A model generated the notes under the pieces. It saw only the letters and a list, made by a program, of their open reading frames with translations, made no database searches and had not been told where the DNA came from. The position numbers and the translations under genes were made by a program. Shown here in pieces: positions 1-64,000 of a DNA stretch of 64,000 nucleotides. How positions within the stretch are numbered: position 1 is the first letter of the stretch; every line of letters begins with the position of its first letter. Origin of the DNA: Acidobacteriota bacterium (GTDB taxonomy: Bacteria > Acidobacteriota > Thermoanaerobaculia > Multivoradales > J023); contig JAJCXQ010000686.1 in NCBI GenBank assembly GCA_029263355.1, positions 177 through 64,176 on the forward strand. Direction: 5' to 3'.

Positions 1-143
1 ACCACGCCTTTTCGAAGTTCGAAGGTCCCAGGAGTTTGGGCTGCGGCGCCGGTGACCCATAGGACGGCGAAAACGGTGCCTAGAACGGCAGCGCGTAGGC
101 CACGGGTAGCTTTTGGCTGGCCGGAGTCGATAATACGAGACAT
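1..143 (-). CDS. Hypothetical protein, 5' end only (runs off window start); N-terminus has a hydrophobic signal/TM-like segment (MSRIIDSGQPKATRGLRAAVLGTVFAVLWVTGAAAQ...)
   Basis: ATG at 143..141 preceded by GAGGAG 5-6 nt upstream on minus strand; open to window edge; not in ORF track because truncated. Confidence 0.45.
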   Translation of the reverse strand, partial: MSRIIDSGQPKATRGLRAAVLGTVFAVLWVTGAAAQTPGTFELRKGV

Positions 144-269
144 GCAGGTCTCCTCGTTGATGGAGCCGTCAATTCAGCAAGATTGAATTATACCCTTCTA
201 AACCTGTATATTCAATACATTCAGAAAGACAAGGCTGTCGTCGAGGAGAATCCGTTCGGAGGAGTAACC

Positions 270-3200
270 ATGATCCACACTTTATCGTCACGCCGCCCCT
301 CGATGTCCCTCAGGTGGGGATCAACTCTCCTGGCCACCGTTCTTCTGTCGGCAGCTCCGGGACACGCACAGCTACCGGGAAACTCCTGGAGCGGTGAGGG
401 GCCGACGCCGATCCACAACGGGCAGACCGAAGGCATCACCAACAACCCGGTGGCTGGCGCCATCAACACGGTTGCCGCACATCCGACCAACTCGGACATC
501 CTCTATGTCGGGTCGGTCAACGGCGGGATCTGGCGCACAACAAACGCCACCAGCGCGTCGCCAACTTGGACCCGCTTGACGTCCTCCGAAGCTTCACAGT
601 CCATTGGTACGATCGATTTTGATCCAACGGACGGCACCAACAACACGCTCCTCGCCGGCATCGGCCGCTTCAGCAGCTTCGCCTCGGTTGGCGGCAGCCG
701 CTCGGGGCTGCTGCGCACCACCGACGGCGTCAACTTCACCCTGATTAACGGCGGCATGGCGGGGCGCAACATCGTCGGTACGGCTGCACGCGGCACGACC
801 CTGGTTGCAGCAGTCAATATTGCGGACATTTTCAGCTGCGGCAACATCGGGGTCTGGCGATCCACCAACACTGGAGTGAGCTGGACGCAGGTCTTGGGCG
901 GCCTCGCCGACGCTCTCGCCAGCGACCCGAGCAGCACCACCACCCTCTACGCGAGCAAAGTTTTCGGTGCTGCCTGCGGCGCGGGCGTCAACGGCATCTT
1001 CAAGAGCACCGATACCGGCGCCACCTGGGCCAAGGTGAGCACAGCGGCGATGGACGCCCTGCTCAACAACAGCTCGGGCACCAACGTCGACATCGTGGTT
1101 GGCAACAGCAACAACGTCTTCGTCGCCATCGTAAATTCAGGGACCGGAGCCTACGGTGGAGTCTTCCGCTCCGGCAACGGAGGAACAACCTGGACACAGA
1201 TGGACGCTCCTGCGACCGCCGCTGGCACTCTTCACCCCGGTACTCAAGGCGGCACCCACACCTCGATCGCCGCCGACCCGACCAACTCCAACATCGTTTA
1301 TCTCGGCGGTGATCGCCAGGCCAGCCCGTTTCCCAACCCGGTCGGCGCGGTGAACTTCTCCGGCAACCTGGCACGCGGTGACGCGAGCTTAGCCCCGGGA
1401 TCCCAGTGGACGGCCCTAACCCACAGTGGCACCGCTTCGAACTCGTCGCCCCACGCCGACTCGCGCGACATGGTCTTCACGGCCGGCGGCGACCTCATCG
1501 AGACCGACGACGGCGGCATCTACCGCCGCACCTCGCCGACTTCCGCCACCGGCGACTGGTTCTCGCTCAACAACAACCTTCAGGTCACCGAACACCACGA
1601 CTCGGCCTACGACAGTCTCAACGACATCTTGATCGTCGGCAATCAGGATGTCGGGACCGCCGAGCAGACCGCCCCGCTCGGCCTGATCTGGAACCAGGTG
1701 ACCCAGGGTGACGGTGGCGACGTGATCTCCGGCCCCGGCGCCGTCGCTGGCCAAGAGGTGCGTTACTCGAGCTTTCAGAATCTGTCGTCGTTTCGCCGCC
1801 GGACGTTCAATTCCTCGAACACTCTCTTGTCGACAGTCTTTCCCGCTCTCGCCGGTGCCGCCTTCTCCCCGCAGTTCAGGACTCCTATCGCCATCAACGA
1901 GATCGCCCCCAACCGCCTGATCTTCGGCGGCGCCAACGGGGTTTTCGAGTCGCTGAACCGCGGCGATACGATCAGCCAGATCAGCAGTACAATCGTCACA
2001 GATATCTTCAACGGAGGCGGCGCCATCGCCGCGGGCGGAACCGGCAACGCCGACCTCGTCTACGTTGCTGGTGTGGCTGGCGGGACCAGCGCACTCTGGG
2101 CGCGGACGACCAGCGGCGGCGCCTTTTCGAACGTCCAAACCGCCGCCGGCGGCACAGCCATGGTCGGCGCCACCATCGATCCCGACGATGCGACCCATGG
2201 TTTCGGACTCGATTCGGCGAACGTCTACCGCACCACAAACACCGGCACAACCTTCTCCAACGTCACTGGCAACCTGCTCACGCTGAGCCCCGGCACCCTG
2301 CGCTCCATCGAATACATCAACAGCTCGTCGGGTGACGCTGTGGTCGTCGGCGCCGACCGGGGAACCTACATCGCGTCAGACAGCACCTCGTTCAGCACCT
2401 GGACAAAGTTTGGCGCGGGGATTCCGAACTCCCCCGTGTTCGAGCTCACCTACGACTCGGCAGCAGACGTTTTACTCGCGGGCACCATGGGGAGCGGCAG
2501 CTATCGGATGACGAGCCTGTCGGACACCTGCGCCGAGTCGATCGCCCTGGTCACGGGTCAGTGGAAACAGATCTCCTTAGCCTGTAATCCCGGCGGCTCC
2601 AATACTGTCGCCGATGTCTTCGGTGACGACCTCGGCGGGACCTACGACGTTGATTGGGTTGTCTTTCGGTACGACGCGTCGACCCAAACCCAGATCAAAC
2701 TGGCGACCACCGATACCCTAGCCGTCGGCGAAGGCTACTGGATCAGAACAAACCTCGGCTCACAAGTCGTCGACGTCTCGGGGACCGACAATGTGGTGAC
2801 CGACACGCCGCTCACGGGCGTCCTGGCCACCCCACCAGCGGGCTGCGCCAGCTCGGCGGGACGCTGTGGCATGGCCGGAAATCCACACGCCTACGACGTC
2901 TGCTGGGCGGACGTCCTGGTGGACGACGGCGGATTTATCAATGACTTGGCAACGGTCGATCCGGGCGGAATCTGCCAAACAACCGGCGGCGCAACGTGTG
3001 TCATGTCGCGGATCGGCCACAAGTGGACCGGCTCCGCCTACACCACTTTTGACGGCACCACCCCGGGCATGGAAGGTACCTTGGTGCCCTGGGACGCCTT
3101 CTGGATTTCGGCCAACAAGCCCGGCATCGAGCTACGCATACCGGAGACTCCAGGCGGCCCGGGCTTGCCCTGCGGACCACCCGCCAGGACTAGCGATCAA

Positions 3201-3686
3201 GGTGAAGGCTGGTTCATACGGCTGACCGCCGAGTCCGGGCAGCTGGTGGATTCCTTCAACGTTTTTGGTCAGCTTCCCGACAGCCATCGCGGGTACGATC
3301 CGCACGACCTTCAAGAGCTCGCTCCTTTTGGCACCCCGTACCTAACCGTGGTGTTCCCGCACGACAACTGGGGCGATCACGCAGGAGACTACGCATCGGA
3401 CTATCATTTGGCGCGCCCGGCGTCGCAGCCCGACGAGTGGCGATTCGACGTCCGCTCTTCGGAAACCAGTGCCGAGGTGACCTTGCGCTGGGACGGGCCA
3501 AGCTCGCGCCTCGACGGCTCGGTGCTGACCGATGTAGAGACAGGCGAACAAGTGGACGTTTCAGGCGATGGGAGCTACACCTTCGTGATGAACGGCAACA
3601 GTCGAAGTTTCCACTGGGTCTCACAGGCGGCAAGCCAGGGGCTCTTCGCGGACAGCTTCGAGTCGGGCGATACAAGCGCCTGGTAA
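270..3686 (+). CDS. Large secreted BNR/Asp-box repeat protein (~1138 aa) with C-terminal ~430-aa module shared with the 5854..8538 protein
   Basis: ATG at 270 with GGAGGAG RBS; signal peptide (RWGSTLLATVLLSAAPGHAQ); multiple S-x-D/N-x-G-x-T/S-W repeats (GGIWRTTN, STNTGVSWTQV, STDTGATWAKV, SGNGGTTWTQM, TTNTGTTFSNV); C-terminal region aligns with paralog (VDWVVFRYD.../GEGYWIRT; CVMSRIGHKWTGSAYTTFDG; FIRLTAESGQL...LTVVFPHDNW); ends ...FADSFESGDTSAW. Confidence 0.85.
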   Translation: MIHTLSSRRPSMSLRWGSTLLATVLLSAAPGHAQLPGNSWSGEGPTPIHNGQTEGITNNPVAGAINTVAAHPTNSDILYVGSVNGGIWRTTNATSASPTWTRLTSSEASQSIGTIDFDPTDGTNNTLLAGIGRFSSFASVGGSRSGLLRTTDGVNFTLINGGMAGRNIVGTAARGTTLVAAVNIADIFSCGNIGVWRSTNTGVSWTQVLGGLADALASDPSSTTTLYASKVFGAACGAGVNGIFKSTDTGATWAKVSTAAMDALLNNSSGTNVDIVVGNSNNVFVAIVNSGTGAYGGVFRSGNGGTTWTQMDAPATAAGTLHPGTQGGTHTSIAADPTNSNIVYLGGDRQASPFPNPVGAVNFSGNLARGDASLAPGSQWTALTHSGTASNSSPHADSRDMVFTAGGDLIETDDGGIYRRTSPTSATGDWFSLNNNLQVTEHHDSAYDSLNDILIVGNQDVGTAEQTAPLGLIWNQVTQGDGGDVISGPGAVAGQEVRYSSFQNLSSFRRRTFNSSNTLLSTVFPALAGAAFSPQFRTPIAINEIAPNRLIFGGANGVFESLNRGDTISQISSTIVTDIFNGGGAIAAGGTGNADLVYVAGVAGGTSALWARTTSGGAFSNVQTAAGGTAMVGATIDPDDATHGFGLDSANVYRTTNTGTTFSNVTGNLLTLSPGTLRSIEYINSSSGDAVVVGADRGTYIASDSTSFSTWTKFGAGIPNSPVFELTYDSAADVLLAGTMGSGSYRMTSLSDTCAESIALVTGQWKQISLACNPGGSNTVADVFGDDLGGTYDVDWVVFRYDASTQTQIKLATTDTLAVGEGYWIRTNLGSQVVDVSGTDNVVTDTPLTGVLATPPAGCASSAGRCGMAGNPHAYDVCWADVLVDDGGFINDLATVDPGGICQTTGGATCVMSRIGHKWTGSAYTTFDGTTPGMEGTLVPWDAFWISANKPGIELRIPETPGGPGLPCGPPARTSDQGEGWFIRLTAESGQLVDSFNVFGQLPDSHRGYDPHDLQELAPFGTPYLTVVFPHDNWGDHAGDYASDYHLARPASQPDEWRFDVRSSETSAEVTLRWDGPSSRLDGSVLTDVETGEQVDVSGDGSYTFVMNGNSRSFHWVSQAASQGLFADSFESGDTSAW

Positions 3687-3746
3687 CGGCGATACGAGCC
3701 CCTGATAGAATGGGGGCTCGACTGAGAACAGAAAACAAGGTGCGAC

Positions 3747-3914
3747 ATGGATATATTGAAATCTGATCCGGCGCTCGAGACGCCAGCAGCGGGGGAAGCG
3801 AGAGCTGCTGAGCGTCCCTCGCGCCCCTACCAGAAACCTGAACCCAAGCTTTATGGCCAAATCCGTCCCAGCTTGATCGGATCGCCGCCACCGCCGCCAG
3901 GCAAGGGTTTCTGA
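3747..3914 (+). CDS. Candidate 55-aa precursor-like peptide MDILKSDPALETPAAGEARAAERPSRPYQKPEPKLYGQIRPSLIGSPPPPPGKGF (small ORF, unannotated in ORF track)
   Basis: ATG with AAGGTG 4 nt upstream; AT-rich 5' codons in a GC-rich genome; stop 19 nt before the S24/S26-like peptidase gene on same strand; hydrophilic N-part with Y-x4-P-x-L-x-G reminiscent of RRE-binding leader motifs, Pro5 tail; adjacent to PqqD/HprK-like genes. Confidence 0.45.
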   Translation: MDILKSDPALETPAAGEARAAERPSRPYQKPEPKLYGQIRPSLIGSPPPPPGKGF

Positions 3915-3933
3915 TACGGCCCCTGCGGCCAGC

Positions 3934-4536
3934 ATGGGATTGAACATCGCCCCTAGGAACGTCGCGTTGGGGACAGCCGCCTCCGGAGAGATTGCGCAAC
4001 AGCTTCTAGCGCGGGCTTTGCGCGCCGAGAAGGCGGCTCGGCTCCAAGTTCGGGGCCGCTGCATGGAGCCCTTGATTCGCGACGGCGATTGGGTCGAGGT
4101 TCTGCCGCCCGGTGCAGCGCAACACGGCAGTATCGTCCTGGCCCGCAACAGCAGTGTCGTGTTGGCCGCAAGCGGCAGTGACGATCTGGTCTGTCACAGG
4201 GTCATTGCGCGGGACGGCGACAGCGTCTGGCTAGCCGGCGACCACTCGGTGGCGGTTGAAGAACACCTCCCAGAGAGTGTGCTCGGTAGGGTCATCAGCG
4301 TTGATCGAGGAGGCGTGGTGCAACACCTCGACGGACCGGCGGTCCGCGGTCTCGATCGACTCGAAGCCGGTTTGCACCGGCTCGCTTGGCAACATCGCGG
4401 CTCACTCGTGAGCCGCGTGCTGGAAAAGTTCCGGCGGGCGCTTCTGGAGTTGCGCGCTCAAGCCTGGGCAGCGGGCGCCAAACTAGCCAACAGAGCGGGC
4501 ACATCGTCCCGTTTCCGGCCGGCTTCCAGCCGGTAG
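3934..4536 (+). CDS. S24/S26-fold (LexA/signal-peptidase-like) peptidase homolog with Cys at the nucleophile position
   Basis: GRCMEPLIRDGDWVEV resembles SipW/Sec11-type box (SGSMEP..GD..V) with C for S; downstream LVCHRVIARDGDSVWLAGDHS resembles HRV and GDNN boxes; 3' end overlaps convergent HprK-like gene by 79 nt, so C-terminus/start uncertain. Confidence 0.6.
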   Translation: MGLNIAPRNVALGTAASGEIAQQLLARALRAEKAARLQVRGRCMEPLIRDGDWVEVLPPGAAQHGSIVLARNSSVVLAASGSDDLVCHRVIARDGDSVWLAGDHSVAVEEHLPESVLGRVISVDRGGVVQHLDGPAVRGLDRLEAGLHRLAWQHRGSLVSRVLEKFRRALLELRAQAWAAGAKLANRAGTSSRFRPASSR

Positions 4537-5336
4537 CCGGGAATCGACCGACCGAGCCTCACCAAGGCCCGGAATCGATCCCCGGCAGCGGCCCCAGAGC
4601 TCAGGAAACCGCTCTGCCCCACCAAAACGTCTACCAGATCCGGCAACATCAACGGCGAGACGACGCTGTCTTCATGGTCGACAATCTCAGGACAAACGAT
4701 CGCCTGGAGCTCGATGTTAGTGGTGGTCGGCCAGGGTACTGATCTGGTCGCCGCACCACGAGGAAAAGCCACCATGCGGGGGCCATCCTCGCCCGGAGCG
4801 AGCCACACCACATCGTCCGAGAGCACCTCGTGCCCGGCGCGGTGGACATTGCCAAAAATCGTCGACTTCCCGACGCCGCTCGGGCCGGGCAACAGGATCC
4901 CAAAACCATCAACCGCGACGCCAGCAGCGTGGATCCCGAACCAACCACGACTCGCGCCCAACTCGATGAGCATCGGCACGAGGGCCAGGCCGATGAAAAG
5001 ATCCAACTCACCATCGGAAGGGCTCTCGAGGCAGAGGCCACCCCGGCCCTCCGTCACATCACACCAGGCCAGTACCCTCGGCAGCTCGAAGAAGATTTGA
5101 TCCCCCGCTTGCCGAACAGTGAGCGGAGGCTCCTCGACGACCGTCCTCCCCCTCGGCAGCGGCGCCGCTGCTCGCGCTCCGACGCTCACCTCGACCGGTA
5201 AGCCGCTCGCCGCAACCGCACCATGGATGAAGTAGGCCAGGAACGCCTCGATACGCTGATGCAACGGCCTCGGCAGGGGGTCGAAACGAAAAACCAGACC
5301 GGATCCGATCGGGACCACCAGAGAGGCGCGGGTCAT
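4458..5336 (-). CDS. HPr kinase/phosphorylase C-terminal-domain-related P-loop protein (HprK-related kinase)
   Basis: GIHAAGVAVDGFGILLPGPSGVGKSTIFGNVHRAGHEVLSDDVVWL matches HprK C-domain (G.HA..V...G.G.L..G.SG.GKS....G..L.SDD.V); ATGA start/stop overlap with upstream PqqD-like gene. Confidence 0.8.
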   Translation of the reverse strand: MTRASLVVPIGSGLVFRFDPLPRPLHQRIEAFLAYFIHGAVAASGLPVEVSVGARAAAPLPRGRTVVEEPPLTVRQAGDQIFFELPRVLAWCDVTEGRGGLCLESPSDGELDLFIGLALVPMLIELGASRGWFGIHAAGVAVDGFGILLPGPSGVGKSTIFGNVHRAGHEVLSDDVVWLAPGEDGPRMVAFPRGAATRSVPWPTTTNIELQAIVCPEIVDHEDSVVSPLMLPDLVDVLVGQSGFLSSGAAAGDRFRALVRLGRSIPGYRLEAGRKRDDVPALLASLAPAAQA

Positions 5337-5644
5337 GGGGCGTCGACACGCTCGACCAAGCCAAGCTCATGGAGCCGGGTCACGAACTCGAGCAAATCGG
5401 AACTGGCGCGCGAAGCCTCGATGCCGAAGTGCCTGGCGACCGCTTCTCCGACAACCCGGAGCTCGGACTCACCGTCGAGACGGTCCCAGATGAAGCCCCC
5501 GGCCTCCCCCACACCGTAGTAGCTACCCGAGTCGAGATCCAGGATCAGATAGTCGCCGGGAGAGCTTTCGCCGGTTGACGCTTCGCCGCGGACAACTCGA
5601 TCCGTCAAGCTGAAGTTGGCTTCTTCGCCACCATGTGAGTGCAT
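5333..5644 (-). CDS. PqqD-family protein (RiPP recognition element-like peptide chaperone)
   Basis: 103 aa; DYLILDLDSGSYYGVGEAGGFIWDRLDG...SDLLEFVTRLHELGLVERV matches PqqD/RRE pattern (Y..LN.ta..iW.ll.g....e.......l.efl..L...GL); translationally coupled to HprK-like gene. Confidence 0.8.
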   Translation of the reverse strand: MHSHGGEEANFSLTDRVVRGEASTGESSPGDYLILDLDSGSYYGVGEAGGFIWDRLDGESELRVVGEAVARHFGIEASRASSDLLEFVTRLHELGLVERVDAP

Positions 5645-5853
5645 TGATTGGAAGGTTATCAGATCGTCTGCCTCGCACCGGCGTGCCTTGATTTCGACCA
5701 GAATTTTGCATATTCTCTAATCGAGGTAGATCTATCTGCCCAAATGTTACGGCCCACTTGGCGTGGATCCAAAATCTTCATCTAGCGGATGCGGGTCTTT
5801 ATCCAGAGTTCGAGTTCCGGGTCGATACTCATCTTATAGATGGAGGTTTTGTT

Positions 5854-8538
5854 TTGAGATTTCGCACGTTACTGATTGCAGCTTGCTTGCTGTTATCCTT
5901 TTTTGCAACGTCCGAGACCCATGCCGCGATTAGCGTCATCAACGTTTCGGTCCCGCAAGAGATTGCGCCGGGAGAATCCTTCAACGTCACCTACACCTTG
6001 AGCGGCACCAGCACGCTGGCGGTCGCCGAGTTGAGGTTCTACCTCGGCGCCTCTCCCACCAGCCGAGACTTTGGCCCTCTAAACGAGTCATTTCAACTCC
6101 CTTTGATCGGCACGTTCCCCTCGTTTGGTCCGCCAGCCGGCCCGCAGACACGGTTCATCCGGATGCCCACGTCCCTGCAGTCGTTTGGCTGTTTCCCTTC
6201 GGGCACTTGGTACTTCATCTTGCAGGTCGATAGCGGCTCACAAAATGCCGACAGCTTCCAGGTTGCACCGCTCTCGATCTCCAGCTTCACACCACAATCT
6301 GGCCCGCCCTGCACGCCAGTGACCGTCAACGGCAACAAGTTCGGTGACGTGAACGTGAACGTGAACGGCCTTTTCTTCAACGGCACTCCTGCCGTAGGAA
6401 CGTTTGTCAACGACACGACAATCACCACTAACGTGCCACCGGGCGCGACGACGGGACCCATTCAGCTCCCAAACTCATGCAGCCCCAACCCCGGCGTGTC
6501 CTCACCATCACCCTTCTTTGTGACGCCTTTCGCCAATCCGCCAGTCGTCAACAGTTTCACCCCTACCACGGCTTCGGTTGGCGCCTTTGTTCAGATCTTC
6601 GGTGAGAACTTTACAGACACCACCACTGCCGTGCTCTTCAATGGTACTCCGGCATCGCGCGTGTTCATCAATCCTCAGCTAATGGTCGCGTTTGTGCCCA
6701 ACGGTGCTACGGACGGTCCGATTACCGTGGGCTCAGTGTGCGAGGGATCCGATGTTTCGACATCCGACTTCATTGTCGACCCCCACTGTCTTTCCGCCGC
6801 CGAGTTTCTCAATGCCTCCCGCATTGACTCGGTAAGATTGGGCAATCTCGAGTATGTGAACAACGAGATGCCGAGTTGTACGTTCTACACCAACAACTCA
6901 GACCTCGTGACCCATGTCTTTCCCGGGCAGACCGGACTCCCGATCCAGATCGGACAAGGTTCTTGCGACGCCAACAACTTCAACAAGGTCACTAAGCTGT
7001 TCGTCGATTGGAATGGCGACACAGACTTCAGTGATCCTGGCGAGTTGGTGTTGACCGGACCTCCGTTTCCCAACGCGCTGCTGTCTGGCACCTTCAGTGT
7101 TCCGCCGTCGGCGGTCTTGGGCCCGGCCCGGATGCGGATTGTGACGCAGGCTGCCGCTTCGTCGGACGATGTCACCGACTGCGGCCTGTACAACTTCGGT
7201 GAAACTCAGGACTACACACTAGAAATCTCGGCGTGTGCCGGGTTCCGAGATTTGCCGGCAGGGAATTGGCACAGTATCTCCATACCTTGCGATCCCGGGC
7301 TCGAGAACACCGTGCAAGATCTCTTCGCCGACGATTTGAGCGGTGTTTATGGCATCGATTGGGCGCTTTTTACCTACGATGTGAACACCGGGCAGTCCTC
7401 GGTGATGGCTCTCGGCGATACCGTCGAGACGGGCCGGGGTTATTGGCTCAAAACTCGCGACGACGGCCAGAGTATCGGTCCTGGAGGAATCGTAAACCCG
7501 CAGGCGATCGGCATGGGTGGACAACCCAGCTCGATGACCGATATGTCCTTGGTCGCGGACCCGGCGGGCCGCTCCAATCTAGTTGGATTCCCCTACACCT
7601 TCAGTGTCGATTGGGCCGATGTGCAGGTGGTCGACGGTGGCAACGTCCTAACTCTCGATCAAGCCGATCCGGTGGTTGGGCTCGATCGCGCCTGCGATCT
7701 GGATCCACCCCACGCGAGCTGTGTCATGTCACGATTGCTCTACCGGTGGAACGGGGCGGCTTACGAGACATTCAACGGAGCGACCCCCGGCGCTGAAGGT
7801 GTGCTCAGCCCGCTGGATGGCTTGTGGGTCAAAGCGTTCAAGAGTGGTATTTCTCTGAGAATTCCCGCGGTTCCCTCGAGCCGGGATGCGGAGCGAGCGG
7901 GGGATGAAGTAGACCCGAACAGCTGGTTCATTCGGCTGATCGCAGAATCAGGAAATCTGCGGGACGCCGGCAACATCTTGGGCGAATCGGAGCAGAGCGT
8001 CGAAGGTTACGACCTCGACGACTTGGCCGAGCTGCCGCCGTTTGGGCAACCGAACCTGACCGTGGTTTTTCCACACCCGGATTGGGAGGAAAGGGCCGAC
8101 GACTATACGACGGACTTCCGCCCCTTGAATCTCGGTCTCGAGTCCGAGCCGACACTTTGGCACTTCGAGGTCCGATCCTCGGACCCCACCGCCGACGTGA
8201 CTCTGAGTTGGGAAGGATCCGGCACTCGGCTGCTCGGCTCGGAGCTGTTCGACGAGGAAACCGGCGAGCGGGTAACGATTCGCCCCGGCGCGAGCTACTC
8301 GTTCACCATGACCGGGCCGAGTCGTCACTTCGAGTGGTCGGTGCAGGGAGTGTCACCGTCGGCCGGTCAAATTTTCGCGGACGGATTCGAGTCGGGCAAT
8401 CTGGGCGCTTGGCAATCCCTGGGCTCGGGTCGATCCGCGAACACGCTGAAGGTCGAGTTCGAGAGTGACGTCCAACCACGACAACACGACTCAAAACTAG
8501 AACCGCGGAGCAGAGCGAGCGAGACGATCAGGCAGTAG
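5854..8538 (+). CDS. Large secreted protein with two IPT/TIG domains, a GEVED domain and the C-terminal module shared with 270..3686
   Basis: TTG start at 5854 with GGAGG 7 nt upstream (no in-frame ATG before signal peptide LRFRTLLIAACLLLSFFATSETHAA); IPT-like repeats (FTPQSGPPCTPVTVNGNKFG..., FTPTTASVGAFVQIFGENF...); GEVED-like motif CGLYNFGETQDYTLEI; C-terminal alignment with first protein; ends ...FADGFESGNLGAW + 48 aa. Confidence 0.8.
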   Translation: MRFRTLLIAACLLLSFFATSETHAAISVINVSVPQEIAPGESFNVTYTLSGTSTLAVAELRFYLGASPTSRDFGPLNESFQLPLIGTFPSFGPPAGPQTRFIRMPTSLQSFGCFPSGTWYFILQVDSGSQNADSFQVAPLSISSFTPQSGPPCTPVTVNGNKFGDVNVNVNGLFFNGTPAVGTFVNDTTITTNVPPGATTGPIQLPNSCSPNPGVSSPSPFFVTPFANPPVVNSFTPTTASVGAFVQIFGENFTDTTTAVLFNGTPASRVFINPQLMVAFVPNGATDGPITVGSVCEGSDVSTSDFIVDPHCLSAAEFLNASRIDSVRLGNLEYVNNEMPSCTFYTNNSDLVTHVFPGQTGLPIQIGQGSCDANNFNKVTKLFVDWNGDTDFSDPGELVLTGPPFPNALLSGTFSVPPSAVLGPARMRIVTQAAASSDDVTDCGLYNFGETQDYTLEISACAGFRDLPAGNWHSISIPCDPGLENTVQDLFADDLSGVYGIDWALFTYDVNTGQSSVMALGDTVETGRGYWLKTRDDGQSIGPGGIVNPQAIGMGGQPSSMTDMSLVADPAGRSNLVGFPYTFSVDWADVQVVDGGNVLTLDQADPVVGLDRACDLDPPHASCVMSRLLYRWNGAAYETFNGATPGAEGVLSPLDGLWVKAFKSGISLRIPAVPSSRDAERAGDEVDPNSWFIRLIAESGNLRDAGNILGESEQSVEGYDLDDLAELPPFGQPNLTVVFPHPDWEERADDYTTDFRPLNLGLESEPTLWHFEVRSSDPTADVTLSWEGSGTRLLGSELFDEETGERVTIRPGASYSFTMTGPSRHFEWSVQGVSPSAGQIFADGFESGNLGAWQSLGSGRSANTLKVEFESDVQPRQHDSKLEPRSRASETIRQ

Positions 8539-8554
8539 AGCGAACAGGCACGGT

Positions 8555-9685
8555 TTGCTCGCTGCACCGCGAGGCCCATACACTTCGCAGGTGGTCTTGC
8601 AAGTGTCCGTTGCCCCGCGGGGTCCATCAGCGGCCCGATACAGTTCTATTGAGCGACAACTGGTAGAACTGGTCGCGGCCATGACAGGTCGAGACGAGGC
8701 CTTCTCGCAGCAATGCGAGGAGGTCCGGAATTGGGAGCGTCTGCTCGAATCCGCGCTGGAGCACGGCGTCGCGGGTGTTCTGATGCAGCGCATCGCGGAC
8801 ACCGGCATTAGCCTACCGGCAAAACCTCGCGAGGCGATTGAGCAACGTCTCGCCGTCGACCGCCTGTGGCATCGCCACATGACGGGGGACCTCAGGCAGG
8901 TCCTGCAGGCGTTCGCGGAAGACGGGTTACATACCGTGACCTTGAAAGGACCGGTGCTGAGCGAACGTCTCTACCCACGGGCAGCGCTGCGTGCTTCGGG
9001 AGATCTCGACCTGTTGGTCCGCCCCGCGGACATGGCGCAAGCCCGGGAAACCTTGATCCGCATCGGCTATTCCCCCAGACCAGGAGCACCCCTTCTTCAC
9101 GCCAGCGTCTTCGACCACTCCGGTGGCGGCAATGTCGACCTGCACTATCGCGCCTCCGACGGCTTCGCCACAACCCTGGAGGCCGAAAACCTCGTCACCC
9201 GCTCGATCCCCTACGACACGGCGGACGCGGGAAGGGCGTGGATTCTGGCGCCGGAGGACGAATTCCTCTATCTCGCCGTTCACGCCGCGCGTCACCGATT
9301 TTTGCGACTACGCTGGCTCTACGATCTACATCTTTTTGCGCAGCATCATCCCGATCTCGCCTGGGAGACGATTGCCATCCGGGCCAAGGCGCACCACGTT
9401 CAACGGGCGGTTTCAACCACCTGCGAAGCGCTCGAAAGGCTGCTGCCGGAAACGCTTCCGGAGGCGGCAAAAGCCCACCTGCGACAAGAGCCCGTTCGGT
9501 CACGCATCGTGATGGCCGTGGCGTCGCTCTCTGCCGTGGCCGACGACAGCGTTTGGCGCAAAAGCTACCGAGTCTTCTGGCACGTCACCTATCACGCCCT
9601 CCTCGGCGAAAGCAGCGTCGCCAGCATCCGGTTCTGGTGGCAGTCCCTAGCGCAGGCTGCAGCGCGGCTCTGGCGCACGCGCTAG
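8555..9685 (+). CDS. Nucleotidyltransferase-family protein (PF14907-like 'uncharacterised nucleotidyltransferase')
   Basis: KGPVLSERLYPRAALRASGDLDLLVRPADMAQARETLIRIGYSP and DLHYR... fit the PF14907 pattern; start uncertain (TTG 8555 or ATG 8681). Confidence 0.65.
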   Translation: MLAAPRGPYTSQVVLQVSVAPRGPSAARYSSIERQLVELVAAMTGRDEAFSQQCEEVRNWERLLESALEHGVAGVLMQRIADTGISLPAKPREAIEQRLAVDRLWHRHMTGDLRQVLQAFAEDGLHTVTLKGPVLSERLYPRAALRASGDLDLLVRPADMAQARETLIRIGYSPRPGAPLLHASVFDHSGGGNVDLHYRASDGFATTLEAENLVTRSIPYDTADAGRAWILAPEDEFLYLAVHAARHRFLRLRWLYDLHLFAQHHPDLAWETIAIRAKAHHVQRAVSTTCEALERLLPETLPEAAKAHLRQEPVRSRIVMAVASLSAVADDSVWRKSYRVFWHVTYHALLGESSVASIRFWWQSLAQAAARLWRTR

Positions 9686-9703
9686 CCGACCTCAGGCGAT
9701 TCA

Positions 9704-10459
9704 TCACATCCATCCGCGCCAACGATAGACCACCATTCCAAGGTATTCTTTGATGGCGCGGGTGCTGCCTTCGAGCGCTTCGGCGTCAGGCAGCCATCCT
9801 ATCCCCTCCTCAACAATCTCAAAGTCGGTAGGGGCAGCAACCACATCGACCCCAGCGGCGCGAAAGGTGGCCAGAGCCCTTGGCATGTGCAGCGCAGAAG
9901 TCACCAGCAATACTGTCTGCGGCCCTCTCTGCTCGAGCAGCACTCGAGTGAAACGGGCGTTCTCGTAAGTGGTGCGGCTCTCAGCTTCGATCAAGATCGC
10001 GTTCCGTGGGACACCAAATTCGACCAAAAGATCTGCGATCAGACTCGCCTCAGAAGCCGCATCGGGCGGTCCTCCACCAGAGGCGACGATCAACGGCGCC
10101 TTGCCGGCGGCAAACAAATGTGCCGCGTGGCGGACGCGATCCGATGCCGCCGTCAGATTGCTGGTGAGCCGCGGTGGAATCGGCCCACCGACAAAGCCAC
10201 CGAGCACCACGATCACGTCTCTCTGCGGTAAGTCCTCCGCAGCGGAGGGCGGATAACGCTGCTCCAGGGAACCTCGCAGACCGACTGAAACCACGGGCAG
10301 CGAAGGCAGCCCGAGAGTCAGCAGAGCAAGCGCCAGGCAAACCGCCACCCACAGCCGGCGACGACGCCAAAGGGCCAGGGCGGCGAGGATCAACAGGCCG
10401 AGGCCTGCGGGCAGCGGATAAACCACTGCGGAGACGGCGCCGAAAAAGAAGTCAGTCAC
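9704..10459 (-). CDS. YdcF/DUF218 (SanA/ElyC-like) family membrane-anchored protein
   Basis: N-terminal TM; VIVVLGGFVGG...RVRHAAHLFAAGKAPLIVASGG...LLVTSALHMPRALATFRAAGVDVV characteristic of DUF218. Confidence 0.8.
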   Translation of the reverse strand: MTDFFFGAVSAVVYPLPAGLGLLILAALALWRRRRLWVAVCLALALLTLGLPSLPVVSVGLRGSLEQRYPPSAAEDLPQRDVIVVLGGFVGGPIPPRLTSNLTAASDRVRHAAHLFAAGKAPLIVASGGGPPDAASEASLIADLLVEFGVPRNAILIEAESRTTYENARFTRVLLEQRGPQTVLLVTSALHMPRALATFRAAGVDVVAAPTDFEIVEEGIGWLPDAEALEGSTRAIKEYLGMVVYRWRGWM

Positions 10460-10468
10460 TGCACGGTG

Positions 10469-11638
10469 CTACTGGAGAATCTCCGCCAAGATCTTCCATC
10501 GACCGTCCTCTTCCACCAGCTCGAGGATCTTGTTGGCGGCGACTTTGATGGTGTCGGATCGGTAGAGCTGCCGGAGCTGCACCCTTGCCGATCCAGCTTC
10601 CATGGCGAGAATCTCCGGATTCTCCACCGTCACCTCGATGAAGCTCGGACCTTGGATCCGGGCTCGTCGGTGACTCTCCCATTCACTGCGGCTCTGTCCT
10701 TCCGGCGGCTGGAATCCGGGAGCGTAGAAGGCGAGGTAGTCGTCCACTCGCTGATCCGACCAGGCCCCGGCCCAATCCCGAACCATGGCTAGGACTTTCG
10801 CCTTCCGTGACGCGGGCGCGTCCGGTTGGGGTAGCGATTCAGGTATCTCGGTCGTAGGTGTCTCGAGTTCAGGCGATCCACCCGTCTCAGGCGGCACCTC
10901 GTCTTCAGTCGACACCTCGATCTCAGGCGGCCCCTCGACCTCTGGCGACGCCTCAGTCTCTGGACAGCGTTCTGCTATCCGGAGCCGGCTCAACTCGGAC
11001 CGAGTGACAGCCAACTCGTCTAGCAGCTTCCGTTGCGCGATATCAGCCAACCCTAGCTGTCGCGTCAAACCGGCGATATCCGCCTGCGCCTTGTTCAGTT
11101 CGTCTTGTAGCGCTTGCTGCCTGGCAGCGAATTCCGCCGACTCCTCTTGATCCCTAGAAGCAACTTCCTCGGTCTCGGAACGAAGGGCCGACTCACTTTC
11201 AACGGTTAGCCCAGCCTCCTCCGAGCCGCTCGGGGGCCGGGGAAGATCAAACTCGACGAGATAGCTCGGACGCACCACAACCTCGCCGTTGATCTCCAGC
11301 AACGATTGAGAGTCTTCCACCTCGACCAGCGTCCCCTCGCCGACATCGATTCTCTTGGTCTCCGCGCCAACAGTGAGCTGATAATAAATCAGCCCGACAT
11401 CACCAACCTCAAGGCCCGCCATCCGACCCTTGTCGATGGTGGCAACACCTTGATGGACACTCGAGATCGTGACGATGAGCGTTAGGATTGTTTCGGTAAT
11501 CACCAATTTGACCCCTTCTAGAGCCATTATAGCGAGCAGCGTCGGATCGCCGATCCCGACTCCATCGAGCGCAGAGTGCTCGACTTTGAACGCTCCAGAA
11601 TCGCGTCGCGGAAGCTTGCAGAGGCCAGCTGGACCCAT
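10469..11638 (-). CDS. Hypothetical protein with coiled-coil centre, Pro/Glu-rich linker and C-terminal alpha+beta (NTF2/SnoaL-like?) domain; start uncertain
   Basis: Long ORF; QQALQDELNKAQADIAGLTRQLGLADIAQRKLLDELAVTRSELSRL coiled coil; C-term VLAMVRDWAGAWSDQRVDDYLAFYAPGF...WKI. Confidence 0.5.
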   Translation of the reverse strand: MGPAGLCKLPRRDSGAFKVEHSALDGVGIGDPTLLAIMALEGVKLVITETILTLIVTISSVHQGVATIDKGRMAGLEVGDVGLIYYQLTVGAETKRIDVGEGTLVEVEDSQSLLEINGEVVVRPSYLVEFDLPRPPSGSEEAGLTVESESALRSETEEVASRDQEESAEFAARQQALQDELNKAQADIAGLTRQLGLADIAQRKLLDELAVTRSELSRLRIAERCPETEASPEVEGPPEIEVSTEDEVPPETGGSPELETPTTEIPESLPQPDAPASRKAKVLAMVRDWAGAWSDQRVDDYLAFYAPGFQPPEGQSRSEWESHRRARIQGPSFIEVTVENPEILAMEAGSARVQLRQLYRSDTIKVAANKILELVEEDGRWKILAEILQ

Positions 11639-11686
11639 CAGAGCACAGCGCCTTTGCCTTGAATGAGGCTTTGCAGTCCGAAAAAT

Positions 11687-12100
11687 AACGTTCTAGTTTT
11701 TTCTAGCCGTTACTGACGTTTTACAACTAACGTTTCTGTTCATCTTGAACGTTATTGACATTTTACCAACAACCTTCAAGGCCAGGCGGAATAACTAATG
11801 ACGTTCTGCCAGTAACGCCACGGCCCAACTTGATCGTTATTGGCATTCTACTGAAAACGGTCAGGGCCAAGCCTGAACGCTATTGGCAAACGGCAATAAC
11901 AACTCAGTCGCTCTTGATCGTTATTGGCATTTTACCCAGTAACGTCACAGCGGATCTTGATCGTTATTGGCAAATTGCCAACAACAGCTCAAACGAACTT
12001 GATCGTTATTGGCATTTACCCAGTAACGATCCGGCTGGTCCTGAGCGTTATCGGCAAATTGCCAATAACGATCGAGACGTACTCAAACGTTATTAAAGCT
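11687..12100. repeat. AT-rich array of imperfect direct repeats built on a palindrome CGTTATTGGCAA-A-TTGCCAATAACG (12-bp arms), abutting the tRNA-Ser 3' end
   Basis: Copies of CTTGATCGTTATTGGCA at ~11829, 11914, 11958, 12000; near-perfect 25-bp palindrome at 12046..12070; variants CGTTATTGGCATTTTACCCAGTAACG; local GC ~45% vs ~65% flanks. Confidence 0.7.
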
Positions 12101-12105
12101 CTATG

Positions 12106-12195
12106 TGGCGGAGAGAGTGGGATTCGAACCCACGGACCACGTGAATGGTCAACGGTTTTCAAGACCGTCGCTTTCGGCCGCTCAGCCATCTCTCC
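12106..12195 (-). tRNA. tRNA-Ser (anticodon UGA), type II with long variable arm, CCA encoded
   Basis: 90-nt cloverleaf: acceptor GGAGAGA/TCTCTCC, anticodon stem ACGGT/ACCGT loop CTTGAAA (UGA), variable arm TGACCATTCACGTGGTCC, T-arm GTGGG-TTCGAAT-CCCAC, 3' GCCA. Confidence 0.93.
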
Positions 12196-12216
12196 GGCGA
12201 TTGGACCTGCCCCAGC

Positions 12217-13549
<1,333 letters not shown>

Positions 13550-13747
13550 CACGTTGTGGAGTTATTTATCTCATAGTATGAGCTGGTTCCACGCGGCTTG
13601 CCCATCCTCGAGCCGAGGATTCCAAACCTCGCTCATTCACACTAGAATATTGCCTGAGAGCATATTCAAGTACTCGCACCGGCCGCTTTCCTCGCTCAGC
13701 GACACCCATCTATCTCACTCTCGAGCTGCAACACCCGAGCCACCCTG

Positions 13748-14710
13748 ATGTCCGAATCCCTCGCCTTGAGCATCGTCGTGCCGATCTTCAACGAGCGCGA
13801 CAACTTACAAGATCTCCACGCTGAGCTGATGGGTGTCTTGGTCGATGGTTATGATGGCTACGAAGTGATCTATGTCGACGACGGCAGTACCGACGGCTCG
13901 GCAGCTATCCTGGCCGAGCTTGTCGCAAGCGAACCTACTGCGATCGCGGTGTTCCTGCGTCGCAACTACGGCCAGACCGCCGCCTTCGCAGCGGGCTTCG
14001 CTCAGGCGCGCGGAGAAATCGTGGTGACGATGGACGGTGATCTACAAAATGATCCCAAGGACATCCCGAACCTGCTCGCCAGGTTGGACGAAGGGGCCGA
14101 CGTGGTGAGCGGTTGGCGAGTGGATCGACAGGACACTCTGATACGGAGGCTGCCATCAATGCTGGCCAACCGCCTGATCTCGGCGGTGACCGGGGTTCAC
14201 CTGCACGACTATGGTTGTTCGCTCAAGGCCTATCGTTTGGAGATCTTGAAGGACGTGCGTCTATATGGCGAGATGCACCGATTCTTGCCAGCGCTGTGCC
14301 ACTGGCAAGGTGCGACGATCGCCGAGGTCGAAACCCGCCATCGCCCCCGTACCCGGGGCATCTCGAAGTACGGCATTGGCCGCACGCTGCGGGTGATCAT
14401 GGATCTGCTGACCGTCAAGTTCCTGATGAGTTTCTCTACCCGGCCCTTACACGTTTTCGGCAGTGTAGGCTTGATCTCGCTGGCGCTCGGAATGGCGGTC
14501 AACCTTTACCTCACTTTTCAGAAACTGGTACTCGGTATGGCGATCGGCAATCGGCCGTTGTTGCTGCTCGGTGTATTGTTGCTGTTCACTGGGTTTCAAT
14601 TCATGAGTATGGGCCTGCTGGGCGAGATGCTGGCCCGCATCTACCATGAGTCTCAGCAGAAGCCCATTTACTCGATTCGACGGATACTCTCGGGGACACC
14701 CAAAGTATGA
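13748..14710 (+). CDS. GT2 polyprenyl-phosphate glycosyltransferase (GtrB/ArnC/Dpm1-like)
   Basis: LSIVVPIFNERDNL...YEVIYVDDGSTDGS...TMDGDLQNDP; two C-terminal TM helices typical of GtrB-like enzymes. Confidence 0.88.
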   Translation: MSESLALSIVVPIFNERDNLQDLHAELMGVLVDGYDGYEVIYVDDGSTDGSAAILAELVASEPTAIAVFLRRNYGQTAAFAAGFAQARGEIVVTMDGDLQNDPKDIPNLLARLDEGADVVSGWRVDRQDTLIRRLPSMLANRLISAVTGVHLHDYGCSLKAYRLEILKDVRLYGEMHRFLPALCHWQGATIAEVETRHRPRTRGISKYGIGRTLRVIMDLLTVKFLMSFSTRPLHVFGSVGLISLALGMAVNLYLTFQKLVLGMAIGNRPLLLLGVLLLFTGFQFMSMGLLGEMLARIYHESQQKPIYSIRRILSGTPKV

Positions 14711-15405
14711 CCACTGTGCGTAGCTCGGAATATGCCGAGAAGGGCGACTATCACCGCCATCTCGATAAGAACTGGCGCTTCTACCCGATTTATGTCGCCA
14801 AGATGGCACGGGTACGCGAGCAACTTGAAAAACTGCCGGCAGACGCCAAGATCGCCGACCTGGGTTGTGGCGAAGGTATCCTGGTGGAAGAGCTACGAGA
14901 CCAGGGACGCGATGCGATCGGCATCGATCTCAACTACGAGTCTGAAGCTGTCATCAAAGATGACATCACCCAGACTCGGTTCGACAGTGAGTCATTCGAC
15001 GCCATTCTCTGTCTCGACGTGCTGGAGCATCTGCAGTTCGACGACCAAGTCAAAGCACTGAGTGAAATCTATCGCTTGCTGCGGCCAGGAGGTCGCTTGA
15101 TCGCGACGCTGCCCAACTTGGCGCATTTTTCGTCACGCTTCTCGTTCTTGCTGCTGGGACGGCTGCTGCGAACCTCGGAGGTCGAGCGCCACCCGGGGGA
15201 CCGTCCGATCGCCGAATACATTGATCTGATCGAGTCCAACTTCGTGATCGAGCACCGCAAAGGGATCTTCCCAACCTTCCCTTTGACACTCTACTTGACC
15301 GTCAAGATCCCCAGCAAAGTGGTGGGATGGCACCGCTTCCTCAACGCGTTTTTCGCGGTGCCCGGCTGGTGTTTCTTGAACCTGCTGGTCTGCCGCAAGA
15401 AATAA
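14707..15405 (+). CDS. Class I SAM-dependent methyltransferase
   Basis: IADLGCGEGILVEEL (motif I), LRPGGRLIATLPN; ATGA overlap with upstream GT2. Confidence 0.8.
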   Translation: MTTVRSSEYAEKGDYHRHLDKNWRFYPIYVAKMARVREQLEKLPADAKIADLGCGEGILVEELRDQGRDAIGIDLNYESEAVIKDDITQTRFDSESFDAILCLDVLEHLQFDDQVKALSEIYRLLRPGGRLIATLPNLAHFSSRFSFLLLGRLLRTSEVERHPGDRPIAEYIDLIESNFVIEHRKGIFPTFPLTLYLTVKIPSKVVGWHRFLNAFFAVPGWCFLNLLVCRKK

Positions 15406-15409
15406 CGCG

Positions 15410-17368
15410 TCACTCAACGTCGAAACGGATCGGCTCGATGCTCATCGGTAACGGGTAGAACATCGGATCACCTTCGAAGCGAACCACGACACGGACCTCG
15501 CCGATTCCGGGATCGTCTGCTCCCTCACCCGTGGCTGTGATCACATAACCCTCCCAGCCCGCGGTCAACGCGTCGCGACGGAAACTCTTCGCCACGTCGG
15601 TACGATGGACGCCGAGCACCAGCTCACCACAGATGGCGCCTCGACGATCGAGCACCAGAACCTCGGCAACCCTAGCGCCCGACCTGTAAGCCCAACCTCC
15701 AAGGCGAACAAAGTTCGCGCTGATCCGAGTCGAACGGTCGACGTAACCCGCCATGTCCTCTAGTAGCCGATCCGCCAGACGCTCAGGCTCGATCAGTTCA
15801 CCGAGACGCAGGGGCCAGGGGCGATCGAACGGCACGTGCCCCGTGCGCTCGAGGTAGGCGCGACGCATCCACACATGCTCAGGCCAGGGCGCGACTGTCG
15901 CCTCGATGATCTCGTTGTCTGGCACGCCGTGGACCACTGCAAGGGCAGCGACAGGCTGCCGTGCGCCCCGCGCCACAAAACGATCCACCACCGGACCTCC
16001 GCGAAGGTGCATCGCCGTCGCCAGCCCTGCCACCAACGCCAACAGCAGAACCGCACCTACGACCCGAACAGGCGGCTGGGAAGGCCGATAACGCCACGCC
16101 AGCAGCCCGATCGAGGTCAGCAGGCCGATCCAGAACAGTGCCGCCAGCGAGCCGTAACGAGACGACATCGCTTGCGCTTCGCCGAACCCGGAACGGCCGA
16201 CGGCAGTCATCAACGCGTTACCTAAACCGTAGGCCTGAATCATCAACCACGGCGCCATCTCGACACGTAAAGACTTAGAGCTGAACGATAGCAGGACACA
16301 GCCCGCGACCACCAAGCCACTGGCCGCGATCGCGATCAGCCCGATCGTCCGTGCGGTCACCAACTCGCCGGAGAAGATCGAGCCCAGATAAACCGCCGCG
16401 TAACGTAACAACGACGTGGGATGACGAGTCTGTAACTCAGGGTGGTAGGGCAGCGACTCGTAGGACAGAGCGAAGAGAGCGACCACCAAACCCATTCCGC
16501 CGCCGAGCAGTAACAGGCGACGCCAGCTCAAACGCAGAAACACCCCGCCAGCGATCAACACCGGCCACAGAATCAAGTGAGTGCTGTGGCTGAAGGCGGC
16601 GGCGATGCCGAACAACAGCACCGGCCATACCGCCCACATCGTGCCGATCTCGGCACGCCGAGTCAAAGCAACGATCGCAGCAACCGCCAGCACATTGGCA
16701 AAGAACCAAATACTGCCACTGAATCCCATCGCCACGTTATGCGCCGCAACTGGCGAAAAACAGAACAACGCCACACCCAAGCCGAAGGTGACCTTGCCCC
16801 AAGGGCTGGCACGAAGTGCCGATGGCAGAGCCGAGACCAAAAGCACCAGTTCCAAGGTCAACAGCAGCAGAGAGAAAAATGTCAGGCCAAGATTGTGGCC
16901 GTTGGTGAGCAGGATGTTGAGAGCGTAAACCAACAACGGCAGTGAAGCGCGGTGCTCGTTCGACTTCAGATTCAGCCAATGCACCGGATCAACCGACAGG
17001 CCACCGCCTTCAGCTTCGCCGCCAACTTCGATCATGTCGCCCAGGATGGCGTAATAATCGTTGTGCTGCATTCGGCCGAAGCTCGAAAATTCGCCTAGGT
17101 AAACGACGATCGGCGACACAATTATCAGCCAGGTCACCATGCTGACGAGCAGCTTCGATCGCCGAACTGCGGGCACAGATCCCGAATGAGATTCACCACG
17201 TGGCGAGTCGACACGTGGCGAGTCAGCTTGTGACGAAACGTCTTCAGAGGACATCATGAGCTCGATGCATCGGGTCTTGGCGTGGCGGATGGACGAATCG
17301 TCAGCGGGCAGGCGGGGGTGGGATGCCGATGCAGTGTAACCACCGCTTTCGAAAAGCGTCAATAGCAC
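15410..17368 (-). CDS. Polytopic membrane protein with C-terminal soluble domain (putative glycosyltransferase-like; paralog of 17382..19190); true start probably ~17260
   Basis: ~10 TM helices; strong similarity to adjacent paralog (PVAAHNVAMGFSGSIWFFANVLAVAAI... / HSTHLILWPVLIAGGVFLRL); 5' region contains the duplicated promoter-like motif. Confidence 0.6.
   Translation of the reverse strand: MLLTLFESGGYTASASHPRLPADDSSIRHAKTRCIELMMSSEDVSSQADSPRVDSPRGESHSGSVPAVRRSKLLVSMVTWLIIVSPIVVYLGEFSSFGRMQHNDYYAILGDMIEVGGEAEGGGLSVDPVHWLNLKSNEHRASLPLLVYALNILLTNGHNLGLTFFSLLLLTLELVLLVSALPSALRASPWGKVTFGLGVALFCFSPVAAHNVAMGFSGSIWFFANVLAVAAIVALTRRAEIGTMWAVWPVLLFGIAAAFSHSTHLILWPVLIAGGVFLRLSWRRLLLLGGGMGLVVALFALSYESLPYHPELQTRHPTSLLRYAAVYLGSIFSGELVTARTIGLIAIAASGLVVAGCVLLSFSSKSLRVEMAPWLMIQAYGLGNALMTAVGRSGFGEAQAMSSRYGSLAALFWIGLLTSIGLLAWRYRPSQPPVRVVGAVLLLALVAGLATAMHLRGGPVVDRFVARGARQPVAALAVVHGVPDNEIIEATVAPWPEHVWMRRAYLERTGHVPFDRPWPLRLGELIEPERLADRLLEDMAGYVDRSTRISANFVRLGGWAYRSGARVAEVLVLDRRGAICGELVLGVHRTDVAKSFRRDALTAGWEGYVITATGEGADDPGIGEVRVVVRFEGDPMFYPLPMSIEPIRFDVE
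17332..17363 (-). promoter_or_regulatory. Copy 2 of the 32-bp promoter-like motif (TTGACG-N18-TACACT) upstream of the membrane-protein gene
   Basis: CAGTGTAACCACCGCTTTCGAAAAGCGTCAAT (plus strand) vs copy 1 CAGTGTATCCACCGCTCGCGAAAAGCGTCAAT, 28/32 identical. Confidence 0.45.
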
Positions 17369-17381
17369 ACCGGATCCGTGG

Positions 17382-19190
17382 TTAGTTGCCGCCCTCAGGA
17401 CCGATGAGCAGTTGCTCAGTCACGCTCTCTCGGGTCGGCAACGGGTAGAAGAGAGGATCCCCGGCCAACCGCACCCAGGACCTGAGCTGCCCAGACTTGG
17501 AATCGACTCGGGCATATCCTTCCCAGCCGGCAACCAACGCCTCGTCTCCTACCCGCTGTCGCAGCTCCGGACGGTGAATGCCGGTGAATATCTCGCCCCG
17601 ATAGACCCCCCCTTTGTCCAGAACGATGACTTCGGCCACCGCCGACGATCGACTGTAGGCCCAACCGCTCGGCCGAACAAAGCCGCCGTGGAGACCCTGA
17701 GTCAAGCGCTCGAATTCGCCCTGGAGCTGAGGATGGGGCTGATCACTCAAGAGTGAGGCTTCGATCCGCTCACCTAGACGCCAACGATATGGGCGATGGA
17801 ACGGCACATGGCCAGAGGCCTTCATGAAGTTGTAGACACGGTACATTTGGCGCGGCGCGGGGGTGACAGCACGGCTGAAGATATAGTCGTCGGCGATACC
17901 CAAATGCAACGCCAAAGCCGCGACAGGCTGGCGACTTCCGCGTGCCAGAAAGCGGTCCATCACCGATGCCCCTCGAACATGCATCGCGACCGCCGCGCCC
18001 ACAGCCAGGCTGATCAGTCCCACCGCGACACCGACTCTGCCCAACCTCGAGTTGGGGCGCAGTCGCCAGCCTATGATGCCGAAAGGTATCAACAAGCCTA
18101 CCCAGAACAGAGCGGCCATCGACGCATAACGCGACGCCAACGCCTGCTCCATGCCGAACCCAGCGCGCCCGATAGCAGCCATGGCAGCGTTGCCAAGGCC
18201 ATAAAGCTGGATCATCAGCCAAGGCGCCAGGTCGGTACGCAAGTCCTTTGAGGGCAGTGTCTTCCATACCCATGGAAGACAGACCATGAGTGCCAGACTA
18301 ATGACGCTGCCAAGCATAGCGACACTTCCCACCACTCGAGCGAGGTTGACATCCGCACTGAACAGCCCTCCAAGATACACCGCCGTGTAGCTCAGCAGCG
18401 TCGATATTCCGCGGGTGGTCGGGGCAGGATGACTGGCGAGAGATTGGTAGGTAAAAACAAAGAGAGCCAGGATCCAAGTCGCGCCGGCGGCCAGGAGAAT
18501 CAGCCGGCGGAACCTCAAACGAAGAAACAGGGCTCCGACGAGCACAGCAGGCCACAACATCAGATGTGTGCTGTGGGTGAAGGCTCCCAAGGTACCCAGC
18601 AACAACACTGGCCACAGCGTCCAGTAGCTACCGCGCTCAGCCCTCCAACTCAAGACAGCAATAGCGGCAACGGACAACGCATTGGCAAAGAACCAAATGG
18701 ACCCGCTGAAGCCCATTGCCACGCTGTGCGCCGCAACCGGCGTAAAACAAAACAGCGCCAGCGTAAAACCGAAGCCGGTGCGTAGCCAACCGTTCGCTCG
18801 CAGGTCCGTCGGCAGCAGGCGCACCATGATAACCAGAGTGACCGCCAACAAGAGAAGCGAGAAGGCTGTCAAGCCGAGGTTGTGACCATCGGCTAGAGCC
18901 ATGTTCGCAACGTACACCAGCACCGGCAGGCTGACTCGATGTTCATTGGCTTTGAGGTTCAGCCAACGCGCCGGCTGGTACGAGATCTCCTCGCCCTCGA
19001 CAATACGATGCAAAATACCGTAGTAGTCATTACCCTGAAGCTCACCAAATTCTGGGACCTTGGCCAGGTAGACGGTCAGAGGTAAGAAGATGACGAGCCA
19101 TGTAAAGACGCTTAGACTCCAGGTCGCCGCACGACGCGGATACAGACTCGTCAAAACAAATTGGGTCCATTGGACAGAATGTTTCGTCAT
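17382..19190 (-). CDS. Polytopic membrane protein with C-terminal soluble domain (paralog of 15410..17368)
   Basis: PVAAHSVAMGFSGSIWFFANALSVAAIAVL..., HSTHLMLWPAVLVGALFLRL; C-terminal domain also conserved (AGWEGY...GDPLFYPLP). Confidence 0.65.
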   Translation of the reverse strand: MTKHSVQWTQFVLTSLYPRRAATWSLSVFTWLVIFLPLTVYLAKVPEFGELQGNDYYGILHRIVEGEEISYQPARWLNLKANEHRVSLPVLVYVANMALADGHNLGLTAFSLLLLAVTLVIMVRLLPTDLRANGWLRTGFGFTLALFCFTPVAAHSVAMGFSGSIWFFANALSVAAIAVLSWRAERGSYWTLWPVLLLGTLGAFTHSTHLMLWPAVLVGALFLRLRFRRLILLAAGATWILALFVFTYQSLASHPAPTTRGISTLLSYTAVYLGGLFSADVNLARVVGSVAMLGSVISLALMVCLPWVWKTLPSKDLRTDLAPWLMIQLYGLGNAAMAAIGRAGFGMEQALASRYASMAALFWVGLLIPFGIIGWRLRPNSRLGRVGVAVGLISLAVGAAVAMHVRGASVMDRFLARGSRQPVAALALHLGIADDYIFSRAVTPAPRQMYRVYNFMKASGHVPFHRPYRWRLGERIEASLLSDQPHPQLQGEFERLTQGLHGGFVRPSGWAYSRSSAVAEVIVLDKGGVYRGEIFTGIHRPELRQRVGDEALVAGWEGYARVDSKSGQLRSWVRLAGDPLFYPLPTRESVTEQLLIGPEGGN

Positions 19191-19236
19191 GTCTCGCTTT
19201 GATGAGGGCCAGGCTGAAATTATTGGGATAACGACT

Positions 19237-19253
19237 TATGCTTGAAAAGCATA
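19237..19253. promoter_or_regulatory. Perfect dyad TATGCTT-gaa-AAGCATA in divergent promoter region
   Basis: 7-bp inverted repeat with 3-bp spacer in AT-rich intergenic region between 17382..19190(-) and 19393..(+) operon. Confidence 0.35.
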
Positions 19254-19392
19254 TACGGTTCATGCCGTGTCTCCGTCACAGTTCCGACTTGGCGCTGTAG
19301 TCCGGGATACCGTCATCTGGGATACCGTCATCCGGGCTGCCACCAACCGACCCCAATCCTCCGGGACTAAAAACCTCGAGCTTGTTTCGACT

Positions 19393-21183
19393 ATGTCTTC
19401 GCTACCTGAACCTGAACGTCTCGCCATGCCACTCGCCGTCTGGCTGGCGGTTGCCGCCTACACCAGCAGCCAGCTCGACCCGGCTGGCAAAGCAGAAGGG
19501 GCATTCCTCGGGTTTTTGATCGCGGGTGTCGTCGCGGCGATTGCAGCGATCGGATCTCGGACCCCTGGACGCAGGACATCACCAGAGCTGGCGTTGACGG
19601 CTCTGCTGTCTACCGCAACCGTCTGGATCGCTTATCAGGGGCCTTCACGGGGTGCTGTGGTGTCGGTGATTTTGGTCCTCGGGTTGGGTCTCAGCACCGC
19701 GCGAGCCCTCTTCGATGGCGGTGGGCGATGGCGACTCGTGGACCGGCTCGATCCCGGTATCTCAGTACCGATCGCCCTCGGCTGCCAATGGCTGATGCGC
19801 GGTGACCTGCTGCTGGCGCCTCTGCTCGAGACCCGGTCTCTGGTCAGCTTGCTGATACTGCCAATGGTGGCTGGCGGTTCGATCAGCGTTCTGGCCAGCC
19901 GCTTTGGTGTCCAACGAGCGGTGCTCGCCGGCGGACTGGTGGTGGTTCTCGCACCGGGTTGGACGCTGACCTCGACCTTTGCGGTTGCAGCCTTGGCAGC
20001 GGGCACACTCATCGCTGACCGCAATAAATCCAGCGTTTTACGGTGGGGGGCCGTCGCCGGCCTCGTTTTGTTGCCACTGTGGAGCCTGCCGAAGGGGTTA
20101 TTGATGGTGCTCGCGGCGATAGCGACCACCGGCCTAGCCATCGCTCCCCTGCCGCTGTTGACCATCGCCGCTGCATTGGTCGCGATCATGAGTCCACAGA
20201 TGCAGAGCCCGAGAAGCGCCTTGCACGCCTGGGCTGGCGGCGCGGTGCTGTTGGTTCCGGCAGCTATCATGGCGCCGGCCGATGGACGCGGCCAGATGCG
20301 CCTGGGTGCCATCCTGGCATTGGCTGCGGCACTGATCTCACCCCACCAGGATGCGATGGCAGCCGGCGTCGCGGTCGCCGCACTTGGCACACCGATCGGC
20401 GGCGCCGTCGCCACCCTTCAGCGAGCTTGGTGCGCAACATTGGTGATTGGCACAGCGCTACTCAGTGCCTATCCCTGGGTGCGGCGTGATCCCCTCGAGG
20501 ACCTGATGGCACTGTTCGGTTGGCACACTGAAGCATTCGCGGTGCTGATGGTTGTGAGCGGTGTCGTCGGACTCGGCTTGTTGTTGGATTTGTGGCGCCG
20601 CACCTCGCCGCGTTGGGCGCCGCGCCCCGGAATCCTCGCCGCTGTGCTGCTCGCCATCGCGCTGCTGCTCGGCAACGGCGTGTTGGACATCAGCTCCGTG
20701 TCACATCGCGGGTTCGCTCCGACCGACGTCCCAATCAACAGCTACAGCCCGGTCAACCTCGACGCCGCAGCCACAACATGGCAGAAGACGTTCTCCGAGT
20801 CACCGATCACCACCCAGACGATAGCCGGACTGACGATAGCCGGACTGACGATAGACAGTCACCTGATTCGCGGTAGCCAGCTGATTCCGGGAACGACCGT
20901 TGCAACTGTCGAACTGCTCGGACCCAAAGGCGAAATCCTGGCAGAATGGCCTCTGCGGGCCAACGCCGAAACGGGAGAATGGTCTTCGGCTCGGGACGAT
21001 CTCGTGGCGCCTTCACATTGGATCACCCGGGTCGCCCCCGAAGGCACCTTCTTCGCCCGTAGCTACCGTGCCCGCTTCGAGCCTGCCAAGCCGCTAGAAG
21101 CGGTTCGCTTGAGAATCCGACGCGCTGCCGACCTGCCGCAAAAGACAGAGCTAAGGATCGTCCGGTTGGAGATTCGGCAATGA
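19393..21183 (+). CDS. Polytopic Ala/Leu-rich membrane protein with C-terminal soluble domain
   Basis: ATG 19393 (MSSLPEPERLAMPLAVWLAV...); >10 predicted TM segments; contains tandem peptide repeat TIAGLTIAGLTID; ATGA-coupled to downstream gene. Confidence 0.6.
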   Translation: MSSLPEPERLAMPLAVWLAVAAYTSSQLDPAGKAEGAFLGFLIAGVVAAIAAIGSRTPGRRTSPELALTALLSTATVWIAYQGPSRGAVVSVILVLGLGLSTARALFDGGGRWRLVDRLDPGISVPIALGCQWLMRGDLLLAPLLETRSLVSLLILPMVAGGSISVLASRFGVQRAVLAGGLVVVLAPGWTLTSTFAVAALAAGTLIADRNKSSVLRWGAVAGLVLLPLWSLPKGLLMVLAAIATTGLAIAPLPLLTIAAALVAIMSPQMQSPRSALHAWAGGAVLLVPAAIMAPADGRGQMRLGAILALAAALISPHQDAMAAGVAVAALGTPIGGAVATLQRAWCATLVIGTALLSAYPWVRRDPLEDLMALFGWHTEAFAVLMVVSGVVGLGLLLDLWRRTSPRWAPRPGILAAVLLAIALLLGNGVLDISSVSHRGFAPTDVPINSYSPVNLDAAATTWQKTFSESPITTQTIAGLTIAGLTIDSHLIRGSQLIPGTTVATVELLGPKGEILAEWPLRANAETGEWSSARDDLVAPSHWITRVAPEGTFFARSYRARFEPAKPLEAVRLRIRRAADLPQKTELRIVRLEIRQ

Positions 21184-23381
21184 CACCGGCGGACATGCGG
21201 TTCCGAACCCTGGCCGAGCTGGTCTCAGCGATCTTGGCAGCATGGGCACTCTCTTGGAGCCTCGATGCCGCCGATCCTTTTCGCGGCACTTTTGGAGTGC
21301 TCCCCTTGGTGGTTGCCGCGCTGCGTGCCATCGAGCGCCACAGTGTCGAGCTTCACAGTGTCGAGCGAAGGCGCGAAAGCTGGCTGTCGGCCCTAACTCT
21401 CGGCGGTTGGGTCCTCATCACGATCTATCGTCAACGGCTCGGCCTGGTAGCCACGGACTGGTTTTTGGCCGCCGGCTTTCTGCTGCTGCTCACCCAGCGG
21501 GTGGCGACACTGGTGATCAGACTCCGCCCCAGCCTCGGACGCAGCCTGCCTCGACGGCCACCAATCGCCTTCTTCGTGCTGCCCCTCGTGGTTTACCTGG
21601 CGATTCAGCCTTGGTCGAGCAGTCATCGACAACCGGATGGTGATGAGCCTTATTACCTGTTGGTAGCCCATAGCTTGGCCTACGACTTCGACGTTGATCT
21701 GAGCAACAACTACCAGGACGACTGGCAGCGCTTCATGAAGCGCCGGATCGAGCCTCAGCCCGGTGACCCGGTCGGTGACGATGGCGAGATCTACTCTCGC
21801 CACGGTTTCCTGCTGCCGCTGATCCTGACTCCCGCTTATCGCCTCGCCGGCCCTGCCGGCGCCATGTGGGTCATGGCCGCGCTGGCAGCCGCGCTCGCCT
21901 GGATGGTGCTGCGTCTCGCTCATCACTATGTGCCCCAATCGCCGGCAGGTGCGTTGTTGGCTTACGGTGTCGTCGCCTTCAGCCCACCGCTACTGCTCTA
22001 CAGCTACCAGATCTGGGTCGAAATACCGGCAGCCTTACTGCTGAGCCTGGCACTCGATCGCATCCTGTTGTTGCGCCAGCTCGATCGGCCGCGGCCCCTG
22101 CAACTGGCGATGCTGGCACTCCCGATCCTGTTACTGCCGATTCTCAAAATGCGTTTTGGGCTCTTGGTGGGGCCTTTGGTGCTGATCGCCGCTTGGCGGA
22201 CCCGAAAGATCTCGATCGGCTGGGTGGGCGGCGCCCTGGCGACGATGGCAGCAGGCCTGATGGCGTTTAATGCCCTGCGCTTCGGCAACCCCTTGCGGAT
22301 CTACTCCTGGAGCGAGCTTGATTTGCTGCAGTATTCGCTCGCGGATTTCGCTCGCGGCGGCTTCGGCATGTTCTATGACTGCGCCTTTGGCCTGTTTCCG
22401 AATGCACCGATCTGGTTTCTACTACTGCCTGCCTTTGGGCTTCTGATTCACCGCCGCGCATCTCTTGCCTCATCACCATCGCTGCTGTTCGACTTGCTGC
22501 TGATCTCGGGTCCGTACCTGCTGTTCATCGCTCCACGCATCGAGTGGTTCGGCGGTTGGGCGCCGCCGTTTCGTTACCCTTTGGTCTTCCTACCGCTGGT
22601 GGCGGTAGCCCTGGCGCCAATCCTCGACCAGCGGCGGCGTCCCGAGGTCCGTGCCCTGATCGCAGCGTTGGCAGCACTCACCCTGGTATTGACGGTGGTG
22701 TGGGTTGTCATTCCCGGCTGGACCTACAACTTCGCCGATGGACGCAGCCATCTCCTGGACCAGGCCGGCGAGCGCTTGAGTACCGATATCGCTCGATTCT
22801 TCCCCAGCACGGTGCGACCGCGTGCAGCCACCTGGCTGTGGATTGCCGTCTCCCTGTTGGCAATCCCCCTCGGAGCCCGATGGAGTGGTGGTTGGCAGGG
22901 TCGGCGCGGTACCCGGCGCGGCCGACCCGCCGCAGCTTGGGGCGTCACCGCGGTGCTGTTGCTTTTGCCGGCGTTGGTGTTCTTCAGCCACCGGTTACCG
23001 ACCGGGGTCGTCCACTTCGAAGATGCGTTTGTATTCCAACCACGCGGCAGCGTCTTTCCACCGCCCTGGGTGTTGCAACGGCCCAACTATACTGGCGGTT
23101 GGACGCTGCCCGCCGGCCGCTGGCTTGCTGCTCCGATCACCACCGGTGGCGAGCAGGTGACGATTCAGCTGTTCGCGCTGCCCAAGAAATCCAATCGCCC
23201 GGCACGGATATGGGTCGGAGCCGGTGACCACCAGCTGGCGATCCTCGACGCGCAGCAGACTGCGAATCAAGAATGGGTCACCACCACTCTCGGACCTGTC
23301 GACTGGCCCAGTGGCCAACCGCTAGTCGTCCGCACCCTCGAAGGGTCGCTAATCCTCGACCGAGCGGAGCTCACATGGTAG
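21180..23381 (+). CDS. GT-C superfamily glycosyltransferase-like membrane protein (ArnT/PMT-like, DE-motif loop)
   Basis: DGDEPYYLLVAHSLAYDFD loop after first TM resembles GT39/GT83 DE motif; many TM helices; C-terminal soluble domain. Confidence 0.6.
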   Translation: MTPADMRFRTLAELVSAILAAWALSWSLDAADPFRGTFGVLPLVVAALRAIERHSVELHSVERRRESWLSALTLGGWVLITIYRQRLGLVATDWFLAAGFLLLLTQRVATLVIRLRPSLGRSLPRRPPIAFFVLPLVVYLAIQPWSSSHRQPDGDEPYYLLVAHSLAYDFDVDLSNNYQDDWQRFMKRRIEPQPGDPVGDDGEIYSRHGFLLPLILTPAYRLAGPAGAMWVMAALAAALAWMVLRLAHHYVPQSPAGALLAYGVVAFSPPLLLYSYQIWVEIPAALLLSLALDRILLLRQLDRPRPLQLAMLALPILLLPILKMRFGLLVGPLVLIAAWRTRKISIGWVGGALATMAAGLMAFNALRFGNPLRIYSWSELDLLQYSLADFARGGFGMFYDCAFGLFPNAPIWFLLLPAFGLLIHRRASLASSPSLLFDLLLISGPYLLFIAPRIEWFGGWAPPFRYPLVFLPLVAVALAPILDQRRRPEVRALIAALAALTLVLTVVWVVIPGWTYNFADGRSHLLDQAGERLSTDIARFFPSTVRPRAATWLWIAVSLLAIPLGARWSGGWQGRRGTRRGRPAAAWGVTAVLLLLPALVFFSHRLPTGVVHFEDAFVFQPRGSVFPPPWVLQRPNYTGGWTLPAGRWLAAPITTGGEQVTIQLFALPKKSNRPARIWVGAGDHQLAILDAQQTANQEWVTTTLGPVDWPSGQPLVVRTLEGSLILDRAELTW

Positions 23382-24337
23382 TGACCGCCATCCCACCGAA
23401 ACTGAGTGTCATTGTCCCCACTTTAGGGTGGAGCCGGTGGCTGACCGACTGCCTCGATGCCCTACGCCGGCAGACCGACGATCTCGAAATACTGCTCGTC
23501 AGCCAGGGCGAGGGACGGCAACAAAGCCGCAAACACCGCGCCGAAGAACTCGCCGATGTGATTCTACAACTCGATGAAAACACCGGTTTCGCCACCGCCA
23601 ACAACCGTGGCCTGACCGCAGCCCGCGGCGACTACATTGCCACCGTCAATGATGATGCGATCGTTGAAGACGGGTGGTGTGACGCCCTTCTAACCGCCCT
23701 CGACAACGACCCTAGCCTCGCCGCGGCCCAGGGCATCAATCTCATGCTCGACGAGCCGTCACGGATCGATGGCGGTGGCCTGGCTTGGAATCGTCATTGG
23801 CAGGCCGTTCAGCTCGGTTACAACAAACCTCTCGCGACCTTGCCTGCCACGCCGACGGAAATTTTCGGTGTCTCGGCGACGGCGGCAATCTACCGCCGAT
23901 CTGCTCTCGAAAAAGTCGGTGGTCCCAAGTTCGAGGCTTTCGACCCACAGCTTTTCGCCTATTACGAAGACGTTGACCTCGCCTGTCGTCTAAGGGCTGC
24001 CGGCTATCGTTCGCAACGGGTACCGGTAGCACGGGCCCGGCATGCGGGTTCGGTCAGCGGCAGAAAGTTGGTGGGCGGCAGCCGGAGGTTGATCTACCGC
24101 AATCGGCATCTGGTGCTAGCTCGGCTACTGGGGCGCGCTTATTGGACCAACCTGCCACAAATCCTGGCCCGGGACGCTGCCGATCTATGGCAGGCTGCAA
24201 CAAGCCGAGATCGCTTTGCGGCCCTCGGCATCCTAACGGGTCTAGCCGGCGCCCTGCGTCACGGACTGCGCTTCGCCCATCTCGGTCCGACGACGATTCC
24301 GTTGGCGGAGATGAAACGATTCCAAGTCGACCGATGA
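23375..24337 (+). CDS. GT2 family glycosyltransferase (rhamnosyltransferase-like)
   Basis: LSVIVPTLGWSRWLTDCLDALRRQT...NTGFATANNRGL...DYIATVNDDAIVEDGW; start ATG overlaps previous stop (ATGGTAG). Confidence 0.85.
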   Translation: MVVTAIPPKLSVIVPTLGWSRWLTDCLDALRRQTDDLEILLVSQGEGRQQSRKHRAEELADVILQLDENTGFATANNRGLTAARGDYIATVNDDAIVEDGWCDALLTALDNDPSLAAAQGINLMLDEPSRIDGGGLAWNRHWQAVQLGYNKPLATLPATPTEIFGVSATAAIYRRSALEKVGGPKFEAFDPQLFAYYEDVDLACRLRAAGYRSQRVPVARARHAGSVSGRKLVGGSRRLIYRNRHLVLARLLGRAYWTNLPQILARDAADLWQAATSRDRFAALGILTGLAGALRHGLRFAHLGPTTIPLAEMKRFQVDR

Positions 24338-25272
24338 CACCGTCCAACCCCAGACTGAGTGCGGTGGTGATTCACTGGCGGGATGAGGACAACCTCACCG
24401 AGCTCGTCGCATCCTGGCCGCGAGATCCAGCTTTCGAGCTATTGGTGGTCGACAATAGCCGTTCACTCGGCGACCTCTCCGAGCCCGCACGACGACTCAC
24501 ACCCGGGTGCAACTTAGGCTTTGCAGGCGGCGTCAACTTCGGCGCCCGGGAGGCGCGTGCCCCTTGGATCCTGATCCTCAATGCCGACGCCCGCCCCGAA
24601 GACGGCGCCCTCGAAGCTCTGGTCGCAGCTTCCGAAGCCTACCCCGAGGCCGCCGGCATCGTACCCGCTCTGATCGGGGCGGAGGGCGGGTCGCAGCATC
24701 GCTGGCAGTTGCAGCCACTACCCACACTCGGGACCTTGGTGTTGCAAACGATGTTCATCGCCAGCCACCGAGGGCCAAGGGTCGCCCCAACTCGCGGCGC
24801 CACCATCGAACAACCCGCGGCAGCGGCGTTGGTTTTGCGTCGCGAGGTGCTGGATCAACTCGATGGCTTCGACGAAGGCTTCTTTCCCGCCTGGTTCGAA
24901 GACGTCGACCTCGCTCGACGGCTGGCTGATGGCGGTCATCACCTGATTTACGAGCCCGGAGCACAATTCAGGCATGCTGGCGGCGCCACCGTTCCGACCC
25001 TCGGTTACGGTCCCTTTCTGTGGATCTACTACCGCAATCTGTTGCGCTACTTGCGCCGACACCATGGTGGCGGATGGGCCTTTCTCGCACGCTGGACGTT
25101 ATTGTGCGGAGTGTCGCTGCGGCTCGTCACCCTGCCTTTGCGTCGACCACGCCGAGCACGGACTCGCTACCAAGCCGCTGCCGGTCTGCTGAGGGTGGTG
25201 GCCGGCGCGACCAGCGATTGGCGCTGGCCAACGAGTTATCGGCGCCGCTTCTCACGCGAGGATTTGGGATGA
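24334..25272 (+). CDS. GT2 family glycosyltransferase
   Basis: LSAVVIHWRDEDNL...NLGFAGGVNFGA...ILNADARPEDG; ATGA coupling both ends. Confidence 0.85.
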   Translation: MTPSNPRLSAVVIHWRDEDNLTELVASWPRDPAFELLVVDNSRSLGDLSEPARRLTPGCNLGFAGGVNFGAREARAPWILILNADARPEDGALEALVAASEAYPEAAGIVPALIGAEGGSQHRWQLQPLPTLGTLVLQTMFIASHRGPRVAPTRGATIEQPAAAALVLRREVLDQLDGFDEGFFPAWFEDVDLARRLADGGHHLIYEPGAQFRHAGGATVPTLGYGPFLWIYYRNLLRYLRRHHGGGWAFLARWTLLCGVSLRLVTLPLRRPRRARTRYQAAAGLLRVVAGATSDWRWPTSYRRRFSREDLG

Positions 25273-26288
25273 CGACCGGGCCGGGCGACCGCGTTGCCAT
25301 CTGCATCGTGACTTATGGTTCGGCGACGGACTTGCCCATGTGCTTCGCCACCATCGCCGAGCAAGATCATCGCCCGCTCGACTTGATTGTTGTCGACTGT
25401 GCCAGCACCGACGGCAGTGCTGAGGTTGCCCGTCAAACCGATGTTCCAGGGGTCCGCAAGCAGGTCATCGCGCTGGAGCAGAACCTGGGTTTTGCGGGCG
25501 GTATGAACACCGCCTTCCGACACACCGACGCCAACTTTCTACTGACGCTCAACGCCGACGCCAGACCCCAGCCCGAGTTCACCCGTCGTTTGTTGAAGAG
25601 ACTCACCAGCACCCCCCGTTGCGCCGCAGTCACCGGTCGCTTGGTGCGTCCTGCCGACCCGGCGACAGGAGAACGGCGGATCGACGCCTGCGGCATGCGG
25701 TTGATTCGCACTTGGCGTCATCTCGACCGTGGCTCGGAACAAATCGACCGCAGCCAGTGGAGCGAACCGCACGAGGTGTTCGGCGCCACCGGAGCCGCCA
25801 CCCTTTTTGCTCGCACGGCGCTCGACGACGTGGCTTTCAGGGAAACCGCGTCAAAGGGTGAAATCTTCGATCAAACGTTCCACTCGTTCCGTGAAGATGC
25901 CGAGCTCTGCTTCCGGCTTCAAGAGCGCGGCTGGAGAGTGATCTACGAGCCCGCCGCGGTAGCCGAACACCGTCGCCGAGTGCTGCCGACCCGTCGACGG
26001 CAGCTGCCAGCGGCAGTCAACTACCACTCGCTCAAGAACCGCTACCTGCTGCGGGCTTATCACCAGACCCGGGGCAATTTCTGGCGGACCTTGTTACCGA
26101 CCGCCGGTCGCGATCTGCAGGCGTTGATCTACGTGATGCTCTTCGAGCGCACGTCATGGTCGGCATACACCTGGCTGTGGCGTCACCGGCGACAAATCCT
26201 CGATCGACGTCGGGCGATTCAACGCCGTCGGACGGAGCCGACCGAAGCTCTGGATCGATGGTTCAACCGAGACAGCTTGCCACTGTAA
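25269..26288 (+). CDS. GT2 family glycosyltransferase
   Basis: VAICIVTYGSATDL...IVVDCASTDGS...NLGFAGGMNTAF...LNADARPQPEF; ATGA coupling. Confidence 0.85.
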   Translation: MTTGPGDRVAICIVTYGSATDLPMCFATIAEQDHRPLDLIVVDCASTDGSAEVARQTDVPGVRKQVIALEQNLGFAGGMNTAFRHTDANFLLTLNADARPQPEFTRRLLKRLTSTPRCAAVTGRLVRPADPATGERRIDACGMRLIRTWRHLDRGSEQIDRSQWSEPHEVFGATGAATLFARTALDDVAFRETASKGEIFDQTFHSFREDAELCFRLQERGWRVIYEPAAVAEHRRRVLPTRRRQLPAAVNYHSLKNRYLLRAYHQTRGNFWRTLLPTAGRDLQALIYVMLFERTSWSAYTWLWRHRRQILDRRRAIQRRRTEPTEALDRWFNRDSLPL

Positions 26289-26352
26289 GCAGAGAAGTCG
26301 CGAGCAGGAACAGGGAAATCGTGAGCCAGGCAGCCCGGGCAGAACTCGTCCC

Positions 26353-28509
26353 TCAGAACGTGAGCAGCTCACGGGCCGCAGCCAACACCTTGTCCGTCGA
26401 GGGCAGCAAGGCCTGTTCGAGATTTTTGGCAAAGGGCACGGCACGGTCGGGGTAGGCGACGCGCTTGACCGGTGCGTCGAGCCAGGAGAAGGCCTGGTCG
26501 GCGATGCGTGCGACCACTTCACCTCCAAAGCCCGCGGTTTCCTGAGCTTCGTGCACCACCAGCGCCCGCCCGGTCTTGCGGACCGACGTCAGTATGGCCT
26601 CTTCATCCAGGGGTACCAGGGTACGCAGATCAACCACCTCGACCTCGACTCCTTCTTTGGCAAGTGCGTCAGCGGCTTCGAGGCAAGTCCAGACACCGGA
26701 GCCGTAGGTCACCATCGTGAGATCCGTACCGACACGCCGAACAGTGGCAACTCCCAGCTCGAACACCTCGTCGGGACCGGGAAGCACCGCCTTGATCCGC
26801 CGATAAAGGAATTTGTGCTCGCAGAAGACAACCGGATTAGGATCTCGGATCGCCGCCTTGAGCAGACCTTTGGCATCCTCGGCGGTGGCTGGACACACCA
26901 CTTTGAGACCGGCGACGTGAGCGAACCAGGCTTCAGGATTCTGGGAGTGAAACGGACCAGCGCCGACACCTCCACCTGCCGGCAGGCGCACCACCAGTGG
27001 ACACGGAACCTGCCAACGATAGAAGAACTTGGCGATGACGTTGACCATCTGATTGAAGCCACAGGAGATGAAATCACCGAATTGCATCTCCACCACCGGT
27101 CGATAACCCAACAAGGCGGCTCCAGCAGCGATTCCCAAGGTACCGCTCTCCGCGATCGGGGTATCGAGCACCCGCTTCGGCCAACGTTTCCACAGCCCTT
27201 TTGTAATCCGGAAGGCGCCTTCGAAGGCGGCGATATCCTGGCCCATGAGTATCACTCGATCATCGCGTTCGAGTTCTTCCCGCAGCGCCTGGTGGATACC
27301 TTCGACGTAGGTTTCCGGCTGCGTATCCTCAACACCCGCCAGGGCACTCTCGGACGGTGCTCCATCAGACGACGCTTCCTTGGAAAGTATTTCCTCGGAT
27401 AGATCGATCTCGAGCTCTTCCGAGTCGACTGGAGGCGTTTGCTCAGGCAGCGACGATTCTCCAAACGATAGCGCCAGAGCGGGCCGGAATGCGATCTCGT
27501 CCTCAGGACCAGGAGCCTCGACCGCTCGTGCCACTGCTTCTTCCACTAATTCGGAAATCCGCCCTTCTAGGCGCGCCAGCAATTCGCTGTCGAGAACTCC
27601 CTTGGTGTCGAGTTGGCGGGCGTAGGCTGGCACCGGGTCCTGGCTCATATAGACCTCGAGCTCGGCTTCCGGGACAACTTTGAGGGAATCGTCACCTTCA
27701 CTGTGGCCGCGCATCCGGCCGAGCATCGCTTCGATCAAGGTCGGGCCGGCCCCGGACCGGGCGCGCTCCAAAGCTTCTGCCATCGCCACGCCAACACTCT
27801 CTGGATCATTACCATCAACGGTCACCGCGGCCATGCCATAGCCAATACCTCGATCGCTCAGGCGCTCGGCGGCATATTGATCCGAGGTTGGCGTCGAGAA
27901 CGCATAGCGGTTGTTCTCGATCACCAGAATCAACGGCAACTTCCAAACCGCGGCCATGTTGAGGCCCTCGTGGAAGTCGCCGGTGGAGGTGCCGCCGTCG
28001 CCAATGAAATTCAACGCCACCCGGTCGGTGCCGGCTTGCTTGAGTGCGAAGGCTGCACCCGCAGCGACAGGAATCATCGAACCAAGATGGCTGATCATGC
28101 CGATGTGGCGGATGCCTTGGCGCGGGTCCAGGTAACCGTAGTGAAACGACCGCTCGACGCCACTCGAGAAACCATCAGCCCGGCCGAGGAGCTGGCAACA
28201 CAGTCGGTAGAGCAACTCTCGCGGCTCCGGGCGGATGCCATCCGGCTCGCCGAACCCGAATCCGGGGAAAGCCCGCGCCGGGTCGAGATAAACCGACAGG
28301 ATGGCGCCAAGATCGCGGTGTAAAGAGCACAACACGTCCCCTGGCTCGAGGGCCAGCCCGGAAGCTACCGTCGTCGCTTCGCTGCCGATCTGGCTGTACC
28401 ATTTGGACAGACGTCCGGTACGCAACAACATCGCAAAACGAGTGTCGAGGTCGCGGGCGAACCGCATGTAAGCGTAGTGCAGCAGCCGCAGTGGGTCGAG
28501 GTCGCTCAT
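26353..28509 (-). CDS. 2-oxoacid dehydrogenase E1 component, fused alpha-beta subunits (TPP-dependent)
   Basis: N-half E1-alpha (YRLCCQLLGRADGFSSG...GDGGTSTGDFHEGLNMAAV) and C-half E1-beta (ILMGQDIA..GAFRITKGL...TPIAESGTLGIAAGAALLGYRPVVEMQFGDF) joined by acidic linker in one 718-aa ORF. Confidence 0.88.
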   Translation of the reverse strand: MSDLDPLRLLHYAYMRFARDLDTRFAMLLRTGRLSKWYSQIGSEATTVASGLALEPGDVLCSLHRDLGAILSVYLDPARAFPGFGFGEPDGIRPEPRELLYRLCCQLLGRADGFSSGVERSFHYGYLDPRQGIRHIGMISHLGSMIPVAAGAAFALKQAGTDRVALNFIGDGGTSTGDFHEGLNMAAVWKLPLILVIENNRYAFSTPTSDQYAAERLSDRGIGYGMAAVTVDGNDPESVGVAMAEALERARSGAGPTLIEAMLGRMRGHSEGDDSLKVVPEAELEVYMSQDPVPAYARQLDTKGVLDSELLARLEGRISELVEEAVARAVEAPGPEDEIAFRPALALSFGESSLPEQTPPVDSEELEIDLSEEILSKEASSDGAPSESALAGVEDTQPETYVEGIHQALREELERDDRVILMGQDIAAFEGAFRITKGLWKRWPKRVLDTPIAESGTLGIAAGAALLGYRPVVEMQFGDFISCGFNQMVNVIAKFFYRWQVPCPLVVRLPAGGGVGAGPFHSQNPEAWFAHVAGLKVVCPATAEDAKGLLKAAIRDPNPVVFCEHKFLYRRIKAVLPGPDEVFELGVATVRRVGTDLTMVTYGSGVWTCLEAADALAKEGVEVEVVDLRTLVPLDEEAILTSVRKTGRALVVHEAQETAGFGGEVVARIADQAFSWLDAPVKRVAYPDRAVPFAKNLEQALLPSTDKVLAAARELLTF

Positions 28510-28650
28510 GGCGCGCAGAGTTTACGGTGGGCGGTTACCGGCGGCAAGGATTTTTTGGACTCAGACGCCTGTCAGTCGAAAGCTTCAGCGTCGGTAGCTT
28601 CAGAGTCGGACGCTTCGGGGCCTCGTCCCACGACCAAGCACCAGCCATCT

Positions 28651-29532
28651 TCAGTCTCCGGCCGAAGGCAGTTGGGTCAGCGCCTCACACAGCTGAGTGA
28701 ACCATGTTTCATCCGACACTTCTTGGGGTCGATCGATCAGCTGATCGAGCGCTGGCGCTCGCCCTGATAGCCATTGCAAATGATCCAGCGTGGCGTCGGA
28801 CATCCCGCTATCCCGCACCTGAAACGCTGACCACATCAGCAGTTGGTGGTCGAACTCGATCAACTCGGCACGATGATTGATCTCGGCGACGTAGTCGTTG
28901 AATCGTTCAATCTCCGTCCAGATCTCCATCGCCCGCGTTGGATCGTGCTCGCCTTCGAGCCATTGATCTACCTGATCGCTGACCAAATGACAGCGCATTT
29001 GCTCATCGAGACGAATCTCTTCGAACGTCGGCGAGCTCTTGATCCATGCGAATCCGCGCGCCGCCATCGCTAGTCGATCGGCGACCTCACCATCGACGAT
29101 CGCCTGGCCAAGGCTGAGACGCAGCCGGAATTTGCCGAAAATTCGCCGAATACGGATTGCTGACGCCACCGCGGCGCGCTGATCTCGGGACGGTGGGCTC
29201 AGGCTCCTCGCTTGCTGAATATCGAAGTCCGGCACATGCGCTGTCGGCTGAGGCGGATCGCTGACGGAAGCTTCTTGTTTCCGCCTCTGATAGCGCTGGG
29301 CCCGTTCCAAGGTGCTCTCGATGACCCGGCCGTGCTGCTCCTTCATCGCCGCCCGCACCGACTCCACGTCCGACGGCTTTGGGGTCAAGAGCTTGTATTC
29401 CCGGGTCGCGACAATCTTACCGCCGACAAAAACTTCGGTCCGAATATAGAGATCCACCTTGCGGGTGAGCTCTGTCTGAAAATGGAAGGTCCGCCCGAGA
29501 ACGGTGACCTCCTGATTCAAGCCGCTAATCAT
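28651..29532 (-). CDS. Hypothetical protein
   Basis: Long ORF in coding-dense region; no confident family assignment. Confidence 0.4.
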   Translation of the reverse strand: MISGLNQEVTVLGRTFHFQTELTRKVDLYIRTEVFVGGKIVATREYKLLTPKPSDVESVRAAMKEQHGRVIESTLERAQRYQRRKQEASVSDPPQPTAHVPDFDIQQARSLSPPSRDQRAAVASAIRIRRIFGKFRLRLSLGQAIVDGEVADRLAMAARGFAWIKSSPTFEEIRLDEQMRCHLVSDQVDQWLEGEHDPTRAMEIWTEIERFNDYVAEINHRAELIEFDHQLLMWSAFQVRDSGMSDATLDHLQWLSGRAPALDQLIDRPQEVSDETWFTQLCEALTQLPSAGD

Positions 29533-29565
29533 CGTGCCAGATCGTATCGGTACTGGGGCCGTTTG

Positions 29566-30648
29566 TCAGAGCGATCTAACCCTATTTTCGAACTGAGTCA
29601 GGAGCTCCGGGTCGAGTTCGAGGTTGGTGAGTAGCTTGAGCGCCAGCTCTGCGCCGTTGCGGTCACCTCCAGCCAAGAACCGTTCGAGGGTGGCAATACC
29701 CTCTTCCAAACTCTGCTGCCGCCGCTGAACGGCCTCGTGCTCGTTGACCTGGCTGAAGAGTGCGGCGCCGCGCGGGCTGGTTGGAAACCGTTGACTGTAG
29801 CGCTGGGCCACCTCGCGTGCCGTTGGCCACTCACCCGCCGCCAGGTGGTGTTCGAACTCGGCGATAAAAAGCCTCGAGTCCGCTTCGTCGCGCACCCGCT
29901 CGCGGTGATCCACCAGCCGCTTGCGCAGAAAGTCGATGGTGACTTTTGGAATGTCCATCTGGCCGAGCTGCTCCATCTGCTGCTCGGCGGCATCGAGCTC
30001 ACCCCGAGCCAACAGCTCCTCGAGGCGCTGCTTTGAGCGATCGATATCCGCGCTCCTGGCCTGGCCTTGCTGAGCCTGCGCCAGTTCTGCCGCGAGTTGC
30101 TCCGTGGCACGTGAGGCCGGATCAACTTTGTTCAACGTCTCGAGGTGCTTCGTCGCTTTGGCGAAATCCTCGTTGATCACAGCCGTCCGCCCGGCCGCTA
30201 GCAGCTCATCGGCGCGGCGCTGGAGATCCACTTCTTGATCGAGATCCGCCACCCAAGTCGTGTAGTCGCTACGCCGTGGATGGTTCGGCGCCAACTCGAT
30301 CAAGGTCGTCAACGCCAGCTTGGCCAGCGGCTTTTTGCGCTGTTGGATGTAGCGGGTCAGCATCTCTTCGGTCGCCCTCAGGTTGGCCTGCAGCTTCTCG
30401 ACGTGAGCCGCAGCCTCGACCCGCTGCCGAAACAGGTCCAACCCTACCAGGCGAGGCGCTTTAGTCGTGAGCTGTTTGAGAACCCGTTGCGCTTGGTCGA
30501 GTTGCCCGTCCTTGAGCGCTTGCTCGCCGCGTTGCAGAATCCGCTCGGACGAAACAGTCCGGCTCGACTGCCGCTCGAGTTGCGCCAGAAGCTCCTTGCG
30601 TTCCTCCTTGGTCAAGCGAACGCCGCTCTTGCGTTGACCCTCCGACAC
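29566..30648 (-). CDS. Hypothetical alpha-helical/coiled-coil (TPR-like) protein
   Basis: Helical repeat composition (LAAELAQAQQGQARSADIDRSKQRLEELLARGELDAAEQQMEQLGQ). Confidence 0.45.
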   Translation of the reverse strand: MSEGQRKSGVRLTKEERKELLAQLERQSSRTVSSERILQRGEQALKDGQLDQAQRVLKQLTTKAPRLVGLDLFRQRVEAAAHVEKLQANLRATEEMLTRYIQQRKKPLAKLALTTLIELAPNHPRRSDYTTWVADLDQEVDLQRRADELLAAGRTAVINEDFAKATKHLETLNKVDPASRATEQLAAELAQAQQGQARSADIDRSKQRLEELLARGELDAAEQQMEQLGQMDIPKVTIDFLRKRLVDHRERVRDEADSRLFIAEFEHHLAAGEWPTAREVAQRYSQRFPTSPRGAALFSQVNEHEAVQRRQQSLEEGIATLERFLAGGDRNGAELALKLLTNLELDPELLTQFENRVRSL

Positions 30649-30844
30649 GCCCTTGTGACCTCCTCCGTGCCATAACTCTTGTGCTCAACAGCACACGTTA
30701 CCCTCGACGATCCACCATTGTAGGACAGACAGAGGCTTTGTAGGACAAGCGCAGGCGTTTCGCCCCTTCTGGATGCTTCACTCGTCGCTCTCCAGCACTC
30801 GAATTCCGATGTGGACACACCTCTCCTGTTAGCATTCCAAGCTT

Positions 30845-31978
30845 GTGAAGCGTTACCTCCCGCCAGTGCTGCTGGTCGTCGTCATCGTACTCGCCGCCCC
30901 ATTCATGGGGGTGATTCGCGACGTCCTCTTCGATCGTTTCGAGTCCACGACGATCCGCTATCTGGCGCGGTTTCTGATTCTGCTCGCCAGCGCCGCCTTC
31001 ATCTTCGCTCTGACGCGTATTCGCGAACACCGCGGATGGCGCTATGCGGGGCTTGCCGGGACGGCCGGCCTGTTGTGGATCGAGAGTGCCTACCTGAGCG
31101 CTCCGATCTCCGGCGGCGGTATCGCGGCGCGGGTCAGCGTAGCGGAGAAAATTCACCTGGTGGAATACGGCCTGTTAGCCCTCCTGCTCTATCTTGCCTG
31201 CAGACCGGCTGGCGATATTTCCATGCTGATTCTGCCGCTGCTTTGGGTGACCTTCGCCGGCGTGCTGGACGAGAGCATGCAATGGTGGGTGGCGACCCGG
31301 ACCGGAGATATCGACGATATTTTTCTCAATGTCTACGCTGGCCTTTGCGGTGTTCTTTTCAGCCTTGCTCTCGATCCGCCCAAGAGGATGCGATGGCGAC
31401 TCTCCCCAGCCAGTCGCCAGCACGTCACCGTCAGCGCGATGCTCGCCGTCGCCAGCCTCGGCTTATTCTTCGACACCGCCCACCTCGGTTACGAGCATCA
31501 CGATCCGGCCATCGGGCGCTTCCGTTCATGGCACACCGCAGATGAGCTGAGAGCCGCAGCAGCTGACCGGGCAATCCGTTGGCGCGTCGATCCTCCGACC
31601 GATCCCTCACCCTGGAAGGGGGAGGATCGCTATCTCGCCGAAGCGGGCTGGCACGCTGGCCATCGCAACGAGCGCTACGACGCTGGCGACATGTACCTAG
31701 CCGCCCAGGCCAACCGTATCCTCGAGACCTACTTCGGGCCCTACCTCGACCTCGAGTTTTTCCGTGGAAGCGGCAAACAACGGTACCCTCCCGAGATCCG
31801 CCGCGAGCTCGAAGCCAAGGCGCCCGTCCGCGATCCAGTCAACTATCTGAGCCCGGTGCTCATCGAGCGCATTTATCCCTGGCCTTCGAGGCGGCAATAC
31901 TACGCTGCTCTGGTGGCAGTGTTGCTTTTGATCTGGGTGGTGCCGCGATGGCTGTGGGGAAGGCGCCAAGCACCCTGA
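30845..31978 (+). CDS. VanZ-like family membrane protein with C-terminal extension
   Basis: N-terminal ~160 aa with 4 TM and VLDESMQWWVATRTGDIDDIFLNVYAGLCGVLFSL matching VanZ (PF04892) signature. Confidence 0.7.
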   Translation: MKRYLPPVLLVVVIVLAAPFMGVIRDVLFDRFESTTIRYLARFLILLASAAFIFALTRIREHRGWRYAGLAGTAGLLWIESAYLSAPISGGGIAARVSVAEKIHLVEYGLLALLLYLACRPAGDISMLILPLLWVTFAGVLDESMQWWVATRTGDIDDIFLNVYAGLCGVLFSLALDPPKRMRWRLSPASRQHVTVSAMLAVASLGLFFDTAHLGYEHHDPAIGRFRSWHTADELRAAAADRAIRWRVDPPTDPSPWKGEDRYLAEAGWHAGHRNERYDAGDMYLAAQANRILETYFGPYLDLEFFRGSGKQRYPPEIRRELEAKAPVRDPVNYLSPVLIERIYPWPSRRQYYAALVAVLLLIWVVPRWLWGRRQAP

Positions 31979-32050
31979 ACTGCGGGTTCTCGATTTCGCT
32001 CCGATGACATTTTGTGGCATCCTCGGGCGCGTCACTTGGAGGAGCCTACG

Positions 32051-34300
32051 ATGACGAATAAAGCGGCTACGGCGCCGGTCGGCGCCGCATCACAGGGGTT
32101 GGGCTTTGGGACAGCGCCGGTCTTCCTGGCGTCGATCAGCACCATTTTGGGCGCTATTCTCTTTCTGCGTTTCGGCTATGCGGTAGGCAGTGTCGGCGTA
32201 TTGGGAGCGTTGCTGATCATTGTCCTCGGACACTTGGTCACGATTCCGACATCCCTAGCCATCGCCGAGATCGCCACCAATCGCCGCGTCGAAGGCGGTG
32301 GCGAGTACTTCATTATTTCGCGCTCCTTTGGCACTACCATCGGTGGCGCCATTGGCCTCGCTCTTTACATGTCTCAAGCGGTATCGGTGGCCTTCTACAT
32401 GATCGCCTTCGCCGAGGCGTTCCGTCCCCTCGAAGGGTGGATCGAGAGCCAACTGGGTCAGCCTTTCGACCCGCGCATGGTGTCGGTGCCCGGCACCCTG
32501 CTGCTGATCTTGTTGATGGTGACCCGTGGCGCCGCTCTCGGCGTCAAAGCGCTGTGGGTGGTCGCCATCGTGCTTGGTTCGTCTCTGTTGTTGTTCTTTT
32601 TGGGATTGCCCCTCGAAGGCGCTGACCCCGGCCTCGACCTAATGAATCCAGTCGCCAATGCCGACCCTTTCATGCTGGTGTTCGCGATCGTCTTCCCGGC
32701 CTTCACCGGGATGACCGCCGGTGTTGGACTCTCGGGTGACTTGGCCAACCCACGCACCTCGATTCCCCGCGGCATCCTCTCCGCCACTCTCGCTGGCATG
32801 GCGATCTACGTCGCCATCGCCTTCAAGTTGGCGAGCGCTGCACCCCCCGAGATCTTGGCCACCGACCAGCTGGTGATGGCGCGCATCGCCCTATGGGGAC
32901 CGATCATTCCCATCGGGTTGGCCTGCGCGTGCATCTCGTCAGCGATCGGCTCGATCCTGGTGGCTCCGCGTACCTTGCAGGCTTTGGCCAGCGACCGCGT
33001 GGTTCCGGCCGAACGCATCAACAGCATGCTGGCGGCCGGCGTCGGTGAAGCCAATGAGCCGCGCAACGCCACCTTGCTCACTGCCGTCTTCGCGTTCGTC
33101 ACCGTCGCCCTCGGCAATGTCGACTTCGTCGCCCGGATCATTTCCATGTTCTTCATGGTGACTTACGGCTCGCTGTGTGCGATCAGCTTCCTGGAACACT
33201 TCGCCGCTCGTCCGAGCTATCGACCGAGCTTTCGCTCCAAGTGGTATATCAGTCTGGTCGGCGCGTTCACTTGCCTGTTTTTGATGTTCCAGATGGACCC
33301 GCTTTACGCTCTGCTGGCGATCGTCGCCATGTTGGCGCTGTACACGTTGATTCGGGCCAGCAAAAAAGGTGGAGCGGACGACCTCGGGGTGATCATCCAG
33401 GGGGTCATGACCCAAGCCACCCGTTTCCTGCAGGTCAAACTACAAAAGAAGACACCGAGCTCACGTGAAGAGTGGCGACCCTCGATCATCATGGTCAACG
33501 GTCGCACCTTCGATCGCAAGTCTCCGCTGCAGTTCCTGAGCTGGCTCTGCGACCGCTACGCCGTCGGCACCTACCTACATTTCATACCCGGCCAGCTCAA
33601 CCGCGAGACTTTCTCGGACGGTCGCCGCAAGCTCTCCGAGCTGATCGACTCGATGCAGATCGACCGCAGCAACCTCTTCGTCGAGACCATGATCAGTCCA
33701 TCGATGCGCTCCGCTCTCGCCCAGAGCTTGCAAGTGCCAGGGATCTCTGGAGTAGAGAACAACACTGCTCTATTCGAGTTCTCCCAACACGACCCCGAGG
33801 AGGTCCTCGAAGAGGTCAAGGACGGCTGCCACATGGCCTGGGGCACCGCCATGGACACTCTTGTGTTGCGCCACGGCGACCACTTCTTCGGCCATCGTCG
33901 CCGCGTCCACCTATGGCTCACCTGGCACGATGACCGCAACGCCAACCTGATGATCCTCCTTGCCTACATCCTGCTTGGCCATCAAGACTGGCACGACGCC
34001 GAGATCAGCGTCTTCGCCGCTTATCCCAAGGAACGGGTCAAGGCGGAGAGCGCCAAGCTGCTCGAGATGGCGCAGACGGGTCGAGTTTCGATCAGCCCAC
34101 GCAACCTCACCGTCATCGCCACCGACGACCGGGGTAACTTCGATGAACTGGTCGCTAAGCGTTCAGCCAAAGCCGATTTGGTGATCCGCGGCTTCGTCGA
34201 AGAGAAGCTCCGTGATCATGGCTGCAAATTCTTCGAGCGCCACCCCGAGCTGAAAGACGTCCTCTTCGTCGCTGCCCGCCAGCGCATCGAGATCGATTAA
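32051..34300 (+). CDS. Cation-chloride cotransporter (SLC12/CCC family, APC superfamily) homolog with C-terminal cytoplasmic domain
   Basis: LGFGTAPVFLASISTILGAILFLRFGYAVGSVG matches SLC12 signature (GTF.GV..P....I.G.ILFLR..W.VG.AG); 12-TM APC core plus ~300-aa C-terminal soluble domain; start at MTNKAAT with GGAG RBS. Confidence 0.8.
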   Translation: MTNKAATAPVGAASQGLGFGTAPVFLASISTILGAILFLRFGYAVGSVGVLGALLIIVLGHLVTIPTSLAIAEIATNRRVEGGGEYFIISRSFGTTIGGAIGLALYMSQAVSVAFYMIAFAEAFRPLEGWIESQLGQPFDPRMVSVPGTLLLILLMVTRGAALGVKALWVVAIVLGSSLLLFFLGLPLEGADPGLDLMNPVANADPFMLVFAIVFPAFTGMTAGVGLSGDLANPRTSIPRGILSATLAGMAIYVAIAFKLASAAPPEILATDQLVMARIALWGPIIPIGLACACISSAIGSILVAPRTLQALASDRVVPAERINSMLAAGVGEANEPRNATLLTAVFAFVTVALGNVDFVARIISMFFMVTYGSLCAISFLEHFAARPSYRPSFRSKWYISLVGAFTCLFLMFQMDPLYALLAIVAMLALYTLIRASKKGGADDLGVIIQGVMTQATRFLQVKLQKKTPSSREEWRPSIIMVNGRTFDRKSPLQFLSWLCDRYAVGTYLHFIPGQLNRETFSDGRRKLSELIDSMQIDRSNLFVETMISPSMRSALAQSLQVPGISGVENNTALFEFSQHDPEEVLEEVKDGCHMAWGTAMDTLVLRHGDHFFGHRRRVHLWLTWHDDRNANLMILLAYILLGHQDWHDAEISVFAAYPKERVKAESAKLLEMAQTGRVSISPRNLTVIATDDRGNFDELVAKRSAKADLVIRGFVEEKLRDHGCKFFERHPELKDVLFVAARQRIEID

Positions 34301-34317
34301 CAGGCCAAGACTCGAAT

Positions 34318-34674
34318 CTAACCGTCGAGCTTCGCGTCCAGGTACTCGACGAGGGCTGCAGCGTTGGAAATACGCTCAGCCCTGGCGCCAAAGAGCAGGG
34401 TGACCGGACCTGCTTTGACACGGTCGACGAGATCTGCGATCGCCTCGGGCTGGGCGTCGAGCTCGAGAAAGTAGCGGGCTTTGAATTCCGACCACTTGGC
34501 GGGATCGTGCTGGAACCAGCGGCGTAGCTCAGTGCTGGGGGCGATGTCTTTGAGCCAGATATCAAATTGGACCTGGTCTTTCCTGAGACCGCGAGGCCAC
34601 AGTCGGTCGATCAACACCCTATAGCCCTCATCGTTCATCGGTGGTTCGTAAACTCGGCGAATATTGATCGTCAT
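34318..34674 (-). CDS. DUF488 family protein
   Basis: RVYEPP..DGYRVLIDRLWPRGLRKDQ...DIWLKDIAPSTELRRWFQHDPAKWSEF typical of DUF488. Confidence 0.8.
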   Translation of the reverse strand: MTINIRRVYEPPMNDEGYRVLIDRLWPRGLRKDQVQFDIWLKDIAPSTELRRWFQHDPAKWSEFKARYFLELDAQPEAIADLVDRVKAGPVTLLFGARAERISNAAALVEYLDAKLDG

Positions 34675-34778
34675 CGTGGGCTTCCTGGGTGCTGTAACAA
34701 AGGCTGTGACAGAGGCTGTAACGCCGACAGGTGCAATGACATCCTACTAGGCGTTCAACCGACACAAGGAGAGAGTTC

Positions 34779-35972
34779 ATGGCTGACGACAAGCTTGAGT
34801 TGTACGGCGCCAACTGGTGTGGCGATTGCCGACGGGCGAAGAAATTCCTGGGCGAGCAGCGAATCCACTACGATTGGCTCGACATCACCGACAATGACGA
34901 GGCGATCGCTTTCGTCGAGAGCGTGAATGACGGCAAGCGCCGCATCCCCACCATCGTGCTGCCGGACGATCGGGTGTTGTCGAACCCTTCCAACGCCGAA
35001 TTGGCGGCCGCCTTGGGACTGCGCACTCAGGCGAAGATGAACTACTACGACACGATCATCGTCGGCAGCGGGCCGGCGGGTCTCACTGCGGCGCTATACC
35101 TAGCACGCGAAGGATTCGAAGTGCTGGTGATCGAGAAGAGCGGCCTCGGCGGCCAGACCGGAATCACCGACCGCCTGGACAACTTCCCGGGATTTCCCGA
35201 GGGCATCACCGGTGGCGAATTCGCCGACCGATTGGTGCAGCAGGCGAAACGCTTCGGCGTCGAGATCTTACAAGCTCAAGCGGTCACTGGCCTGCGGCCC
35301 GAGGCCGAGTCGCGTTATGTCACTACCTCCGACGGCCAGGAGTACGGAGCACGAGCAGTGGTGATCGCCACCGGCTCGACCTACAAGCGGCTCGAGGTCC
35401 CTGGCGAAGAAGAGCTGCTCGGCGCTGGGGTGCATTTCTGCGCCACCTGCGATGGCCCGTTCTACCGCGGTGAGCACGTCGCCGTGGTGGGCGGCGGCGC
35501 TAGCGCTGCCGAGGAGAGCTTGTTCCTGACCCGATTCGTCGATCAGGTGACCCTGCTGGTCCGCGGCGACACCCTCAAGGCTGCACCAGTGGTGATCGAC
35601 AAAGTCCATGAGAACAACAAGATCGAGGTGCGCTACAACACCAGCGTGCGGGAATTGCAGGGCGCCAACAAGCTCGAGGGATTGATCGTCGGCGCGACGG
35701 ATGGCGATGCGACCGTTAACGGTGCAGAGACCCTGAACCCGGCGGCGGTATTCCTCTTCGTCGGGTTGTCACCCAATAGCGGTTGGCTACCGGACAACAT
35801 AGAGCGCAACGATCACGGTTTTTTATGCACCGACAAGACGCTGCAAACCACGACCCCTGGTGTCTTCGCCGCGGGTGACGTGCGCCACGGCGCAACCAAC
35901 CAAGCCGCCAGCGCAGCTGGCGAAGGGGCTACGGTCGCCTTGATGGTGCGGGAATATCTAAAAGAGGCTTAA
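34779..35972 (+). CDS. trxB: Glutaredoxin-like domain fused to thioredoxin-disulfide reductase
   Basis: N-term LELYGANWCGDCRRAKKFL (CxxC Grx/NrdH-like) then TrxR body (IIVGSGPAGLTAALY..., CATCDGPFY active site, VVGGGASAAEE NADPH site). Confidence 0.88.
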   Translation: MADDKLELYGANWCGDCRRAKKFLGEQRIHYDWLDITDNDEAIAFVESVNDGKRRIPTIVLPDDRVLSNPSNAELAAALGLRTQAKMNYYDTIIVGSGPAGLTAALYLAREGFEVLVIEKSGLGGQTGITDRLDNFPGFPEGITGGEFADRLVQQAKRFGVEILQAQAVTGLRPEAESRYVTTSDGQEYGARAVVIATGSTYKRLEVPGEEELLGAGVHFCATCDGPFYRGEHVAVVGGGASAAEESLFLTRFVDQVTLLVRGDTLKAAPVVIDKVHENNKIEVRYNTSVRELQGANKLEGLIVGATDGDATVNGAETLNPAAVFLFVGLSPNSGWLPDNIERNDHGFLCTDKTLQTTTPGVFAAGDVRHGATNQAASAAGEGATVALMVREYLKEA

Positions 35973-35986
35973 ACCGATCAAATATC

Positions 35987-36064
35987 CACGGGCCTAAAGG
36001 CCCGTGCTATCGAGGACGCCGGCTTCAGCCGGCGTCGTTCATAGCCCGGGGATTTATCCCCGGG
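35987..36064. terminator. Three consecutive GC-rich hairpins between convergent genes (probable bidirectional terminators/REP-like)
   Basis: CACGGGCC-taaa-GGCCCGTG (35987..36006); GACGCCGGC-ttca-GCCGGCGTC (36014..36035); CCCGGGGA-ttta-TCCCCGGG (36045..36064). Confidence 0.6.
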
Positions 36065-36070
36065 GTTCGG

Positions 36071-37009
36071 CTACTTAGACTCGGCAGCAGCCTTCTTGGC
36101 CGCCTCGATCAACGGCTCGAAGGCCGCCAACGGCTGCGCACCGTTCACGAAACGGCCGTTGACGAAAAAGCCCGGGGTACCGGAGACGCCACGCTTGCCG
36201 CCATTGGCCATCGACAAATCCACCGCCGCCAAAGCTTCCTTGTACTCGGCAGACTCTTTGTCCTCCGCGCACGTGGTGTACTTGGCCATGTCGATACCGC
36301 TGTTGGCCAGGTACTCTTTGCTCTTTTCGAGCACGTTGTCAGGAGTCAATGCCTTCTGATTCTCGAAGTAGCTGTCGTGCAGGCTCCAGAACGCGTCGCC
36401 GTTCTGCAGGCCGACACAGTGTGCGGCGATCGCGGCAGGTTTGGCCCACGGGTGGACGCTCAGCGGGACGTGCTGGAAGACCACTTTGACGTCCTCCGGG
36501 TACTTCTCGAGGATCTCTTCGATGGTCGCGGCGCCGCGGGAGCAGTAGGGGCACTGGAAGTCAGAGTACTCGACGATCGTCACCGGCGCGTCAGCGTTAC
36601 CGCGAAATGGCAGGCCAGCGACCTCGGCCTCAATCTCTTTGGCGAGCTCAGCAGCTTTGACGGCCGCCTCGGCCTCTTGCTTCTCGGCCTCGACCTGGAG
36701 CTCGCCAGCGTCGCGGCTGACATCGATCGGGTCGGAAATCATGAACAGCGCCGTGTTGTCGCTCGACACCAAGAACTTCTGGGTCTGACGGTTGCTGATC
36801 GTGAAGCTGCCACGGTCGAGGTCGCCATAACCGGAGGCTTCGAGATCAGCCATGGTGATGGGGGCTTGCTTGAGCTGCGGGAACTTCGATTGCAGATTGG
36901 CGAGGATCTGCTGCTTGCGCTCCTCGCTGTTGTCGGTGTCGGCAAAAGCTACCGCACTGAGACCCAGGCAGAGGATCGTCAAAAGCAACAAAGTGGACAC
37001 TTTTTTCAT
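36071..37009 (-). CDS. Secreted DsbA-family thiol:disulfide oxidoreductase (with N-terminal extra domain)
   Basis: Signal peptide MKKVSTLLLLTILCLGLSAVAFA; thioredoxin-fold active site EYSDFQCPYCSRG; DsbA-like C-terminal region. Confidence 0.85.
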   Translation of the reverse strand: MKKVSTLLLLTILCLGLSAVAFADTDNSEERKQQILANLQSKFPQLKQAPITMADLEASGYGDLDRGSFTISNRQTQKFLVSSDNTALFMISDPIDVSRDAGELQVEAEKQEAEAAVKAAELAKEIEAEVAGLPFRGNADAPVTIVEYSDFQCPYCSRGAATIEEILEKYPEDVKVVFQHVPLSVHPWAKPAAIAAHCVGLQNGDAFWSLHDSYFENQKALTPDNVLEKSKEYLANSGIDMAKYTTCAEDKESAEYKEALAAVDLSMANGGKRGVSGTPGFFVNGRFVNGAQPLAAFEPLIEAAKKAAAESK

Positions 37010-37254
37010 GTTTGAGCTCCTTTCGGGAGTGTGAAGGGGCGGAATCTTGATGGCAGATGGATCGCCTGCCGGGCTGAGTCTTGATTGGGCCGCGAGGTAG
37101 GGCTAGCGGCGCTAGGGGCGCTCATTCGCACGGAATTTCGCGACATGCGCGGCGCCTTCCTGGCCGGATCGGTTGCAAAGCATAGACCAAACCCCTGGCT
37201 GGGGCCTAGAGAACCTCGCTCCGGCGGGTAAAAAACCCGTAAAAGGGCACCTCG

Positions 37255-38676
37255 TCAGAAGTTGATCGTACGTTTGTCGACGGCCAACGCCGCCTCTTTG
37301 AGGGCCTCCGCGAGGGTGGGGTGAGCGTGGACGGAACGGGCGATATCTTCGCTCGAGGCGCCAAACTCTATCGCCACCGCCGCCTCAGCGATCAAGTCTC
37401 CGGCCCGCGGCCCAATGATGTGGACCCCGAGCACACGATCGGTCTCGGCGTCGGCGAGGACTTTGACCTGACCTTCAGTTTGATTCAAGGCCTTGGCCCG
37501 GCCGTTGGCCGAGAACGGGAACTTACCCTTGCGGTATTTGATACCGGCTTCTTTGAGCTGTTCCTCGCTCTTGCCGACGGTGGCGATCTCTGGATGGGTG
37601 TAGACGATACCCGGGATAGCATCGTAGTTGACGTGGCCGAACCCGGTGGCCAAGAACTCAGCACACGCCACCCCCTCGTGTTCGGCCTTGTGCGCCAACA
37701 TCGGCCCGGCGATAACGTCTCCGAGGGCGTAGACACCCGCGGCAGAGGTTTGGAAGTGCTCGTCGACTGGAATGCGACCCCGCTCGTCGAGCTCGACACC
37801 CACCGACGCCAACCCGAGGTCGTTGGTGTAAGGACGACGGCCGACGGCAACCAGCACTCGGTCGCACTCGATCGGTTCCATACCTTCAGCTTCAACGACA
37901 CAGCCCTCACCGACAACAACTCGCGCGCCGGTGACCCGGGTGCCGAGGCGAAACTCGATGCCCTGCTTCTTGAAGATCTGACGGGCACGTTTGGCGGTAT
38001 CGGCATCCATGCCTGGCAGGATACGGTCGAGATACTCGAGCACCGTGACCTTGGCGCCCAACCGGGCCCACACCGAGCCGAGCTCGAGACCGATGTAGCC
38101 GGCTCCAATCACCACCAGATGCTCCGGAACCTCCGGATAGGACAACGCCTCGGTGGACGAGCCGATGCGATCCCAGTCCATCTCGACCCCCGGAAGGGTC
38201 GCAACCTCGGAGCCAGTGGCCAAAATGACATGTTTGGCGAGCAATTTGACCACCGTCTCAGTGTTCCCCGCTTCGTCGGCCCCGCCTTCCGACTCGACGA
38301 TCACACTTCCCGGACCCTCGAGGCGTCCATGACCCCTGTAGCGGGTGATTTTGTTCTTCTTGAACAGACCCGCCACTCCACCAGTGAGGGCAGTAACGAT
38401 GTTGTCCTTGTGCTGCAGCATGGCGCCGAGGTCGAATCCGACCCCTTCGACGGTGACGCCGAAGGCTGCCAAGCCATGTTTGGTCTCCTCGTAACGCTCG
38501 CTCGCTTCCAACAGGGCCTTCGTAGGGATGCAGCCGTCTCGCAGGCAGGTCCCTCCGAGCGCCGGTTCCTTCTCGACGCAAGCGGTGTCCAGGCCCAACT
38601 GGGCGGCGCGGATTGCGGCGACATAACCACCGGGACCCGAGCCGATAATCACTAGATCGTGCTCGTGCTCTTCCAT
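37255..38676 (-). CDS. lpd: Dihydrolipoyl dehydrogenase (E3)
   Basis: DLVIIGSGPGGYVAAIRAAQLG, GGTCLRDGCIPTK redox-active disulfide, NAD site VVIGAGYIGLE, C-terminal HAHPTLAE. Confidence 0.93.
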   Translation of the reverse strand: MEEHEHDLVIIGSGPGGYVAAIRAAQLGLDTACVEKEPALGGTCLRDGCIPTKALLEASERYEETKHGLAAFGVTVEGVGFDLGAMLQHKDNIVTALTGGVAGLFKKNKITRYRGHGRLEGPGSVIVESEGGADEAGNTETVVKLLAKHVILATGSEVATLPGVEMDWDRIGSSTEALSYPEVPEHLVVIGAGYIGLELGSVWARLGAKVTVLEYLDRILPGMDADTAKRARQIFKKQGIEFRLGTRVTGARVVVGEGCVVEAEGMEPIECDRVLVAVGRRPYTNDLGLASVGVELDERGRIPVDEHFQTSAAGVYALGDVIAGPMLAHKAEHEGVACAEFLATGFGHVNYDAIPGIVYTHPEIATVGKSEEQLKEAGIKYRKGKFPFSANGRAKALNQTEGQVKVLADAETDRVLGVHIIGPRAGDLIAEAAVAIEFGASSEDIARSVHAHPTLAEALKEAALAVDKRTINF

Positions 38677-38731
38677 ACGTCCTCGAATTCGGTTTCTGGC
38701 TTCGGGCCAAGAGGCGCCGAGGCCGAGATGA

Positions 38732-40057
38732 TCAGATTTCCAGCAAGATCCGCGTTGGATCCTCCAAACGCTCCTTCACGCGGATCAGAAACGTCACCGC
38801 CTCGCGACCGTCGACCAAGCGATGATCGTAGGTCAGAGCGAGGTACATCATCGGCCGAATCACCACCTCACCATCAACCGCCACCGGACGATCCTGGATT
38901 TTGTGCATCCCGAGGATGCCGCTCTGAGGCGGATTGACGATCGGCGTCGACAGCAAAGAACCGTAGATGCCGCCATTCGAGATCGTGAAGGTGCCGCCTT
39001 GCAATTCTTCGAGTTTGAGCTTGCCGTCCCGCGCCCGAACCGCGTAGTCAGCGATGGTCTTCTCGACCTCGGCGAAGCTCAGACGCTCAGCATTGCGGAT
39101 GATGGGCACCACCAATCCCTTGCCGCCACCGACCGCGATCCCAATGTCCTGATAGTTGCGGTAGACGATCTCGTTGCCCCGCACCTCGGCGTTGACTTGC
39201 GGCACGTCTTTCAGCGCCTCGACCACCGCCTTGACGAAAAACGACATGAAGCCGACCTTGATGCCGTATTTGGCGATAAAGGTCTCTTGATACTCCTTGC
39301 GCAGCGCCTTGATGCTCGACATGTCGACTTCGTTGAAGGTGGTGAGCAACGCCGCCGTTTGCTGAGCCTCGACCAAACGCTCGGCCACTCGGCGACGCAA
39401 TGGCGTCATACGCACAACCTCTTCTTGTCGTGAGCCGGCGCCTGGCGCGGAAGGGGCGGCAGGCACAGGCGGTTTGGCAGCTGGAGCAGACGCGGCAGCT
39501 GGAGCAGACGCGGCGGCAGGAGCAGTCGCGGCAGGCGTAGCACGGTGGCGTAAGACGTCCTCTTTCAACAGCCTGCCGCCGGGCCCCGTCGCCGTCACCT
39601 CGGAGGCATCGAGTCCTCTCTCCGCCAATGCCCGACGCGCCGCTGGCATGATGCGCTGGTCGCCGTCGAAGGTCTCGTCGCGAGCGGCGCCTTCTGGCGC
39701 CGAAGTCCCTGCCGAAGCATCTGTCGTTGACTCCGCTGGCTCCTCTGTTGCCGAAGGCTCCTCTGTCGCCGCGGGCTCCGCCAGCTCCGCCGGCTCCGCT
39801 GGCGCGTCGCCAGGCTTCTCGCCCGCTTCCATCAGACCGACGATATCGCCGACTTCGGCGTCGTCACCTTCCTTCTTGAGGATCTGCTTCAGGACGCCAC
39901 TCTCGGGCGCCGGCAGCTCGACGTTGACCTTGTCGGTTTCGATAATCACCAACGGCTCGTCCTCGGCGACCCAATCGCCCTCGGCCTTGAGCCACTCGCC
40001 GATCATCACCTCGGTGATCGACTCCCCCACCGTCGGAATTTTCAACTCGATCGCCAT
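38732..40057 (-). CDS. 2-oxoacid dehydrogenase E2 (dihydrolipoamide acyltransferase; SucB/BkdB-like)
   Basis: Lipoyl domain ([18 protein letters not shown]), Ala/Pro linker, E3-binding domain ([32 protein letters not shown]), catalytic domain with DHRLVDG; start at MAIELKIP. Confidence 0.9.
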
Positions 40058-40280
40058 GCTCGTTCCCCAAAGCTCTACTGTGGAGCTCGTTCCTCGGACG
40101 TCTATGATTTCTTCGGACCCACGCAACTCGGATCCCAAGTTGGCCATCCCATTCGCTGGGATGTTATGTCAGTTGATTCCGCAGTCCAAGCACAACGCCA
40201 TCCCCCACCCCCGTCGAGCGACAGAACAGTGGAGCGTTATACTCTGAGCATCCCGCGACACCAGCCTTCAGCTCCAGCAG

Positions 40281-41486
40281 ATGAGAAAGACATCCAAGGT
40301 CCGCAACACCAAGGTCAACGGTTGTCTCATCGTTGGCTTCTTTGGCATCTTCGCGATCGTGGGCCTTGCCGCAGCCTACTTTCTGACCTGGAAGCCGATC
40401 TCCAGAATCGTCGCGGCTCGAGAATGGGTCGAGACCGAGTGCGTCGTCGTCTCGAGCGATGTCGAAGCCCACCAGGGCAGCGATAGCACCACCTATCGCG
40501 TCGACATCCACTACACCTACGAAGCCGAGTGGCAGACCTACGATGGTCATCGTTACGACTTCAGCGTCGGGTCGTCCAGCGGTTACGATGGTAAAGCGCG
40601 GGTTGTCGAGTCCTTGCCGCCGGGCAGCGAAGCCAGCTGTTACTACAATCCCCTGAAGCCAAGCGAGTCGGTGATCAATCGCGAGCCCGGCTCCTACTTG
40701 TGGTGGGGCCTGTTTCCCTTACCCTTTCTGGCGGTGGGCCTCGGTGGCCTCATCGCCTCGTTGTTCTCATTGAAGTCAGGCGGTGCCCACCCCGGGCGTG
40801 GCGCTGGCCGGCAACCTACGGCGCGTCCCAAACCTCGAGGGTTTCATGCCTCGAGTCAGTCTTCGGGATCAGGCTCTAGGGGCACCTTGGTGCTCGAAAC
40901 CCAGGCCTCTCCGACCACCAAAGTGATCGGCACTTTAGTGTTTGCTATTCTCTGGAATGGCATCGTCAGCCTATTCGTGTTCGGAGACTTCACTTCGAGC
41001 TTCGGTGAAAGTTGGTTCGCCGTGGTTCCGATCCTCTTCCTGACCCCGTTTGTCCTCATCGGGATCGGGCTCATCGGCTTGTTCTTCTACATGGTGCTCG
41101 CCTGGTTCAATCCCCGGCCCAGCTTGACCCTGGCCAACGGTCATCTGACGCCCGGTCAAACGACAACTCTAAGCTGGCAGTTCAACGGCAGCGCGGGACG
41201 CCTTACGAAGCTCACCATCGAGCTTCGGGGCTCCGAAGAGGTACGCTATCGCCGCGGAACCGATACCAAAACCGAGACCCACGTCTTCTACAGCCAACGG
41301 CTGGTGACGGCGGAGCACTTCTCAGTCATCCACCGCGGCCAGGTTGAGATGAATATTCCAGAGGGCACCATGCCGACATTTGATGCCAATAACAACGACA
41401 TCAAGTGGAGCCTGGTGATTTCTGGCGACATTCCACGGTGGCCCGATGTGGACGAAAACTTTCCGATCACGGTTTATCCAGGCTGA
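40281..41486 (+). CDS. DUF3592-domain membrane protein (two-domain)
   Basis: TM helix then W..TEC.V.SS.V......DSTTYRVDIHYTYEA...YNPLKPSESV pattern typical of DUF3592; additional TM pair and second domain. Confidence 0.6.
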   Translation: MRKTSKVRNTKVNGCLIVGFFGIFAIVGLAAAYFLTWKPISRIVAAREWVETECVVVSSDVEAHQGSDSTTYRVDIHYTYEAEWQTYDGHRYDFSVGSSSGYDGKARVVESLPPGSEASCYYNPLKPSESVINREPGSYLWWGLFPLPFLAVGLGGLIASLFSLKSGGAHPGRGAGRQPTARPKPRGFHASSQSSGSGSRGTLVLETQASPTTKVIGTLVFAILWNGIVSLFVFGDFTSSFGESWFAVVPILFLTPFVLIGIGLIGLFFYMVLAWFNPRPSLTLANGHLTPGQTTTLSWQFNGSAGRLTKLTIELRGSEEVRYRRGTDTKTETHVFYSQRLVTAEHFSVIHRGQVEMNIPEGTMPTFDANNNDIKWSLVISGDIPRWPDVDENFPITVYPG

Positions 41487-41842
41487 TGACCCTTCAGATC
41501 CATCTCGACGACCCCAACGCCTATCAACCGGGTGACGAAATTCGCGGCCGGGTCACCTGGCAATCGCTGCAACGTCAACCCAAGTCGGTGTTGATCAGCT
41601 TGCTGTGGCACACCGAAGGTAAGGGTACTGAGGACGTCGAGATCATCGAGCAAATCACCGTCGACGGCCCATCAGCTTCGGGCAGTCGCGAGATCAGTTT
41701 CATCTTGCCAGGCTTCCCGTGGAGTTTCTCGGGAACCCTGCTGTCACTAGTGTGGGCGATCGAAGCCAGCCTGGAACCCGCCGGCGAGGTGACACGGGTC
41801 AACATCGTCTCGGCTCCAGGAGCCGAGGAGATTCAATTGTGA
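41486..41842 (+). CDS. Hypothetical small beta-rich protein
   Basis: ATG overlaps upstream stop (TGATG); MTLQIHLDDPNAYQPGDEIRGRVTWQS...; coupled GTGA to downstream gene. Confidence 0.5.
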   Translation: MTLQIHLDDPNAYQPGDEIRGRVTWQSLQRQPKSVLISLLWHTEGKGTEDVEIIEQITVDGPSASGSREISFILPGFPWSFSGTLLSLVWAIEASLEPAGEVTRVNIVSAPGAEEIQL

Positions 41843-42498
41843 ACGAGCAACCCTTGAGGCGAGCACGCGACAACCCGTTTCGGGTGAGCAGAGTCCACAG
41901 CCTGCGTTACCGCCTCGACGATCCGGACTGGCAGATACTGCTCGATCGATTGGCGCGGCACAGCTATCGCGCCGCCCTCGTCGGGCCTAAAGGCAGTGGT
42001 AAAACGACCCTGCTCGAGGAGTTGGAACAGCGCATCGAAGCGCGCGGTTGGCGTATCGCGCCGGTCCGACTGAGCCGGGAGCGCCGGCGCCCCACCAATG
42101 AGGAGTGGCGACGCTTGAGCGATGCCGGACCCCGGCATCTCGTCACGGTGGATGGTGTTGAGCAGCTCAGCTGGTGGAACTGGCGCGGACTGTCGAGACG
42201 TTGCTGTGGTGCTGGCGGTTTGATCGTCACCAGCCACACACCTGGCCGACTGCCGACCCTGCGTCAGCACCGAACCAACTCAGGCCTCCTAGTCGAACTG
42301 GTGGCCGAACTGCTGACTCCAACCCAGGCCTCGCAACTACGTCCGCATCTCGATCAGCTCTTCGAGCATCATCAGGGTAATCTGCGCGACTGCCTACGCA
42401 GCCTCTATGATGCCTGGGCTCGCGGCGAACACGAGGGGGCGCTCGCGACTCGCGATGACACGGTGAATGCGGTGGACACAAGCCGAAGCGCTGCATAA
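41839..42498 (+). CDS. P-loop NTPase-like hypothetical protein
   Basis: GTG start overlapping upstream stop; Walker A VGPKGSGKTTLLEEL; Walker B-like LVTVDGVEQL. Confidence 0.5.
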   Translation: MNEQPLRRARDNPFRVSRVHSLRYRLDDPDWQILLDRLARHSYRAALVGPKGSGKTTLLEELEQRIEARGWRIAPVRLSRERRRPTNEEWRRLSDAGPRHLVTVDGVEQLSWWNWRGLSRRCCGAGGLIVTSHTPGRLPTLRQHRTNSGLLVELVAELLTPTQASQLRPHLDQLFEHHQGNLRDCLRSLYDAWARGEHEGALATRDDTVNAVDTSRSAA

Positions 42499-42510
42499 TC
42501 AAGACTCCCA

Positions 42511-43791
42511 ATGCCAGATCGACGAATGCCGGATCAACAAATGCCCGCTCCCAGATTGTCGCTGCCGCCGGGTCAACGCGCGGCGGACCGCTTCCCACGT
42601 TTCGGAGCCATCACGCGACCATTGCCCGAAGCGCCCGGCGAGCCTCGGCTACGAATCTCGGGAGCGGTCGAGACAGAGTTCACCTTCGGCCTCGAAGAAC
42701 TTCGTGTCTTGCCGCGGCATGAGCAGGAAAGCGCCTTGCATTGCGTGACCACCTGGACCAAAGAGGGTCTATCCTGGAGCGGTTGGCGGCTCGCCGATCT
42801 GTATCGTCACGTGATCGAGCCGCGCTGTCGGCCTCGGCCGGAGGTCCGGTACCTGATCCTCTTCGGTGACGATGGGTATCGTTGCAGCCTGCATCTCGAC
42901 GACGTTCTTGGAGACAACGCGCTCGCTGATCCAATTCTGATCGCCGACACCCTCGACGGCGAACCGTTGTCATCTATCCACGGCGCGCCGTTGCGCGTCG
43001 TCAGCCCGGGTCAATACGGCTACAAGAACTTGAAACACCTGGCTGGTATCGGGTTGCGCGCCAAACCGATCACCTCGCCCCTGGGTCTCGAACATCCGCG
43101 CGGCCGAGTCGATCATCAGGAGCGCAATGCTCGGTATCCAGCCTGGCTCGTCCGCCGGCCTTATCGGGCGCTGATCGGCGCCACCGCGTTCTTCCAACAT
43201 CGTGGCATCCGCAGCAGGCACTTCGTCGGCCGCCCAACGCTGCTCGACGAACTGATGCCAAACGACGAACATTTCGAGGTCCACGACATCTGGCTCGACG
43301 CCAGCCCGGACGAAGCCTATCGGGCACTGCTCACACTCCGAGGTGACGAGATCCGTCTCCTGCGTCCACTGATGGCGCTGCGGGAGCTACCGGCGCGACT
43401 GGTCGGCCGCACTGTCGGCGGCGATCGCAACGCTCCGGTGCTCGAATCCTTGGTCGCTGGCGGTTTCGTCAAGCTCGCCGAAGAGCCGGGTCGCGAGATT
43501 GTCCTCGGTGTTGTCGGGCGATTTTGGAAACTCACCGGCAATGCTCCGGTGCGTTCCGTCCACGATCGCCAAACCTTCACCGCCTTCAACCAACAGGGCT
43601 ACGCCAAGGCAGCGATGAATCTCTTGGTGCGGGCCGAAGGCCGTGGCAGCCGGCTGATCACCGAAACCCGGATCGATACCACCGACCCAACTGCTGCACG
43701 AAGCTTCCGTCGCTACTGGCGCTGGGTTCGGCCTGGCAGCGGTCTCATCCGTCGCAGCTGGCTCAAAGCAGTCCAGCGACGTTTGATCTAA
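42511..43791 (+). CDS. Molybdopterin-dependent oxidoreductase (sulfite-oxidase/MsrP-like catalytic domain) with C-terminal extra domain
   Basis: RISGAVETEFTFGLEELRVLPRHEQESALHCVTTWTKEGLSWSGWRLADL...DGEPLSSIHGAPLRVVSPGQYGYKNLKHLAGI matches SO-family Moco domain. Confidence 0.75.
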   Translation: MPDRRMPDQQMPAPRLSLPPGQRAADRFPRFGAITRPLPEAPGEPRLRISGAVETEFTFGLEELRVLPRHEQESALHCVTTWTKEGLSWSGWRLADLYRHVIEPRCRPRPEVRYLILFGDDGYRCSLHLDDVLGDNALADPILIADTLDGEPLSSIHGAPLRVVSPGQYGYKNLKHLAGIGLRAKPITSPLGLEHPRGRVDHQERNARYPAWLVRRPYRALIGATAFFQHRGIRSRHFVGRPTLLDELMPNDEHFEVHDIWLDASPDEAYRALLTLRGDEIRLLRPLMALRELPARLVGRTVGGDRNAPVLESLVAGGFVKLAEEPGREIVLGVVGRFWKLTGNAPVRSVHDRQTFTAFNQQGYAKAAMNLLVRAEGRGSRLITETRIDTTDPTAARSFRRYWRWVRPGSGLIRRSWLKAVQRRLI

Positions 43792-44046
43792 ACAGGCCGC
43801 GTCACGACAAAGCCGGCCTTTCGCTTGATCGTGTCTAGCCTCTACACGAAAAAGCGCGACACAGGCTTGATACAAATACTGTAGGGCCCAAGGCTTGTCG
43901 TGCGAACCGCCTGCCGCCGCTCGTTGCTCATCGGCCAGCTTGCATCCCACAAAAACAACCGCGGCGCTTCCGCCGCGGCTCGCGATCAAACCACCCGAGC
44001 GGTCAATGTGAGACGACTCGGGTGCCCTACGGCTCCAGCTGAGGCG

Positions 44047-47000
44047 TCAGGGCTCGAATCGGATATCTGCTTGACCGTACATGCGGCTAGTAACGGTCCG
44101 GGTCGGCCGGGCACTGGGGTTGCTCTGGGTACTGATATAGGTGGACCCTTCGATCCTGATCGGCCCATAAACTTGCGGCAAGGAGGTGATTCCATTGCGG
44201 TAGGAGCCTCCGGATCCGGCGAGGTAAACGGCGACGGTGTAGGTTGTTTCCCCCTGCAACGCTACCGGCGTGATTGGAACATACGCCCAGTCGTTGGCGG
44301 CGGTAACGCTGGCCTGCGCCAGCAGCGCCCCGGTGCTCTTGTTGAAGAGCCTGACGATCTTGGTGCCGTTGAAGAAACCGCCGAGCTCGGTCACCGAGCC
44401 AGCCTTTTCCGGCGTGAAGTGATAGCCCATAGCGTAATTCCAGTTGAGGTTTGTGGCGAGGCTGCCATTGGCGTTCTCTCGCCAGGGTTGTATGCCCGAG
44501 ACGGCGCCGGAGGTGACCGCGATCGTCACCGTCGCGGTATCGGTCAGCCCGCCGACGGCGCGGTCGGCGACGGTGTACGTGAAGGTGTCGGTGCCGACGT
44601 ATCCCGCCGGCGGCGTGTAGTTGAAACCGCCGACATGTCCGGTGTCATTGGTGCCGCCCGCGGCCGTCTCCTGCTCGTAGTCCCTAAGGTACAGGGCGTC
44701 GCCGTCCGGGTCGGAGTCGTTGCCTAGGATCGCTCCAAGCGGAATGGACAGCCGCGTGTCTCGAGGCGTCGTCAAGAAGTCGTCCACGGCCTGCGGCGCC
44801 CGGTTGAGCACGGTGAGGCACGAACCGGAGCTGGCGACGAAGCTGGTGATCGCGGAGATGGACACCGGGTGGAAGGCAGTGGTCGGATTCTGGATCGATC
44901 CACACATCACAGGCCCGCCTTGGATAGGTGTCGGATCCGGGCAGGTGCTGGCTCCGCAGTCGACGTCGGGGCACTCCATTTCGAATTCAGGCTCGGGCAG
45001 CGTGACCTCCAAATGGCGCGCATTGAAGGCGTGCCCGAGTTCGTGGGAAACCAGCCCAGCCTCACGATAGTCGGTCGAAAGCACATAGGCTCGGTCTCGA
45101 TCGCAGATGGTGCCGGCTAGGCCGGAAGTGCCTCGGACGCGAAACTCCCCACCTTGGCTGCTGTCCAAGTAAAGCGCCTTGCCGCTGAAGAGATAGGCGA
45201 CGTCGCGCGCCACATGCTGGCGGTTGGTCTCCCACTCTCGCCAGAGCTCGCACCACTGGCCGTAGGTATGGCAGGTTTCGTAAGGGTCGCCACCCTGCGA
45301 GTCAAAGGTCCGTTGTGAGGTGACTGTGAAGACCAGCCCCGCGTCAGCATAGAAGCCATTGACCATGTTCAATACGCCGAGGATGTGGTTGTTGGTGTTG
45401 CTGCCGTGGATGTCCCAGTACTCGTAATCTGCGTCGGTTGCAATCTCGACCCGGCGCATCGTTTCGAGGTTCTTCTCGAGGCCCGTGAACTGCAGGGCAA
45501 GACCATCGGACTCACTCGCATCCCACAGCCGGTCAGCGTGCTCGTGGAGCTCGGTAACGGCGCAGGAGACGCCGGCGGCCTGCTGGCGCAGGTCGCCGTC
45601 CTCGTAGACCACCACACGGTCGGCGCCACCGCCGGGAACAAATTTATAGGCCGGGTCGACGAAGAACCTCTTGCCGTCGAGCTCCACGTAGCCCATGACA
45701 AGCTCGGCATCGACCAACAGGCGGACGTCGCTTCCGGGATAGCCGGCGACGTGGCCCGCGAACGTATTGACCGCAGCCCGCGGCACATCGATATCACCCT
45801 CCGCAGTCACGATCGTCTCCTGATAGGACGATGCACGAAGTTCATTCGGCTCCAGCACCAGCTCGTAGGGTGAGCCATTGAGAAACATAGTCATCCGGCC
45901 CTTGGCGTCGAGATCGCGGCGCAGGCTGTCCAGATCGATAGATTCCAAAGTGTAGTGAACAAAAGATTCGATCAGTTTCTGGTGGATCTCGAAGTCGCTA
46001 GCGGGCTCAAGGAGCCTTCCGAAACGCTTGCCGCCGCGGCTGAGGTCGCAGGGCCGCGACTCGACTTGGTTCTGGATCGGACACGTCGCCGCGAACACTC
46101 GGTATGGACCACCATCCCAGAAACCGACGCGGTCGGTTCGATCTTTGGCGCATAGGTAGAGGTGGTTGTCACCTGGCGGCACGGTGAGCACACCGCCGGC
46201 GGTGGTCGCAGTACCCGTGGTGCAGGAGCCGTTGTGCGCCACGTTCCATCGGTAGCGCACTTCCGCCAGACCGGAGTTCGCCGCAGTGCCGGAGATGGCG
46301 TCGGCGGCGGTGACGGTCGCGGTGCGCGAGGTGAACCACTCTGTTGAAGCGTTGTCAGCGCTGACGGTAGGGTTGTGACGGTCGACCCGGACGTAGCGCG
46401 GCGTGTTCCAGGGACTCCAGTTGCCGACATTATCCTTCACGCGCACCCAGTATGCACGGCGGAATCCATTCGCCGGCAGCTCGGCGCCGCTGACTGTAAA
46501 CGACGTGCCGCCGCTGGTTGTCAATGTCGACTGGCAGCCGGCAAAGCCACCAGGGGAGTCGTGGCTTCGACACCAGTTGTAGGACTCAGCGTCGACTCCA
46601 GAACCGCTGTCGCTCGCTGGCGCAACGGTAGCGGTGAAACTGCCGGTCACCCAACATTGACCGGGCTCACTGTAGGCGCAGCTGATGGTTGTCGGTCCGG
46701 GAGCCGAAGGGCCGGTCAGGTCCATCTGAACATAGACCTCGTCGTTTTCCGCCCACGTCGAGCAATCGCTGCTAGCGTCGCAAGCGCCGATGTAGTAAGC
46801 ACGACGGAAACCATCCGACGGCAGGTGGCTGCCATCGACGGTGTAGGTGGGGCCGGTGTTGCTGGTCATTACGACGTTGCAGCCGCCCCAGCCGCTGGTG
46901 TCGTTGCTGCGACAGATCCGGTAGTAGTGTGCTCCCGGAGAAAAGTAAAAAAGGGTGAAGCTGCCGTCGACATAACACCTGCCACCGTTGGCGACCGCGT

Positions 47001-47166
47001 CGCACGACGCTGCGGCCCTGTCCGGCGCTGGCGGCGCCGCGGTGGCGGCGCCAGCGCAAAGGACGAGGGAGAGGAGAGTAAGGACGGTCACTGGTCTCAG
47101 AAGAGTGTCGAGCTTCCGACATGCCGGGTTCGGCAAATAGCGAGGACTCGAGGCAATTGCTTTCAT
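44047..47166 (-). CDS. Secreted multidomain zinc metalloprotease-like protein (HExxH...H) with Ig/cadherin-like domain and C-terminal DUF4082
   Basis: Signal peptide; zincin motif VSHELGHAFNARH; VDDFLTTPRDTRLSIPLGAILGNDSDPDGDALYL...TFTYTVAD (Ig/cadherin-like); C-terminal NLNWNYAMGYHFTPEKAGSVTELGGFFNG...TYTVAVYLAGSGGSY (DUF4082-like). Confidence 0.75.
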   Translation of the reverse strand: MKAIASSPRYLPNPACRKLDTLLRPVTVLTLLSLVLCAGAATAAPPAPDRAAASCDAVANGGRCYVDGSFTLFYFSPGAHYYRICRSNDTSGWGGCNVVMTSNTGPTYTVDGSHLPSDGFRRAYYIGACDASSDCSTWAENDEVYVQMDLTGPSAPGPTTISCAYSEPGQCWVTGSFTATVAPASDSGSGVDAESYNWCRSHDSPGGFAGCQSTLTTSGGTSFTVSGAELPANGFRRAYWVRVKDNVGNWSPWNTPRYVRVDRHNPTVSADNASTEWFTSRTATVTAADAISGTAANSGLAEVRYRWNVAHNGSCTTGTATTAGGVLTVPPGDNHLYLCAKDRTDRVGFWDGGPYRVFAATCPIQNQVESRPCDLSRGGKRFGRLLEPASDFEIHQKLIESFVHYTLESIDLDSLRRDLDAKGRMTMFLNGSPYELVLEPNELRASSYQETIVTAEGDIDVPRAAVNTFAGHVAGYPGSDVRLLVDAELVMGYVELDGKRFFVDPAYKFVPGGGADRVVVYEDGDLRQQAAGVSCAVTELHEHADRLWDASESDGLALQFTGLEKNLETMRRVEIATDADYEYWDIHGSNTNNHILGVLNMVNGFYADAGLVFTVTSQRTFDSQGGDPYETCHTYGQWCELWREWETNRQHVARDVAYLFSGKALYLDSSQGGEFRVRGTSGLAGTICDRDRAYVLSTDYREAGLVSHELGHAFNARHLEVTLPEPEFEMECPDVDCGASTCPDPTPIQGGPVMCGSIQNPTTAFHPVSISAITSFVASSGSCLTVLNRAPQAVDDFLTTPRDTRLSIPLGAILGNDSDPDGDALYLRDYEQETAAGGTNDTGHVGGFNYTPPAGYVGTDTFTYTVADRAVGGLTDTATVTIAVTSGAVSGIQPWRENANGSLATNLNWNYAMGYHFTPEKAGSVTELGGFFNGTKIVRLFNKSTGALLAQASVTAANDWAYVPITPVALQGETTYTVAVYLAGSGGSYRNGITSLPQVYGPIRIEGSTYISTQSNPSARPTRTVTSRMYGQADIRFEP

Positions 47167-47655
47167 TTGCTTGCTCCCATAAATCGTACCGGGCGTCGAC
47201 CCGAGCCGACGTAGATAAATCAAAACGAAGGTGCTCAGAGCATCCTCCACGCCACTATTTAGCAAGGTTAATGCCAGGTTGAAAACAGACAGCTGGAGGT
47301 GTGTACCTCAGCGACCGGCACAGCCCAAAAAGCCTTAACACAAAGGGGCAACGGCCTCCCGAGGCCCGGCAGCATTCCATGGCTGCAGATGTCGTCAGCG
47401 CCGGCGGTGGCTTCGCAGCATGCCCACTGCGTGTGCGCGGAGCACACGTCGTGGGCATCTCAAAAGTTTCTAATCTTTCCCAGGAACAACCACAGTCGTA
47501 TCGGCCTTCGTATCACGGGCCTACGTCAAAACCTCTGTTCCTTGGCGACGAAGCGCCAACGGGGCGCCGGTGCTGGATGGACCGGGCGGCCGATCTTCCG
47601 GCTGGACTGCACACCCACACGGAAAAGGTGGCTGCGCGGAGCGTATTTGATACCC

Positions 47656-48411
47656 CTAAGCCTCGTCCGAACCCTCCTGGACGACACCGACCATGTCATC
47701 ACAATCGTTGATCTCGAGCTCGAATCGCCAGCCTTCGTAGCTCATCAACATGCGCCCCATCTCGTACCACGAGATATCACGTCCGTCGATGACCAAACGA
47801 GGGAGGTCGCCGTCGGTCTCTTCGTCCCACTCGATCTGGCCACGGACATTACCCTCAGCAATCTGTGGCTGCTCATCCGTCGTGAGGTATTTCTTCCCCA
47901 ACTCGTCACGCATCCGCTGGTACAAGACTCGAAATAGATCCATAGGATCTTTCTCAGCATCGCCGAGGACGCTGAACTCGTAGCCTTTGACCTCACCTTG
48001 ACGCACCTCGAGGGCGTCAATCTTGACCACCTCGCCGTGGAGATGGGTTCGAAACTCGAAGTCGTGCTCGGCGCCCGTGCTGTCTGCGACACTGATCGGC
48101 ACGAAGTCGGGGTGTTCAAAATCGAGCTCCATGGTGACGCTCATCATTTCGTTGTAACAGCGACCACAGAGCAGGGTTCCAGGATCACCCTGCTCGCGCA
48201 AAAGCTGGACGCCATCATGGGAGCGGATGACCTTGTTGCAGTTTTGGCAGCGATCTTTCAACCCAAAGCCTCCGCGATCAAACGAGCCTGTTCTTGCTTG
48301 TGGGCTGCCGCCGAACCCGTCGCCGGACTGGCCGACTCTGGGCGGGTGACGGCCTCCAGCGGCCACCGACCAAAAAGCTGGCGACTGAGGCGCAATAACA
48401 GGAAGCTCCAA
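47656..48411 (-). CDS. Hypothetical protein with CxxC...CxxC zinc-ribbon; start uncertain (5' part overlaps sucA 3' end)
   Basis: CQNCNKVIRSHDG...LLCGRCYNEM; ORF overlaps 48258..48411 of the sucA-like gene, so true start likely downstream. Confidence 0.4.
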   Translation of the reverse strand: MELPVIAPQSPAFWSVAAGGRHPPRVGQSGDGFGGSPQARTGSFDRGGFGLKDRCQNCNKVIRSHDGVQLLREQGDPGTLLCGRCYNEMMSVTMELDFEHPDFVPISVADSTGAEHDFEFRTHLHGEVVKIDALEVRQGEVKGYEFSVLGDAEKDPMDLFRVLYQRMRDELGKKYLTTDEQPQIAEGNVRGQIEWDEETDGDLPRLVIDGRDISWYEMGRMLMSYEGWRFELEINDCDDMVGVVQEGSDEA

Positions 48412-51400
48412 GCGCCCATGTTGCGTGGCTCTTCTTGTACCCAGACGATCGGCGTACCGTCGGCATAGGGAGACAACGCGGCTTCGAGAAGATCTGTGGA
48501 CAGCGGGTAGTACTGCTCGAGTCGAACGATCGCCACGTCGTCGCGCTCACCTTCCTGTCGCGCGGACTCGAGCTCGTAGTAGACCTTGCCGCTGGTGAGC
48601 AGCACTCGTTTGACGCCTGCCGGGTCGACCTGGTCGTCGGCGATGACCCGTTGAAACCGCCCCTCGGCGAGCTGATCCATACTCGAGACCGCCTGCGGAT
48701 GGCGCAACAGGCTCTTGGGCGACATCACGATCAACGGTTTTCGCCAGGGCCGCAGCACCTGGCGTCGCAAGCAGTGGAAAAACTGCGCCGGTGTCGTCAG
48801 ATTGACAACTTGAATGTTGTCTTCCGCTGCCAGATTTAGAAACCGCTCGAGGCGAGCAGAGGAATGCTCCGGCCCCTGGCCCTCGAAGCCGTGGGGCAAC
48901 AACATCACGAGGCTCGACAGCCGCCGCCACTTGTCTTCACCCGAGGTGATGAACTGATCGATGATCACCTGCGCACAATTCGAGAAGTCTCCAAACTGTG
49001 CCTCCCACACGTTCAAACCTTCCGGTGTATCGAGACTGAAGCCGTACTCGAATCCGACGACGCTGACCTCGGACAACGGACTATCCCAGACGTGGACCTC
49101 GGCCTGTCCCGCCGCCAAGTGTTGCAACGGCACATGGACTTCACCACTTTGCGAGTCGTAGAGCAACGCGTGGCGGTGGCTGAACGTGCCGCGCCCGGAG
49201 TCCTGGCCACTGAATCGCACCGGCGAGCCTTCGACCGCCAAGGACGCCAGGGTCAGAGTCTCGGTCGCACCCCAATCGAGAGGCTGCTCCCCCGCCGCCA
49301 TTTTGAGCCGATTGTTGAAAATCCGCTTCAGGGTTTTGTGAATGTTGAAATCGGGTGGAATCTCGGTGCTCTTTCTCAGCAGCGCAGCGAGCTTTTCCTT
49401 TGCGACACCGGTCTCGACCTCGGGTGAGTCGCGGTCCGCACCGCCGCGGTAGCCGTGCCACAGCCCCTCTCCCGAACGCGGCCCACCCAGCTTGTACTCC
49501 GGATCCTGCGCCATGCTGAGCTCGTCGTCCAAAACTCGAGACCGCTGCTCTTTGATCTTCTGCGCCTCTTCGCGCCGGATCCCGCCGAGCTCCAGGAGAT
49601 AGTCGAGGTAACCCTCTCGGACCGTCTTGCGTTGGCGAATGACCTCGTACAGCAGCGGCTGGGTGAACCTCGGCTCATCACCTTCGTTGTGGCCGTGACG
49701 CCGGTAGCAGTACATGTCGATGATGACGTCCTGTTGAAACTCGCGTCGGAAATCCATCGCCGTACGCACCACCCGGGCGACGGCTTCCGGGTCTTCACCG
49801 TTGACGTGGAACACCGGGGTCTGGACCATGCGAGCGACGTCGGTGGCGTAATGGGTCGAACGCGCCATCTCCGGCGAGGTCGTAAAACCGATCTGGTTGT
49901 TGACGATGACGTGCAACGTGCCGCCGGTGCGATAACCCGGTAGGTCCGCCATGTTGAACAGCTCCTGGATCACCCCTTGGCCAGCAAAAGCCGCGTCACC
50001 GTGTACCAAGATGCCGAGGCAGCGGCGATGCTCAGTATCACCGAAACGCTGCTGCTTGGCCCGCACTCGCCCCTGGAGCACCGGGTTGACGAACTCCAAA
50101 TGACTGGGATTGAAGCACAGCGACAAGTGCATCTGGCGACCGTCTTCCGTAGCTCGGTCGGAGCTGTAGCCGAGGTGGTATTTGACATCACCACGGCCGA
50201 TGAACTCCTCAGCGTGATCGTCGGCGAATTCGCGAAAAATCTCGCGTGGGCTCTTGCCCATGATGTTGACCAAAACATTGAGACGCCCACGATGGGCCAT
50301 GCCGAGGACCACCTCTTCGACGCCTTGATCACCGGCCTCTTCGAGGGCGAGATCGAGCAATGGAATCAGGGTCTCTGCCCCCTCCAGCGAGAAGCGCTTG
50401 GCGCCCAGAAACTTCTTGTGGATAAATTGCTCGAAGAGCTCAGCATCGGTCAGCTTGGTCAAGATCCGCAATTTCTCATCGCGACTCAACTGACGATGAT
50501 GGTTGGAATCTTCGAGGCGGTTGATCAGCCAGTTCTTGGCATGCACGTCGTCGATGTGCATGAATTGCACGCCGATCGAGCGGCAATAAGCAGACTCGAG
50601 CAAAGCCAGGATATCGCGCAAGGTCAGGACGGTGGTTCCAGCGATCGTGGTCGATGAGAACAGCGAGTCGAGATCTTTCTCCGACAAGCCCCAATGCTCG
50701 AGCTCGAGCTCCGGATTCGAGCCTCTTGGACGACCGAGGGGATCGAGCTTCGCCAACAGGTGGCCACGCACCCGATAAGCGTGAATCAAACGGTTGACCC
50801 GATCCTGGCGGGAGCTGCGCTCGCGCAGACGCAGAGACAGCATCCGGAGGAAACCACGGTTGAGTGCCGGGCGGCGTTCGAGTTGCACCAACAGATCAGC
50901 CCGCGACAGACTCAGGGTGGTGACATTGCCGTGGGCTACGATGTCGGCAGACCGTGGTTGAGCATCGAGCACCGACATCTCGCCAACCACATCACCGGGG
51001 TGCAAGGTGATAATGATCTCGTCCTTGCGCCGCGCCGAAAGCTCGCCCTCGATCAACAAGAACAGACGGTCACCCTCTTCCGCTTCCCGGCACAGGAACT
51101 CGCCGTCGGCGAAACGCTCTTCGACCGCCAGCACTGCCAAGGCGGCAATTTCTTCCCGCGGCAGTCCTTTGAAGAGCTTCAGTTTTTGTAGAAACTCGAT
51201 CCTCTCGGCCACCTCGCGGGAGATCGCCACCGGCGCTTCGGCGGCGGAGGCGGCTCCGGTCGCTGAGGCACCAACGGTAGCCGACACTCCAGTTGTCGAC
51301 ACTCTAGCCGTCGACCCTCCAGCCATCGACTTCGGCGCTACAGCACTGACATCACTCGGTGGATCGAAAATGCTGGCGGCTTTGAAACTCGGACCGTCCA

Positions 51401-51560
51401 CCGAGCGGCGCGCCGCCCGGGCGTCGCCATCCTCAGCCGCCCAATTTTCGAAGTAAAGGCGCCAGTCGGCATCAACCGACGCTGGGTCCTCGAGATAGTC
51501 CGCATACAGCCCCTCGACAAAAGCGAGGTTGGATCCGGTCAACGAATCGTCGCGTGTCAT
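48258..51560 (-). CDS. sucA: 2-oxoglutarate dehydrogenase E1 component (SucA-type) with an inserted cyclic-nucleotide-binding (CAP-effector) domain
   Basis: N-terminal OGDH motif LAFVEGLYADYLEDPASVDADWRLYFENW; then CNB domain (FKGLPREEI...GEFLCREAEEGDRLFLLIEGEL...GDVVGEMSVLDAQPRSADIVAHGNVTTLSLSRADL); then canonical E1o core (GMAHRGRLNVL, TPP-binding, C-terminal OGDH_C). Confidence 0.88.
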   Translation of the reverse strand: MTRDDSLTGSNLAFVEGLYADYLEDPASVDADWRLYFENWAAEDGDARAARRSVDGPSFKAASIFDPPSDVSAVAPKSMAGGSTARVSTTGVSATVGASATGAASAAEAPVAISREVAERIEFLQKLKLFKGLPREEIAALAVLAVEERFADGEFLCREAEEGDRLFLLIEGELSARRKDEIIITLHPGDVVGEMSVLDAQPRSADIVAHGNVTTLSLSRADLLVQLERRPALNRGFLRMLSLRLRERSSRQDRVNRLIHAYRVRGHLLAKLDPLGRPRGSNPELELEHWGLSEKDLDSLFSSTTIAGTTVLTLRDILALLESAYCRSIGVQFMHIDDVHAKNWLINRLEDSNHHRQLSRDEKLRILTKLTDAELFEQFIHKKFLGAKRFSLEGAETLIPLLDLALEEAGDQGVEEVVLGMAHRGRLNVLVNIMGKSPREIFREFADDHAEEFIGRGDVKYHLGYSSDRATEDGRQMHLSLCFNPSHLEFVNPVLQGRVRAKQQRFGDTEHRRCLGILVHGDAAFAGQGVIQELFNMADLPGYRTGGTLHVIVNNQIGFTTSPEMARSTHYATDVARMVQTPVFHVNGEDPEAVARVVRTAMDFRREFQQDVIIDMYCYRRHGHNEGDEPRFTQPLLYEVIRQRKTVREGYLDYLLELGGIRREEAQKIKEQRSRVLDDELSMAQDPEYKLGGPRSGEGLWHGYRGGADRDSPEVETGVAKEKLAALLRKSTEIPPDFNIHKTLKRIFNNRLKMAAGEQPLDWGATETLTLASLAVEGSPVRFSGQDSGRGTFSHRHALLYDSQSGEVHVPLQHLAAGQAEVHVWDSPLSEVSVVGFEYGFSLDTPEGLNVWEAQFGDFSNCAQVIIDQFITSGEDKWRRLSSLVMLLPHGFEGQGPEHSSARLERFLNLAAEDNIQVVNLTTPAQFFHCLRRQVLRPWRKPLIVMSPKSLLRHPQAVSSMDQLAEGRFQRVIADDQVDPAGVKRVLLTSGKVYYELESARQEGERDDVAIVRLEQYYPLSTDLLEAALSPYADGTPIVWVQEEPRNMGAWSFLLLRLSRQLFGRWPLEAVTRPESASPATGSAAAHKQEQARLIAEALG

Positions 51561-51647
51561 GTCTGCTCCTGAATAGGATCTGCGTCTGAAATCGGCCGAG
51601 CGCCTCGCCGAGGGTCTCTATTCTGTCCGATGTTGCGCGCGGATCGT

Positions 51648-53636
51648 CTATTCTGCCTGATCATCCCCAGTTCGATCCGGCTCATCCGGCAAATCTTCGG
51701 GCTCGACGGCCTTGCCGGATTCGAATCGGGCTCCTCCAAAGGTAACGATGCTCCCCTTGTGAAAAAAATGTTCTCCGGCGTCACGCCAGCGCGGCATCTC
51801 GCCCTTCGCCACATCGATATTGATCCGGTAAAGGTAAATCGAGAACACCCGTGACCATTCGGCCCGTGCCCGCTCCTTACGGACCTGGCTCGGCCGCGAC
51901 GGCGCCAGCGTAATCCGCTGCGACTCGGGGCCGGCGTTGATCTGTACCACCGAATCTTCGATCCGCACCGTCACGTTGTTGTCGGAGACCTCGCTGCGGA
52001 CATCGAGCCACAGCTCCACCACCGGCTCGAGACTCTGCAGCCAAACCTCGTTGCCCTGGCGTCCCGAGATCCACATCTCCTCACCTTCGACCCGGAAATG
52101 ATCTTTGCGGCCACTGAAATAGACTCCTTCGTGCGCTAGCCCCAAATACCCAGGAATCTCAGGTAACGAGTGTTCAAACGGGAACAGCTTGAAAGGAGGA
52201 TTACGGACATGGGCCTGCAGGGTCGGAGATGGCACGACAAGCCCAAAAGGCGATAGCTGCAGTGAGCCGACGAGTAGTCCCCCGATCGCGAAGGTGGGAA
52301 TGACGATCCATGGTGGACGAATGCGCGTCACCAAAAAGAGGAACGCCGGATAAACCATCACAAAGTATCGATTGCCGACGAAGCCGCCACCACCATGCCA
52401 GTTGTGCTGCAAGAACAGCAGCAGGAACATGGCAACGAAGCCCAGCGAGGCAATGACCACCCAACGCACCGGGCCTCCGCGGCCGAAAGCCAGTCCCGGC
52501 GTCGCCAGAAAGAGGATCAACGCCAAAAGCGCGAAGGGCTGATAGACAAACAGTCCGGTATGGCGACCGACGAAGAAGTAGACCAGATCCTCACTCAGCT
52601 CGGCGAACGTGAACTGTGGTACTTGGAAAATCCACCACCAGCCTGCGGTCTCGCGACCGAGCTCCCGCCGCTCACCTTGAACCGGCGGCGGGTCTGGCTC
52701 CATCGGCATCTCATGCGGGCTATCGATGTTGTAGCCCTGGCGATCGATACCTAGATACGCGGTCGGATGGCCGGTGAATATCACCGAGACTCCGGCTAGA
52801 ACCGCCATCGCCACAACTGCGCTGAGCAACCAGATCCCGAGCTCCCGCCAGCGGCGATGGTGCAGCAGGCGAAAACAGACGGGTAACCCGATCGCCGCTA
52901 GCATAGGTTTGTTGTAAACCCCGAGCGCAAGCGTCGAGGCCGACCACACCAATGCCGCATGATTGGACGTCAGTCTGCTCCATAGCCGCCATCGTGTCCC
53001 ACGCGACGCCCCTCGCTCGGATGCGCCTGGGCCACCGGGATCGAAGACATGCAGCCCGAAGAATAGGCATCCCGCAGTGGCAAACATGTTGAGCAACTCG
53101 GGCTGCATCCAGTAGACATAACGGTAGGTGGTGCTCAGCAGGTAAAAACCGACGGCAAAAAGAGCCGCAAGCCAATCTGGGTTGTAGCGCCGGAGATAAA
53201 GGAAACCCATCCAGATCATCGCCACCATCAGCAGCGAGTTGAAAACCACCAGACCGTTCGCTCCCCACAGCGCCGCTAGGGGCGCCGCCAGGAAGGCGAA
53301 AATGTAGGGTTTGCCGAAATAGACGGTCCGCCAGCCATCGTCGGTCGACAGGATAAGGTTCTGTATCGACGTATAGGGAAATTCTTGGTAGAGGCGCGCC
53401 AAGTCCCGCGGCTCACATCGTAAGTCGCCGTCTTTCACCAGGCTCAGCGCCGCCAGGAAGTAGGCGGGCTCGTCCGCCTTGAGGGTGGCGGGCATTCCCG
53501 GCTTGCGGTGGGTCAGCGGCAGGAGAATCAGCACCAAAGAAAGACAGAGTAGGCTGTGCGCCACTGTCCGTTGCAGCGCCCGAGATCCTGGGGCTGGTAA
53601 CGTGCCCACGGCGGGTTGGGTCGCAAAAACGGCCAT
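51648..53636 (-). CDS. GT-C superfamily (ArnT/PMT-like) membrane glycosyltransferase homolog
   Basis: KADEPAYFLAALSLVKDGDLR DE-motif loop; many TM helices; start taken at MAVFATQ (ORF track extends to 53777 via alternative start). Confidence 0.6.
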   Translation of the reverse strand: MAVFATQPAVGTLPAPGSRALQRTVAHSLLCLSLVLILLPLTHRKPGMPATLKADEPAYFLAALSLVKDGDLRCEPRDLARLYQEFPYTSIQNLILSTDDGWRTVYFGKPYIFAFLAAPLAALWGANGLVVFNSLLMVAMIWMGFLYLRRYNPDWLAALFAVGFYLLSTTYRYVYWMQPELLNMFATAGCLFFGLHVFDPGGPGASERGASRGTRWRLWSRLTSNHAALVWSASTLALGVYNKPMLAAIGLPVCFRLLHHRRWRELGIWLLSAVVAMAVLAGVSVIFTGHPTAYLGIDRQGYNIDSPHEMPMEPDPPPVQGERRELGRETAGWWWIFQVPQFTFAELSEDLVYFFVGRHTGLFVYQPFALLALILFLATPGLAFGRGGPVRWVVIASLGFVAMFLLLFLQHNWHGGGGFVGNRYFVMVYPAFLFLVTRIRPPWIVIPTFAIGGLLVGSLQLSPFGLVVPSPTLQAHVRNPPFKLFPFEHSLPEIPGYLGLAHEGVYFSGRKDHFRVEGEEMWISGRQGNEVWLQSLEPVVELWLDVRSEVSDNNVTVRIEDSVVQINAGPESQRITLAPSRPSQVRKERARAEWSRVFSIYLYRINIDVAKGEMPRWRDAGEHFFHKGSIVTFGGARFESGKAVEPEDLPDEPDRTGDDQAE

Positions 53637-53796
53637 AAGACGCGAGCATACGCCGCCCCGACACCCGATGGCTACGGTTTGGTGATATTTGACAGCTTCC
53701 GCGAGCCCACGATAGCTTCCGTACCGAGCCTCGCCGACCTCGACCGGCGGTCGGTTCTGCCGTCCACGGTCCCCCAACCCCTCAGGAGATCATGCC

Positions 53797-54564
53797 ATGA
53801 AAGCGGTCATTCTCGCGGGCGGCCGCGGTACCCGCCTGTCCGAAGAAACGGTCAGCCGCCCCAAGCCCATGGTGGAGATCGGCGGCAAGCCGATTCTGTG
53901 GCACATCATGAAAATCTACTCCGCCCACGGTATCCAAGACTTCGTCATCTGCTGTGGCTACAAGGGGTACATGATCAAGGAGTACTTCGCCAACTACTTC
54001 CTCCACAACTCCGACGTCACCTTCGATCTGGCGAAGAACGATCTCACCATCCACCAGAGCACTTCCGAGCCGTGGCGCGTCACCTTGCTCGACACCGGCG
54101 ACGAAACCGGCACCGGCGGTCGTCTAAAGCTCGCCAGCGACCACCTCGACGACGATTTCTGCTTCACCTACGGCGATGCCGTATCCAACGTCGATATCAC
54201 GGCTCTTATCGCCTTCCACAAGTCGCATGGCAAGTTGGCGACCATGACCACCATCCAGCCGCCGTCCAGATATGGCGTGTTGGCTTTCGATGGCGACCGC
54301 ATCACCGACTTCCAAGAGAAGCCGCCCGGCGAAGGTGGTTGGATCAACGGTGGCTTCTTCGTGTTATCGCCGAAAGTCATCGACACCATCGAGACCCTCG
54401 CCACCCACTGGGAGATCGCACCTTTGCACCGGCTGGTCAACGAGGGCCAGCTTGCCGCCCACTTCCACAAGGGCTTCTGGCAATGTATGGACACCTTACG
54501 CGACAAGAACCATCTCGAAGAACATTGGAGCTCCGAGCAGCCGCCGTGGAAAATCTGGGATTGA
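53797..54564 (+). CDS. rfbF: Glucose-1-phosphate cytidylyltransferase
   Basis: MKAVILAGGRGTRLSEETVSRPKPMVEIGGKPILWHIMKIYSAHGIQDFVICCGYKGYMIKEYFANY near-canonical RfbF/DdhA N-terminus; full-length 255 aa. Confidence 0.92.
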   Translation: MKAVILAGGRGTRLSEETVSRPKPMVEIGGKPILWHIMKIYSAHGIQDFVICCGYKGYMIKEYFANYFLHNSDVTFDLAKNDLTIHQSTSEPWRVTLLDTGDETGTGGRLKLASDHLDDDFCFTYGDAVSNVDITALIAFHKSHGKLATMTTIQPPSRYGVLAFDGDRITDFQEKPPGEGGWINGGFFVLSPKVIDTIETLATHWEIAPLHRLVNEGQLAAHFHKGFWQCMDTLRDKNHLEEHWSSEQPPWKIWD

Positions 54565-54757
54565 GGAGTGCCGCTTAACAGGCCGGGGTCGGACGGCGCC
54601 AGCCGTCTCCATTGGTTTTGGTAGGGTTCGAGATTCGGCGGCGCTCCGTTGAGTACCTCGAGAAAGACCAACAGGTCCCGCGACCACCACGCAAGTCGAA
54701 CCGGCGATCTGGCACGGCGACCCTGAGCAGGATCCACGACGTCTGATCGCCGAAGTA

Positions 54758-55516
54758 TTGGCGCGCCCGGAACTGCAGCGCCAGGAAACCGTCGTCCGCT
54801 GGCGGCTGCGCAAAGATCTGCTTGAGGGGTTCGAGGGCAGGGAAGAGGGTGACTCGTTGCCCAATACCGCTCTGATGTGGCTGGCGCAGGCCATCGCGAT
54901 GCTGGGTGAGCCCCTGCTGTGGCTGGCTGCGGCTGGATTGTTGGTCCTGCTGATCCGCGCAATGTGGCGTCACTTGAGCCTGGACACCGATCCGAAGCCG
55001 CGTCCAGATAGCCCAATCGTGAAACACATCGCGGGCCTCGATTTGCGGCCGGAGACCTTACCCGATGACATCCCAGGGAGCGCAGCCCAGCTGTGGCATG
55101 ATGGCAAACCTGCGGCAGCGTTGAGCCTGCTCTATCGCGGCGCGGTGGCACGGCTCGTGGAAGAAGGATTGGAGCTGCGAGAAAGCTCCACCGAAGACGA
55201 CTGTCTGAGCTCGGCTCGATTACGCGACGAAGACACGGACGAATTACTGCCAACGATCCATGCGTTGCGCCGACGGCATCTGGTGCTGGTCGCCAGCACC
55301 CGTGAATTGGCGTTAGGAACGCTGCGCGATCAAGCGATCACAAGTCACAGCTCGGCGCTCGACGTCAGCGCCACCCATCATTACCTTGCCGCCCGCACCC
55401 ACGCACACGCCGCGGTGCGTGCCGCTGGCGCCATGGTTCTCGACGTCGAGCCGCCGTTGCTGCCGGTGGCTTTGGCAACCCGCTACCTGGACATCAAACG
55501 AGCCGGCCAGCTCTGA
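54758..55516 (+). CDS. Hypothetical protein (possibly DUF4129-like)
   Basis: ORF with TM-like segment LLWLAAAGLLVLLI; weak resemblance only. Confidence 0.35.
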   Translation: MARPELQRQETVVRWRLRKDLLEGFEGREEGDSLPNTALMWLAQAIAMLGEPLLWLAAAGLLVLLIRAMWRHLSLDTDPKPRPDSPIVKHIAGLDLRPETLPDDIPGSAAQLWHDGKPAAALSLLYRGAVARLVEEGLELRESSTEDDCLSSARLRDEDTDELLPTIHALRRRHLVLVASTRELALGTLRDQAITSHSSALDVSATHHYLAARTHAHAAVRAAGAMVLDVEPPLLPVALATRYLDIKRAGQL

Positions 55517-55782
55517 GCAGGTCGGAATTCTTCTTGGAGAAGCATGACTTGACTGATCAATTCGAGCCTATAGCTGTTGCCGAAGCCGTCAACCCCTACG
55601 CCCCGCCACAAGCGGCAATCACTCCCGGCATGACGGACGTGCCGAGCGACGCAGACGATACTACTCGCCAGCTTCGTCGTAGTTGCCGTCTTCATAGCGA
55701 TGCAGTAAATGTCGCGGCCGGGTGGCGGGATCTCACACAAACAGTGCGTGGTATGCTTTAAGGGTCGTTTCTCGAGGCCATC

Positions 55783-56079
55783 ATGCAAGTCCCAGTCATC
55801 ATCCAGGCCGAAGGCGAAGACCTCTACTCAGCTGAGCCGCTCGGCAAATCCGAGCTAAGAGTCGAAGCTGTCTCCGAGGCCGAGGCCCTGCGCAAGCTCA
55901 CCAGCTCTCTAAAAGAGTGGCTGGAGTCAGCCAAGTTGATTCAACTCGACATTTCTATGGACTCGGAAGCGCGGCCCAATCCATGGCTTGATACCTGCGG
56001 TCGATCCGCTGACGATCCAGACTTCGACGATTACGTCGCTGAGATCGAACAAGCTCGGGCTGCGGATGATCTCGGATGA
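55783..56079 (+). CDS. Antitoxin-like protein with HicB/UPF0150-fold N-terminal domain
   Basis: MQVPVIIQAEGEDLYSAEPLGKSELRVEAVSEAEALRKLTSSLKEWLE matches HicB-like pattern (M.YPVVIE.d.dG.Y.A.vPdLPGC...G.T.EEAL.N..EAI..YLE); immediately upstream of PIN gene. Confidence 0.6.
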   Translation: MQVPVIIQAEGEDLYSAEPLGKSELRVEAVSEAEALRKLTSSLKEWLESAKLIQLDISMDSEARPNPWLDTCGRSADDPDFDDYVAEIEQARAADDLG

Positions 56080-56085
56080 TCTCGG

Positions 56086-56529
56086 ATGACTCGCTGGCTG
56101 CTAGATACCGACCACGTCAGCCCACAAGAACGCGGCCATCAACTCCTGAAAGAGCGGCTGGCAGTAACGCCACCGAACAGCATCGCTATCAGCGTCATCA
56201 CGATGGAGGAGATGCTTCGCGGCCGCCTAGCGATTCTAGCTCGGCATCAAAGCGGCGAGCGCCGGGTCAACGCATACCTACGGCTGACCGAGACCGTACG
56301 GTTCTTCAGCTTGGTTCCGGTGATGCCCTTTGACCTGGCAGCCGAGAGCAAGTTCACTGCACTGCGGGCACAACACCTAAAAGTCGGCAGTCAAGATATG
56401 CGAATTTCAGCGATCGCCCAGACTCGGGACTTGATTGTTGTAACCCGCAATCGAAAGACTTTGGGCGAATTCCTGGCCTTCGAATCGAAGACTGGACAAT
56501 TTAGCCACGATACATCGCCCGGTTTGTGA
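56086..56529 (+). CDS. PIN-domain ribonuclease toxin (VapC-like)
   Basis: MTRWLLDTDHVS...ISVITMEEMLRG...DMRISAIAQTRDLIVVTRNRKTLGEF: PIN acidic residues D-E-D-N pattern. Confidence 0.8.
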   Translation: MTRWLLDTDHVSPQERGHQLLKERLAVTPPNSIAISVITMEEMLRGRLAILARHQSGERRVNAYLRLTETVRFFSLVPVMPFDLAAESKFTALRAQHLKVGSQDMRISAIAQTRDLIVVTRNRKTLGEFLAFESKTGQFSHDTSPGL

Positions 56530-56695
56530 TCGGTTTCATCCGTCGCGACGGAGGGCGCTGGGCGAGACAACTCTCTTGAGGGACTTTCGTAACGTCTTAC
56601 GTGAGTCTCTATGGGGGTTGTTCCATTCACAGGGTCGAGTCGGCTTTCCAGGTGACATGCGCCTTGATCAGGCTCGTGAGCAAAGGAGATCATCA

Positions 56696-59600
56696 ATGTC
56701 GAAGACACCACTCTCGATCCAAAGGTTCGGAGTCCTATTCCTAGTGTGGGGCGGGTTGTGCCCCGCGGCGCAGCTTGACGCGCAGAGCTCAGAGTCTTTT
56801 CGTAAGCTCGAGCCAACGGCCACGGTGACGCCTTTCGCTTCGCCACGGTTACGCCTTACACCCATTTTGAAACAACATCGCGCCGACGATTGGGATTCGG
56901 CACTCGAGAATCCTGCTCTGGCACGATTCAAATCCCTCCACGGCTCGGATTGGGAGATCCGTTGGGATCGATCGAGCGATCGACCACATCTCATCCAGGG
57001 GAAAGGCATTCCCTTGATCTTCGCCGACGGCGAAACCTCTGCCCGCCAGCCCGGTCGCGGTTTCGATCCAGCCGAACGTGCGACCCGCCTGGGCGCTATG
57101 AGCCTGCAGGACTTGGAGACTGCGGCGCGACACTTCCTGGGAACCGTCTCCGACCTGCTGCGGGTCGATCCGTCGACCCTGATGCTCGATCATCAACGCA
57201 GCCAGTCGGCGGGCCAGCAGCGCCAACTGTGGCATTTGGAGTTTCTGCAAACCCACTCAGGGCTCCCGGTCGCAGGGGCACGTGTCTTCCTGCGCGTCAG
57301 CCATGGCCGGGTTGTCCAATTCGGGACCGAGAACATCACCGAGGTGAACCTGCCCGTAGAGCCCTGGGTTTCACGCGAGGAGGCCCTACCTCGGGCGCTC
57401 GCAGGGTTGTCTCTTGCCGCTGACGCGCTCTCGATGACTGCGTCGGCCGAGTTGAAGATCTTGCCGGTGATGGACAACGTTTCGCCCTGGACCGGAGATC
57501 GTGAGACGATCAGCCATCTGTTGGTTTGGGAGATGACAGCTTTACGCGATCTCGATGGCGCAACTTTTCGTCTCCGTCTCGACGCCCACAGTGGCGAGCT
57601 GCTGGAGGTCGTTGACCTCCGAGTGTTTGGCGAAGCCTCTGCTCGGATCCATCTCCCAATGGCGCCACAACCGATCCCCGCACCGCTACCACGGTTGTGG
57701 GTCGACCACCTGGGTCCACGCCAAACTGACGAGTACGGATTCTTCGAATATCAGGGAGGCGAGGCATCAGCAGGCCTCAGTGGCGCCTTGATCGAAGTGA
57801 TTGACGCTTGCGGTCCTTCCTACCTCAGTACTTGGGATGGAGACCTCGACTTCGGAGGTACGAACGGAACAGATTGTTCGACGCCGGCAACCGGCGGGGC
57901 AGGAAATACCCAAGCCGCACGAGACGCCTATTACCATCTCACTCACAGCATCCAAGCAGTACTCGACCGCTATTCCGACGATGTCCTGCCGATCACCCTG
58001 GTCGCACGCACCAATCAACCGAACATGAGCTGCGCGGCGTATTGGAGCGAAACTCTGGGAATCTTTGCCTTCGGCCAAGCGAGCGCCGAATGCGCCAACA
58101 TTGGCGAGAACCCCGGCATCTTGACCCACGAAGTTGGCCATGCGGCAGACTCGTTGCTGGGTGGAACCGCCTCGGACGGGGCTTCGGGGGAAGCTCAAGC
58201 CGACATCTTCGCTTTTCTCCAGACCGGCGACACGTGCATTGGACGCGGCTTGAGGCCGGGCACTCCCTGTTACGGCTGTGACGACCTTTGCACCGGCATC
58301 CGAGATCTCGGGCTGTTCGCCGCTGGCGGCGCAGCACCCCTCGCAAGCCCGGCAACCCTAGACGCCGCGGACGGCCTGAGCTGCGACCGCTTCGACTGCC
58401 CGTACCCCGGAGGGAGCTCGTTTCAGGGCCCCCTCGGCTTCCAGGCGCACTGCGAGAGTCAGATCGCCAGCTCAGCGATGCTCGATCTCTATCGTCGATT
58501 GGCCGCGGCACGGGGAGAGGCGGGACGAGAGACCTTCGAAGACCTGTGGTTTGCAAGTCTCCCCGGCCTCGGTGAAGCTTATCGTTTGGTCAGCCCCGAC
58601 CAACTCTGTACGGCGGACGATCAGGCGGTGGACGGCTGCGGCGCGAACAATTGGTATTCCGTGCTGCTAGCGTCGGATGACGACGACGGCAACTTGGCCA
58701 ACGGCACCCCGAACGGCTGTCTGATCTGGCAAGCGTTCAACGACCACGGCATCGCTTGCGGCGCCAGCCCAGCCTGTTTCTGCAAGGGTGGGGGCAGCCT
58801 GGCGGACGCTGGCCCGGACGTCACAATTTGTCGAGGGGAGGAAGCCACCCTGGGTACCTTCAGTAACCAAGCCAGAACGTACTTGTGGCAGCCGGGGGGA
58901 GAACGAACACCCCAAATTATCGTGGCGCCCGACCTGACCACTGAGTACACCCTGACCGCGGTTGATTCCTGCGGCGAAACCCGAGATACCGTGACGGTCA
59001 ACGTGGTGGCCTGCGATGGGTTCGAAGAGGACTTCGAATCAGGAAGTGACGGCTGGACAACGTCAGGACTCTGGCACGCGGTGACCAGCACCTCATGCGC
59101 GTCGCCTCCGGCCGCCGACGGAACCGGGGCGATGTACTACGGTAGCGACGAGACGTGTGGTGTCGAAACCGGCAGTTGGAGCTCCGGCGACATGATCTCC
59201 CCACCGATTGCCATCACGGAAAGCCAGAACACGTTGAGCTTCGATTTTTATCTCGGTCAGGCGCAGCCCTTGCCCTTGGGCCGGGCGGAAGTCGCTACCA
59301 AAACCGAGAGTGGCGACTGGGTGCCGCGCTGGGCAGTCGAAATCAACGACCTCGATATCGATGGCTGGCAGACCAGTCCGCAGATTTCCTTGACCCCAGA
59401 CCATGGATCCACGGTCCAGTTGCGATTCCGCTTCGAAACCTACTCGCGAGATAGAAAATCCGAGCCTTACTCGGGATGGTTGATCGACAATGTCAAGATC
59501 CTCCAGGGTCCCAATCCAGGCAGCGGCGCCGCCCCGACGATAAACCTGGTCGAGGCGCCTACCCAGCCGCTGTCGAAGTGCGAATGTGTACGCTGCCGGT

Positions 59601-59869
59601 TCCGGGCAGAAGACGCGGACGGTCGCGACCTGAGTATGCTGATGACTTGGTCCTCCGACCTCGACGGTGTGGTGGGAACCGGCAGTCCATCGGCCTTGAT
59701 TTTATCCCCCGGCGATCACGTGCTCACTGGCACGGTGGTCGACTACGACGGGCGCTCCAGCTCGCTCTCGGTGCCCATTGCAATTGTTGAAGATTCCGTC
59801 AACTGCGGCCTCGACGACTGGCCACCAGCGGAGCCGCGGCTTCACTGTTCAGACGACGATGACGCTTGA
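56696..59869 (+). CDS. Large secreted HExxH metalloprotease-like protein with C-terminal MAM-like domain
   Basis: AAGGAG RBS before ATG 56696; signal peptide MSKTPLSIQRFGVLFLVWGGLCPAAQ; zincin motif GILTHEVGHAADSL; MAM-like CDGFEEDFESGSDGWTTSGLWHAV...FDFYLG...WLIDNVKI. Confidence 0.7.
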   Translation: MSKTPLSIQRFGVLFLVWGGLCPAAQLDAQSSESFRKLEPTATVTPFASPRLRLTPILKQHRADDWDSALENPALARFKSLHGSDWEIRWDRSSDRPHLIQGKGIPLIFADGETSARQPGRGFDPAERATRLGAMSLQDLETAARHFLGTVSDLLRVDPSTLMLDHQRSQSAGQQRQLWHLEFLQTHSGLPVAGARVFLRVSHGRVVQFGTENITEVNLPVEPWVSREEALPRALAGLSLAADALSMTASAELKILPVMDNVSPWTGDRETISHLLVWEMTALRDLDGATFRLRLDAHSGELLEVVDLRVFGEASARIHLPMAPQPIPAPLPRLWVDHLGPRQTDEYGFFEYQGGEASAGLSGALIEVIDACGPSYLSTWDGDLDFGGTNGTDCSTPATGGAGNTQAARDAYYHLTHSIQAVLDRYSDDVLPITLVARTNQPNMSCAAYWSETLGIFAFGQASAECANIGENPGILTHEVGHAADSLLGGTASDGASGEAQADIFAFLQTGDTCIGRGLRPGTPCYGCDDLCTGIRDLGLFAAGGAAPLASPATLDAADGLSCDRFDCPYPGGSSFQGPLGFQAHCESQIASSAMLDLYRRLAAARGEAGRETFEDLWFASLPGLGEAYRLVSPDQLCTADDQAVDGCGANNWYSVLLASDDDDGNLANGTPNGCLIWQAFNDHGIACGASPACFCKGGGSLADAGPDVTICRGEEATLGTFSNQARTYLWQPGGERTPQIIVAPDLTTEYTLTAVDSCGETRDTVTVNVVACDGFEEDFESGSDGWTTSGLWHAVTSTSCASPPAADGTGAMYYGSDETCGVETGSWSSGDMISPPIAITESQNTLSFDFYLGQAQPLPLGRAEVATKTESGDWVPRWAVEINDLDIDGWQTSPQISLTPDHGSTVQLRFRFETYSRDRKSEPYSGWLIDNVKILQGPNPGSGAAPTINLVEAPTQPLSKCECVRCRFRAEDADGRDLSMLMTWSSDLDGVVGTGSPSALILSPGDHVLTGTVVDYDGRSSSLSVPIAIVEDSVNCGLDDWPPAEPRLHCSDDDDA

Positions 59870-60079
59870 GTCGAGCAGAACTTTATCTCGAGGCACGCGA
59901 CCCAACTTGATCGCATCCAAAAAACGCATTTTCGAGTCCGTGAGGTCGCGCTGATGGAGCGAGCACAGGCGAGTATGTTTGAGCAAGACACCAATAGCTG
60001 GCCTCCAGTGCATTGTAAACAATGAAGTTGGAAGACTCGGCGCTGCCAAGGCGAGTTGCGCAGCGCTGCCCGCAGCCCA

Positions 60080-62854
60080 TCAGCGCGACCGGCAGACGGT
60101 CAGTATCGGATGGCACCTAGCTACAGCTGCGATGGTCGCTGGAGCCTCGTCACCGAGGTCCTCCCTGAGTTGAGCGAGGGCCTCGGTCAGCAGCTTCTCG
60201 CCATCCTTTTCGCGGCCCAAGGCAATCCAACATGAGCCGAGCCAACTTCTTGTCTCGGCAGTTCGCCAATGATCAGGTCGCTGCTCTTGACGGATATCGA
60301 GCGCCTCCCGCAACAAAGGTTCGGCCCCTCTTGGATCTCCATCTTCTAAACGGGATTGTCCCAGCCGAGAGAGCGGAAACGAGAGCCGCCAATGGCCTGA
60401 TGGGTAGAGGCGCCGCGACAGGGTGAGAGCCTCCTCGTACACCTTTTCCGCCTGTCCACGATCCCCTTGACCGATCAGCGCGTCACCTAGATTCCTGAGG
60501 ATGAAGGCCAACTTCTTGTTGTCCGCGCCATAGGCTCGACGGGTCGCCGCCACCGCCTGCCGATAGAGATCGAGCGCTGCATCCCCATCACCTCGCATCT
60601 GAACAGCTCGCGCCAAATTGCTGAGGCCGTCGGCGTAGGCTGGATGGTTGATCCCCTGGATCTTGCGGATGATCTCCAAGGCTTCTGACAAATACTCGAC
60701 AGCGGCCGGCAAGTCGCCACGCCGCCGACATAGCTCTCCCAAGTTGTTGAGAATCTGTGCGACCGACGGATGCTCATCCCCATAGAGCACTCGACGGATC
60801 TCCAGAGCGCTCTCCAGTAGCTCGGCTGCCTCCTCATGATCCGCTTGTGCAAGGCGCAGAACTCCGAGAGAGCTGAGAGTGATCGCCAGGTGGGGATGAT
60901 TGGCCCCCAACAGTCGGCGGTGCAGCTCGAGAGCCTGGCGCAACGGAACCTCGGCAGCGTCGAGCTCACCGCGGGCGTAGAGCGCGACCCCCAGATCGTT
61001 GAGACCGGTGGCGACCTGAGGATGTTCGTCGCCGTGTAGTTCCCGCCGAATCTCGAGCGCCCGGCGGAACAAGTCTTCAGCCTCGTCGATTCGCCCCTGA
61101 TCGTAACGCAGGTCGCCCAAAGCGCCCAAAGCCTCCGCGTGCTGTGAGACCTCGCCAACCCCGGCATCGCTCAGCGTTCGAAGAAGAGACTCAAACGTCG
61201 CCTCGGCTTGTGCATAATCACCCACCGCATGGTGCCACCGCCCACGATGCAAACGGCTGGTGAGGCTCTCGGCGGACTGCTCGCCGAACTGCGCGCGGCG
61301 GAGGTCTTCCGAGACCCTCAGCAGCGGGTCCGCATCCTCGGTGAGCCCCAGGTCCAGATACACCGAGCCCATGAGGTCCATCAGCTCTGCTCGCACCTCC
61401 GGCTGATCCGCGAGCTCGGTATTGATACGGGCCGCGCCTTGATCCAACAGCTCACGAGCCGTGACCTGGGGACCCCGTGCCGGATCAGCGTTCTCGAACA
61501 GGCCACGCAGGAAGGCCGCCACCTGTTGGGATTTGTGACCCTCGATCCGCGCCCGGTTGCGTTCAGAAGCTAGCCGCACGGTGTAAAACGTCACCAGCGC
61601 AGTGAGGACAATCACCGCCACCGAGGTACCGGCAACCGCAAGCCGATGTCGACGCAAGAATTTGCGGGTCCGATAGGCGAAAGAGTCGCTACGCGCACGG
61701 ACCGTCAGACCTTGGAGATGGCGCTGCAGGTCGTCGGCAAATCGCTCCACGGAGGCATAACGACGACGTTCATCGCGCTGTATGGCCGTCAGCACGATCG
61801 CGTCCAGATCCCCCTGTAATCTGCGCCTCCGTGCTCTAACCAAGGCTGACCTGACCTCAGCAGACCCGACCTCGTCAGCCCCAGCGTCGATGCACTCACT
61901 GGGCGGCGGCGGGTCCTGCTCACAGATGGCCGACTCCAACTCGAGCCGACTCAGATCACTGTCGTGAGGGCGTCTGTCGGTCAGTAGCTCAAAGAGCAGA
62001 ACCCCCAACGAGTAGACATCGGAAGCGGTGTTGAGCGGGCGCCCAAGAATCTGCTCGGGGCTGGCATAGTTGAGAGTAAAGAATCGCAGTGCCGCCGAGG
62101 TGGCGCCAAACTCGGCGGCGCGCTCGGGATCTAGGAGCTTGGCGATACCAAAATCTAGTAATTTGACCTCTCCGCTCCCAGTCACCAGGATGTTGGCCGG
62201 CTTGAGATCGCGATGGACCACCAAATTTCGATGCGCATACTCCACCGCTGTCAGGACGTCGCGAAACAAAGCGAGCCGCCCTTCGACCGAGACACGTAGA
62301 CGGCGGCAATACTGATCAATCGGCTCACCATCCACATACTCCATGACGAAGTAGGGCCGCCCGTCTTCGGTATTGCCGCCGTCCAGAAGCCGGGAGATAT
62401 GGGGGTGCTCGAGTTGGGCCAAGATCTGCCGCTCCTGGCGAAGCCGCCGCAGGATCTCGCCGGTATCCATACCGCGCTTGACAACCTTGATCGCCACCAG
62501 CTTGCGGTAATGTTCATCCGCCCGTTCCGCCAGATAAACGGTGCTCATGCCGCCGCGGCCGAGCTCACGTAGGATCTTGTAATTGCCGACCCGCGCCAGG
62601 CCGGACGTGGTCGCGGGCTTGTCCTGCGCCACCAGTTGGATCGTGCTGGCGATCACCCCTTCGATGCGTCGGTCGGCGTCAGCCTCCGCGCCCAGCAGGC
62701 GTTCGACCTCGAGGGCCCAGGCGAGATCGCCAGCGCAGGCCCGCACCAGGAAGGCCTTGCGCTCGTCTTCCGGCAACTCCGCGGCAGCGTAGAAAAGCTC
62801 TTCCGTCCGCTGCCACGAATGACGCGCGTCTTCGACTGTGGTGAGAGGAGACAT
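60080..62854 (-). CDS. Ser/Thr protein kinase with TM segment and C-terminal TPR repeats
   Basis: Hanks kinase motifs (LGRGGMSTVY, AIKVVK, HRDLKPANILV, DFGIAKLL, ASPEQ); TM helix (LAVAGTSVAVIVLTALVTFYTV); multiple TPR_12-like repeats. Confidence 0.88.
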   Translation of the reverse strand: MSPLTTVEDARHSWQRTEELFYAAAELPEDERKAFLVRACAGDLAWALEVERLLGAEADADRRIEGVIASTIQLVAQDKPATTSGLARVGNYKILRELGRGGMSTVYLAERADEHYRKLVAIKVVKRGMDTGEILRRLRQERQILAQLEHPHISRLLDGGNTEDGRPYFVMEYVDGEPIDQYCRRLRVSVEGRLALFRDVLTAVEYAHRNLVVHRDLKPANILVTGSGEVKLLDFGIAKLLDPERAAEFGATSAALRFFTLNYASPEQILGRPLNTASDVYSLGVLLFELLTDRRPHDSDLSRLELESAICEQDPPPPSECIDAGADEVGSAEVRSALVRARRRRLQGDLDAIVLTAIQRDERRRYASVERFADDLQRHLQGLTVRARSDSFAYRTRKFLRRHRLAVAGTSVAVIVLTALVTFYTVRLASERNRARIEGHKSQQVAAFLRGLFENADPARGPQVTARELLDQGAARINTELADQPEVRAELMDLMGSVYLDLGLTEDADPLLRVSEDLRRAQFGEQSAESLTSRLHRGRWHHAVGDYAQAEATFESLLRTLSDAGVGEVSQHAEALGALGDLRYDQGRIDEAEDLFRRALEIRRELHGDEHPQVATGLNDLGVALYARGELDAAEVPLRQALELHRRLLGANHPHLAITLSSLGVLRLAQADHEEAAELLESALEIRRVLYGDEHPSVAQILNNLGELCRRRGDLPAAVEYLSEALEIIRKIQGINHPAYADGLSNLARAVQMRGDGDAALDLYRQAVAATRRAYGADNKKLAFILRNLGDALIGQGDRGQAEKVYEEALTLSRRLYPSGHWRLSFPLSRLGQSRLEDGDPRGAEPLLREALDIRQEQRPDHWRTAETRSWLGSCWIALGREKDGEKLLTEALAQLREDLGDEAPATIAAVARCHPILTVCRSR

Positions 62855-62981
62855 CCGTGCGCGTACCCGTCAATACGAAAGACAAGCCTGGTAGACCCAA
62901 CGAGTATAGCCCTTCGAAGACGCAGGTCATGGAGACTCGGGAGAAGTACCGTCAGATGATCACCAACAACCGATCAGGGTT

Positions 62982-63272
62982 TCAGCAGGGTATCTCCGGA
63001 ACGCAGAAGTGGCCTTGAAAGCTCCACCATGTGCGACCAGTGGACAAATCGACTTCACACAGCCAGCTCTCATACCTGGCGGCGTCTGGAGTTCCAGGCT
63101 CTTGGCAACACCCTGCCCGGACGTTTTTTGTCGAATCAGCGAAGCAGCCGAAACCAGGCCCCGGCAAATGTGCGCTGGCGGGCGGTACGACAAGCAATGA
63201 GATCAAAGCAACGGAGCCCGTGATCATTGCGATCAGGGCGAAGTGACTAACGCGTTTCCATCCTCTTTCCAT
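62982..63272 (-). CDS. Small Cys-rich secreted hypothetical protein
   Basis: Signal peptide-like N-terminus (VSHFALIAMITGSVALISLLVVPPASA) and 7 Cys in 96 aa; weak. Confidence 0.3.
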   Translation of the reverse strand: MERGWKRVSHFALIAMITGSVALISLLVVPPASAHLPGPGFGCFADSTKNVRAGCCQEPGTPDAARYESWLCEVDLSTGRTWWSFQGHFCVPEIPC

Positions 63273-63410
63273 GGGTTTCTCCTAGGTGTATTGAGTTATT
63301 CGATCCGCGTGAACAGACCTGTTCTTCTCCCGAGTCCGATGCTGAATTTGGTGCTGTGAGTGGGGTCCACTCGAAGTTGGCGAATCTCGCCAGGTGAGGT
63401 CGCGACCCTC

Positions 63411-63995
63411 TCATTCGACGGTCTCGAACGCCTGAGCGAGAGCTTCCAGAGATGGGACTCCCACCCATCTGCGACCATTGATGAACAAGGTTGGGGTACC
63501 CGGAATGTCGAGCTTGCGAGCGACCTCGAGATCTCGTTCGACGACGGCTTTGCTGGCGTCAGCAACGAGGCAACGCTCGAACTCATTCGAGTCGAGCCCC
63601 ATCGCGGCAGCGAGTTGCAGAAGATCACCGGTTGGCGGCGGCGATCCGACCGAGCCGAAGATCGCGTCGTGCATCAGCCAGAAGGCGTCCTGGCTGCGGG
63701 CGCATTCCGCCGCGATAGCGAGGTCCATCGACGGCCCTGAAGGGCGTAATGGAAAGTACTTGAAGACCAAACGCGCCCGGTCTCCATAACGCGTCATGAG
63801 CTCGCCTAGGACCGGTTGCAGCTCTCGGCAAGCGCCGCAGGTGAAGTCGGAGAACTCTACAATCGTCACCGCCGGCTGAGGCGCTCCTTTAGTAGGACTG
63901 TCTCCAAGCTCTATGTTGGCTATGTCCTCAGCGAGCAGACCGGCTTTCGCTGCAGGTGGCGTCACACCTGCCAGCAGTGCATTGACGCGGACCAC
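63411..63995 (-). CDS. DsbA/thioredoxin-family oxidoreductase (probably 5'-truncated by window end)
   Basis: IVEFSDFTCGACREL CxxC active site; DsbA-like helical insert; reading frame open to window edge. Confidence 0.75.
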   Translation of the reverse strand: MVRVNALLAGVTPPAAKAGLLAEDIANIELGDSPTKGAPQPAVTIVEFSDFTCGACRELQPVLGELMTRYGDRARLVFKYFPLRPSGPSMDLAIAAECARSQDAFWLMHDAIFGSVGSPPPTGDLLQLAAAMGLDSNEFERCLVADASKAVVERDLEVARKLDIPGTPTLFINGRRWVGVPSLEALAQAFETVE

Positions 63996-64000
63996 CAGAA

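Follow-up and report, generated by a model that had tools for sequence, protein, structure and literature searches.

Large exported proteins of this acidobacterial lineage carry at or near their C-terminus a short motif that looks like a sorting or recognition tag so far undescribed. Two paralogs encoded in the 64-kb window (the whole stretch of DNA analysed), here called P1 and P2, both contain F-A-D-x-F-E-S-G-x-x-x-A-W, and one of the two readings offered by the first-pass annotation, a conserved C-terminal tag, is strongly supported by its presence at the end of well over 100 unrelated exported Acidobacteriota proteins and by the retention of its W-stop end in five loci. We consider it probable that the tag serves in sorting, anchoring or recognition and that the enzyme cassette beside P1 and P2 is a separate, lasso-derived set with its own 55-aa substrate.

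Table 1 Features of the window discussed in the text.
Feature	Position	Strand	Description
P1	270..3686	+	1138 aa; signal peptide MIHTLSSRRPSMSLRWGSTLLATVLLSAAPGHA, sortilin/BNR-like N-terminal half (weak), C-module, tag (ORF and translation)
C-module of P1	2529..3644	+	aa 754-1125; two-lobed all-beta module with conserved Cys and Trp
P1 tag	3645..3683	+	FADSFESGDTSAW, TAA immediately after
Small ORF	3747..3914	+	55 aa, MDILKSDPALETPAAGEARAAERPSRPYQKPEPKLYGQIRPSLIGSPPPPPGKGF; Y-17, P-14, Gly+1, Pro-rich core
LexA-like (S24) peptidase homolog	3934..4536	+	200 aa; Pfam Peptidase_S24 E 6.5e-7
HprK-like / ScmC-like P-loop kinase	4458..5336	-	292 aa; Hpr_kinase_C, HprK_rel_A/B, ScmC, all below cut-offs
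PqqD-family protein (RRE, RiPP recognition element)	5333..5644	-	103 aa; PF05402 E 2e-14
P2	5854..8538	+	894 aa; signal peptide, TIG x2, GEVED, C-module 7234-8373, tag, 41-aa tail
P2 tag	8374..8412	+	FADGFESGNLGAW; ...IFADGFESGNLGAW
P2 tail after tag	8413..8535	+	41 aa, unconserved
NTP_transf_5 (PF14907) nucleotidyltransferase	8555..9685	+	PF14907 E 1.5e-46; start codon uncertain (8555-8681)
Third motif copy	59027		within protein 56576-59869; FEEDFESGSDGW

P1 and P2 would be Sec-exported multidomain proteins in which different N-terminal 'working' parts are fused to the same C-terminal module (C-module). Pairwise BLASTP of P1 (270-3683) against the P2 ORF (5758-8535) returned a single long alignment with 181/436 identities (42%, E 2e-91), spanning aa 730-1138 of P1 and aa 468-885 of the P2 ORF, which confirms the earlier proposal that the two are paralogs sharing a C-terminal region; by tblastn they hold the only module copies in the window. 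Their N-terminal halves are unrelated, as had also been noted: domain scans identified TIG x2 and GEVED in P2 and a weak Sortilin-Vps10/BNR-like match in P1 (31 bits, under the Pfam cut-off). The shared module is shorter than the ~430 aa first given, with ~370-385 aa conserved. The P1 architecture recurs in orthologs at L005, L006 and L144. The start of P2 is most likely TTG 5854, which has GGAGG 8 nt upstream and yields the signal peptide MRFRTLLIAACLLLSFFATSETHA.

Extracytoplasmic proteins with the C-module make up a large family that has so far gone unannotated. It belongs to no Pfam family and has no relatives in the PDB by fold or by sequence; the AlphaFold model of the P1 copy has a pLDDT of 81.7 and a pTM of 0.82. 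At E<=1e-30 the family comprises 488 clusters at 50% identity, with the module almost always in C-terminal position, and both P1 (598 bits) and P2 (552 bits) match the A1 module profile over its full length. The NJ tree of the module regions is approximate because the extracted envelopes take in N-terminal flanks. The tag, found on 12 of 185 module-family sequences, is an optional appendage of this family.

P1 terminates exactly at the motif, as first described, its C-terminus (...LFADSFESGDTSAW) being followed directly by TAA. An extreme C-terminal position had been claimed for both proteins; the motif is indeed present in both, but P2 runs past the W by 41 residues, rather than the 48 originally counted. 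A stop-loss origin of this tail (TAA in P1 versus CAA in P2 after the W) was ruled out because the tagged P2 orthologs P0052 (65%) and P0053 (63%) have real short tails of 9 and 4 residues; the further orthologs P0054-P0056 are without the tag. The W-then-stop end is also present in L003, L005, L006 and L128, and twice in L144. Orthologs of P1 that keep the tag share just 53-63% identity in the module, and pairwise comparison of the tag codons among five orthologs gave 42 synonymous versus 20 nonsynonymous differences; in five P1-type loci, purifying selection thus maintains both the tag and the stop after its W. In the AlphaFold model the P1 tag is predicted to be disordered (pLDDT <50).

Other proteins ending in the motif, for which a search had been suggested, proved numerous. 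Scanning genomes for the motif gave no fewer than 131 matches, spread over 119 genome stretches, where both the counts and the taxonomic picture are lower bounds that the scan order may bias; fewer than one match is expected by chance (our estimate, about 42 bits). The hosts among the matches listed are almost all Thermoanaerobaculia and Holophagae MAGs. The W is followed by 0-8 residues in 114 of the 129 listed copies (~88%) and by exactly 5 in 79, while ~5% of listed copies end at the W itself. Their consensus is [IL]FxDGFESGDTSAW-SxTVP-COOH, with the core [LI]F-x-D-G-F-E-S-G-D-T-x-x-W, and conservation extends over ~19 residues, those upstream being variable. The carriers are unrelated, including subtilases, FG-GAP and beta-helix proteins and choice-of-anchor J/Q/B/O families, and 70 of 87 complete carriers have a signal-peptide-like N-terminus. 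No hydrophobic or transmembrane helix and no basic residues follow the tag, only the 0-8 residues that typically read S-x-T-V-P.

The C-terminal position of the tag is where other bacteria place PEP-CTERM, MYXO-CTERM, LPXTG and T9SS signals. Like the transmembrane-type sorting signals (PEP-CTERM/exosortase, GlyGly-CTERM/rhombosortase, MYXO-CTERM/myxosortase and LPXTG/sortase), it is a short, lineage-restricted signature, placed at the very C-terminal end of unrelated Sec-exported proteins and joined to them through variable linkers, and its carriers include the choice-of-anchor, subtilase, FG-GAP and beta-helix families on which such signals are found elsewhere. In contrast to these signals, the tag has neither a transmembrane helix nor a basic cluster, with so few residues after the motif. 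Similarly, the T9SS C-terminal domain is a non-membrane signal on diverse secreted proteins, but it is a folded domain of about 70-100 aa, whereas the tag is short, predicted to be disordered and matched by no T9SS model. NCBIfam and Pfam scans (E<=10) of six carrier tails and the P1 tail identified no tag or sorting-signal model, and none, T9SS included, was among the top 25 NCBIfam families in 100 carriers. A literature search returned no paper on the motif and none on a sorting signal in Thermoanaerobaculia. In the 8-kb neighbourhoods of the 119 tag loci the search for a recurrent enzyme turned up nothing but Ser/Thr kinase-TPR and ECF sigma genes, and we know of no sorting enzyme, receptor or cleavage site for the tag.

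From position and distribution alone we infer a sorting, anchoring or recognition function. The tag would be a self-standing element used across Thermoanaerobaculia and Holophagae on unrelated exported proteins, mostly followed by S-x-T-V-P-COOH, and the machinery reading it after export would be encoded at another genomic site. It may define a new Acidobacteriota sorting pathway without a transmembrane anchor.

The second reading offered by the first-pass annotation, a truncated domain remnant, would make the tag a functionless vestige, namely the first strand of a MAM/jelly-roll domain whose remainder was lost by truncation or cassette insertion. A MAM domain consists of an FE.G...W strand and, after it, a jelly roll of about 170 aa, and the N-terminal strand of MAM and InhA-like MAM domains has the same F-E-x-G...W signature as the tag. 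In L015 and L057, InhA-like MAM domains begin with FE.G...GW motifs, the tag aligns with the end of the Pfam InhA-like_MAM profile, and the motif also occurs internally in a third window protein. This internal copy is real, but the MAM-like domain that it had been said to open lacks Pfam and PDB support, the region after the motif having no match in either. Pfam likewise identified no MAM domain in P1, which ends at the W, or in P2, which adds only its unconserved tail, and where a protein ends within 8 residues of the tag, as most listed copies do, no domain follows. Furthermore, the domains preceding the tag are many and unrelated, its distance to the stop is fixed and it has its own conserved SxTVP end, a uniformity that independent truncations cannot yield, and it is under purifying selection in orthologs with strongly diverged modules. 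Copy number, position near the stop and purifying selection together contradict a truncated remnant and rule it out as the present state of the tag, so that a functionless vestige is very improbable; as to origin, the common signature suggests that the tag may derive from the first strand of a MAM-type domain. It is rather unlikely that the tag is instead a structural or ligand-binding element, such as a Ca2+-binding cap or a strand docking on a partner domain or oligomer interface. Its richness in Asp, Glu and Gly, its three aromatic residues, its resemblance to a jelly-roll edge strand and its lack of a hydrophobic anchor would all suit such an element, but the P1 tag is predicted to be disordered and the tag is joined to very different folds via unconserved linkers, which argues against an intramolecular role while being compatible with docking in trans.

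Beside P1 lies a cassette whose enzymes resemble those of lasso peptide clusters. P1 and P2 do not bracket this cassette, as had been thought, but P2 lies inside it, between the PqqD and NTP_transf_5 genes. The same gene order without P2 occurs in L128, where NTP_transf_5 directly follows PqqD, and this adjacency indicates that P2 is a paralog inserted into the cassette in the window lineage. The best NCBIfam match of the PqqD protein is the lasso PqqD chaperone (41.6 bits versus a cut-off of 80), and kinase orthologs adjoin PqqD in L005, L006, L127, L128 and L143. In lasso clusters, HprK-like kinases and PF14907 enzymes act on the precursors, the kinases on C-terminal residues, and the PF14907 nucleotidyltransferase has a role in phosphoglycosylated lasso peptides (PMC8498205).

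In 7 loci the peptidase gene comes next after a module protein or is separated from it by the small ORF. A profile search of the PDB matched the peptidase to LexA, and its model (pLDDT 85.6) matches the C-domains of LexA, UmuD and lambda CI with an rmsd of about 3 A (Foldseek probability 1.00, rmsd 2.9-3.1 A over ~98 residues for LexA structures 3k2z, 6a2t and 1jhf). The nucleophile position is occupied by Cys (GRCMEP) and the general-base position by His (CHR), with Cys43 and His88 as the proposed dyad; across the family alignment, Cys is present in the window protein and most homologs and Ser in three, while His is invariant at the Lys position. The family thus has the fold and G-x-S/C-M-x-P motif of LexA/UmuD/lambda CI (S24) and type I signal peptidases (S26), but differs from both in having mostly Cys for Ser and always His for Lys, with no DNA-binding domain and no membrane anchor. 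The window peptidase has no evident signal peptide or transmembrane segment.

Between P1 and the peptidase gene, the small ORF looks, from its sequence, like a lasso-type precursor. It is kept in L005, L006, L127, L128, L130, L143 and L144 (HMM E 1e-11 to 1e-29). In lasso precursors the leader has YxxPxL spanning -17 to -12, and the core begins with Gly (PMC10368454). This geometry is found in the small ORF and its 7 homologs, with Pro in place of Leu at -12 in the window copy. The cores, GSPPPPPGKGF, GSPPLPP, GSPPGPP and similar, contain no Asp/Glu at position 7-9 (the macrolactam acceptor) and lack the C-terminal Ser on which lasso kinases are known to act. No lasso cyclase (Asn-synthetase-like C) or B2 transglutaminase-type protease was found by Pfam/NCBIfam among most long ORFs of positions 183-23381, and none among the called genes of L005, L006, L127 and L128. 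The cassette therefore shares PqqD/B1 RRE, HprK-like kinase, PF14907 enzyme and a precursor with YxxPxL and Gly+1 with known phosphorylated and phosphoglycosylated lasso clusters (paeninodin, pseudomycoidin, Bradymonadales bsf), but differs from them in lacking the cyclase, B2 protease, Asp/Glu acceptor and C-terminal Ser, in having the LexA-fold Cys/His peptidase instead, and in being linked to large exported module proteins. RREs bind leader peptides, and in a lasso-derived, RiPP-like set with the 55-aa peptide as its own substrate, the PqqD RRE would bind the YxxPxL leader, the kinase, PF14907 transferase and peptidase would act on the same peptide, and cleavage is predicted before Gly+1; the order of these enzymatic steps is one that we infer. 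Cassette and small ORF would travel together with module-family proteins.

The tag had also been suggested as a possible target of the PqqD, kinase and peptidase genes, which the results do not support. In a narrower form of this explanation, which we consider improbable, the neighbouring enzymes would use the W-terminated tag of the module proteins as substrate or handle and so tailor, in RiPP fashion, the tail of an exported protein of ~1,100 aa. The tag would dock on PqqD as a beta-strand, receive phosphate on its Thr/Ser from the kinase and, ahead of export, be cleaved by the LexA-like peptidase at an X-Gly bond such as ES|GD; the small ORF would serve as co-substrate or adaptor. W-stop module proteins do sit just upstream of the peptidase gene in 6 of 6 cases (window, L003, L005, L006, L128, L144), in some loci with the small ORF in between and in others with none. 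Few listed tags end at the W, and few module proteins bear any tag. The constant pairing of a P1-type tag lacking SxTVP with the peptidase is not what full independence of tag and cassette would lead one to expect, although the W-stop cases may represent one inherited locus type and not independent events. In addition, the tagged P2-type protein P0052 adjoins small ORF-PqqD-kinase, and the C-terminal preference of lasso kinases would fit. However, the tag is abundant without the cassette, the PqqD, kinase and peptidase genes being missing from 118 of 119 tag loci, and conversely L127 and L136 have PqqD or the cassette beside untagged module proteins. It is the conserved small ORF, and not the tag, that carries the canonical RRE-binding leader motif; the tag does not end in Ser; and P1 leaves the cell interior, where the enzymes seem to reside. 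Scanned with the peptidase alignment, metagenomes yielded no relatives; a second scan, with the module, gave 13 loci, none of the 13 with peptidase or kinase, among which the PqqD gene is present in L136 and the small ORF in L130. The cassette tracks the module family and the small ORF, not the tag.

The cassette represents a lasso-type leader, RRE and kinase set that would have lost its cyclase and gained a LexA-fold Cys/His peptidase, and its repeated linkage to one large exported protein family is unexplained by current RiPP biology. The tag, in turn, would offer an easy means of annotating hundreds of hypothetical proteins. Should it prove to be a signal for sorting or anchoring, it would label a part of the proteins that Thermoanaerobaculia and Holophagae export and imply an unknown recognition machinery that operates without a membrane-spanning anchor.

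P1 and P2, two large exported proteins, share a C-terminal region (P1 aa 730-1138 against P2 ORF aa 468-885; 42% identity over 436 columns, BLASTP E 2e-91), which confirms, with small corrections, the paralogy and common motif described in the first-pass annotation, and tblastn found no third copy of this region in the window. Their N-terminal halves are unrelated, with weak Sortilin-Vps10/BNR-like similarity in P1 and two TIG domains plus GEVED in P2. The motif is a short C-terminal peptide, [LI]F-x-DGFESGDT-x-x-W, hereafter the tag. P1 terminates in it (...LFADSFESGDTSAW, then TAA), while in P2 (...IFADGFESGNLGAW) it is followed by 41 residues and not the 48 first counted. The closest orthologs of P2 are tagged and have short tails (P0052, ...FESGTTNAWAGGFGSKGR; P0053, annotated as Acidobacteriota, ...FESGTTDAWSQTR), which rules out an origin of the P2 tail by a TAA-to-CAA change directly after the Trp. 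More distant TIG-GEVED relatives lack the tag.

Features of the window and, where a locus is named, of other loci
Feature	Position	Strand	Remarks
P1	270-3686	+	1138 aa counted from ATG; signal-peptide-like start
Tag of P1	3645-3683	+	
Small ORF	3747-3914	+	55 aa
Peptidase_S24-like protein	3934-4536	+	
HprK/ScmC-like P-loop kinase	4458-5336	-	
PqqD-family protein	5333-5644	-	
P2	5758-8538 (ORF)	+	probable start TTG 5854, 894 aa; signal-peptide-like start
Tag of P2	8374-8412	+	
NTP_transf_5 (PF14907) protein	8555-9685	+	after P2
Four large ORFs in succession	15410-23381	two per strand	601-733 aa; no Pfam match
2-oxoglutarate dehydrogenase E1	48258-51560	-	unusual fusion with cyclic-nucleotide-binding domain (aa 147-227) near N-terminus
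Large protein with internal motif	56576-59869	+	FEEDFESGSDGWTTSGLWH at nt 59027; ends ...CSDDDDA
Ser/Thr kinase with TPR repeats	60080-62854	-	
Sulfotransfer_3 gene, L005	4293-5204	-	
Two tandem module proteins, L144	1016-9882		different N-terminal types, both ...FESGDTSAW-stop
RiPP-like trio, L064	5088-6484		small ORF MKNEKPQPKRPYEKPELRRIG..., PqqD, kinase; Sulfomarinibacteraceae MAG

The loci closest to this region come from Acidobacteriota. In L128, the order is big protein, small ORF, peptidase, kinase, PqqD, NTP_transf_5 and a Cds6_C-domain gene; the window repeats it, except that P2 is inserted after PqqD, ahead of NTP_transf_5, and an ElyC-like gene is inserted farther on. Relatives generally have one module gene beside these cassette genes, and P2 is therefore a lineage-specific addition rather than one side of an ancestral bracket. 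L144 carries two module genes of different subtypes in tandem, the small ORF after the first and a LexA-like peptidase after the second, with no PqqD or kinase on its 13-kb contig.

The module common to both proteins (P1 aa 754-1125) was modelled confidently by AlphaFold as an all-beta, two-lobed structure (pLDDT 81.7, pTM 0.82) with no relative in the PDB by fold or sequence. A word-indexed search gave 27 matches, as if the family were rare; an exhaustive profile search recovered 488 50%-identity clusters at E<=1e-30, although the profile contains some flanking columns and the weaker counts are less certain. In this search the module was nearly always C-terminal, behind varied N-terminal domains. 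Only 12 of the 185 module-family sequences collected are tagged; the tag is something that a module may carry or lack.

The tag also occurs beyond the module. A scan for DGFE[ST]GDTxxW that took one genome from each species and demanded no stop codon gave at least 131 matches in at least 119 stretches, against a chance expectation that we estimate at less than one (~42 bits, 1.2e12 positions). Among the matches listed, nearly all are Acidobacteriota MAGs (Thermoanaerobaculia, Holophagae, Candidatus Multivoradales), with a few Myxococcota or 'Deltaproteobacteria' and single ones in other groups; read in frame, the Trp lies 0-8 residues from the stop in 114 of 129, five in 79 and none in six. 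Their consensus is [IL]-F-x-D-G-F-E-S-G-D-T-S-A-W-S-x-T-V-P-COOH, with no conservation upstream of the [IL]F pair. The carriers are mutually unrelated, including subtilases, FG-GAP, beta-helix, BNR, GSDH and InhA-like MAM proteins and, by NCBIfam, M36 peptidases and the choice-of-anchor families J, Q, B and O; a simple heuristic found a signal-peptide-like N-terminus in 70 of 87 complete carriers. Such families, choice-of-anchor among them, are known to take alternative C-terminal anchors. In the P1 module model, the last 16 residues, tag included, have a mean pLDDT below 50. Given the unrelated carriers, the unconserved upstream residues and this low pLDDT, the motif stands by itself as a flexible C-terminal tag; of the two original readings, the conserved tag was right, with a much wider reach, and the domain remnant was not supported. 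Among the 119 tag loci listed (L007-L125), the genes that recur beside tagged ones are limited to kinase-TPR genes similar to that of the window, in 11 loci, and ECF sigma factors, in seven.

The first-pass annotation also had the motif open a MAM-like domain. The remark has a basis in carriers L015 and L057, where internal FE.G..GW motifs stand at the starts of InhA-like MAM matches. In the 56576-59869 protein, no recognised domain follows the motif and the C-terminal region is unmatched in Pfam and PDB; this protein has only weak FTP and Reprolysin matches. Over its final ~20 positions the InhA-like_MAM profile (PF20773) aligns with the tag, which may derive from a MAM edge strand.

A stop exactly after the Trp recurs in proteins of P1 architecture or module from L003 (...IFSDGFESGDTSRW), L005 (...IFADGFESGDTGNW), L006 (...IFADGFESGDTSRW), L128 (...IFADGFESGDTSAW) and L144 (two), whose modules are only 53-63% identical to that of P1. 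Across the 13 tag codons of five orthologs, pairwise differences comprise 42 synonymous changes and 20 nonsynonymous ones, which are limited to four variable tag positions. From this codon pattern, and from the stop kept at such module identity, it follows that selection holds both the tag and its position; judged from these sequences, the end of P1 at the tag is no accident.

Whether the cassette acts on that end, as originally suggested, is a separate matter. In 6/6 loci with W-stop module proteins, the gene that follows downstream, either immediately or with the small ORF in between, encodes a LexA-like peptidase, and the W-stop ending is rare among tags generally (about 5% of the matches listed); however, the six may represent one inherited locus type. 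PqqD and kinase occur in only one of the 119 tag loci listed, L064, as a separate small-ORF trio where the motif is internal. Untagged module proteins adjoin the full cassette in L127 and PqqD at a contig edge in L136, while L142 has a tagged P2-type protein and no cassette. The original suggestion is not supported, and it is improbable that the cassette enzymes act on the W-terminated tag.

The cassette would instead have a substrate of its own, the product of the conserved small ORF, which is kept in L005, L006, L127, L128, L130, L143 and L144 (HMM E 1e-11 to 1e-29), directly upstream of PqqD and kinase in L006 and L143. In all seven it adjoins a module protein and/or the PqqD-kinase pair. 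Its conserved part reads R-P-Y-x-K-P-x-x-x-L-x-G-Q-I-x-P-S-L-L-G-S-P-P-x-P-P; numbered from the invariant G-S, Tyr falls at -17, Pro at -14 and Leu or Pro at -12, the same YxxPxL geometry and Gly+1 as in lasso leaders, including those from clusters in which K and N genes are present and the residue at -2 is hydrophobic (PMC10368454). HprK-like kinases put a phosphate on lasso precursors, to which PF14907 enzymes attach hexose (PMC8498205). The cores (the Pro-rich GSPPPPPGKGF in the window, GSPPLPP and others) lack an Asp/Glu acceptor, and neither a lasso cyclase nor a B2 protease turned up when most long ORFs between 183 and 23381 were scanned with Pfam or NCBIfam. With neither acceptor nor cyclase gene, the set counts as lasso-derived rather than as a lasso cluster proper. 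L005, the closest relative, has a Sulfotransfer_3 gene near the cassette; lasso clusters that contain a kinase are reported to have this family too.

The peptidase has a LexA/UmuD-type fold, with Cys at the nucleophile position (Ser in three homologs) and with Lys invariably replaced by His. LexA-type enzymes cleave X-Gly bonds and, in keeping with this preference, the peptidase would cut the small-ORF precursor before Gly+1. Its gene and the kinase gene are convergent, with an overlap of 79 nt. Many of its homologs have ...RPASSR as their last residues, an end that the overlapping kinase 3' end may constrain.

The tag has no model in NCBIfam or Pfam, and a full-text literature search on DGFESG returned no paper. 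Judged by Pfam, NCBIfam and the literature that could be searched, no description appears to exist of the tag, of the module family, or of a lasso-type set that lacks the cyclase and has a LexA-fold Cys/His peptidase. The association of small ORF, PqqD, kinase and peptidase with module-family proteins is robust (window, L005, L006, L127, L128, L136, L143 and L144; small ORF alone in L130). The tag occupies the position of sorting signals in other phyla, though without their transmembrane helix, and its position, distribution and carrier types suggest that it serves as a signal for sorting, anchoring or recognition.

Follow-up and report, generated by a model that had tools for sequence, protein, structure and literature searches.

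The window analyzed here is a 64,000-nt stretch of DNA from an Acidobacteriota bacterium (Thermoanaerobaculia; J023; assembly GCA_029263355.1, contig JAJCXQ010000686.1, positions 177 to 64,176). All cassette ORFs named in the first-pass annotation were recovered in place. On the plus strand, the gene for a Pro-rich precursor peptide of 55 aa (3747..3914) is followed by that for a putative leader peptidase of the S24/S26 fold (3934..4536). On the minus strand, a discrete PqqD-family RRE of 103 aa (5333..5644) precedes a putative HprK-like peptide kinase of 292 aa (4458..5336). The stop of the PqqD gene and the start of the kinase gene overlap as ATGA, a coupling confirmed by direct reading of the sequence, and the 3′ end of the kinase gene overlaps the peptidase gene by 79 nt. 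A PF14907 (NTP_transf_5) nucleotidyltransferase-fold protein is encoded farther along on the plus strand (8555..9685). Two large secreted proteins accompany these genes, also on the plus strand: a BNR/Sortilin-like protein upstream of the precursor (183..3686), recognized by weak Sortilin-Vps10 and glycosylhydrolase matches, and a protein with Pfam TIG and GEVED domains between the PqqD and PF14907 genes (5758..8538). The window gives a view of only 183 nt 5′ of the first gene, and gene content beyond that side lies out of view; a sulfotransferase gene would be expected just 5′ of position 1. A promoter and terminator scan of positions 3500..9800 produced no signal above chance.

Profile searches bore out the PqqD assignment (PF05402, 54 bits, gathering score 23.4), the S24/S26-fold assignment (PF00717, 29.5 bits, gathering score 23.3) and the PF14907 assignment (159 bits). 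We then placed the cassette among 22 distinct loci, the related ones coming from Acidobacteriota/Thermoanaerobaculia-type MAGs; a related-locus search with a 14-sequence alignment returned 6 + 6 loci. PqqD was present in 19 of the 22, the peptidase in 15, the precursor motif in 12, and PF14907 and a sulfotransferase in 6 each. The low count for PF14907 is a point against the LPP-like interpretation given below.

The proposed homology of the kinase to HprK stood on motif and structure and fell short on family scores. Its Hpr_kinase_C match (27 bits) lies under the gathering score, and the scores against HprK_rel_A (TIGR04352; 29.7 bits, cut-off 200), HprK_rel_B (TIGR04355; 35.5 bits, cut-off 200) and ScmC (TIGR04249; 18.6 bits, cut-off 125) all miss the NCBIfam thresholds; the RRE and the peptidase, like the kinase, fall short of the curated cut-offs that NCBIfam sets for their named relatives. 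The precomputed annotation of the kinase is PF27840. Its family profile matches the HprK/P structures 1jb1 and 1ko7 over the P-loop and DD motif, which in the window protein comprise G151–T159 (nt 4860..4886) and D174–D175 (4812..4817), with H136 at 4929..4931. The eight-residue catalytic motif of lasso-cluster kinases including BsfK (PMC10368454) is complete (H136, G151, G154, G156, K157, S158, D174 and D175), with spacing identical to that of BsfK, and the majority show no variation across 31 kinase homologs.

The RRE adjoins the kinase in 19/22 loci. In the Bsf system, the kinase BsfK is strongly stimulated by the RRE BsfB1 (PMC10368454). Two groups of known systems were compared with it: lasso clusters, and the linear polyphosphorylated peptide (LPP) clusters of Bacillota, organized as lppA-K-B-S-D-N (Popov et al., Nat Commun 2026;17:6633, PMC13381572). 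The best PDB match of the RRE was the lasso RRE PbaB1 (9x90, E 4.8e-9), with LppB (9x8z) at E 0.18; against the LPP RRE profile its identity is 17%, and it bears the lasso-like signature SGxYxxLGExGGxIW. By PDB matches and profile identity, this discrete RRE appears to fall outside the LppB clade and closer to lasso RREs. Because it is nearer to lasso-type B1 proteins than to LppB, the cassette may have an origin of its own, apart from the LPP clade of Bacillota.

The small Pro-rich ORF had been suggested as the substrate, and it belongs to a conserved precursor family with a leader motif, in agreement with that suggestion. A Shine-Dalgarno-like AAGGTG precedes it. Compared with its counterpart in locus L002, differences are distributed 13/7/19 by codon position and 14 codon changes are synonymous, indicating that the ORF is conserved as a protein. 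The motif Y-x-x-P-x-(L/P)-x3-G-x-I-x-P occurs in small ORFs of 12 distinct loci, against a chance expectation of 0.4 from shuffled ORFs, and is continued by G(S/T)PP in 10 of the 12. In the window precursor, Y28 to L43 (nt 3828..3875) make up the leader motif. Its YxxP leader is of the lasso/LPP type that binds an RRE. Precursors of L014 and L023 keep this leader motif with a different core (AASTFEKKIE) that has no polyproline run; in these two loci and in L005, the small ORF sits upstream of PqqD rather than before the peptidase. Relaxed motifs recovered no precursor in L009, L011–L013, L016, L017 or L022; L016 holds one weak candidate (YKRPWLKTSG...).

The LPP leader consensus is YxxPxVLxHQxIxFETxxS, with phospho-Ser3 at Y+18 (PMC13381572). 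Its register Y0, P3, I11, S18 is common to 9/12 precursors examined here, those with Ser/Thr at Y+18, the L014/L023 type included, and the LPP positions VL, HQ and FET are replaced in the acidobacterial-type precursors by (L/P)x, xG and PxL. From this register we predict leader cleavage at about L43|I44 (with I44|G45 as the second choice), a core I44–F55 reading IGSPPPPPGKGF (nt 3876..3911) and Ser46 (nt 3882..3884) as the phospho-acceptor. Predicted core lengths across the family are about 8–38 residues, (I/L)GSPPPPP being one example.

The AF2 model of the peptidase (pLDDT 85.6) matched the LexA C-domain, SEC11, UmuD′ and SpsB in Foldseek searches. Clan SF is marked by a LexA/signal-peptidase β-barrel, a nucleophile within G-x-S-M-x-P and, some 40 residues on toward the C-terminus, a general base; fold and motif place the window protein in this clan (S24 LexA-like/S26), with Cys at the nucleophile position. 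Alignment with LexA sets Cys43 opposite Ser119, and the predicted catalytic residues are Cys43 (tgc, nt 4060..4062), His88 (4195..4197) and Asp103 (4240..4242), Cys43 being the putative nucleophile. Among peptidase homologs, C87-H88-R89 and G102-D103 are invariant. Most family members have Cys at the nucleophile position, and the catalytic Ser is replaced by Cys in 72 or more of the sequences (clusters at 50–90% identity) that were compared. To our knowledge, no cysteine-type member of the LexA/signal-peptidase fold has been described. An assembly error at Cys43 was excluded, as the copy in the independent Logan assembly L001 has the same score as that in the window and Cys is dominant in the subfamily. 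A second invariant cysteine, C87, adjoins His88. The pair formed by the Cys at the nucleophile position and this neighbor of His88 could point to another kind of chemistry, or to a site for a metal or a disulfide.

Homology to a known leader peptidase was also evident. LppS removes the LPP leader, needs the RRE and has S29, H68 and D93 as essential residues (PMC13381572); the window peptidase family aligned with the Bacillota LppS family in hhalign at 98.7% probability (E 2e-16), with the catalytic positions aligned. This homology and the co-conservation with the cassette support the earlier suggestion that the S24/S26-like enzyme is the leader peptidase. The S24 label in its Ser/Lys sense had to be abandoned: the protein has (Cys or Ser)/His/Asp, as SipW/Sec11-type peptidases do, and a Ser/Lys LexA-type protease was ruled out by the invariant His, within the C-H-R triplet, at the general-base position and by the LppS alignment. 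TIGR02228 matched 16/23 peptidase members, weakly and always under the cut-off. The N-terminus of the peptidase is an amphipathic helix, with neither membrane anchor nor signal peptide.

The large secreted proteins offer another possible role for this enzyme. The true start of the 183..3686 product is probably an internal Met before the signal peptide, and its C-terminal domain of ~340 aa, which has no family assignment and ends in FADSFESGDTSAW, is common to the 5758..8538 product. An AF2 model of this shared domain (pLDDT 75.9) gave no PDB fold match at E≤0.001. In 10/22 loci, a protein with the same domain is encoded no more than 2 kb from the kinase, and a same-strand succession of big protein, small ORF and peptidase is seen in the window, L002, L008, L021 and L024 alike. 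This recurring order, and the fact that the small ORF ends in or near PPPPP just before the peptidase gene, would fit a peptidase that matures the adjacent giant proteins in a SipW/TasA-like manner, the small ORF being a polyproline stalling or regulatory uORF and the PqqD–kinase pair a separate module; genuine SipW enzymes do occur in the same wider family. We consider this arrangement unlikely. The enzyme is soluble, its amphipathic helix resembles the RRE-contact helix of LppS, and it is kept where big proteins are absent (L003, L013, L014, L018 and L023). The small ORF lies upstream of PqqD in the three loci noted above, two of which lack the polyproline run and keep the motif, and that motif is a known RRE-binding leader. 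We treat both large secreted proteins as associated genes whose part in the pathway is at most putative. Their recurrence, together with polysaccharide genes nearby, hints at a cell-surface or matrix role for the cassette, as proposed for LPPs.

The first-pass annotation had reported the absence of a lasso cyclase, B2 protease, radical SAM enzyme and YcaO protein, and the 64-kb window bears this out. The Asn-synthetase PP-loop motif (SGGxDS) was absent from all 22 loci and from the whole window. Neither Asn_synthase (PF00733) nor Transglut_core3 (PF13471) was found in eight Pfam-annotated neighborhoods of ~20 kb or among the scanned window ORFs, and the annotated neighborhoods and scanned ORFs contained no lasso, rSAM or YcaO Pfam families. 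Searching the loci for ORFs that combine an ABC signature with a Walker A motif gave none close to a cassette, the sole match being an unrelated transporter in L006, and no ABC family was detected among the window ORFs scanned.

On these absences in the window and the related loci, together with short cores that have no acidic residue, we reject an ordinary lasso cluster. A split or decayed lasso cluster, with cyclase and B2 protease elsewhere in the genome or lost, is a rival explanation. It would account for the YxxPxL leader, for an RRE closest to PbaB1 and for the presence of a kinase and PF14907, typical accessories of paeninodin/Bsf-type lasso clusters, and the short view 5′ of the first gene leaves room for it. 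PP-loop proteins are nevertheless missing from all 22 loci and the window, Asn_synthase and Transglut_core3 from the eight annotated neighborhoods, and a conserved LppS-type peptidase stands where B2 would be expected. The cores point the same way: a lasso core starts with Gly/Ala/Ser/Cys and has Asp/Glu at positions 7–9, whereas the shortest cores here, GSPPPPP, GSPPGPP and GSPPLPP, have no Asp or Glu from which a 7–9-residue ring could be closed and are too short to form one. We regard a split or decayed lasso cluster as highly improbable.

The 8555..9685 product is predicted to be the counterpart of LppN and PsmN, acting on phosphoserine: LppN is an NTP_transf_5 protein in Supplementary Data 2 of PMC13381572, and PsmN puts hexoses on the phosphoserine phosphate. 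In L003, L008, L010, L013 and L024, PqqD or the kinase has a PF14907 homolog as its immediate neighbor, and sulfotransferase genes occur 0.5–5.5 kb away in 6 loci. The modification itself could be read in another way. The product might be RiPP-like and yet not defined by phosphorylation, the HprK-like protein serving as an NTP-dependent scaffold or phosphorylase; the real modification would then be a nucleotidylation, a sulfation or a transformation that depends on Cys and is carried out by the “peptidase”. The distance of the kinase family from curated models (at most about 35 bits against cut-offs of 125–240), the nearby sulfotransferase genes, the unusual conserved Cys pair in the peptidase and the fact that the activity of LppN is itself not yet known are all compatible with such a product. 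Taken as a whole, we give this explanation little weight: the residues that proven peptide kinases use for catalysis and ATP binding are conserved, all eight of them, at unchanged spacing, the sole invariant core hydroxyl falls at the position phosphorylated in LppA, and PF14907, like the sulfotransferase, is confined to about one quarter of the loci.

Taken together, the evidence argues that the cassette probably makes a linear, leader-dependent, phosphorylated ribosomal peptide, operating in the manner of the Bacillota LPP systems and of the tailoring half of kinase-containing lasso clusters, though without a cyclase. In the sequence of steps we propose, the discrete PqqD-type RRE would bind the 55-aa precursor via its YxxP leader and present it to the coupled kinase, which would transfer phosphate(s) from an NTP onto Ser46, position 3 of the core. 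The soluble peptidase, using Cys43/His88/Asp103 where LppS uses Ser/His/Asp, would then cut the leader at about L43|I44, releasing a peptide of ~12 residues, I-G-pS-P-P-P-P-P-G-K-G-F. Finally, the PF14907 enzyme would probably add a glycosyl or nucleotidyl group to the phosphate, and further modification may follow where a sulfotransferase is present.

The cassette can be compared with several known systems. The SynChlorMet proteins ScmC/ScmD and the HprK_rel_A/B families (TIGR04249, TIGR04248, TIGR04352, TIGR04355) likewise pair an HprK-like P-loop protein with a PqqD-like one, presumably for peptide modification, but the kinase here scores far under their cut-offs and has no radical SAM/SPASM partner. 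Kinase-containing lasso clusters, namely those of paeninodin, pseudomycoidin and Bsf of Bradymonas, share the PF14907-type transferase, which decorates the phosphate, and sometimes a sulfotransferase; they differ in having the Asn-synthetase-like cyclase and transglutaminase-like B2 protease that the cassette does not contain.

Also comparable are the RRE-associated SpI-like peptidases recorded outside Bacillota in SSN cluster 3 (Acidobacteriota, Myxococcota and Chloroflexota) and cluster 18 (Thiolapillus) (PMC13381572). These enzymes are also small and soluble, have the same fold and adjoin discrete RREs; they were listed and not analyzed by Popov et al., with kinase, precursor and product fields given as “ND” (PMC13381572). 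Identity between the window peptidase and RPJ14135.1 is 32% (E 4e-13). The Thiolapillus peptidase of cluster 18 likewise has Cys, within “GHCMAP”, whereas cluster 3 is Ser-type, has an “AHRV” motif and is associated with RREs of another type. A literature search on PF14907 with PqqD, and on signal peptidase with PqqD and kinase, gave no match beyond Popov et al. 2026.

The closest relatives by gene content are the LPP systems. The first-pass annotation held that the neighborhood has no characterized counterpart; this view can no longer be sustained, because the same gene set, comprising a SipW-like peptidase, a discrete RRE, a kinase resembling HprK and an NTP_transf_5 protein, defines the LPP family. 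The correspondence extends to the kinase lying beside the RRE, the N-terminal helix of the soluble SipW/S26-type peptidase, the missing cyclase, a YxxP leader with Ser at Y+18 and surroundings of cell-surface and polysaccharide genes. LppK polyphosphorylates core Ser3 (PMC13381572), the position to which Ser46 would correspond.

Several features nonetheless separate the two. LPPs were stated to be restricted to Bacillota (PMC13381572), whereas the hosts here are of the Acidobacteriota/Thermoanaerobaculia type. Most peptidases have a Cys nucleophile position where LppS has Ser, with His and Asp kept. The predicted cores of 8–38 residues are Pro-rich, in contrast to the 45-residue LppA core and the Gly/Asn/Pro-rich cores of listed LPPs, and the residues before the predicted cleavage site are P-S-L (P-x-L in the family) rather than the F-E-T of LppA. 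The MsbA-like exporter LppD, a core LPP gene, was not found near any cassette here, and sulfotransferases and giant secreted proteins are frequent neighbors.

More tentatively, and on balance doubtfully, these differences may mark a distinct Acidobacteriota-like RiPP class, built from a lasso-type RRE and kinase in a separate event from the Bacillota LPPs, in which a Cys-nucleophile peptidase releases an ultrashort polyproline peptide of about (I/L)-G-pSer-Pro5. Such a product, possibly glycosylated, nucleotidylated or sulfated, might act with the giant secreted proteins, one possibility being a matrix or adhesin ligand or a signal. A subfamily of Cys-type peptidases would be of enzymological interest in any case, as Ser is replaced exactly where LexA, signal peptidases and LppS have it. 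A core of ~8–38 residues with G-(S/T)-P-P as its sole invariant feature would also be a much simpler substrate for kinase and PF14907 chemistry. If the cassette is indeed an LPP-type relative outside Bacillota, this biosynthetic scheme would be widespread.

The observation of the first-pass annotation was confirmed, the genes it described being present in the region. The 103-aa product of 5333..5644 (minus strand) belongs to the PqqD family (PF05402, 54 bits), and its stop codon shares an ATGA with the start codon of the kinase gene. The reading of the 292-aa product of 4458..5336 (minus strand) as an HprK homolog was upheld: matches to the named models Hpr_kinase_C, HprK_rel_B/A and ScmC are weak and all under the curated cut-offs, but H136, G151, G154, G156, K157, S158, D174 and D175 are present, with spacing identical to the catalytic motif conserved in lasso-cluster peptide kinases, H148-G163-G166-G168-K169-S170-D186-D187 in BsfK, the kinase of the Bsf lasso cluster (PMC10368454). 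Most of these residues are invariant across 31 homologs, and the kinase family profile aligns there with solved HprK/P structures. The PqqD-like protein, the RiPP recognition element (RRE), bears the lasso-like signature SGxYxxLGExGGxIW and matched the lasso RRE PbaB1 (9x90) at E 4.8e-9, whereas its match to LppB (9x8z), the RRE of the linear polyphosphorylated peptides (LPPs), reached only E 0.18.

Kinase homologs are few (~44 clusters when grouped at 90% identity, every one from a metagenome or MAG). Profiles built from the window proteins were run against the ORFs of 22 distinct loci that we collected. With counts that are lower bounds because several contigs are short, PqqD was found in 19/22 loci, beside the kinase in nearly all, and the peptidase in 15/22, usually convergent with the kinase gene and overlapping its 3' end; the PF14907 nucleotidyltransferase was found in 6/22, and five of its copies lie directly beside PqqD or the kinase. 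The window copy (8555..9685, plus strand), assigned to PF14907 in the first reading and a strong member at 159 bits, lies 3 kb away. One contig, L012, carries two tandem PqqD-kinase pairs (1830..3412 and 4305..6501), with neither peptidase nor precursor detected on it; in locus L021 (9770..10861) no PqqD gene was detectable upstream of the kinase, while precursor, peptidase, big secreted protein and sulfotransferase are all there.

Sulfotransfer_3 genes occur in six of the 22 loci, 0.5-5.5 kb from the kinase (L002 16060..17025; L010 13043..14038; L016 3225..4157; L018 2508..3422; L021 16394..17293; L024 14910..15797); synteny with L024 would put its counterpart outside the window, immediately before position 1. 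Big secreted proteins sharing a C-terminal domain lie within 2 kb in ten of the 22 (window, L002, L005, L008, L009, L010, L015, L021, L022, L024), a proximity that persists despite rearrangements. The window pair, 183..3686 (BNR/Sortilin-like) and 5758..8538 (TIG plus GEVED), both on the plus strand, shares a domain of ~340 aa that has no Pfam family and an AF2 model that is mostly beta-strand, without a PDB match; many big proteins end in FADGFESGDTSxW. Downstream are a DUF218/ElyC-like gene and a Cds6_C gene (9704..11638), and the cassette adjoins a polysaccharide or envelope locus (13748..26288) that encodes four GT2 glycosyltransferases and a methyltransferase and also has four large ORFs without a Pfam family (15410..23381); LPP clusters likewise lie in capsule loci. 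Farther along, a 2-oxoglutarate dehydrogenase E1 homolog (48258..51560) has a PF00027 cyclic-nucleotide-binding domain inserted near its N-terminus.

The 55-aa ORF at 3747..3914 (plus strand) encodes a precursor peptide. In related loci its relatives are flanked by a large gene and the peptidase gene, or lie directly upstream of PqqD. A combined HMM and regular-expression search recovered Y-x-x-P-x-(L/P/V)-x3-G-x-(I/L)-x-P from 12 of the 22 distinct loci, against 0.4 matches in shuffled ORFs, and in 10/12 this motif continues as x-L-(x)-x-G-(S/T)-P-P. Comparison of the window and L002 precursors gives 13, 7 and 19 nucleotide differences at first, second and third codon positions and 14 synonymous codon changes, a pattern showing that the ORF is evolving as coding DNA. 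The opening part of the Y-x-x-P motif equals [Y/W]xxPx[L/V/I], the leader motif bound by discrete lasso-type RREs (PMC10368454; PMC13381572). Two precursor genes upstream of PqqD (L014 2029..2775; L023 9438..9668) keep the leader and encode another core, ...GRIEPGMA(A/P)STFEKKIE, without polyproline. Constancy of the leader alongside a changing core is typical of RiPPs. A Ser/Thr is conserved at Y+18 in nine of the 12 precursors, including this second core type (Ser), and at Y+19 in the other three. Because Ser/Thr at Y+18 matches Ser3 of the LPP consensus, also at Y+18, we infer cleavage at about L43/I44, with Ser46 as the predicted phospho-acceptor; an alternative is a lasso-style register with Tyr at -17 and the core starting from Gly45. 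Between the big-gene stop and the precursor ORF lies an inverted repeat, GAGCCCC-N10-GGGGCTC (3699..3722), without a T-run, which may serve transcript attenuation or processing.

The S24/S26-type assignment of the 200-aa peptidase (3934..4536, plus strand) was borne out: it passes the Peptidase_S24 Pfam threshold, and its family profile aligned with one built from eleven LppS-family sequences of Supplementary Data 1 of PMC13381572 (hhalign 98.7%, E 2e-16, 126 columns), demonstrating homology to the LPP peptidase. The alignment pairs 'GrCMEPLIrdGD' with 'G.SM.PLIrEG', 'LVCHRV' with 'LigHR' and 'LAGDRS' with 'cKGDsN'. The nucleophile position, held by the catalytic Ser in LexA, signal peptidases and LppS, is Cys43 in the window (codon tgc, 4060..4062), and Cys occupies it in 10/14 distinct loci (besides the window, L003, L009, L010, L013, L014, L018, L021, L023 and L024) and in 13/16 informative rows of the family alignment; a second invariant Cys adjoins the catalytic His (C-H-R triplet). 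Searching 1.84 billion representatives with a profile gave 48 matches at E<=1e-30, rising to 2824 at E<=1e-10; among the hits and earlier homologs examined, Cys-type sequences (GxCMxP...VCHR) number 72 and Ser-type ones 66, and nearly all of the best ~75 matches are Cys-type. Peptidase and kinase genes overlap at their 3' ends by 79 nt (4458..4536), and by 4 to 169 nt elsewhere; by eye, the tail 'RFRPASSR' that is conserved in the peptidase seems to be the kinase's conserved motif 'YRLEAGRKR' read in antisense.

The AF2 model of the peptidase (pLDDT 85.6) shows a LexA/SEC11-like beta core preceded by an N-terminal helix and followed by two C-terminal helices; it contains no membrane segment. 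A rival proposal is that a SipW-like enzyme processes the neighbouring giant proteins and that the small ORF is a polyproline stalling ORF. The gene order fits this, but the peptidase lacks a membrane anchor, loci without big proteins exist, some precursors lie beside PqqD, and the L014 and L023 cores have no polyproline, which makes the proposal unlikely.

A lasso cluster was rejected on the evidence of the window and the related loci. The first-pass annotation had reported no lasso cyclase, B2 protease, radical SAM enzyme or YcaO, and neither the larger window ORFs, when scanned against Pfam, nor the annotated neighbourhoods contained Asn_synthase, Transglut_core3, Radical_SAM or YcaO; no SGGxDS PP-loop of Asn-synthetase-like cyclases occurs among the ORFs of any locus or the 64-kb window. 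The search covered the related loci and the window, which includes only 183 nt upstream of its first gene. The shortest cores, GSPPPPP, GSPPGPP and GSPPLPP, contain no acidic residue for ring closure, and on the same grounds a lasso cluster with its cyclase encoded elsewhere is unlikely.

In the phosphopeptide pathway we propose instead, the RRE would bind the YxxP leader, the coupled kinase would phosphorylate Ser46, possibly more than once, and the Cys/His/Asp peptidase, with Cys43 as putative nucleophile and docked via its N-terminal helix, would then free (I)G-pS-PPPPP-GKGF; PF14907, and the sulfotransferase where present, may add further groups. Chemistry other than phosphorylation is conceivable, although the kinase keeps every catalytic residue.

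The closest known system is the LPPs, described in Bacillota (Popov et al., Nat Commun 2026;17:6633, PMC13381572), whose conserved genes encode an archaeal-type SipW-like peptidase LppS (TIGR02228), the discrete RRE LppB, the HprK-like kinase LppK, LppN (NTP_transf_5 in the supplement) and an MsbA-like exporter, with the precursor motif YxxPxVLxHQxIxFETxxS. LppK phosphorylates core Ser3 up to four times; LppS, for which S29, H68 and D93 are essential, cuts after T(-1), requires LppB, touches the RRE-leader sheet with its N-terminal helix and cuts unphosphorylated precursor poorly; LppN deletion had no visible effect (PMC13381572). The first-pass interpretation is largely right, save that treating the cassette as without a characterised counterpart is out of date, the LPP gene kind being that counterpart. 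The same supplement lists, unanalysed, Ser-type SpI-like peptidases beside RREs in Acidobacteriota, Myxococcota and Chloroflexota (SSN cluster 3), to one of which the window peptidase is 32% identical, and one Thiolapillus protein with 'GHCMAP' (PMC13381572). Whereas the authors consider LPPs restricted to Bacillota (PMC13381572), contigs with cassette relatives carry Thermoanaerobaculia, Acidobacteria/Acidobacteriota or unclassified-MAG labels, and one is labelled "Deltaproteobacteria". No ABC exporter lies near the cassettes, in contrast to LPP clusters, and sulfotransferases and giant secreted proteins recur around them; the predicted cores span 8 to 38 residues, against 45 in LppA, the LPP precursor. 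Taken together, the cassette belongs with RiPP systems of the LPP kind as a variant that is new in its cysteine-type leader peptidase subfamily, which carries Cys in most members where LppS has S29, its minimal polyproline core, its RRE nearer to PbaB1 than to LppB, and its phylum.

Follow-up and report, generated by a model that had tools for sequence, protein, structure and literature searches.

A conserved small gene beside a PqqD/HprK-like gene pair: a probable precursor peptide resembling those of linear polyphosphorylated peptides

A small gene between a giant secreted protein and a peptidase

On what substrate do a PqqD-family protein and an HprK-like kinase act when their genes lie side by side, close to a peptidase gene? 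The question is raised by a 64,000-nt stretch of DNA from an Acidobacteriota bacterium (the window), in which the original prediction singled out an unannotated ORF of 55 codons as a candidate precursor peptide and the best candidate substrate of the adjacent pair. The ORF occupies 3747..3914 on the + strand, from an ATG at 3747 to a TGA at 3912-3914, and its 55-aa translation, MDILKSDPALETPAAGEARAAERPSRPYQKPEPKLYGQIRPSLIGSPPPPPGKGF, is as had been given. A Shine-Dalgarno-like AAGGTG (3737..3742, + strand) precedes the ATG by a 4-nt spacer, CGAC, which is the start context that had been described. The placement was also correct: the ORF is flanked by the gene for a 1167-aa secreted protein (183..3686, + strand; BNR/sortilin-like) and by that for an S24-like peptidase, with 19 nt between its stop and the peptidase ATG at 3934. 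The Rfam scan of 3500..4100 gave no family match, and a riboswitch or sRNA in the gap was rejected. The intervals that separate the peptide gene from the giant protein gene and from the peptidase gene showed no promoter or terminator signal.

Several properties of the ORF would fit an accident of GC-rich intergenic DNA. When the 247-nt gap was shuffled 5000 times at the dinucleotide level, 14% of the shuffles gave an ATG-initiated ORF of 55 codons or more, and 1.8% gave one on the + strand with an SD-like site; an ORF of 55 codons, taken alone, is not significant. At 0.64/0.59/0.57 over the three codon positions, its GC content does not show the GC3 excess seen in adjacent genes, which counts against a precursor gene. 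The ORF is missing from the gene set of the long NCBI contig, and a search with the single 55-aa sequence matched itself alone. The homologous genes in relatives are usually unannotated as well, and precursor genes of such size are routinely overlooked by annotation. The lone self-match arose because the peptide has no 5-residue words in common with its relatives; the search became informative only once an alignment had been built from syntenic loci.

Conservation, however, places the ORF beyond chance. The check that had been proposed, a conserved small ORF in syntenic loci, gave a clear result: a homologous ORF is present in 9/9 other loci, each starting with ATG. In most of these a clear SD (GGAGGAG, AGGAG or AAGGA) stands at the equivalent position; that of locus L003 is only weak (AGAG). 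Differences among nine loci pile up at third codon positions (173/186/443 for positions one, two and three), dN is 0.04-0.44, and dS is ~0.24 between the closest loci and saturated (>1) in most pairs. The codons for invariant residues differ synonymously. A profile search of 1.84 billion proteins recovered ~50 mostly small, unnamed relatives with E-values down to 5e-14, almost all of them 37-91 aa long. With conservation across 10 loci, SD sites, the third-position pattern and these profile matches, the chance-ORF reading is ruled out for practical purposes, its remaining probability being negligible. Thus, 3747..3914 is a genuine gene that encodes a protein and is under purifying selection.

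Other searches added nothing to the family. The PDB search with the peptide profile returned chance proline-rich matches only, and scans of genomic and metagenomic contigs with two narrow peptide patterns returned false positives only. L008 and L009 have just the stretch 'SCRPYRKPVPE' in common, and L013 is without the motif.

The peptide family and the enzymes encoded beside it

The ~50-60 members of the peptide family, small for the most part, share an invariant pattern, Tyr-x-x-Pro ... Ser-Pro-Pro-x-Pro-Pro. The full motif is Y-x2-P-x5-G-x-[ILV]-x-P-x-L...S-P-P-x-P-P, whose Tyr, Pro and Ser hardly ever vary; in the window peptide the conserved residues are Y28, P31, G37, I39, P41, L43, G45, S46, P47, P48, P50 and P51. 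The leader-like Y-x4-P-x-L-x-G arrangement noticed originally (Y28, P33, L35, G37) is literally present, but the conserved register is Y28-x-x-P31, and P33 and L35 vary across the family. The Tyr and Pro of Y-x-x-P are invariant in 61/61 motif-bearing relatives. The Pro5-Gly-Lys-Gly-Phe tail fared similarly: SPPPPPGKGF is indeed the C-terminal tail of the window peptide, but GKGF is specific to this genome, 27/61 relatives stop at S-P-P-x-P-P, and many others have 6-29 extra residues beyond the prolines. As to Ser, Tyr and Lys residues available for phospho- or nucleotidyl transfer, one hydroxyl stands out as invariant, that of Ser46 (Ser in 59/61 relatives, Thr in 2/61); the Tyr is better read as a binding determinant, and K30 is the sole conserved Lys.

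The division of the peptide into leader and core is suggested by comparison with the linear polyphosphorylated peptides (LPPs; LppA/K/B/S/D/N), described in May 2026 from Paenibacillus alginolyticus and other Bacillota and reported to be restricted to that phylum (Popov et al., Nat Commun 2026, PMC13381572). LPP clusters encode a precursor, an HprK-like kinase, a discrete RiPP recognition element (RRE), the signal-peptidase-like LppS, an NTP_transf_5 protein and MsbA (PMC13381572). LppK polyphosphorylates Ser3 of the LppA core, and LppS cleaves after T-1 and requires LppB (PMC13381572). The [Y/W]xxP motif is bound by both lasso and LPP RREs; in LPP, D70 of LppB bonds the leader Tyr (PMC13381572). 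In LppA the motif is Y-16 and P-13, position Tyr+11 is hydrophobic, and Ser3 lies at Tyr+18. The landmarks of the window peptide (Y28, P31, I39 and S46) have the same spacing, and the Tyr-to-Ser distance is 18 in 46/61 relatives and 19 in 12/61.

By this analogy the leader would comprise residues 1-43 (3747..3875, + strand), a variable acidic N-region followed in the alignments by R-P-Y-x-K-P...G-x-I-x-P-S-L. Within it, Y28-Q-K-P31 (3828..3839, + strand) is the predicted PqqD binding site. The boundary is put after L43 because the spacing is identical to that of LppA, which is cleaved after T-1, equivalent to Tyr+15. The predicted core, I44-GSPPPPPGKGF (3876..3911, + strand), follows the family consensus L-G-S-P-P-x-P-P; such cores have 7-12 residues, 7-8 in most members. 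The Ser46 codon (3882..3884, + strand) would then specify core position 3, the predicted phospho-acceptor. Cleavage site and acceptor Ser are both deduced from sequence and spacing analogy; the residues flanking the former (P41, L43, L/I44 and G45) are nearly invariant.

The peptidase (3934..4536, + strand) matches Pfam Peptidase_S24 with 29.5 bits, above the cut-off, and is the predicted leader peptidase. Its S24/S26 (clan SF) fold is confirmed at the level of an AF2 model (pLDDT 85), for which Foldseek matches LexA, lambda cI, SEC11 and SpsB. It aligns with LppS (BLASTP E 2e-8) such that LppS S29 falls on C43 and LppS H68 on H88, and in both proteins a helix at the N-terminus precedes the nucleophile. 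Candidate catalytic residues are C43, H88 and D103/E109-110. The peptidase thus has Cys43 where LppS has the catalytic Ser29, with His88 conserved. In clan SF the nucleophile and the general base are expected in G-x-S-M-x-P and K/H motifs, respectively; among family members covering the nucleophile position, it is Cys in 11/14 and Ser in 3/14, and the base position is an invariant His-Arg. Proteolytic activity via Cys43/His88 is assumed from these residues. TIGR02228, the model of the archaeal-type signal peptidase I homologue that LPP clusters encode with a Ser/His/Asp catalytic set, is the commonest weak match of the clade (14/21 members) but gives the window peptidase 12 bits against a cut-off of 51.85; this shortfall and the Cys in place of the LppS Ser count against an LPP-like peptidase.

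The genes of the presumed modifying pair lie on the opposite strand. The kinase (4458..5336, - strand), predicted to act on Ser46, is HprK-like and ScmC-like, with weak matches to Hpr_kinase_C, TIGR04355 and TIGR04352; PF27840 ScmC is recorded on an identical protein. Its P-loop Walker A motif, LLPGPSGVGKST, is intact and kept in 9/9 loci. The PqqD-family RRE (5333..5644, - strand; PF05402, 54 bits) has as its closest solved structure PbaB1 (9x90_B), a lasso RRE bound to its leader (E 5e-9), and matches LppB with E 0.18 only. Its Asp82 occupies the Tyr-binding position of LppB D70, and the Asp is kept in 9/9 loci. With an invariant Y-x-x-P on one side and this Asp on the other (PMC13381572), the likeness to PqqD-bound leader motifs that had been pointed out for the peptide is borne out. 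Farther along on the + strand are the genes for a second giant secreted protein (5758..8538; TIG + GEVED), whose C-terminal domain is that of the first, and for an NTP_transf_5 nucleotidyltransferase (8555..9685; PF14907, E 1.5e-46), a predicted secondary tailoring enzyme of the same Pfam family as LppN and PsmN.

These genes travel with the peptide. Peptide, peptidase, HprK-like kinase and PqqD co-occur in 9/10 loci, the peptidase accompanies the peptide in 10/10, and an NTP_transf_5 gene is found in 6/10. The co-occurrence supports the proposed assignment of the peptide to the PqqD/HprK pair, as does locus L002, in which the peptide lies directly upstream of a PqqD-HprK operon and ~5 kb from the peptidase. 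The characterized LPP of Paenibacillus, with the same enzyme set, supports it as well. In L003 the peptide stop overlaps the ATG of the next gene, and in L004 a BamB-like gene follows after a gap of ~280 nt. Both giant secreted proteins are associated with the cluster: a ~390-aa C-terminal domain homologous to that of giant protein 1 directly precedes the peptide gene in 8/10 loci and lies elsewhere in L002; the linkage holds in 9/10 loci, and the giant protein is absent from L010. Polysaccharide genes adjoin the peptide loci in L010, L011 and L006. L007, a peptidase homologue by a DNA polymerase III alpha-like gene, has no peptide and was set aside as not syntenic.

Relation to known peptide systems

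The likeness to LPP extends over the enzyme set: a small precursor, a discrete PqqD-type RRE, a kinase of HprK-like type, a soluble S24/S26-fold peptidase, NTP_transf_5 and no macrolactam cyclase. It includes the leader Y-x-x-P, the hydrophobic residue at Tyr+11, a predicted acceptor Ser that follows the Tyr by 18 residues, an Asp in the Tyr-binding position of the RRE, and a peptidase with catalytic positions in register with those of LppS. NTP_transf_5 belongs to the core domains of LPP, with a tally of 140 genes in LPP neighbourhoods (PMC13381572). In both systems surface or polysaccharide genes lie near the cluster; LPP and paeninodin clusters sit inside capsule loci (PMC13381572).

There are also differences. 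The LPP precursor motif is YxxPxVLxHQxIxFETxxS (PMC13381572). The Tyr, the Pro and the Ser at +18 are in register with it, as is the hydrophobic residue at +11, but V-L-x-H-Q-x-I-x-F-E-T-x-x-S is replaced here by G-x-I-x-P-S-L-L-G-S-P-P-x-P-P; the V-L, H-Q and F-E-T positions are lost, and the conserved residues in their stead are G at +9, P at +13 and L at +15. The predicted core of 8-12 proline-rich residues is far shorter than the ~45-residue LPP core, which is rich in Gly, Asn and Lys, and this counts against an LPP-like reading. In most peptidases of the clade Cys takes the place of the catalytic Ser, and these proteins fall below the TIGR02228 cut-off. The MsbA-like exporter of LPP is missing, giant secreted proteins are linked, and the hosts are GC-rich uncultured bacteria from marine and other metagenomes rather than Bacillota. 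Because the RRE is nearer to a lasso RRE than to LppB, the cluster may have arisen by independent assembly and not be an LPP orthologue. Taken as an analogy, the pathway is most likely a divergent, previously undescribed form resembling LPP.

Phosphorylated lasso peptides (paeninodin, pseudomycoidin and Bradymonas Bsf) also share features with the window. In these, a B1 RRE binds a YxxP/WxxP leader and assists an HprK-like kinase, which phosphorylates the linear precursor on a Ser (Ser3 in the case of BsfA), and NTP_transf_5 and sulfotransferase genes accompany the clusters. BsfA has Ile at -2, a precedent for a non-Thr hydrophobic residue near the leader end, and its phosphorylated Ser3 lies 19 residues from the Tyr, the distance seen in the minority group of 12/61 peptide relatives. 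A lasso precursor with genes for its cyclase and B2 protease at another site would account for the RRE scoring best against lasso PqqD models and PbaB1, for the leader Y-x-x-P, and for Gly45 at Tyr+17 (core position 1 in lasso numbering); HprK-like kinases, NTP_transf_5 and sulfotransferases are known lasso tailoring genes. A lasso precursor was taken to have a core of ~15-25 residues, Asp/Glu at core positions 7-9 and [Y/W]xxP ~17 residues before the core. With 7-8 residues in most members, the core here is too short, and it has no conserved Asp/Glu at positions 7-9 to form a ring. No Asn_synthase-type cyclase or transglutaminase-like B2 was found in the 64-kb window, and no lasso cyclase or B2 cysteine protease next to the peptide in other loci; the leader peptidase is of another fold. 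A lasso precursor was therefore rejected as very improbable. The lone Asn_synthase of the loci, in L010, is AsnB-type with GATase domains and lies within a glycosyltransferase operon.

The PqqA/PqqD system likewise has a PqqD-fold protein that binds a short precursor via a [W/Y]xxP leader motif. It differs in its chemistry: the window has no radical SAM PqqE, no other pqq genes and no Glu/Tyr cross-link pair. The HprK-related kinase A/B and SynChlorMet (ScmC/ScmD) systems pair an HprK-like P-loop kinase with a PqqD-like protein, and the window pair gives weak matches to TIGR04355, TIGR04352, TIGR04249, TIGR04248 and PF27840 ScmC. Scores are far below the cut-offs, namely 29.7 bits for TIGR04352 and 35.5 bits for TIGR04355 against 200, 18.6 bits for ScmC against 125, and 22.7 bits for ScmD against 100. 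The radical SAM/SPASM maturases of these systems are lacking here, and we know of no precursor of the present type described for them.

A proposed pathway and its alternatives

The ORF probably encodes the precursor peptide of a small, LPP-like RiPP-type pathway. On the basis of homology and LPP spacing, the PqqD protein would bind the leader via Y28-x-x-P31, with Asp82 bonding the Tyr hydroxyl, and would present the peptide to the HprK-like kinase for phosphorylation of Ser46, possibly several times. NTP_transf_5 may decorate the Ser46 phosphate. The peptidase, probably through Cys43/His88, would then remove the leader near L43/I44 with the help of the recognition protein. The result is predicted to be a short phosphopeptide rich in proline (I/L-G-pS-P-P-x-P-P...). 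The giant secreted protein linkage, and the polysaccharide genes of some loci, point to a role at the cell surface.

No ABC transporter or MsbA-like exporter occurs among the scanned ORFs of the 64-kb window, nor any ABC transporter among the called genes of related loci, and its absence from the window counts against a released peptide. The product might instead be a small modified protein, bound by PqqD and phosphorylated on Ser46, that works as a carrier or without being cleaved. It might, for instance, serve as phospho-Ser primer for a glycan built by NTP_transf_5 and nearby glycosyltransferases, or as a proline-rich ligand or adaptor of the co-encoded giant secreted proteins. Besides the missing exporter, the giant protein linkage in 9/10 loci, the polysaccharide genes beside three of them and the capsule setting of LPP and paeninodin clusters agree with this, as does the homologous nucleotidyltransferase of pseudomycoidin, which attaches hexoses to the phosphate. 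It is nevertheless unlikely, since a peptidase homologous to a proven leader peptidase, LppS, is conserved in 10/10 loci, the residues around the predicted cleavage site are nearly invariant, and L010 lacks the giant protein.

A quite different explanation, that the ORF is a regulatory upstream ORF with a functionless peptide, is less probable still. Ribosomes would stall on S-P-P-x-P-P-stop, a polyproline stretch dependent on EF-P, and thereby tune translation of the next gene. The polyproline run does lie near the end of the window ORF, 19 nt ahead of the peptidase start, the L003 stop overlaps the next ATG, and relatives ending directly after PP are frequent (27/61). But the block upstream of the prolines, which matches an RRE-binding motif and the LppA spacing, is needless for stalling; the downstream gene varies (PqqD in L002, a BamB-like gene ~280 nt away in L004); and many members continue for 6-29 residues after the prolines.

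A more specific and rather speculative version of the surface role, which we hold with little confidence, is that the peptide is a novel type of building block of the cell surface and not an antibiotic-type RiPP: a 7-8-residue proline-rich peptide with a (poly)phosphorylated Ser, matured by a Cys clan-SF peptidase, serving as a glycan primer or anchor or as a ligand or partner of the giant proteins, and representing an independent, non-Bacillota invention of LPP logic linked to the biology of the envelope.

For the precursor pathway proposed here, the locus and its ~50-60 relatives would place LPP-like logic in unrelated, GC-rich and mostly uncultured bacteria, the logic being that of a kinase of HprK type guided by an RRE, together with a leader peptidase of signal-peptidase fold and NTP_transf_5, in the absence of a cyclase. 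The precursor family, new and clearly delimited, has a minimal core. As the very short invariant core L-G-S-P-P-x-P-P fixes the site of the chemistry, it would offer a simpler model for the product of the kinase and NTP_transf_5. The conserved linkage to giant secreted proteins is a lead towards the biological role, and the peptidase nucleophile, in alternating between Cys and Ser, provides a natural experiment in clan-SF catalysis.

Coding status of the peptide gene and its family

The ORF (3747..3914, +) begins with ATG at 3747, ends with TGA at 3912-3914 and comprises 55 codons encoding MDILKSDPALETPAAGEARAAERPSRPYQKPEPKLYGQIRPSLIGSPPPPPGKGF. AAGGTG lies four bases 5' of this start codon, and the next gene begins, also with ATG, after a gap of 19 nt; on re-reading of the sequence, the original prediction was exact in position, length, translation, AAGGTG and gap. 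The ORF lies between a 1167-aa secreted BNR/sortilin-like protein gene (183..3686, +) and an S24-like peptidase gene (3934..4536, +). These are followed by an HprK-like P-loop kinase (4458..5336, -), a PqqD-family protein (5333..5644, -), a second giant secreted protein with the same C-terminal domain as the first (5758..8538, +), an NTP_transf_5 enzyme (8555..9685, +), a DUF218/ElyC-like protein (9704..10459, -) and a Cds6_C protein (10469..11638, -). Taken alone, the ORF proves nothing. An ATG ORF at least this long occurs in 14%, and a plus-strand ORF with an SD-like site in 1.8%, of dinucleotide shuffles of the 247-nt gap; the ORF has no third-position GC excess, and a single-sequence search of 5.8 billion proteins matched its product only to itself.

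A small family of 24 proteins is homologous to the adjacent peptidase, and their contigs yielded six syntenic loci (L001-L006). By tblastn and ORF extraction, each carries one small ORF homologous to that in the window, all with an ATG start and most with an SD of GGAGGAG, AGGAG or AAGGA (only a weak AGAG in L003). The alignment of these six peptides with that of the window, used as a profile, matched 39 unnamed proteins, most of them small (range 37-114 aa), and three further long contigs (L010-L012) again hold the peptide in the same neighborhood. The tblastn and HMM comparison thus found the conserved small ORF in every one of the ten syntenic loci. The motif regular expression has exactly one match in each of them, no second match in the 64-kb window and none in the non-syntenic loci. 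Over 24 conserved codons in nine loci, differences at codon positions 1/2/3 number 173/186/443, pairwise dN is 0.04-0.44, and dS is ~0.24 between the closest loci and saturated (>1) in most pairs; synonymous codons vary for invariant Pro, Ser, Gly and Leu residues. The ORF therefore bears the signature of a conserved gene translated in this frame.

Searched exhaustively with HMMER, 1.84 billion representatives yielded ~50 proteins at E ≤ 1e-3 (best 5e-14), nearly all of 37-91 aa; the sources of the relatives are marine (TARA) and other metagenomes. The motif Y-x2-P-x5-G-x-[I/L/V]-x-P-x-L-...-[S/T]-P-P fits 61 of 63 family sequences. Its first residue is Tyr without exception, never Trp. The hydroxyl residue, Ser in 59 members and Thr in two, is 18 residues further on in 46 sequences; 12 have a spacing of 19 and three of 20. 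Twenty-seven members end exactly at S-P-P-x-P-P, and the variable, hydrophilic N-terminal part is 5-87 residues long. The Tyr/Pro leader motif proposed originally as Y-x4-P-x-L holds, but in another register: the conserved Pro is P31 (Y-x-x-P), and P33 and L35 are not conserved. Likewise, the Gly-Lys-Gly-Phe tail is present in the window peptide but is specific to this genome and not a family feature.

One 151-aa protein from the representative search (P0089) has the peptide motif (…YRGEIRPQLLGSPPPPP…) fused to the C-terminal half of the peptidase (…LGRAVSAERNGRVL…). This is probably a frameshift or assembly fusion; it provides independent confirmation that peptide and peptidase genes are neighbors in a further genome. 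ORFs of two unrelated MAGs, Leptospirillum and Candidatus Binatia (L008, 2377..2550; L009, 7719..8069), were rejected as family members; these low-quality ORFs have only a terminal SCRPYRKPVPE in common and are otherwise unrelated.

Genes linked to the peptide

A tblastn survey of the ten loci with the window's proteins found peptide, peptidase, HprK-like kinase and PqqD together in nine, and NTP_transf_5 in six. In L002 the peptide gene is directly upstream of a PqqD-HprK operon on the same strand, with the peptidase ~5 kb away; the peptide is therefore linked to the recognition protein and kinase pair, and its linkage goes beyond the 5' region of the peptidase. In L004 the place of kinase and PqqD is taken by a SIR2-like and AAA (AbiEii/AAA_21) gene (8624..11718, -), which looks like a defense-system insertion or replacement. 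Sulfotransferases (Sulfotransfer_1/3) flank the giant-protein/peptide/kinase cluster in L001 (2293..3204), L011 (5745..6626) and L012 (3915..5072), and in L006, L010 and L011 the cluster borders on polysaccharide genes. A Ser/Thr protein kinase beside a UDP-GlcNAc 2-epimerase-like gene is found near the cluster in L006 (8938..11103) and L011 (16784..19030); a Pkinase-TPR protein is encoded at the far end of the window (60080..62854, -).

The two giant proteins differ in their N-terminal parts, BNR/sortilin-like in the first (183..3686, +) and a TIG, GEVED and choice-of-anchor-Z repeat in the second (5758..8538, +). Their common ~390-aa C-terminal domain (about 2529..3683 and 7159..8412) has no Pfam match and ends F-A-D-x-F-E-S-G-D/N-x-x-x-W. 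It is encoded in nine loci, directly 5' of the peptide gene in eight and elsewhere in L002. With gaps of 12-60 nt and no terminator detected between them, the giant protein, peptide and peptidase genes are probably cotranscribed, though the evidence is weak.

Comparison with phosphorylated lasso peptides and LPPs

Phosphorylated lasso peptides are known to be tailored by HprK-like kinases, PF14907 nucleotidyltransferases and sulfotransferases; the C-terminal Ser of the paeninodin precursor is phosphorylated by the kinase, and in pseudomycoidin a nucleotidyltransferase adds hexoses to the Ser phosphate (PMC8498205). Bradymonas BsfK phosphorylates Ser3 with the help of the B1 recognition element (RRE), and the Bsf leader has YxxPxL at -17..-12 and Ile at -2 (PMC10368454). 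The nearest known system is the linear polyphosphorylated peptides (LPPs) of Popov et al., May 2026 (PMC13381572), whose clusters have no cyclase and lie within capsule loci of Bacillota. There the kinase LppK places several phosphates on core Ser3 of the precursor LppA, and the peptidase LppS (catalytic S29, H68, D93) cuts the leader after T-1 only when the RRE LppB presents it. Leader Y-16 and P-13 are required for binding, the Tyr being hydrogen-bonded by LppB D70 (PMC13381572).

Counted from the Tyr, LppA (MEENTKREQKLYARPMVLSQQPVRFET/AQSWNKG...; Supplementary Data 1, PMC13381572) and the window peptide have an identical register: Pro at +3 (P31) and a hydrophobic residue at +11 (I39), with the last leader residue of LppA, T-1, at +15 corresponding to L43, and its phosphorylated Ser3 at +18 corresponding to S46. 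The family's minority spacing of 19 is that of BsfA. By this register, residues 1-43 would be the leader and IGSPPPPPGKGF the core (L-G-S-P-P-x-P-P in most relatives), with Ser46 as core Ser3 and putative phospho-acceptor.

The peptidase (3934..4536, +) scores above the Pfam S24 cut-off and matches LppS by BLASTP (E 2e-8, 25% identity over 115 residues, catalytic core included). In a joint alignment of its family with LppS and other SpI homologues from Popov et al., G-x-[S/C]-M-x-P, H-R and G-D are invariant, and S29, H68 and D93 of LppS pair with C43, H88 and E109 or E110. V-C-H-R is invariant among the relatives; the window residues are H88-R89 and G102-D103. Fourteen members cover the nucleophile position, with Cys in 11 and Ser in three (P0003-P0005), a substitution that one would expect at a genuine nucleophile and nowhere else. 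The nucleophile of LexA and signal peptidases is Ser, and a clan-SF peptidase with a Cys nucleophile would, if true, be unusual. A Thiolapillus homologue tabulated by Popov et al. has Cys here too. The AF2 model (pLDDT 85) predicts a helix at residues 9-30 and, after it, a clan-SF beta-barrel, with Foldseek matches to LexA, lambda cI, UmuD', human SEC11A/C and SpsB; the equivalent LppS helix is assigned to contact with the RRE-leader sheet (PMC13381572). The peptidase and kinase genes converge, overlapping by 79 nt in the window (4458..4536) and ~95-170 nt in L001, L003 and L005. The conserved peptidase tail ...RPASSR corresponds to the conserved kinase motif YRLEAGR read on the opposite strand; constraint on the kinase gene may therefore account for the conservation of the tail.

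The PqqD protein (5333..5644, -) matches PF05402 at 54 bits and, as its top NCBIfam model, lasso_PqqD_Bac at 41.5 bits, below the cut-off of 80. Its nearest solved structure is 9x90_B (E 5e-9), the paeninodin-like lasso RRE PbaB1 with bound leader (PMC13381572); LppB (9x8z_B) matches at only E 0.18. Gap-free alignment onto the published contacts places window Asp82, four residues before Phe86, at the position of the Tyr-binding D70 of LppB, where the Trp binder PbaB1 has Gln. All nine RREs of the family have this Asp, matching their all-Tyr leaders. The kinase (4458..5336, -) gives weak matches to Hpr_kinase_C, TIGR04355, TIGR04352 and ScmC, far below cut-offs; its Walker A LLPGPSG(V/A)GKST and LSDD motifs are kept in 9/9 loci.

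Proposed pathway and alternatives

We infer the chemical steps, the cleavage site and the product from these homologies. PqqD would bind Y28-x-x-P31 and the following strand, the HprK-like kinase would phosphorylate Ser46, NTP_transf_5 may extend the phosphate, and the Cys/His peptidase would remove the leader near L43/I44. The analysis supports a system that operates in the manner of an LPP cluster. Four differences leave strict membership unproven: the window, unlike LPP clusters, has no exporter; the precursor motif agrees in register only; the peptidase, a divergent variant with Cys, falls below the TIGR02228 cut-off; and the RRE resembles lasso RREs more closely than LppB. TIGR02228 is matched by 14/21 members of the peptidase clade, more than any other NCBIfam model, but always with scores far below cut-off. 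LPPs and paeninodins were stated to be restricted to Bacillota (PMC13381572). We therefore regard the locus as encoding an LPP-like pathway from outside Bacillota; its precursor family is new and sharply defined, and the predicted proline-rich core is minimal.

Conservation, linkage, the RRE-type motif and the LppA register thus support the original prediction of a precursor peptide that would be the substrate of the adjacent PqqD/HprK pair. A peptide that is modified and never released, serving as carrier, primer or surface-protein partner, is unlikely, though it would account both for the missing exporter and for the conserved linkage to giant proteins. The position and terminal prolines would also fit a polyproline stalling uORF, a reading of quite low probability with which the RRE-type motif, the LppA register and the variable downstream gene disagree. 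A lasso precursor is very improbable and was rejected; no Asn-synthetase-like lasso cyclase, transglutaminase-like B2 protease or ABC exporter was found anywhere in the 64-kb window. The chance ORF, likewise rejected, retains a negligible probability beside the codon pattern across loci.

Elsewhere in the window, four ORFs of 602-733 aa (15410..23381) form a block of large proteins without Pfam matches, one with a weak match to the Leptospira LA_3751/3752 putative glycosyltransferase family. Interleaved with GT2 glycosyltransferases (13748..14710, 23273..24337, 25020..26288) and a methyltransferase, the block lies ~10 kb from the peptide cluster and may specify a surface glycan. In a 1099-aa 2-oxoglutarate dehydrogenase E1 (48258..51560, -), a cyclic-nucleotide-binding domain (PF00027, residues 147-227) separates the N-terminal segment from the E1 core.
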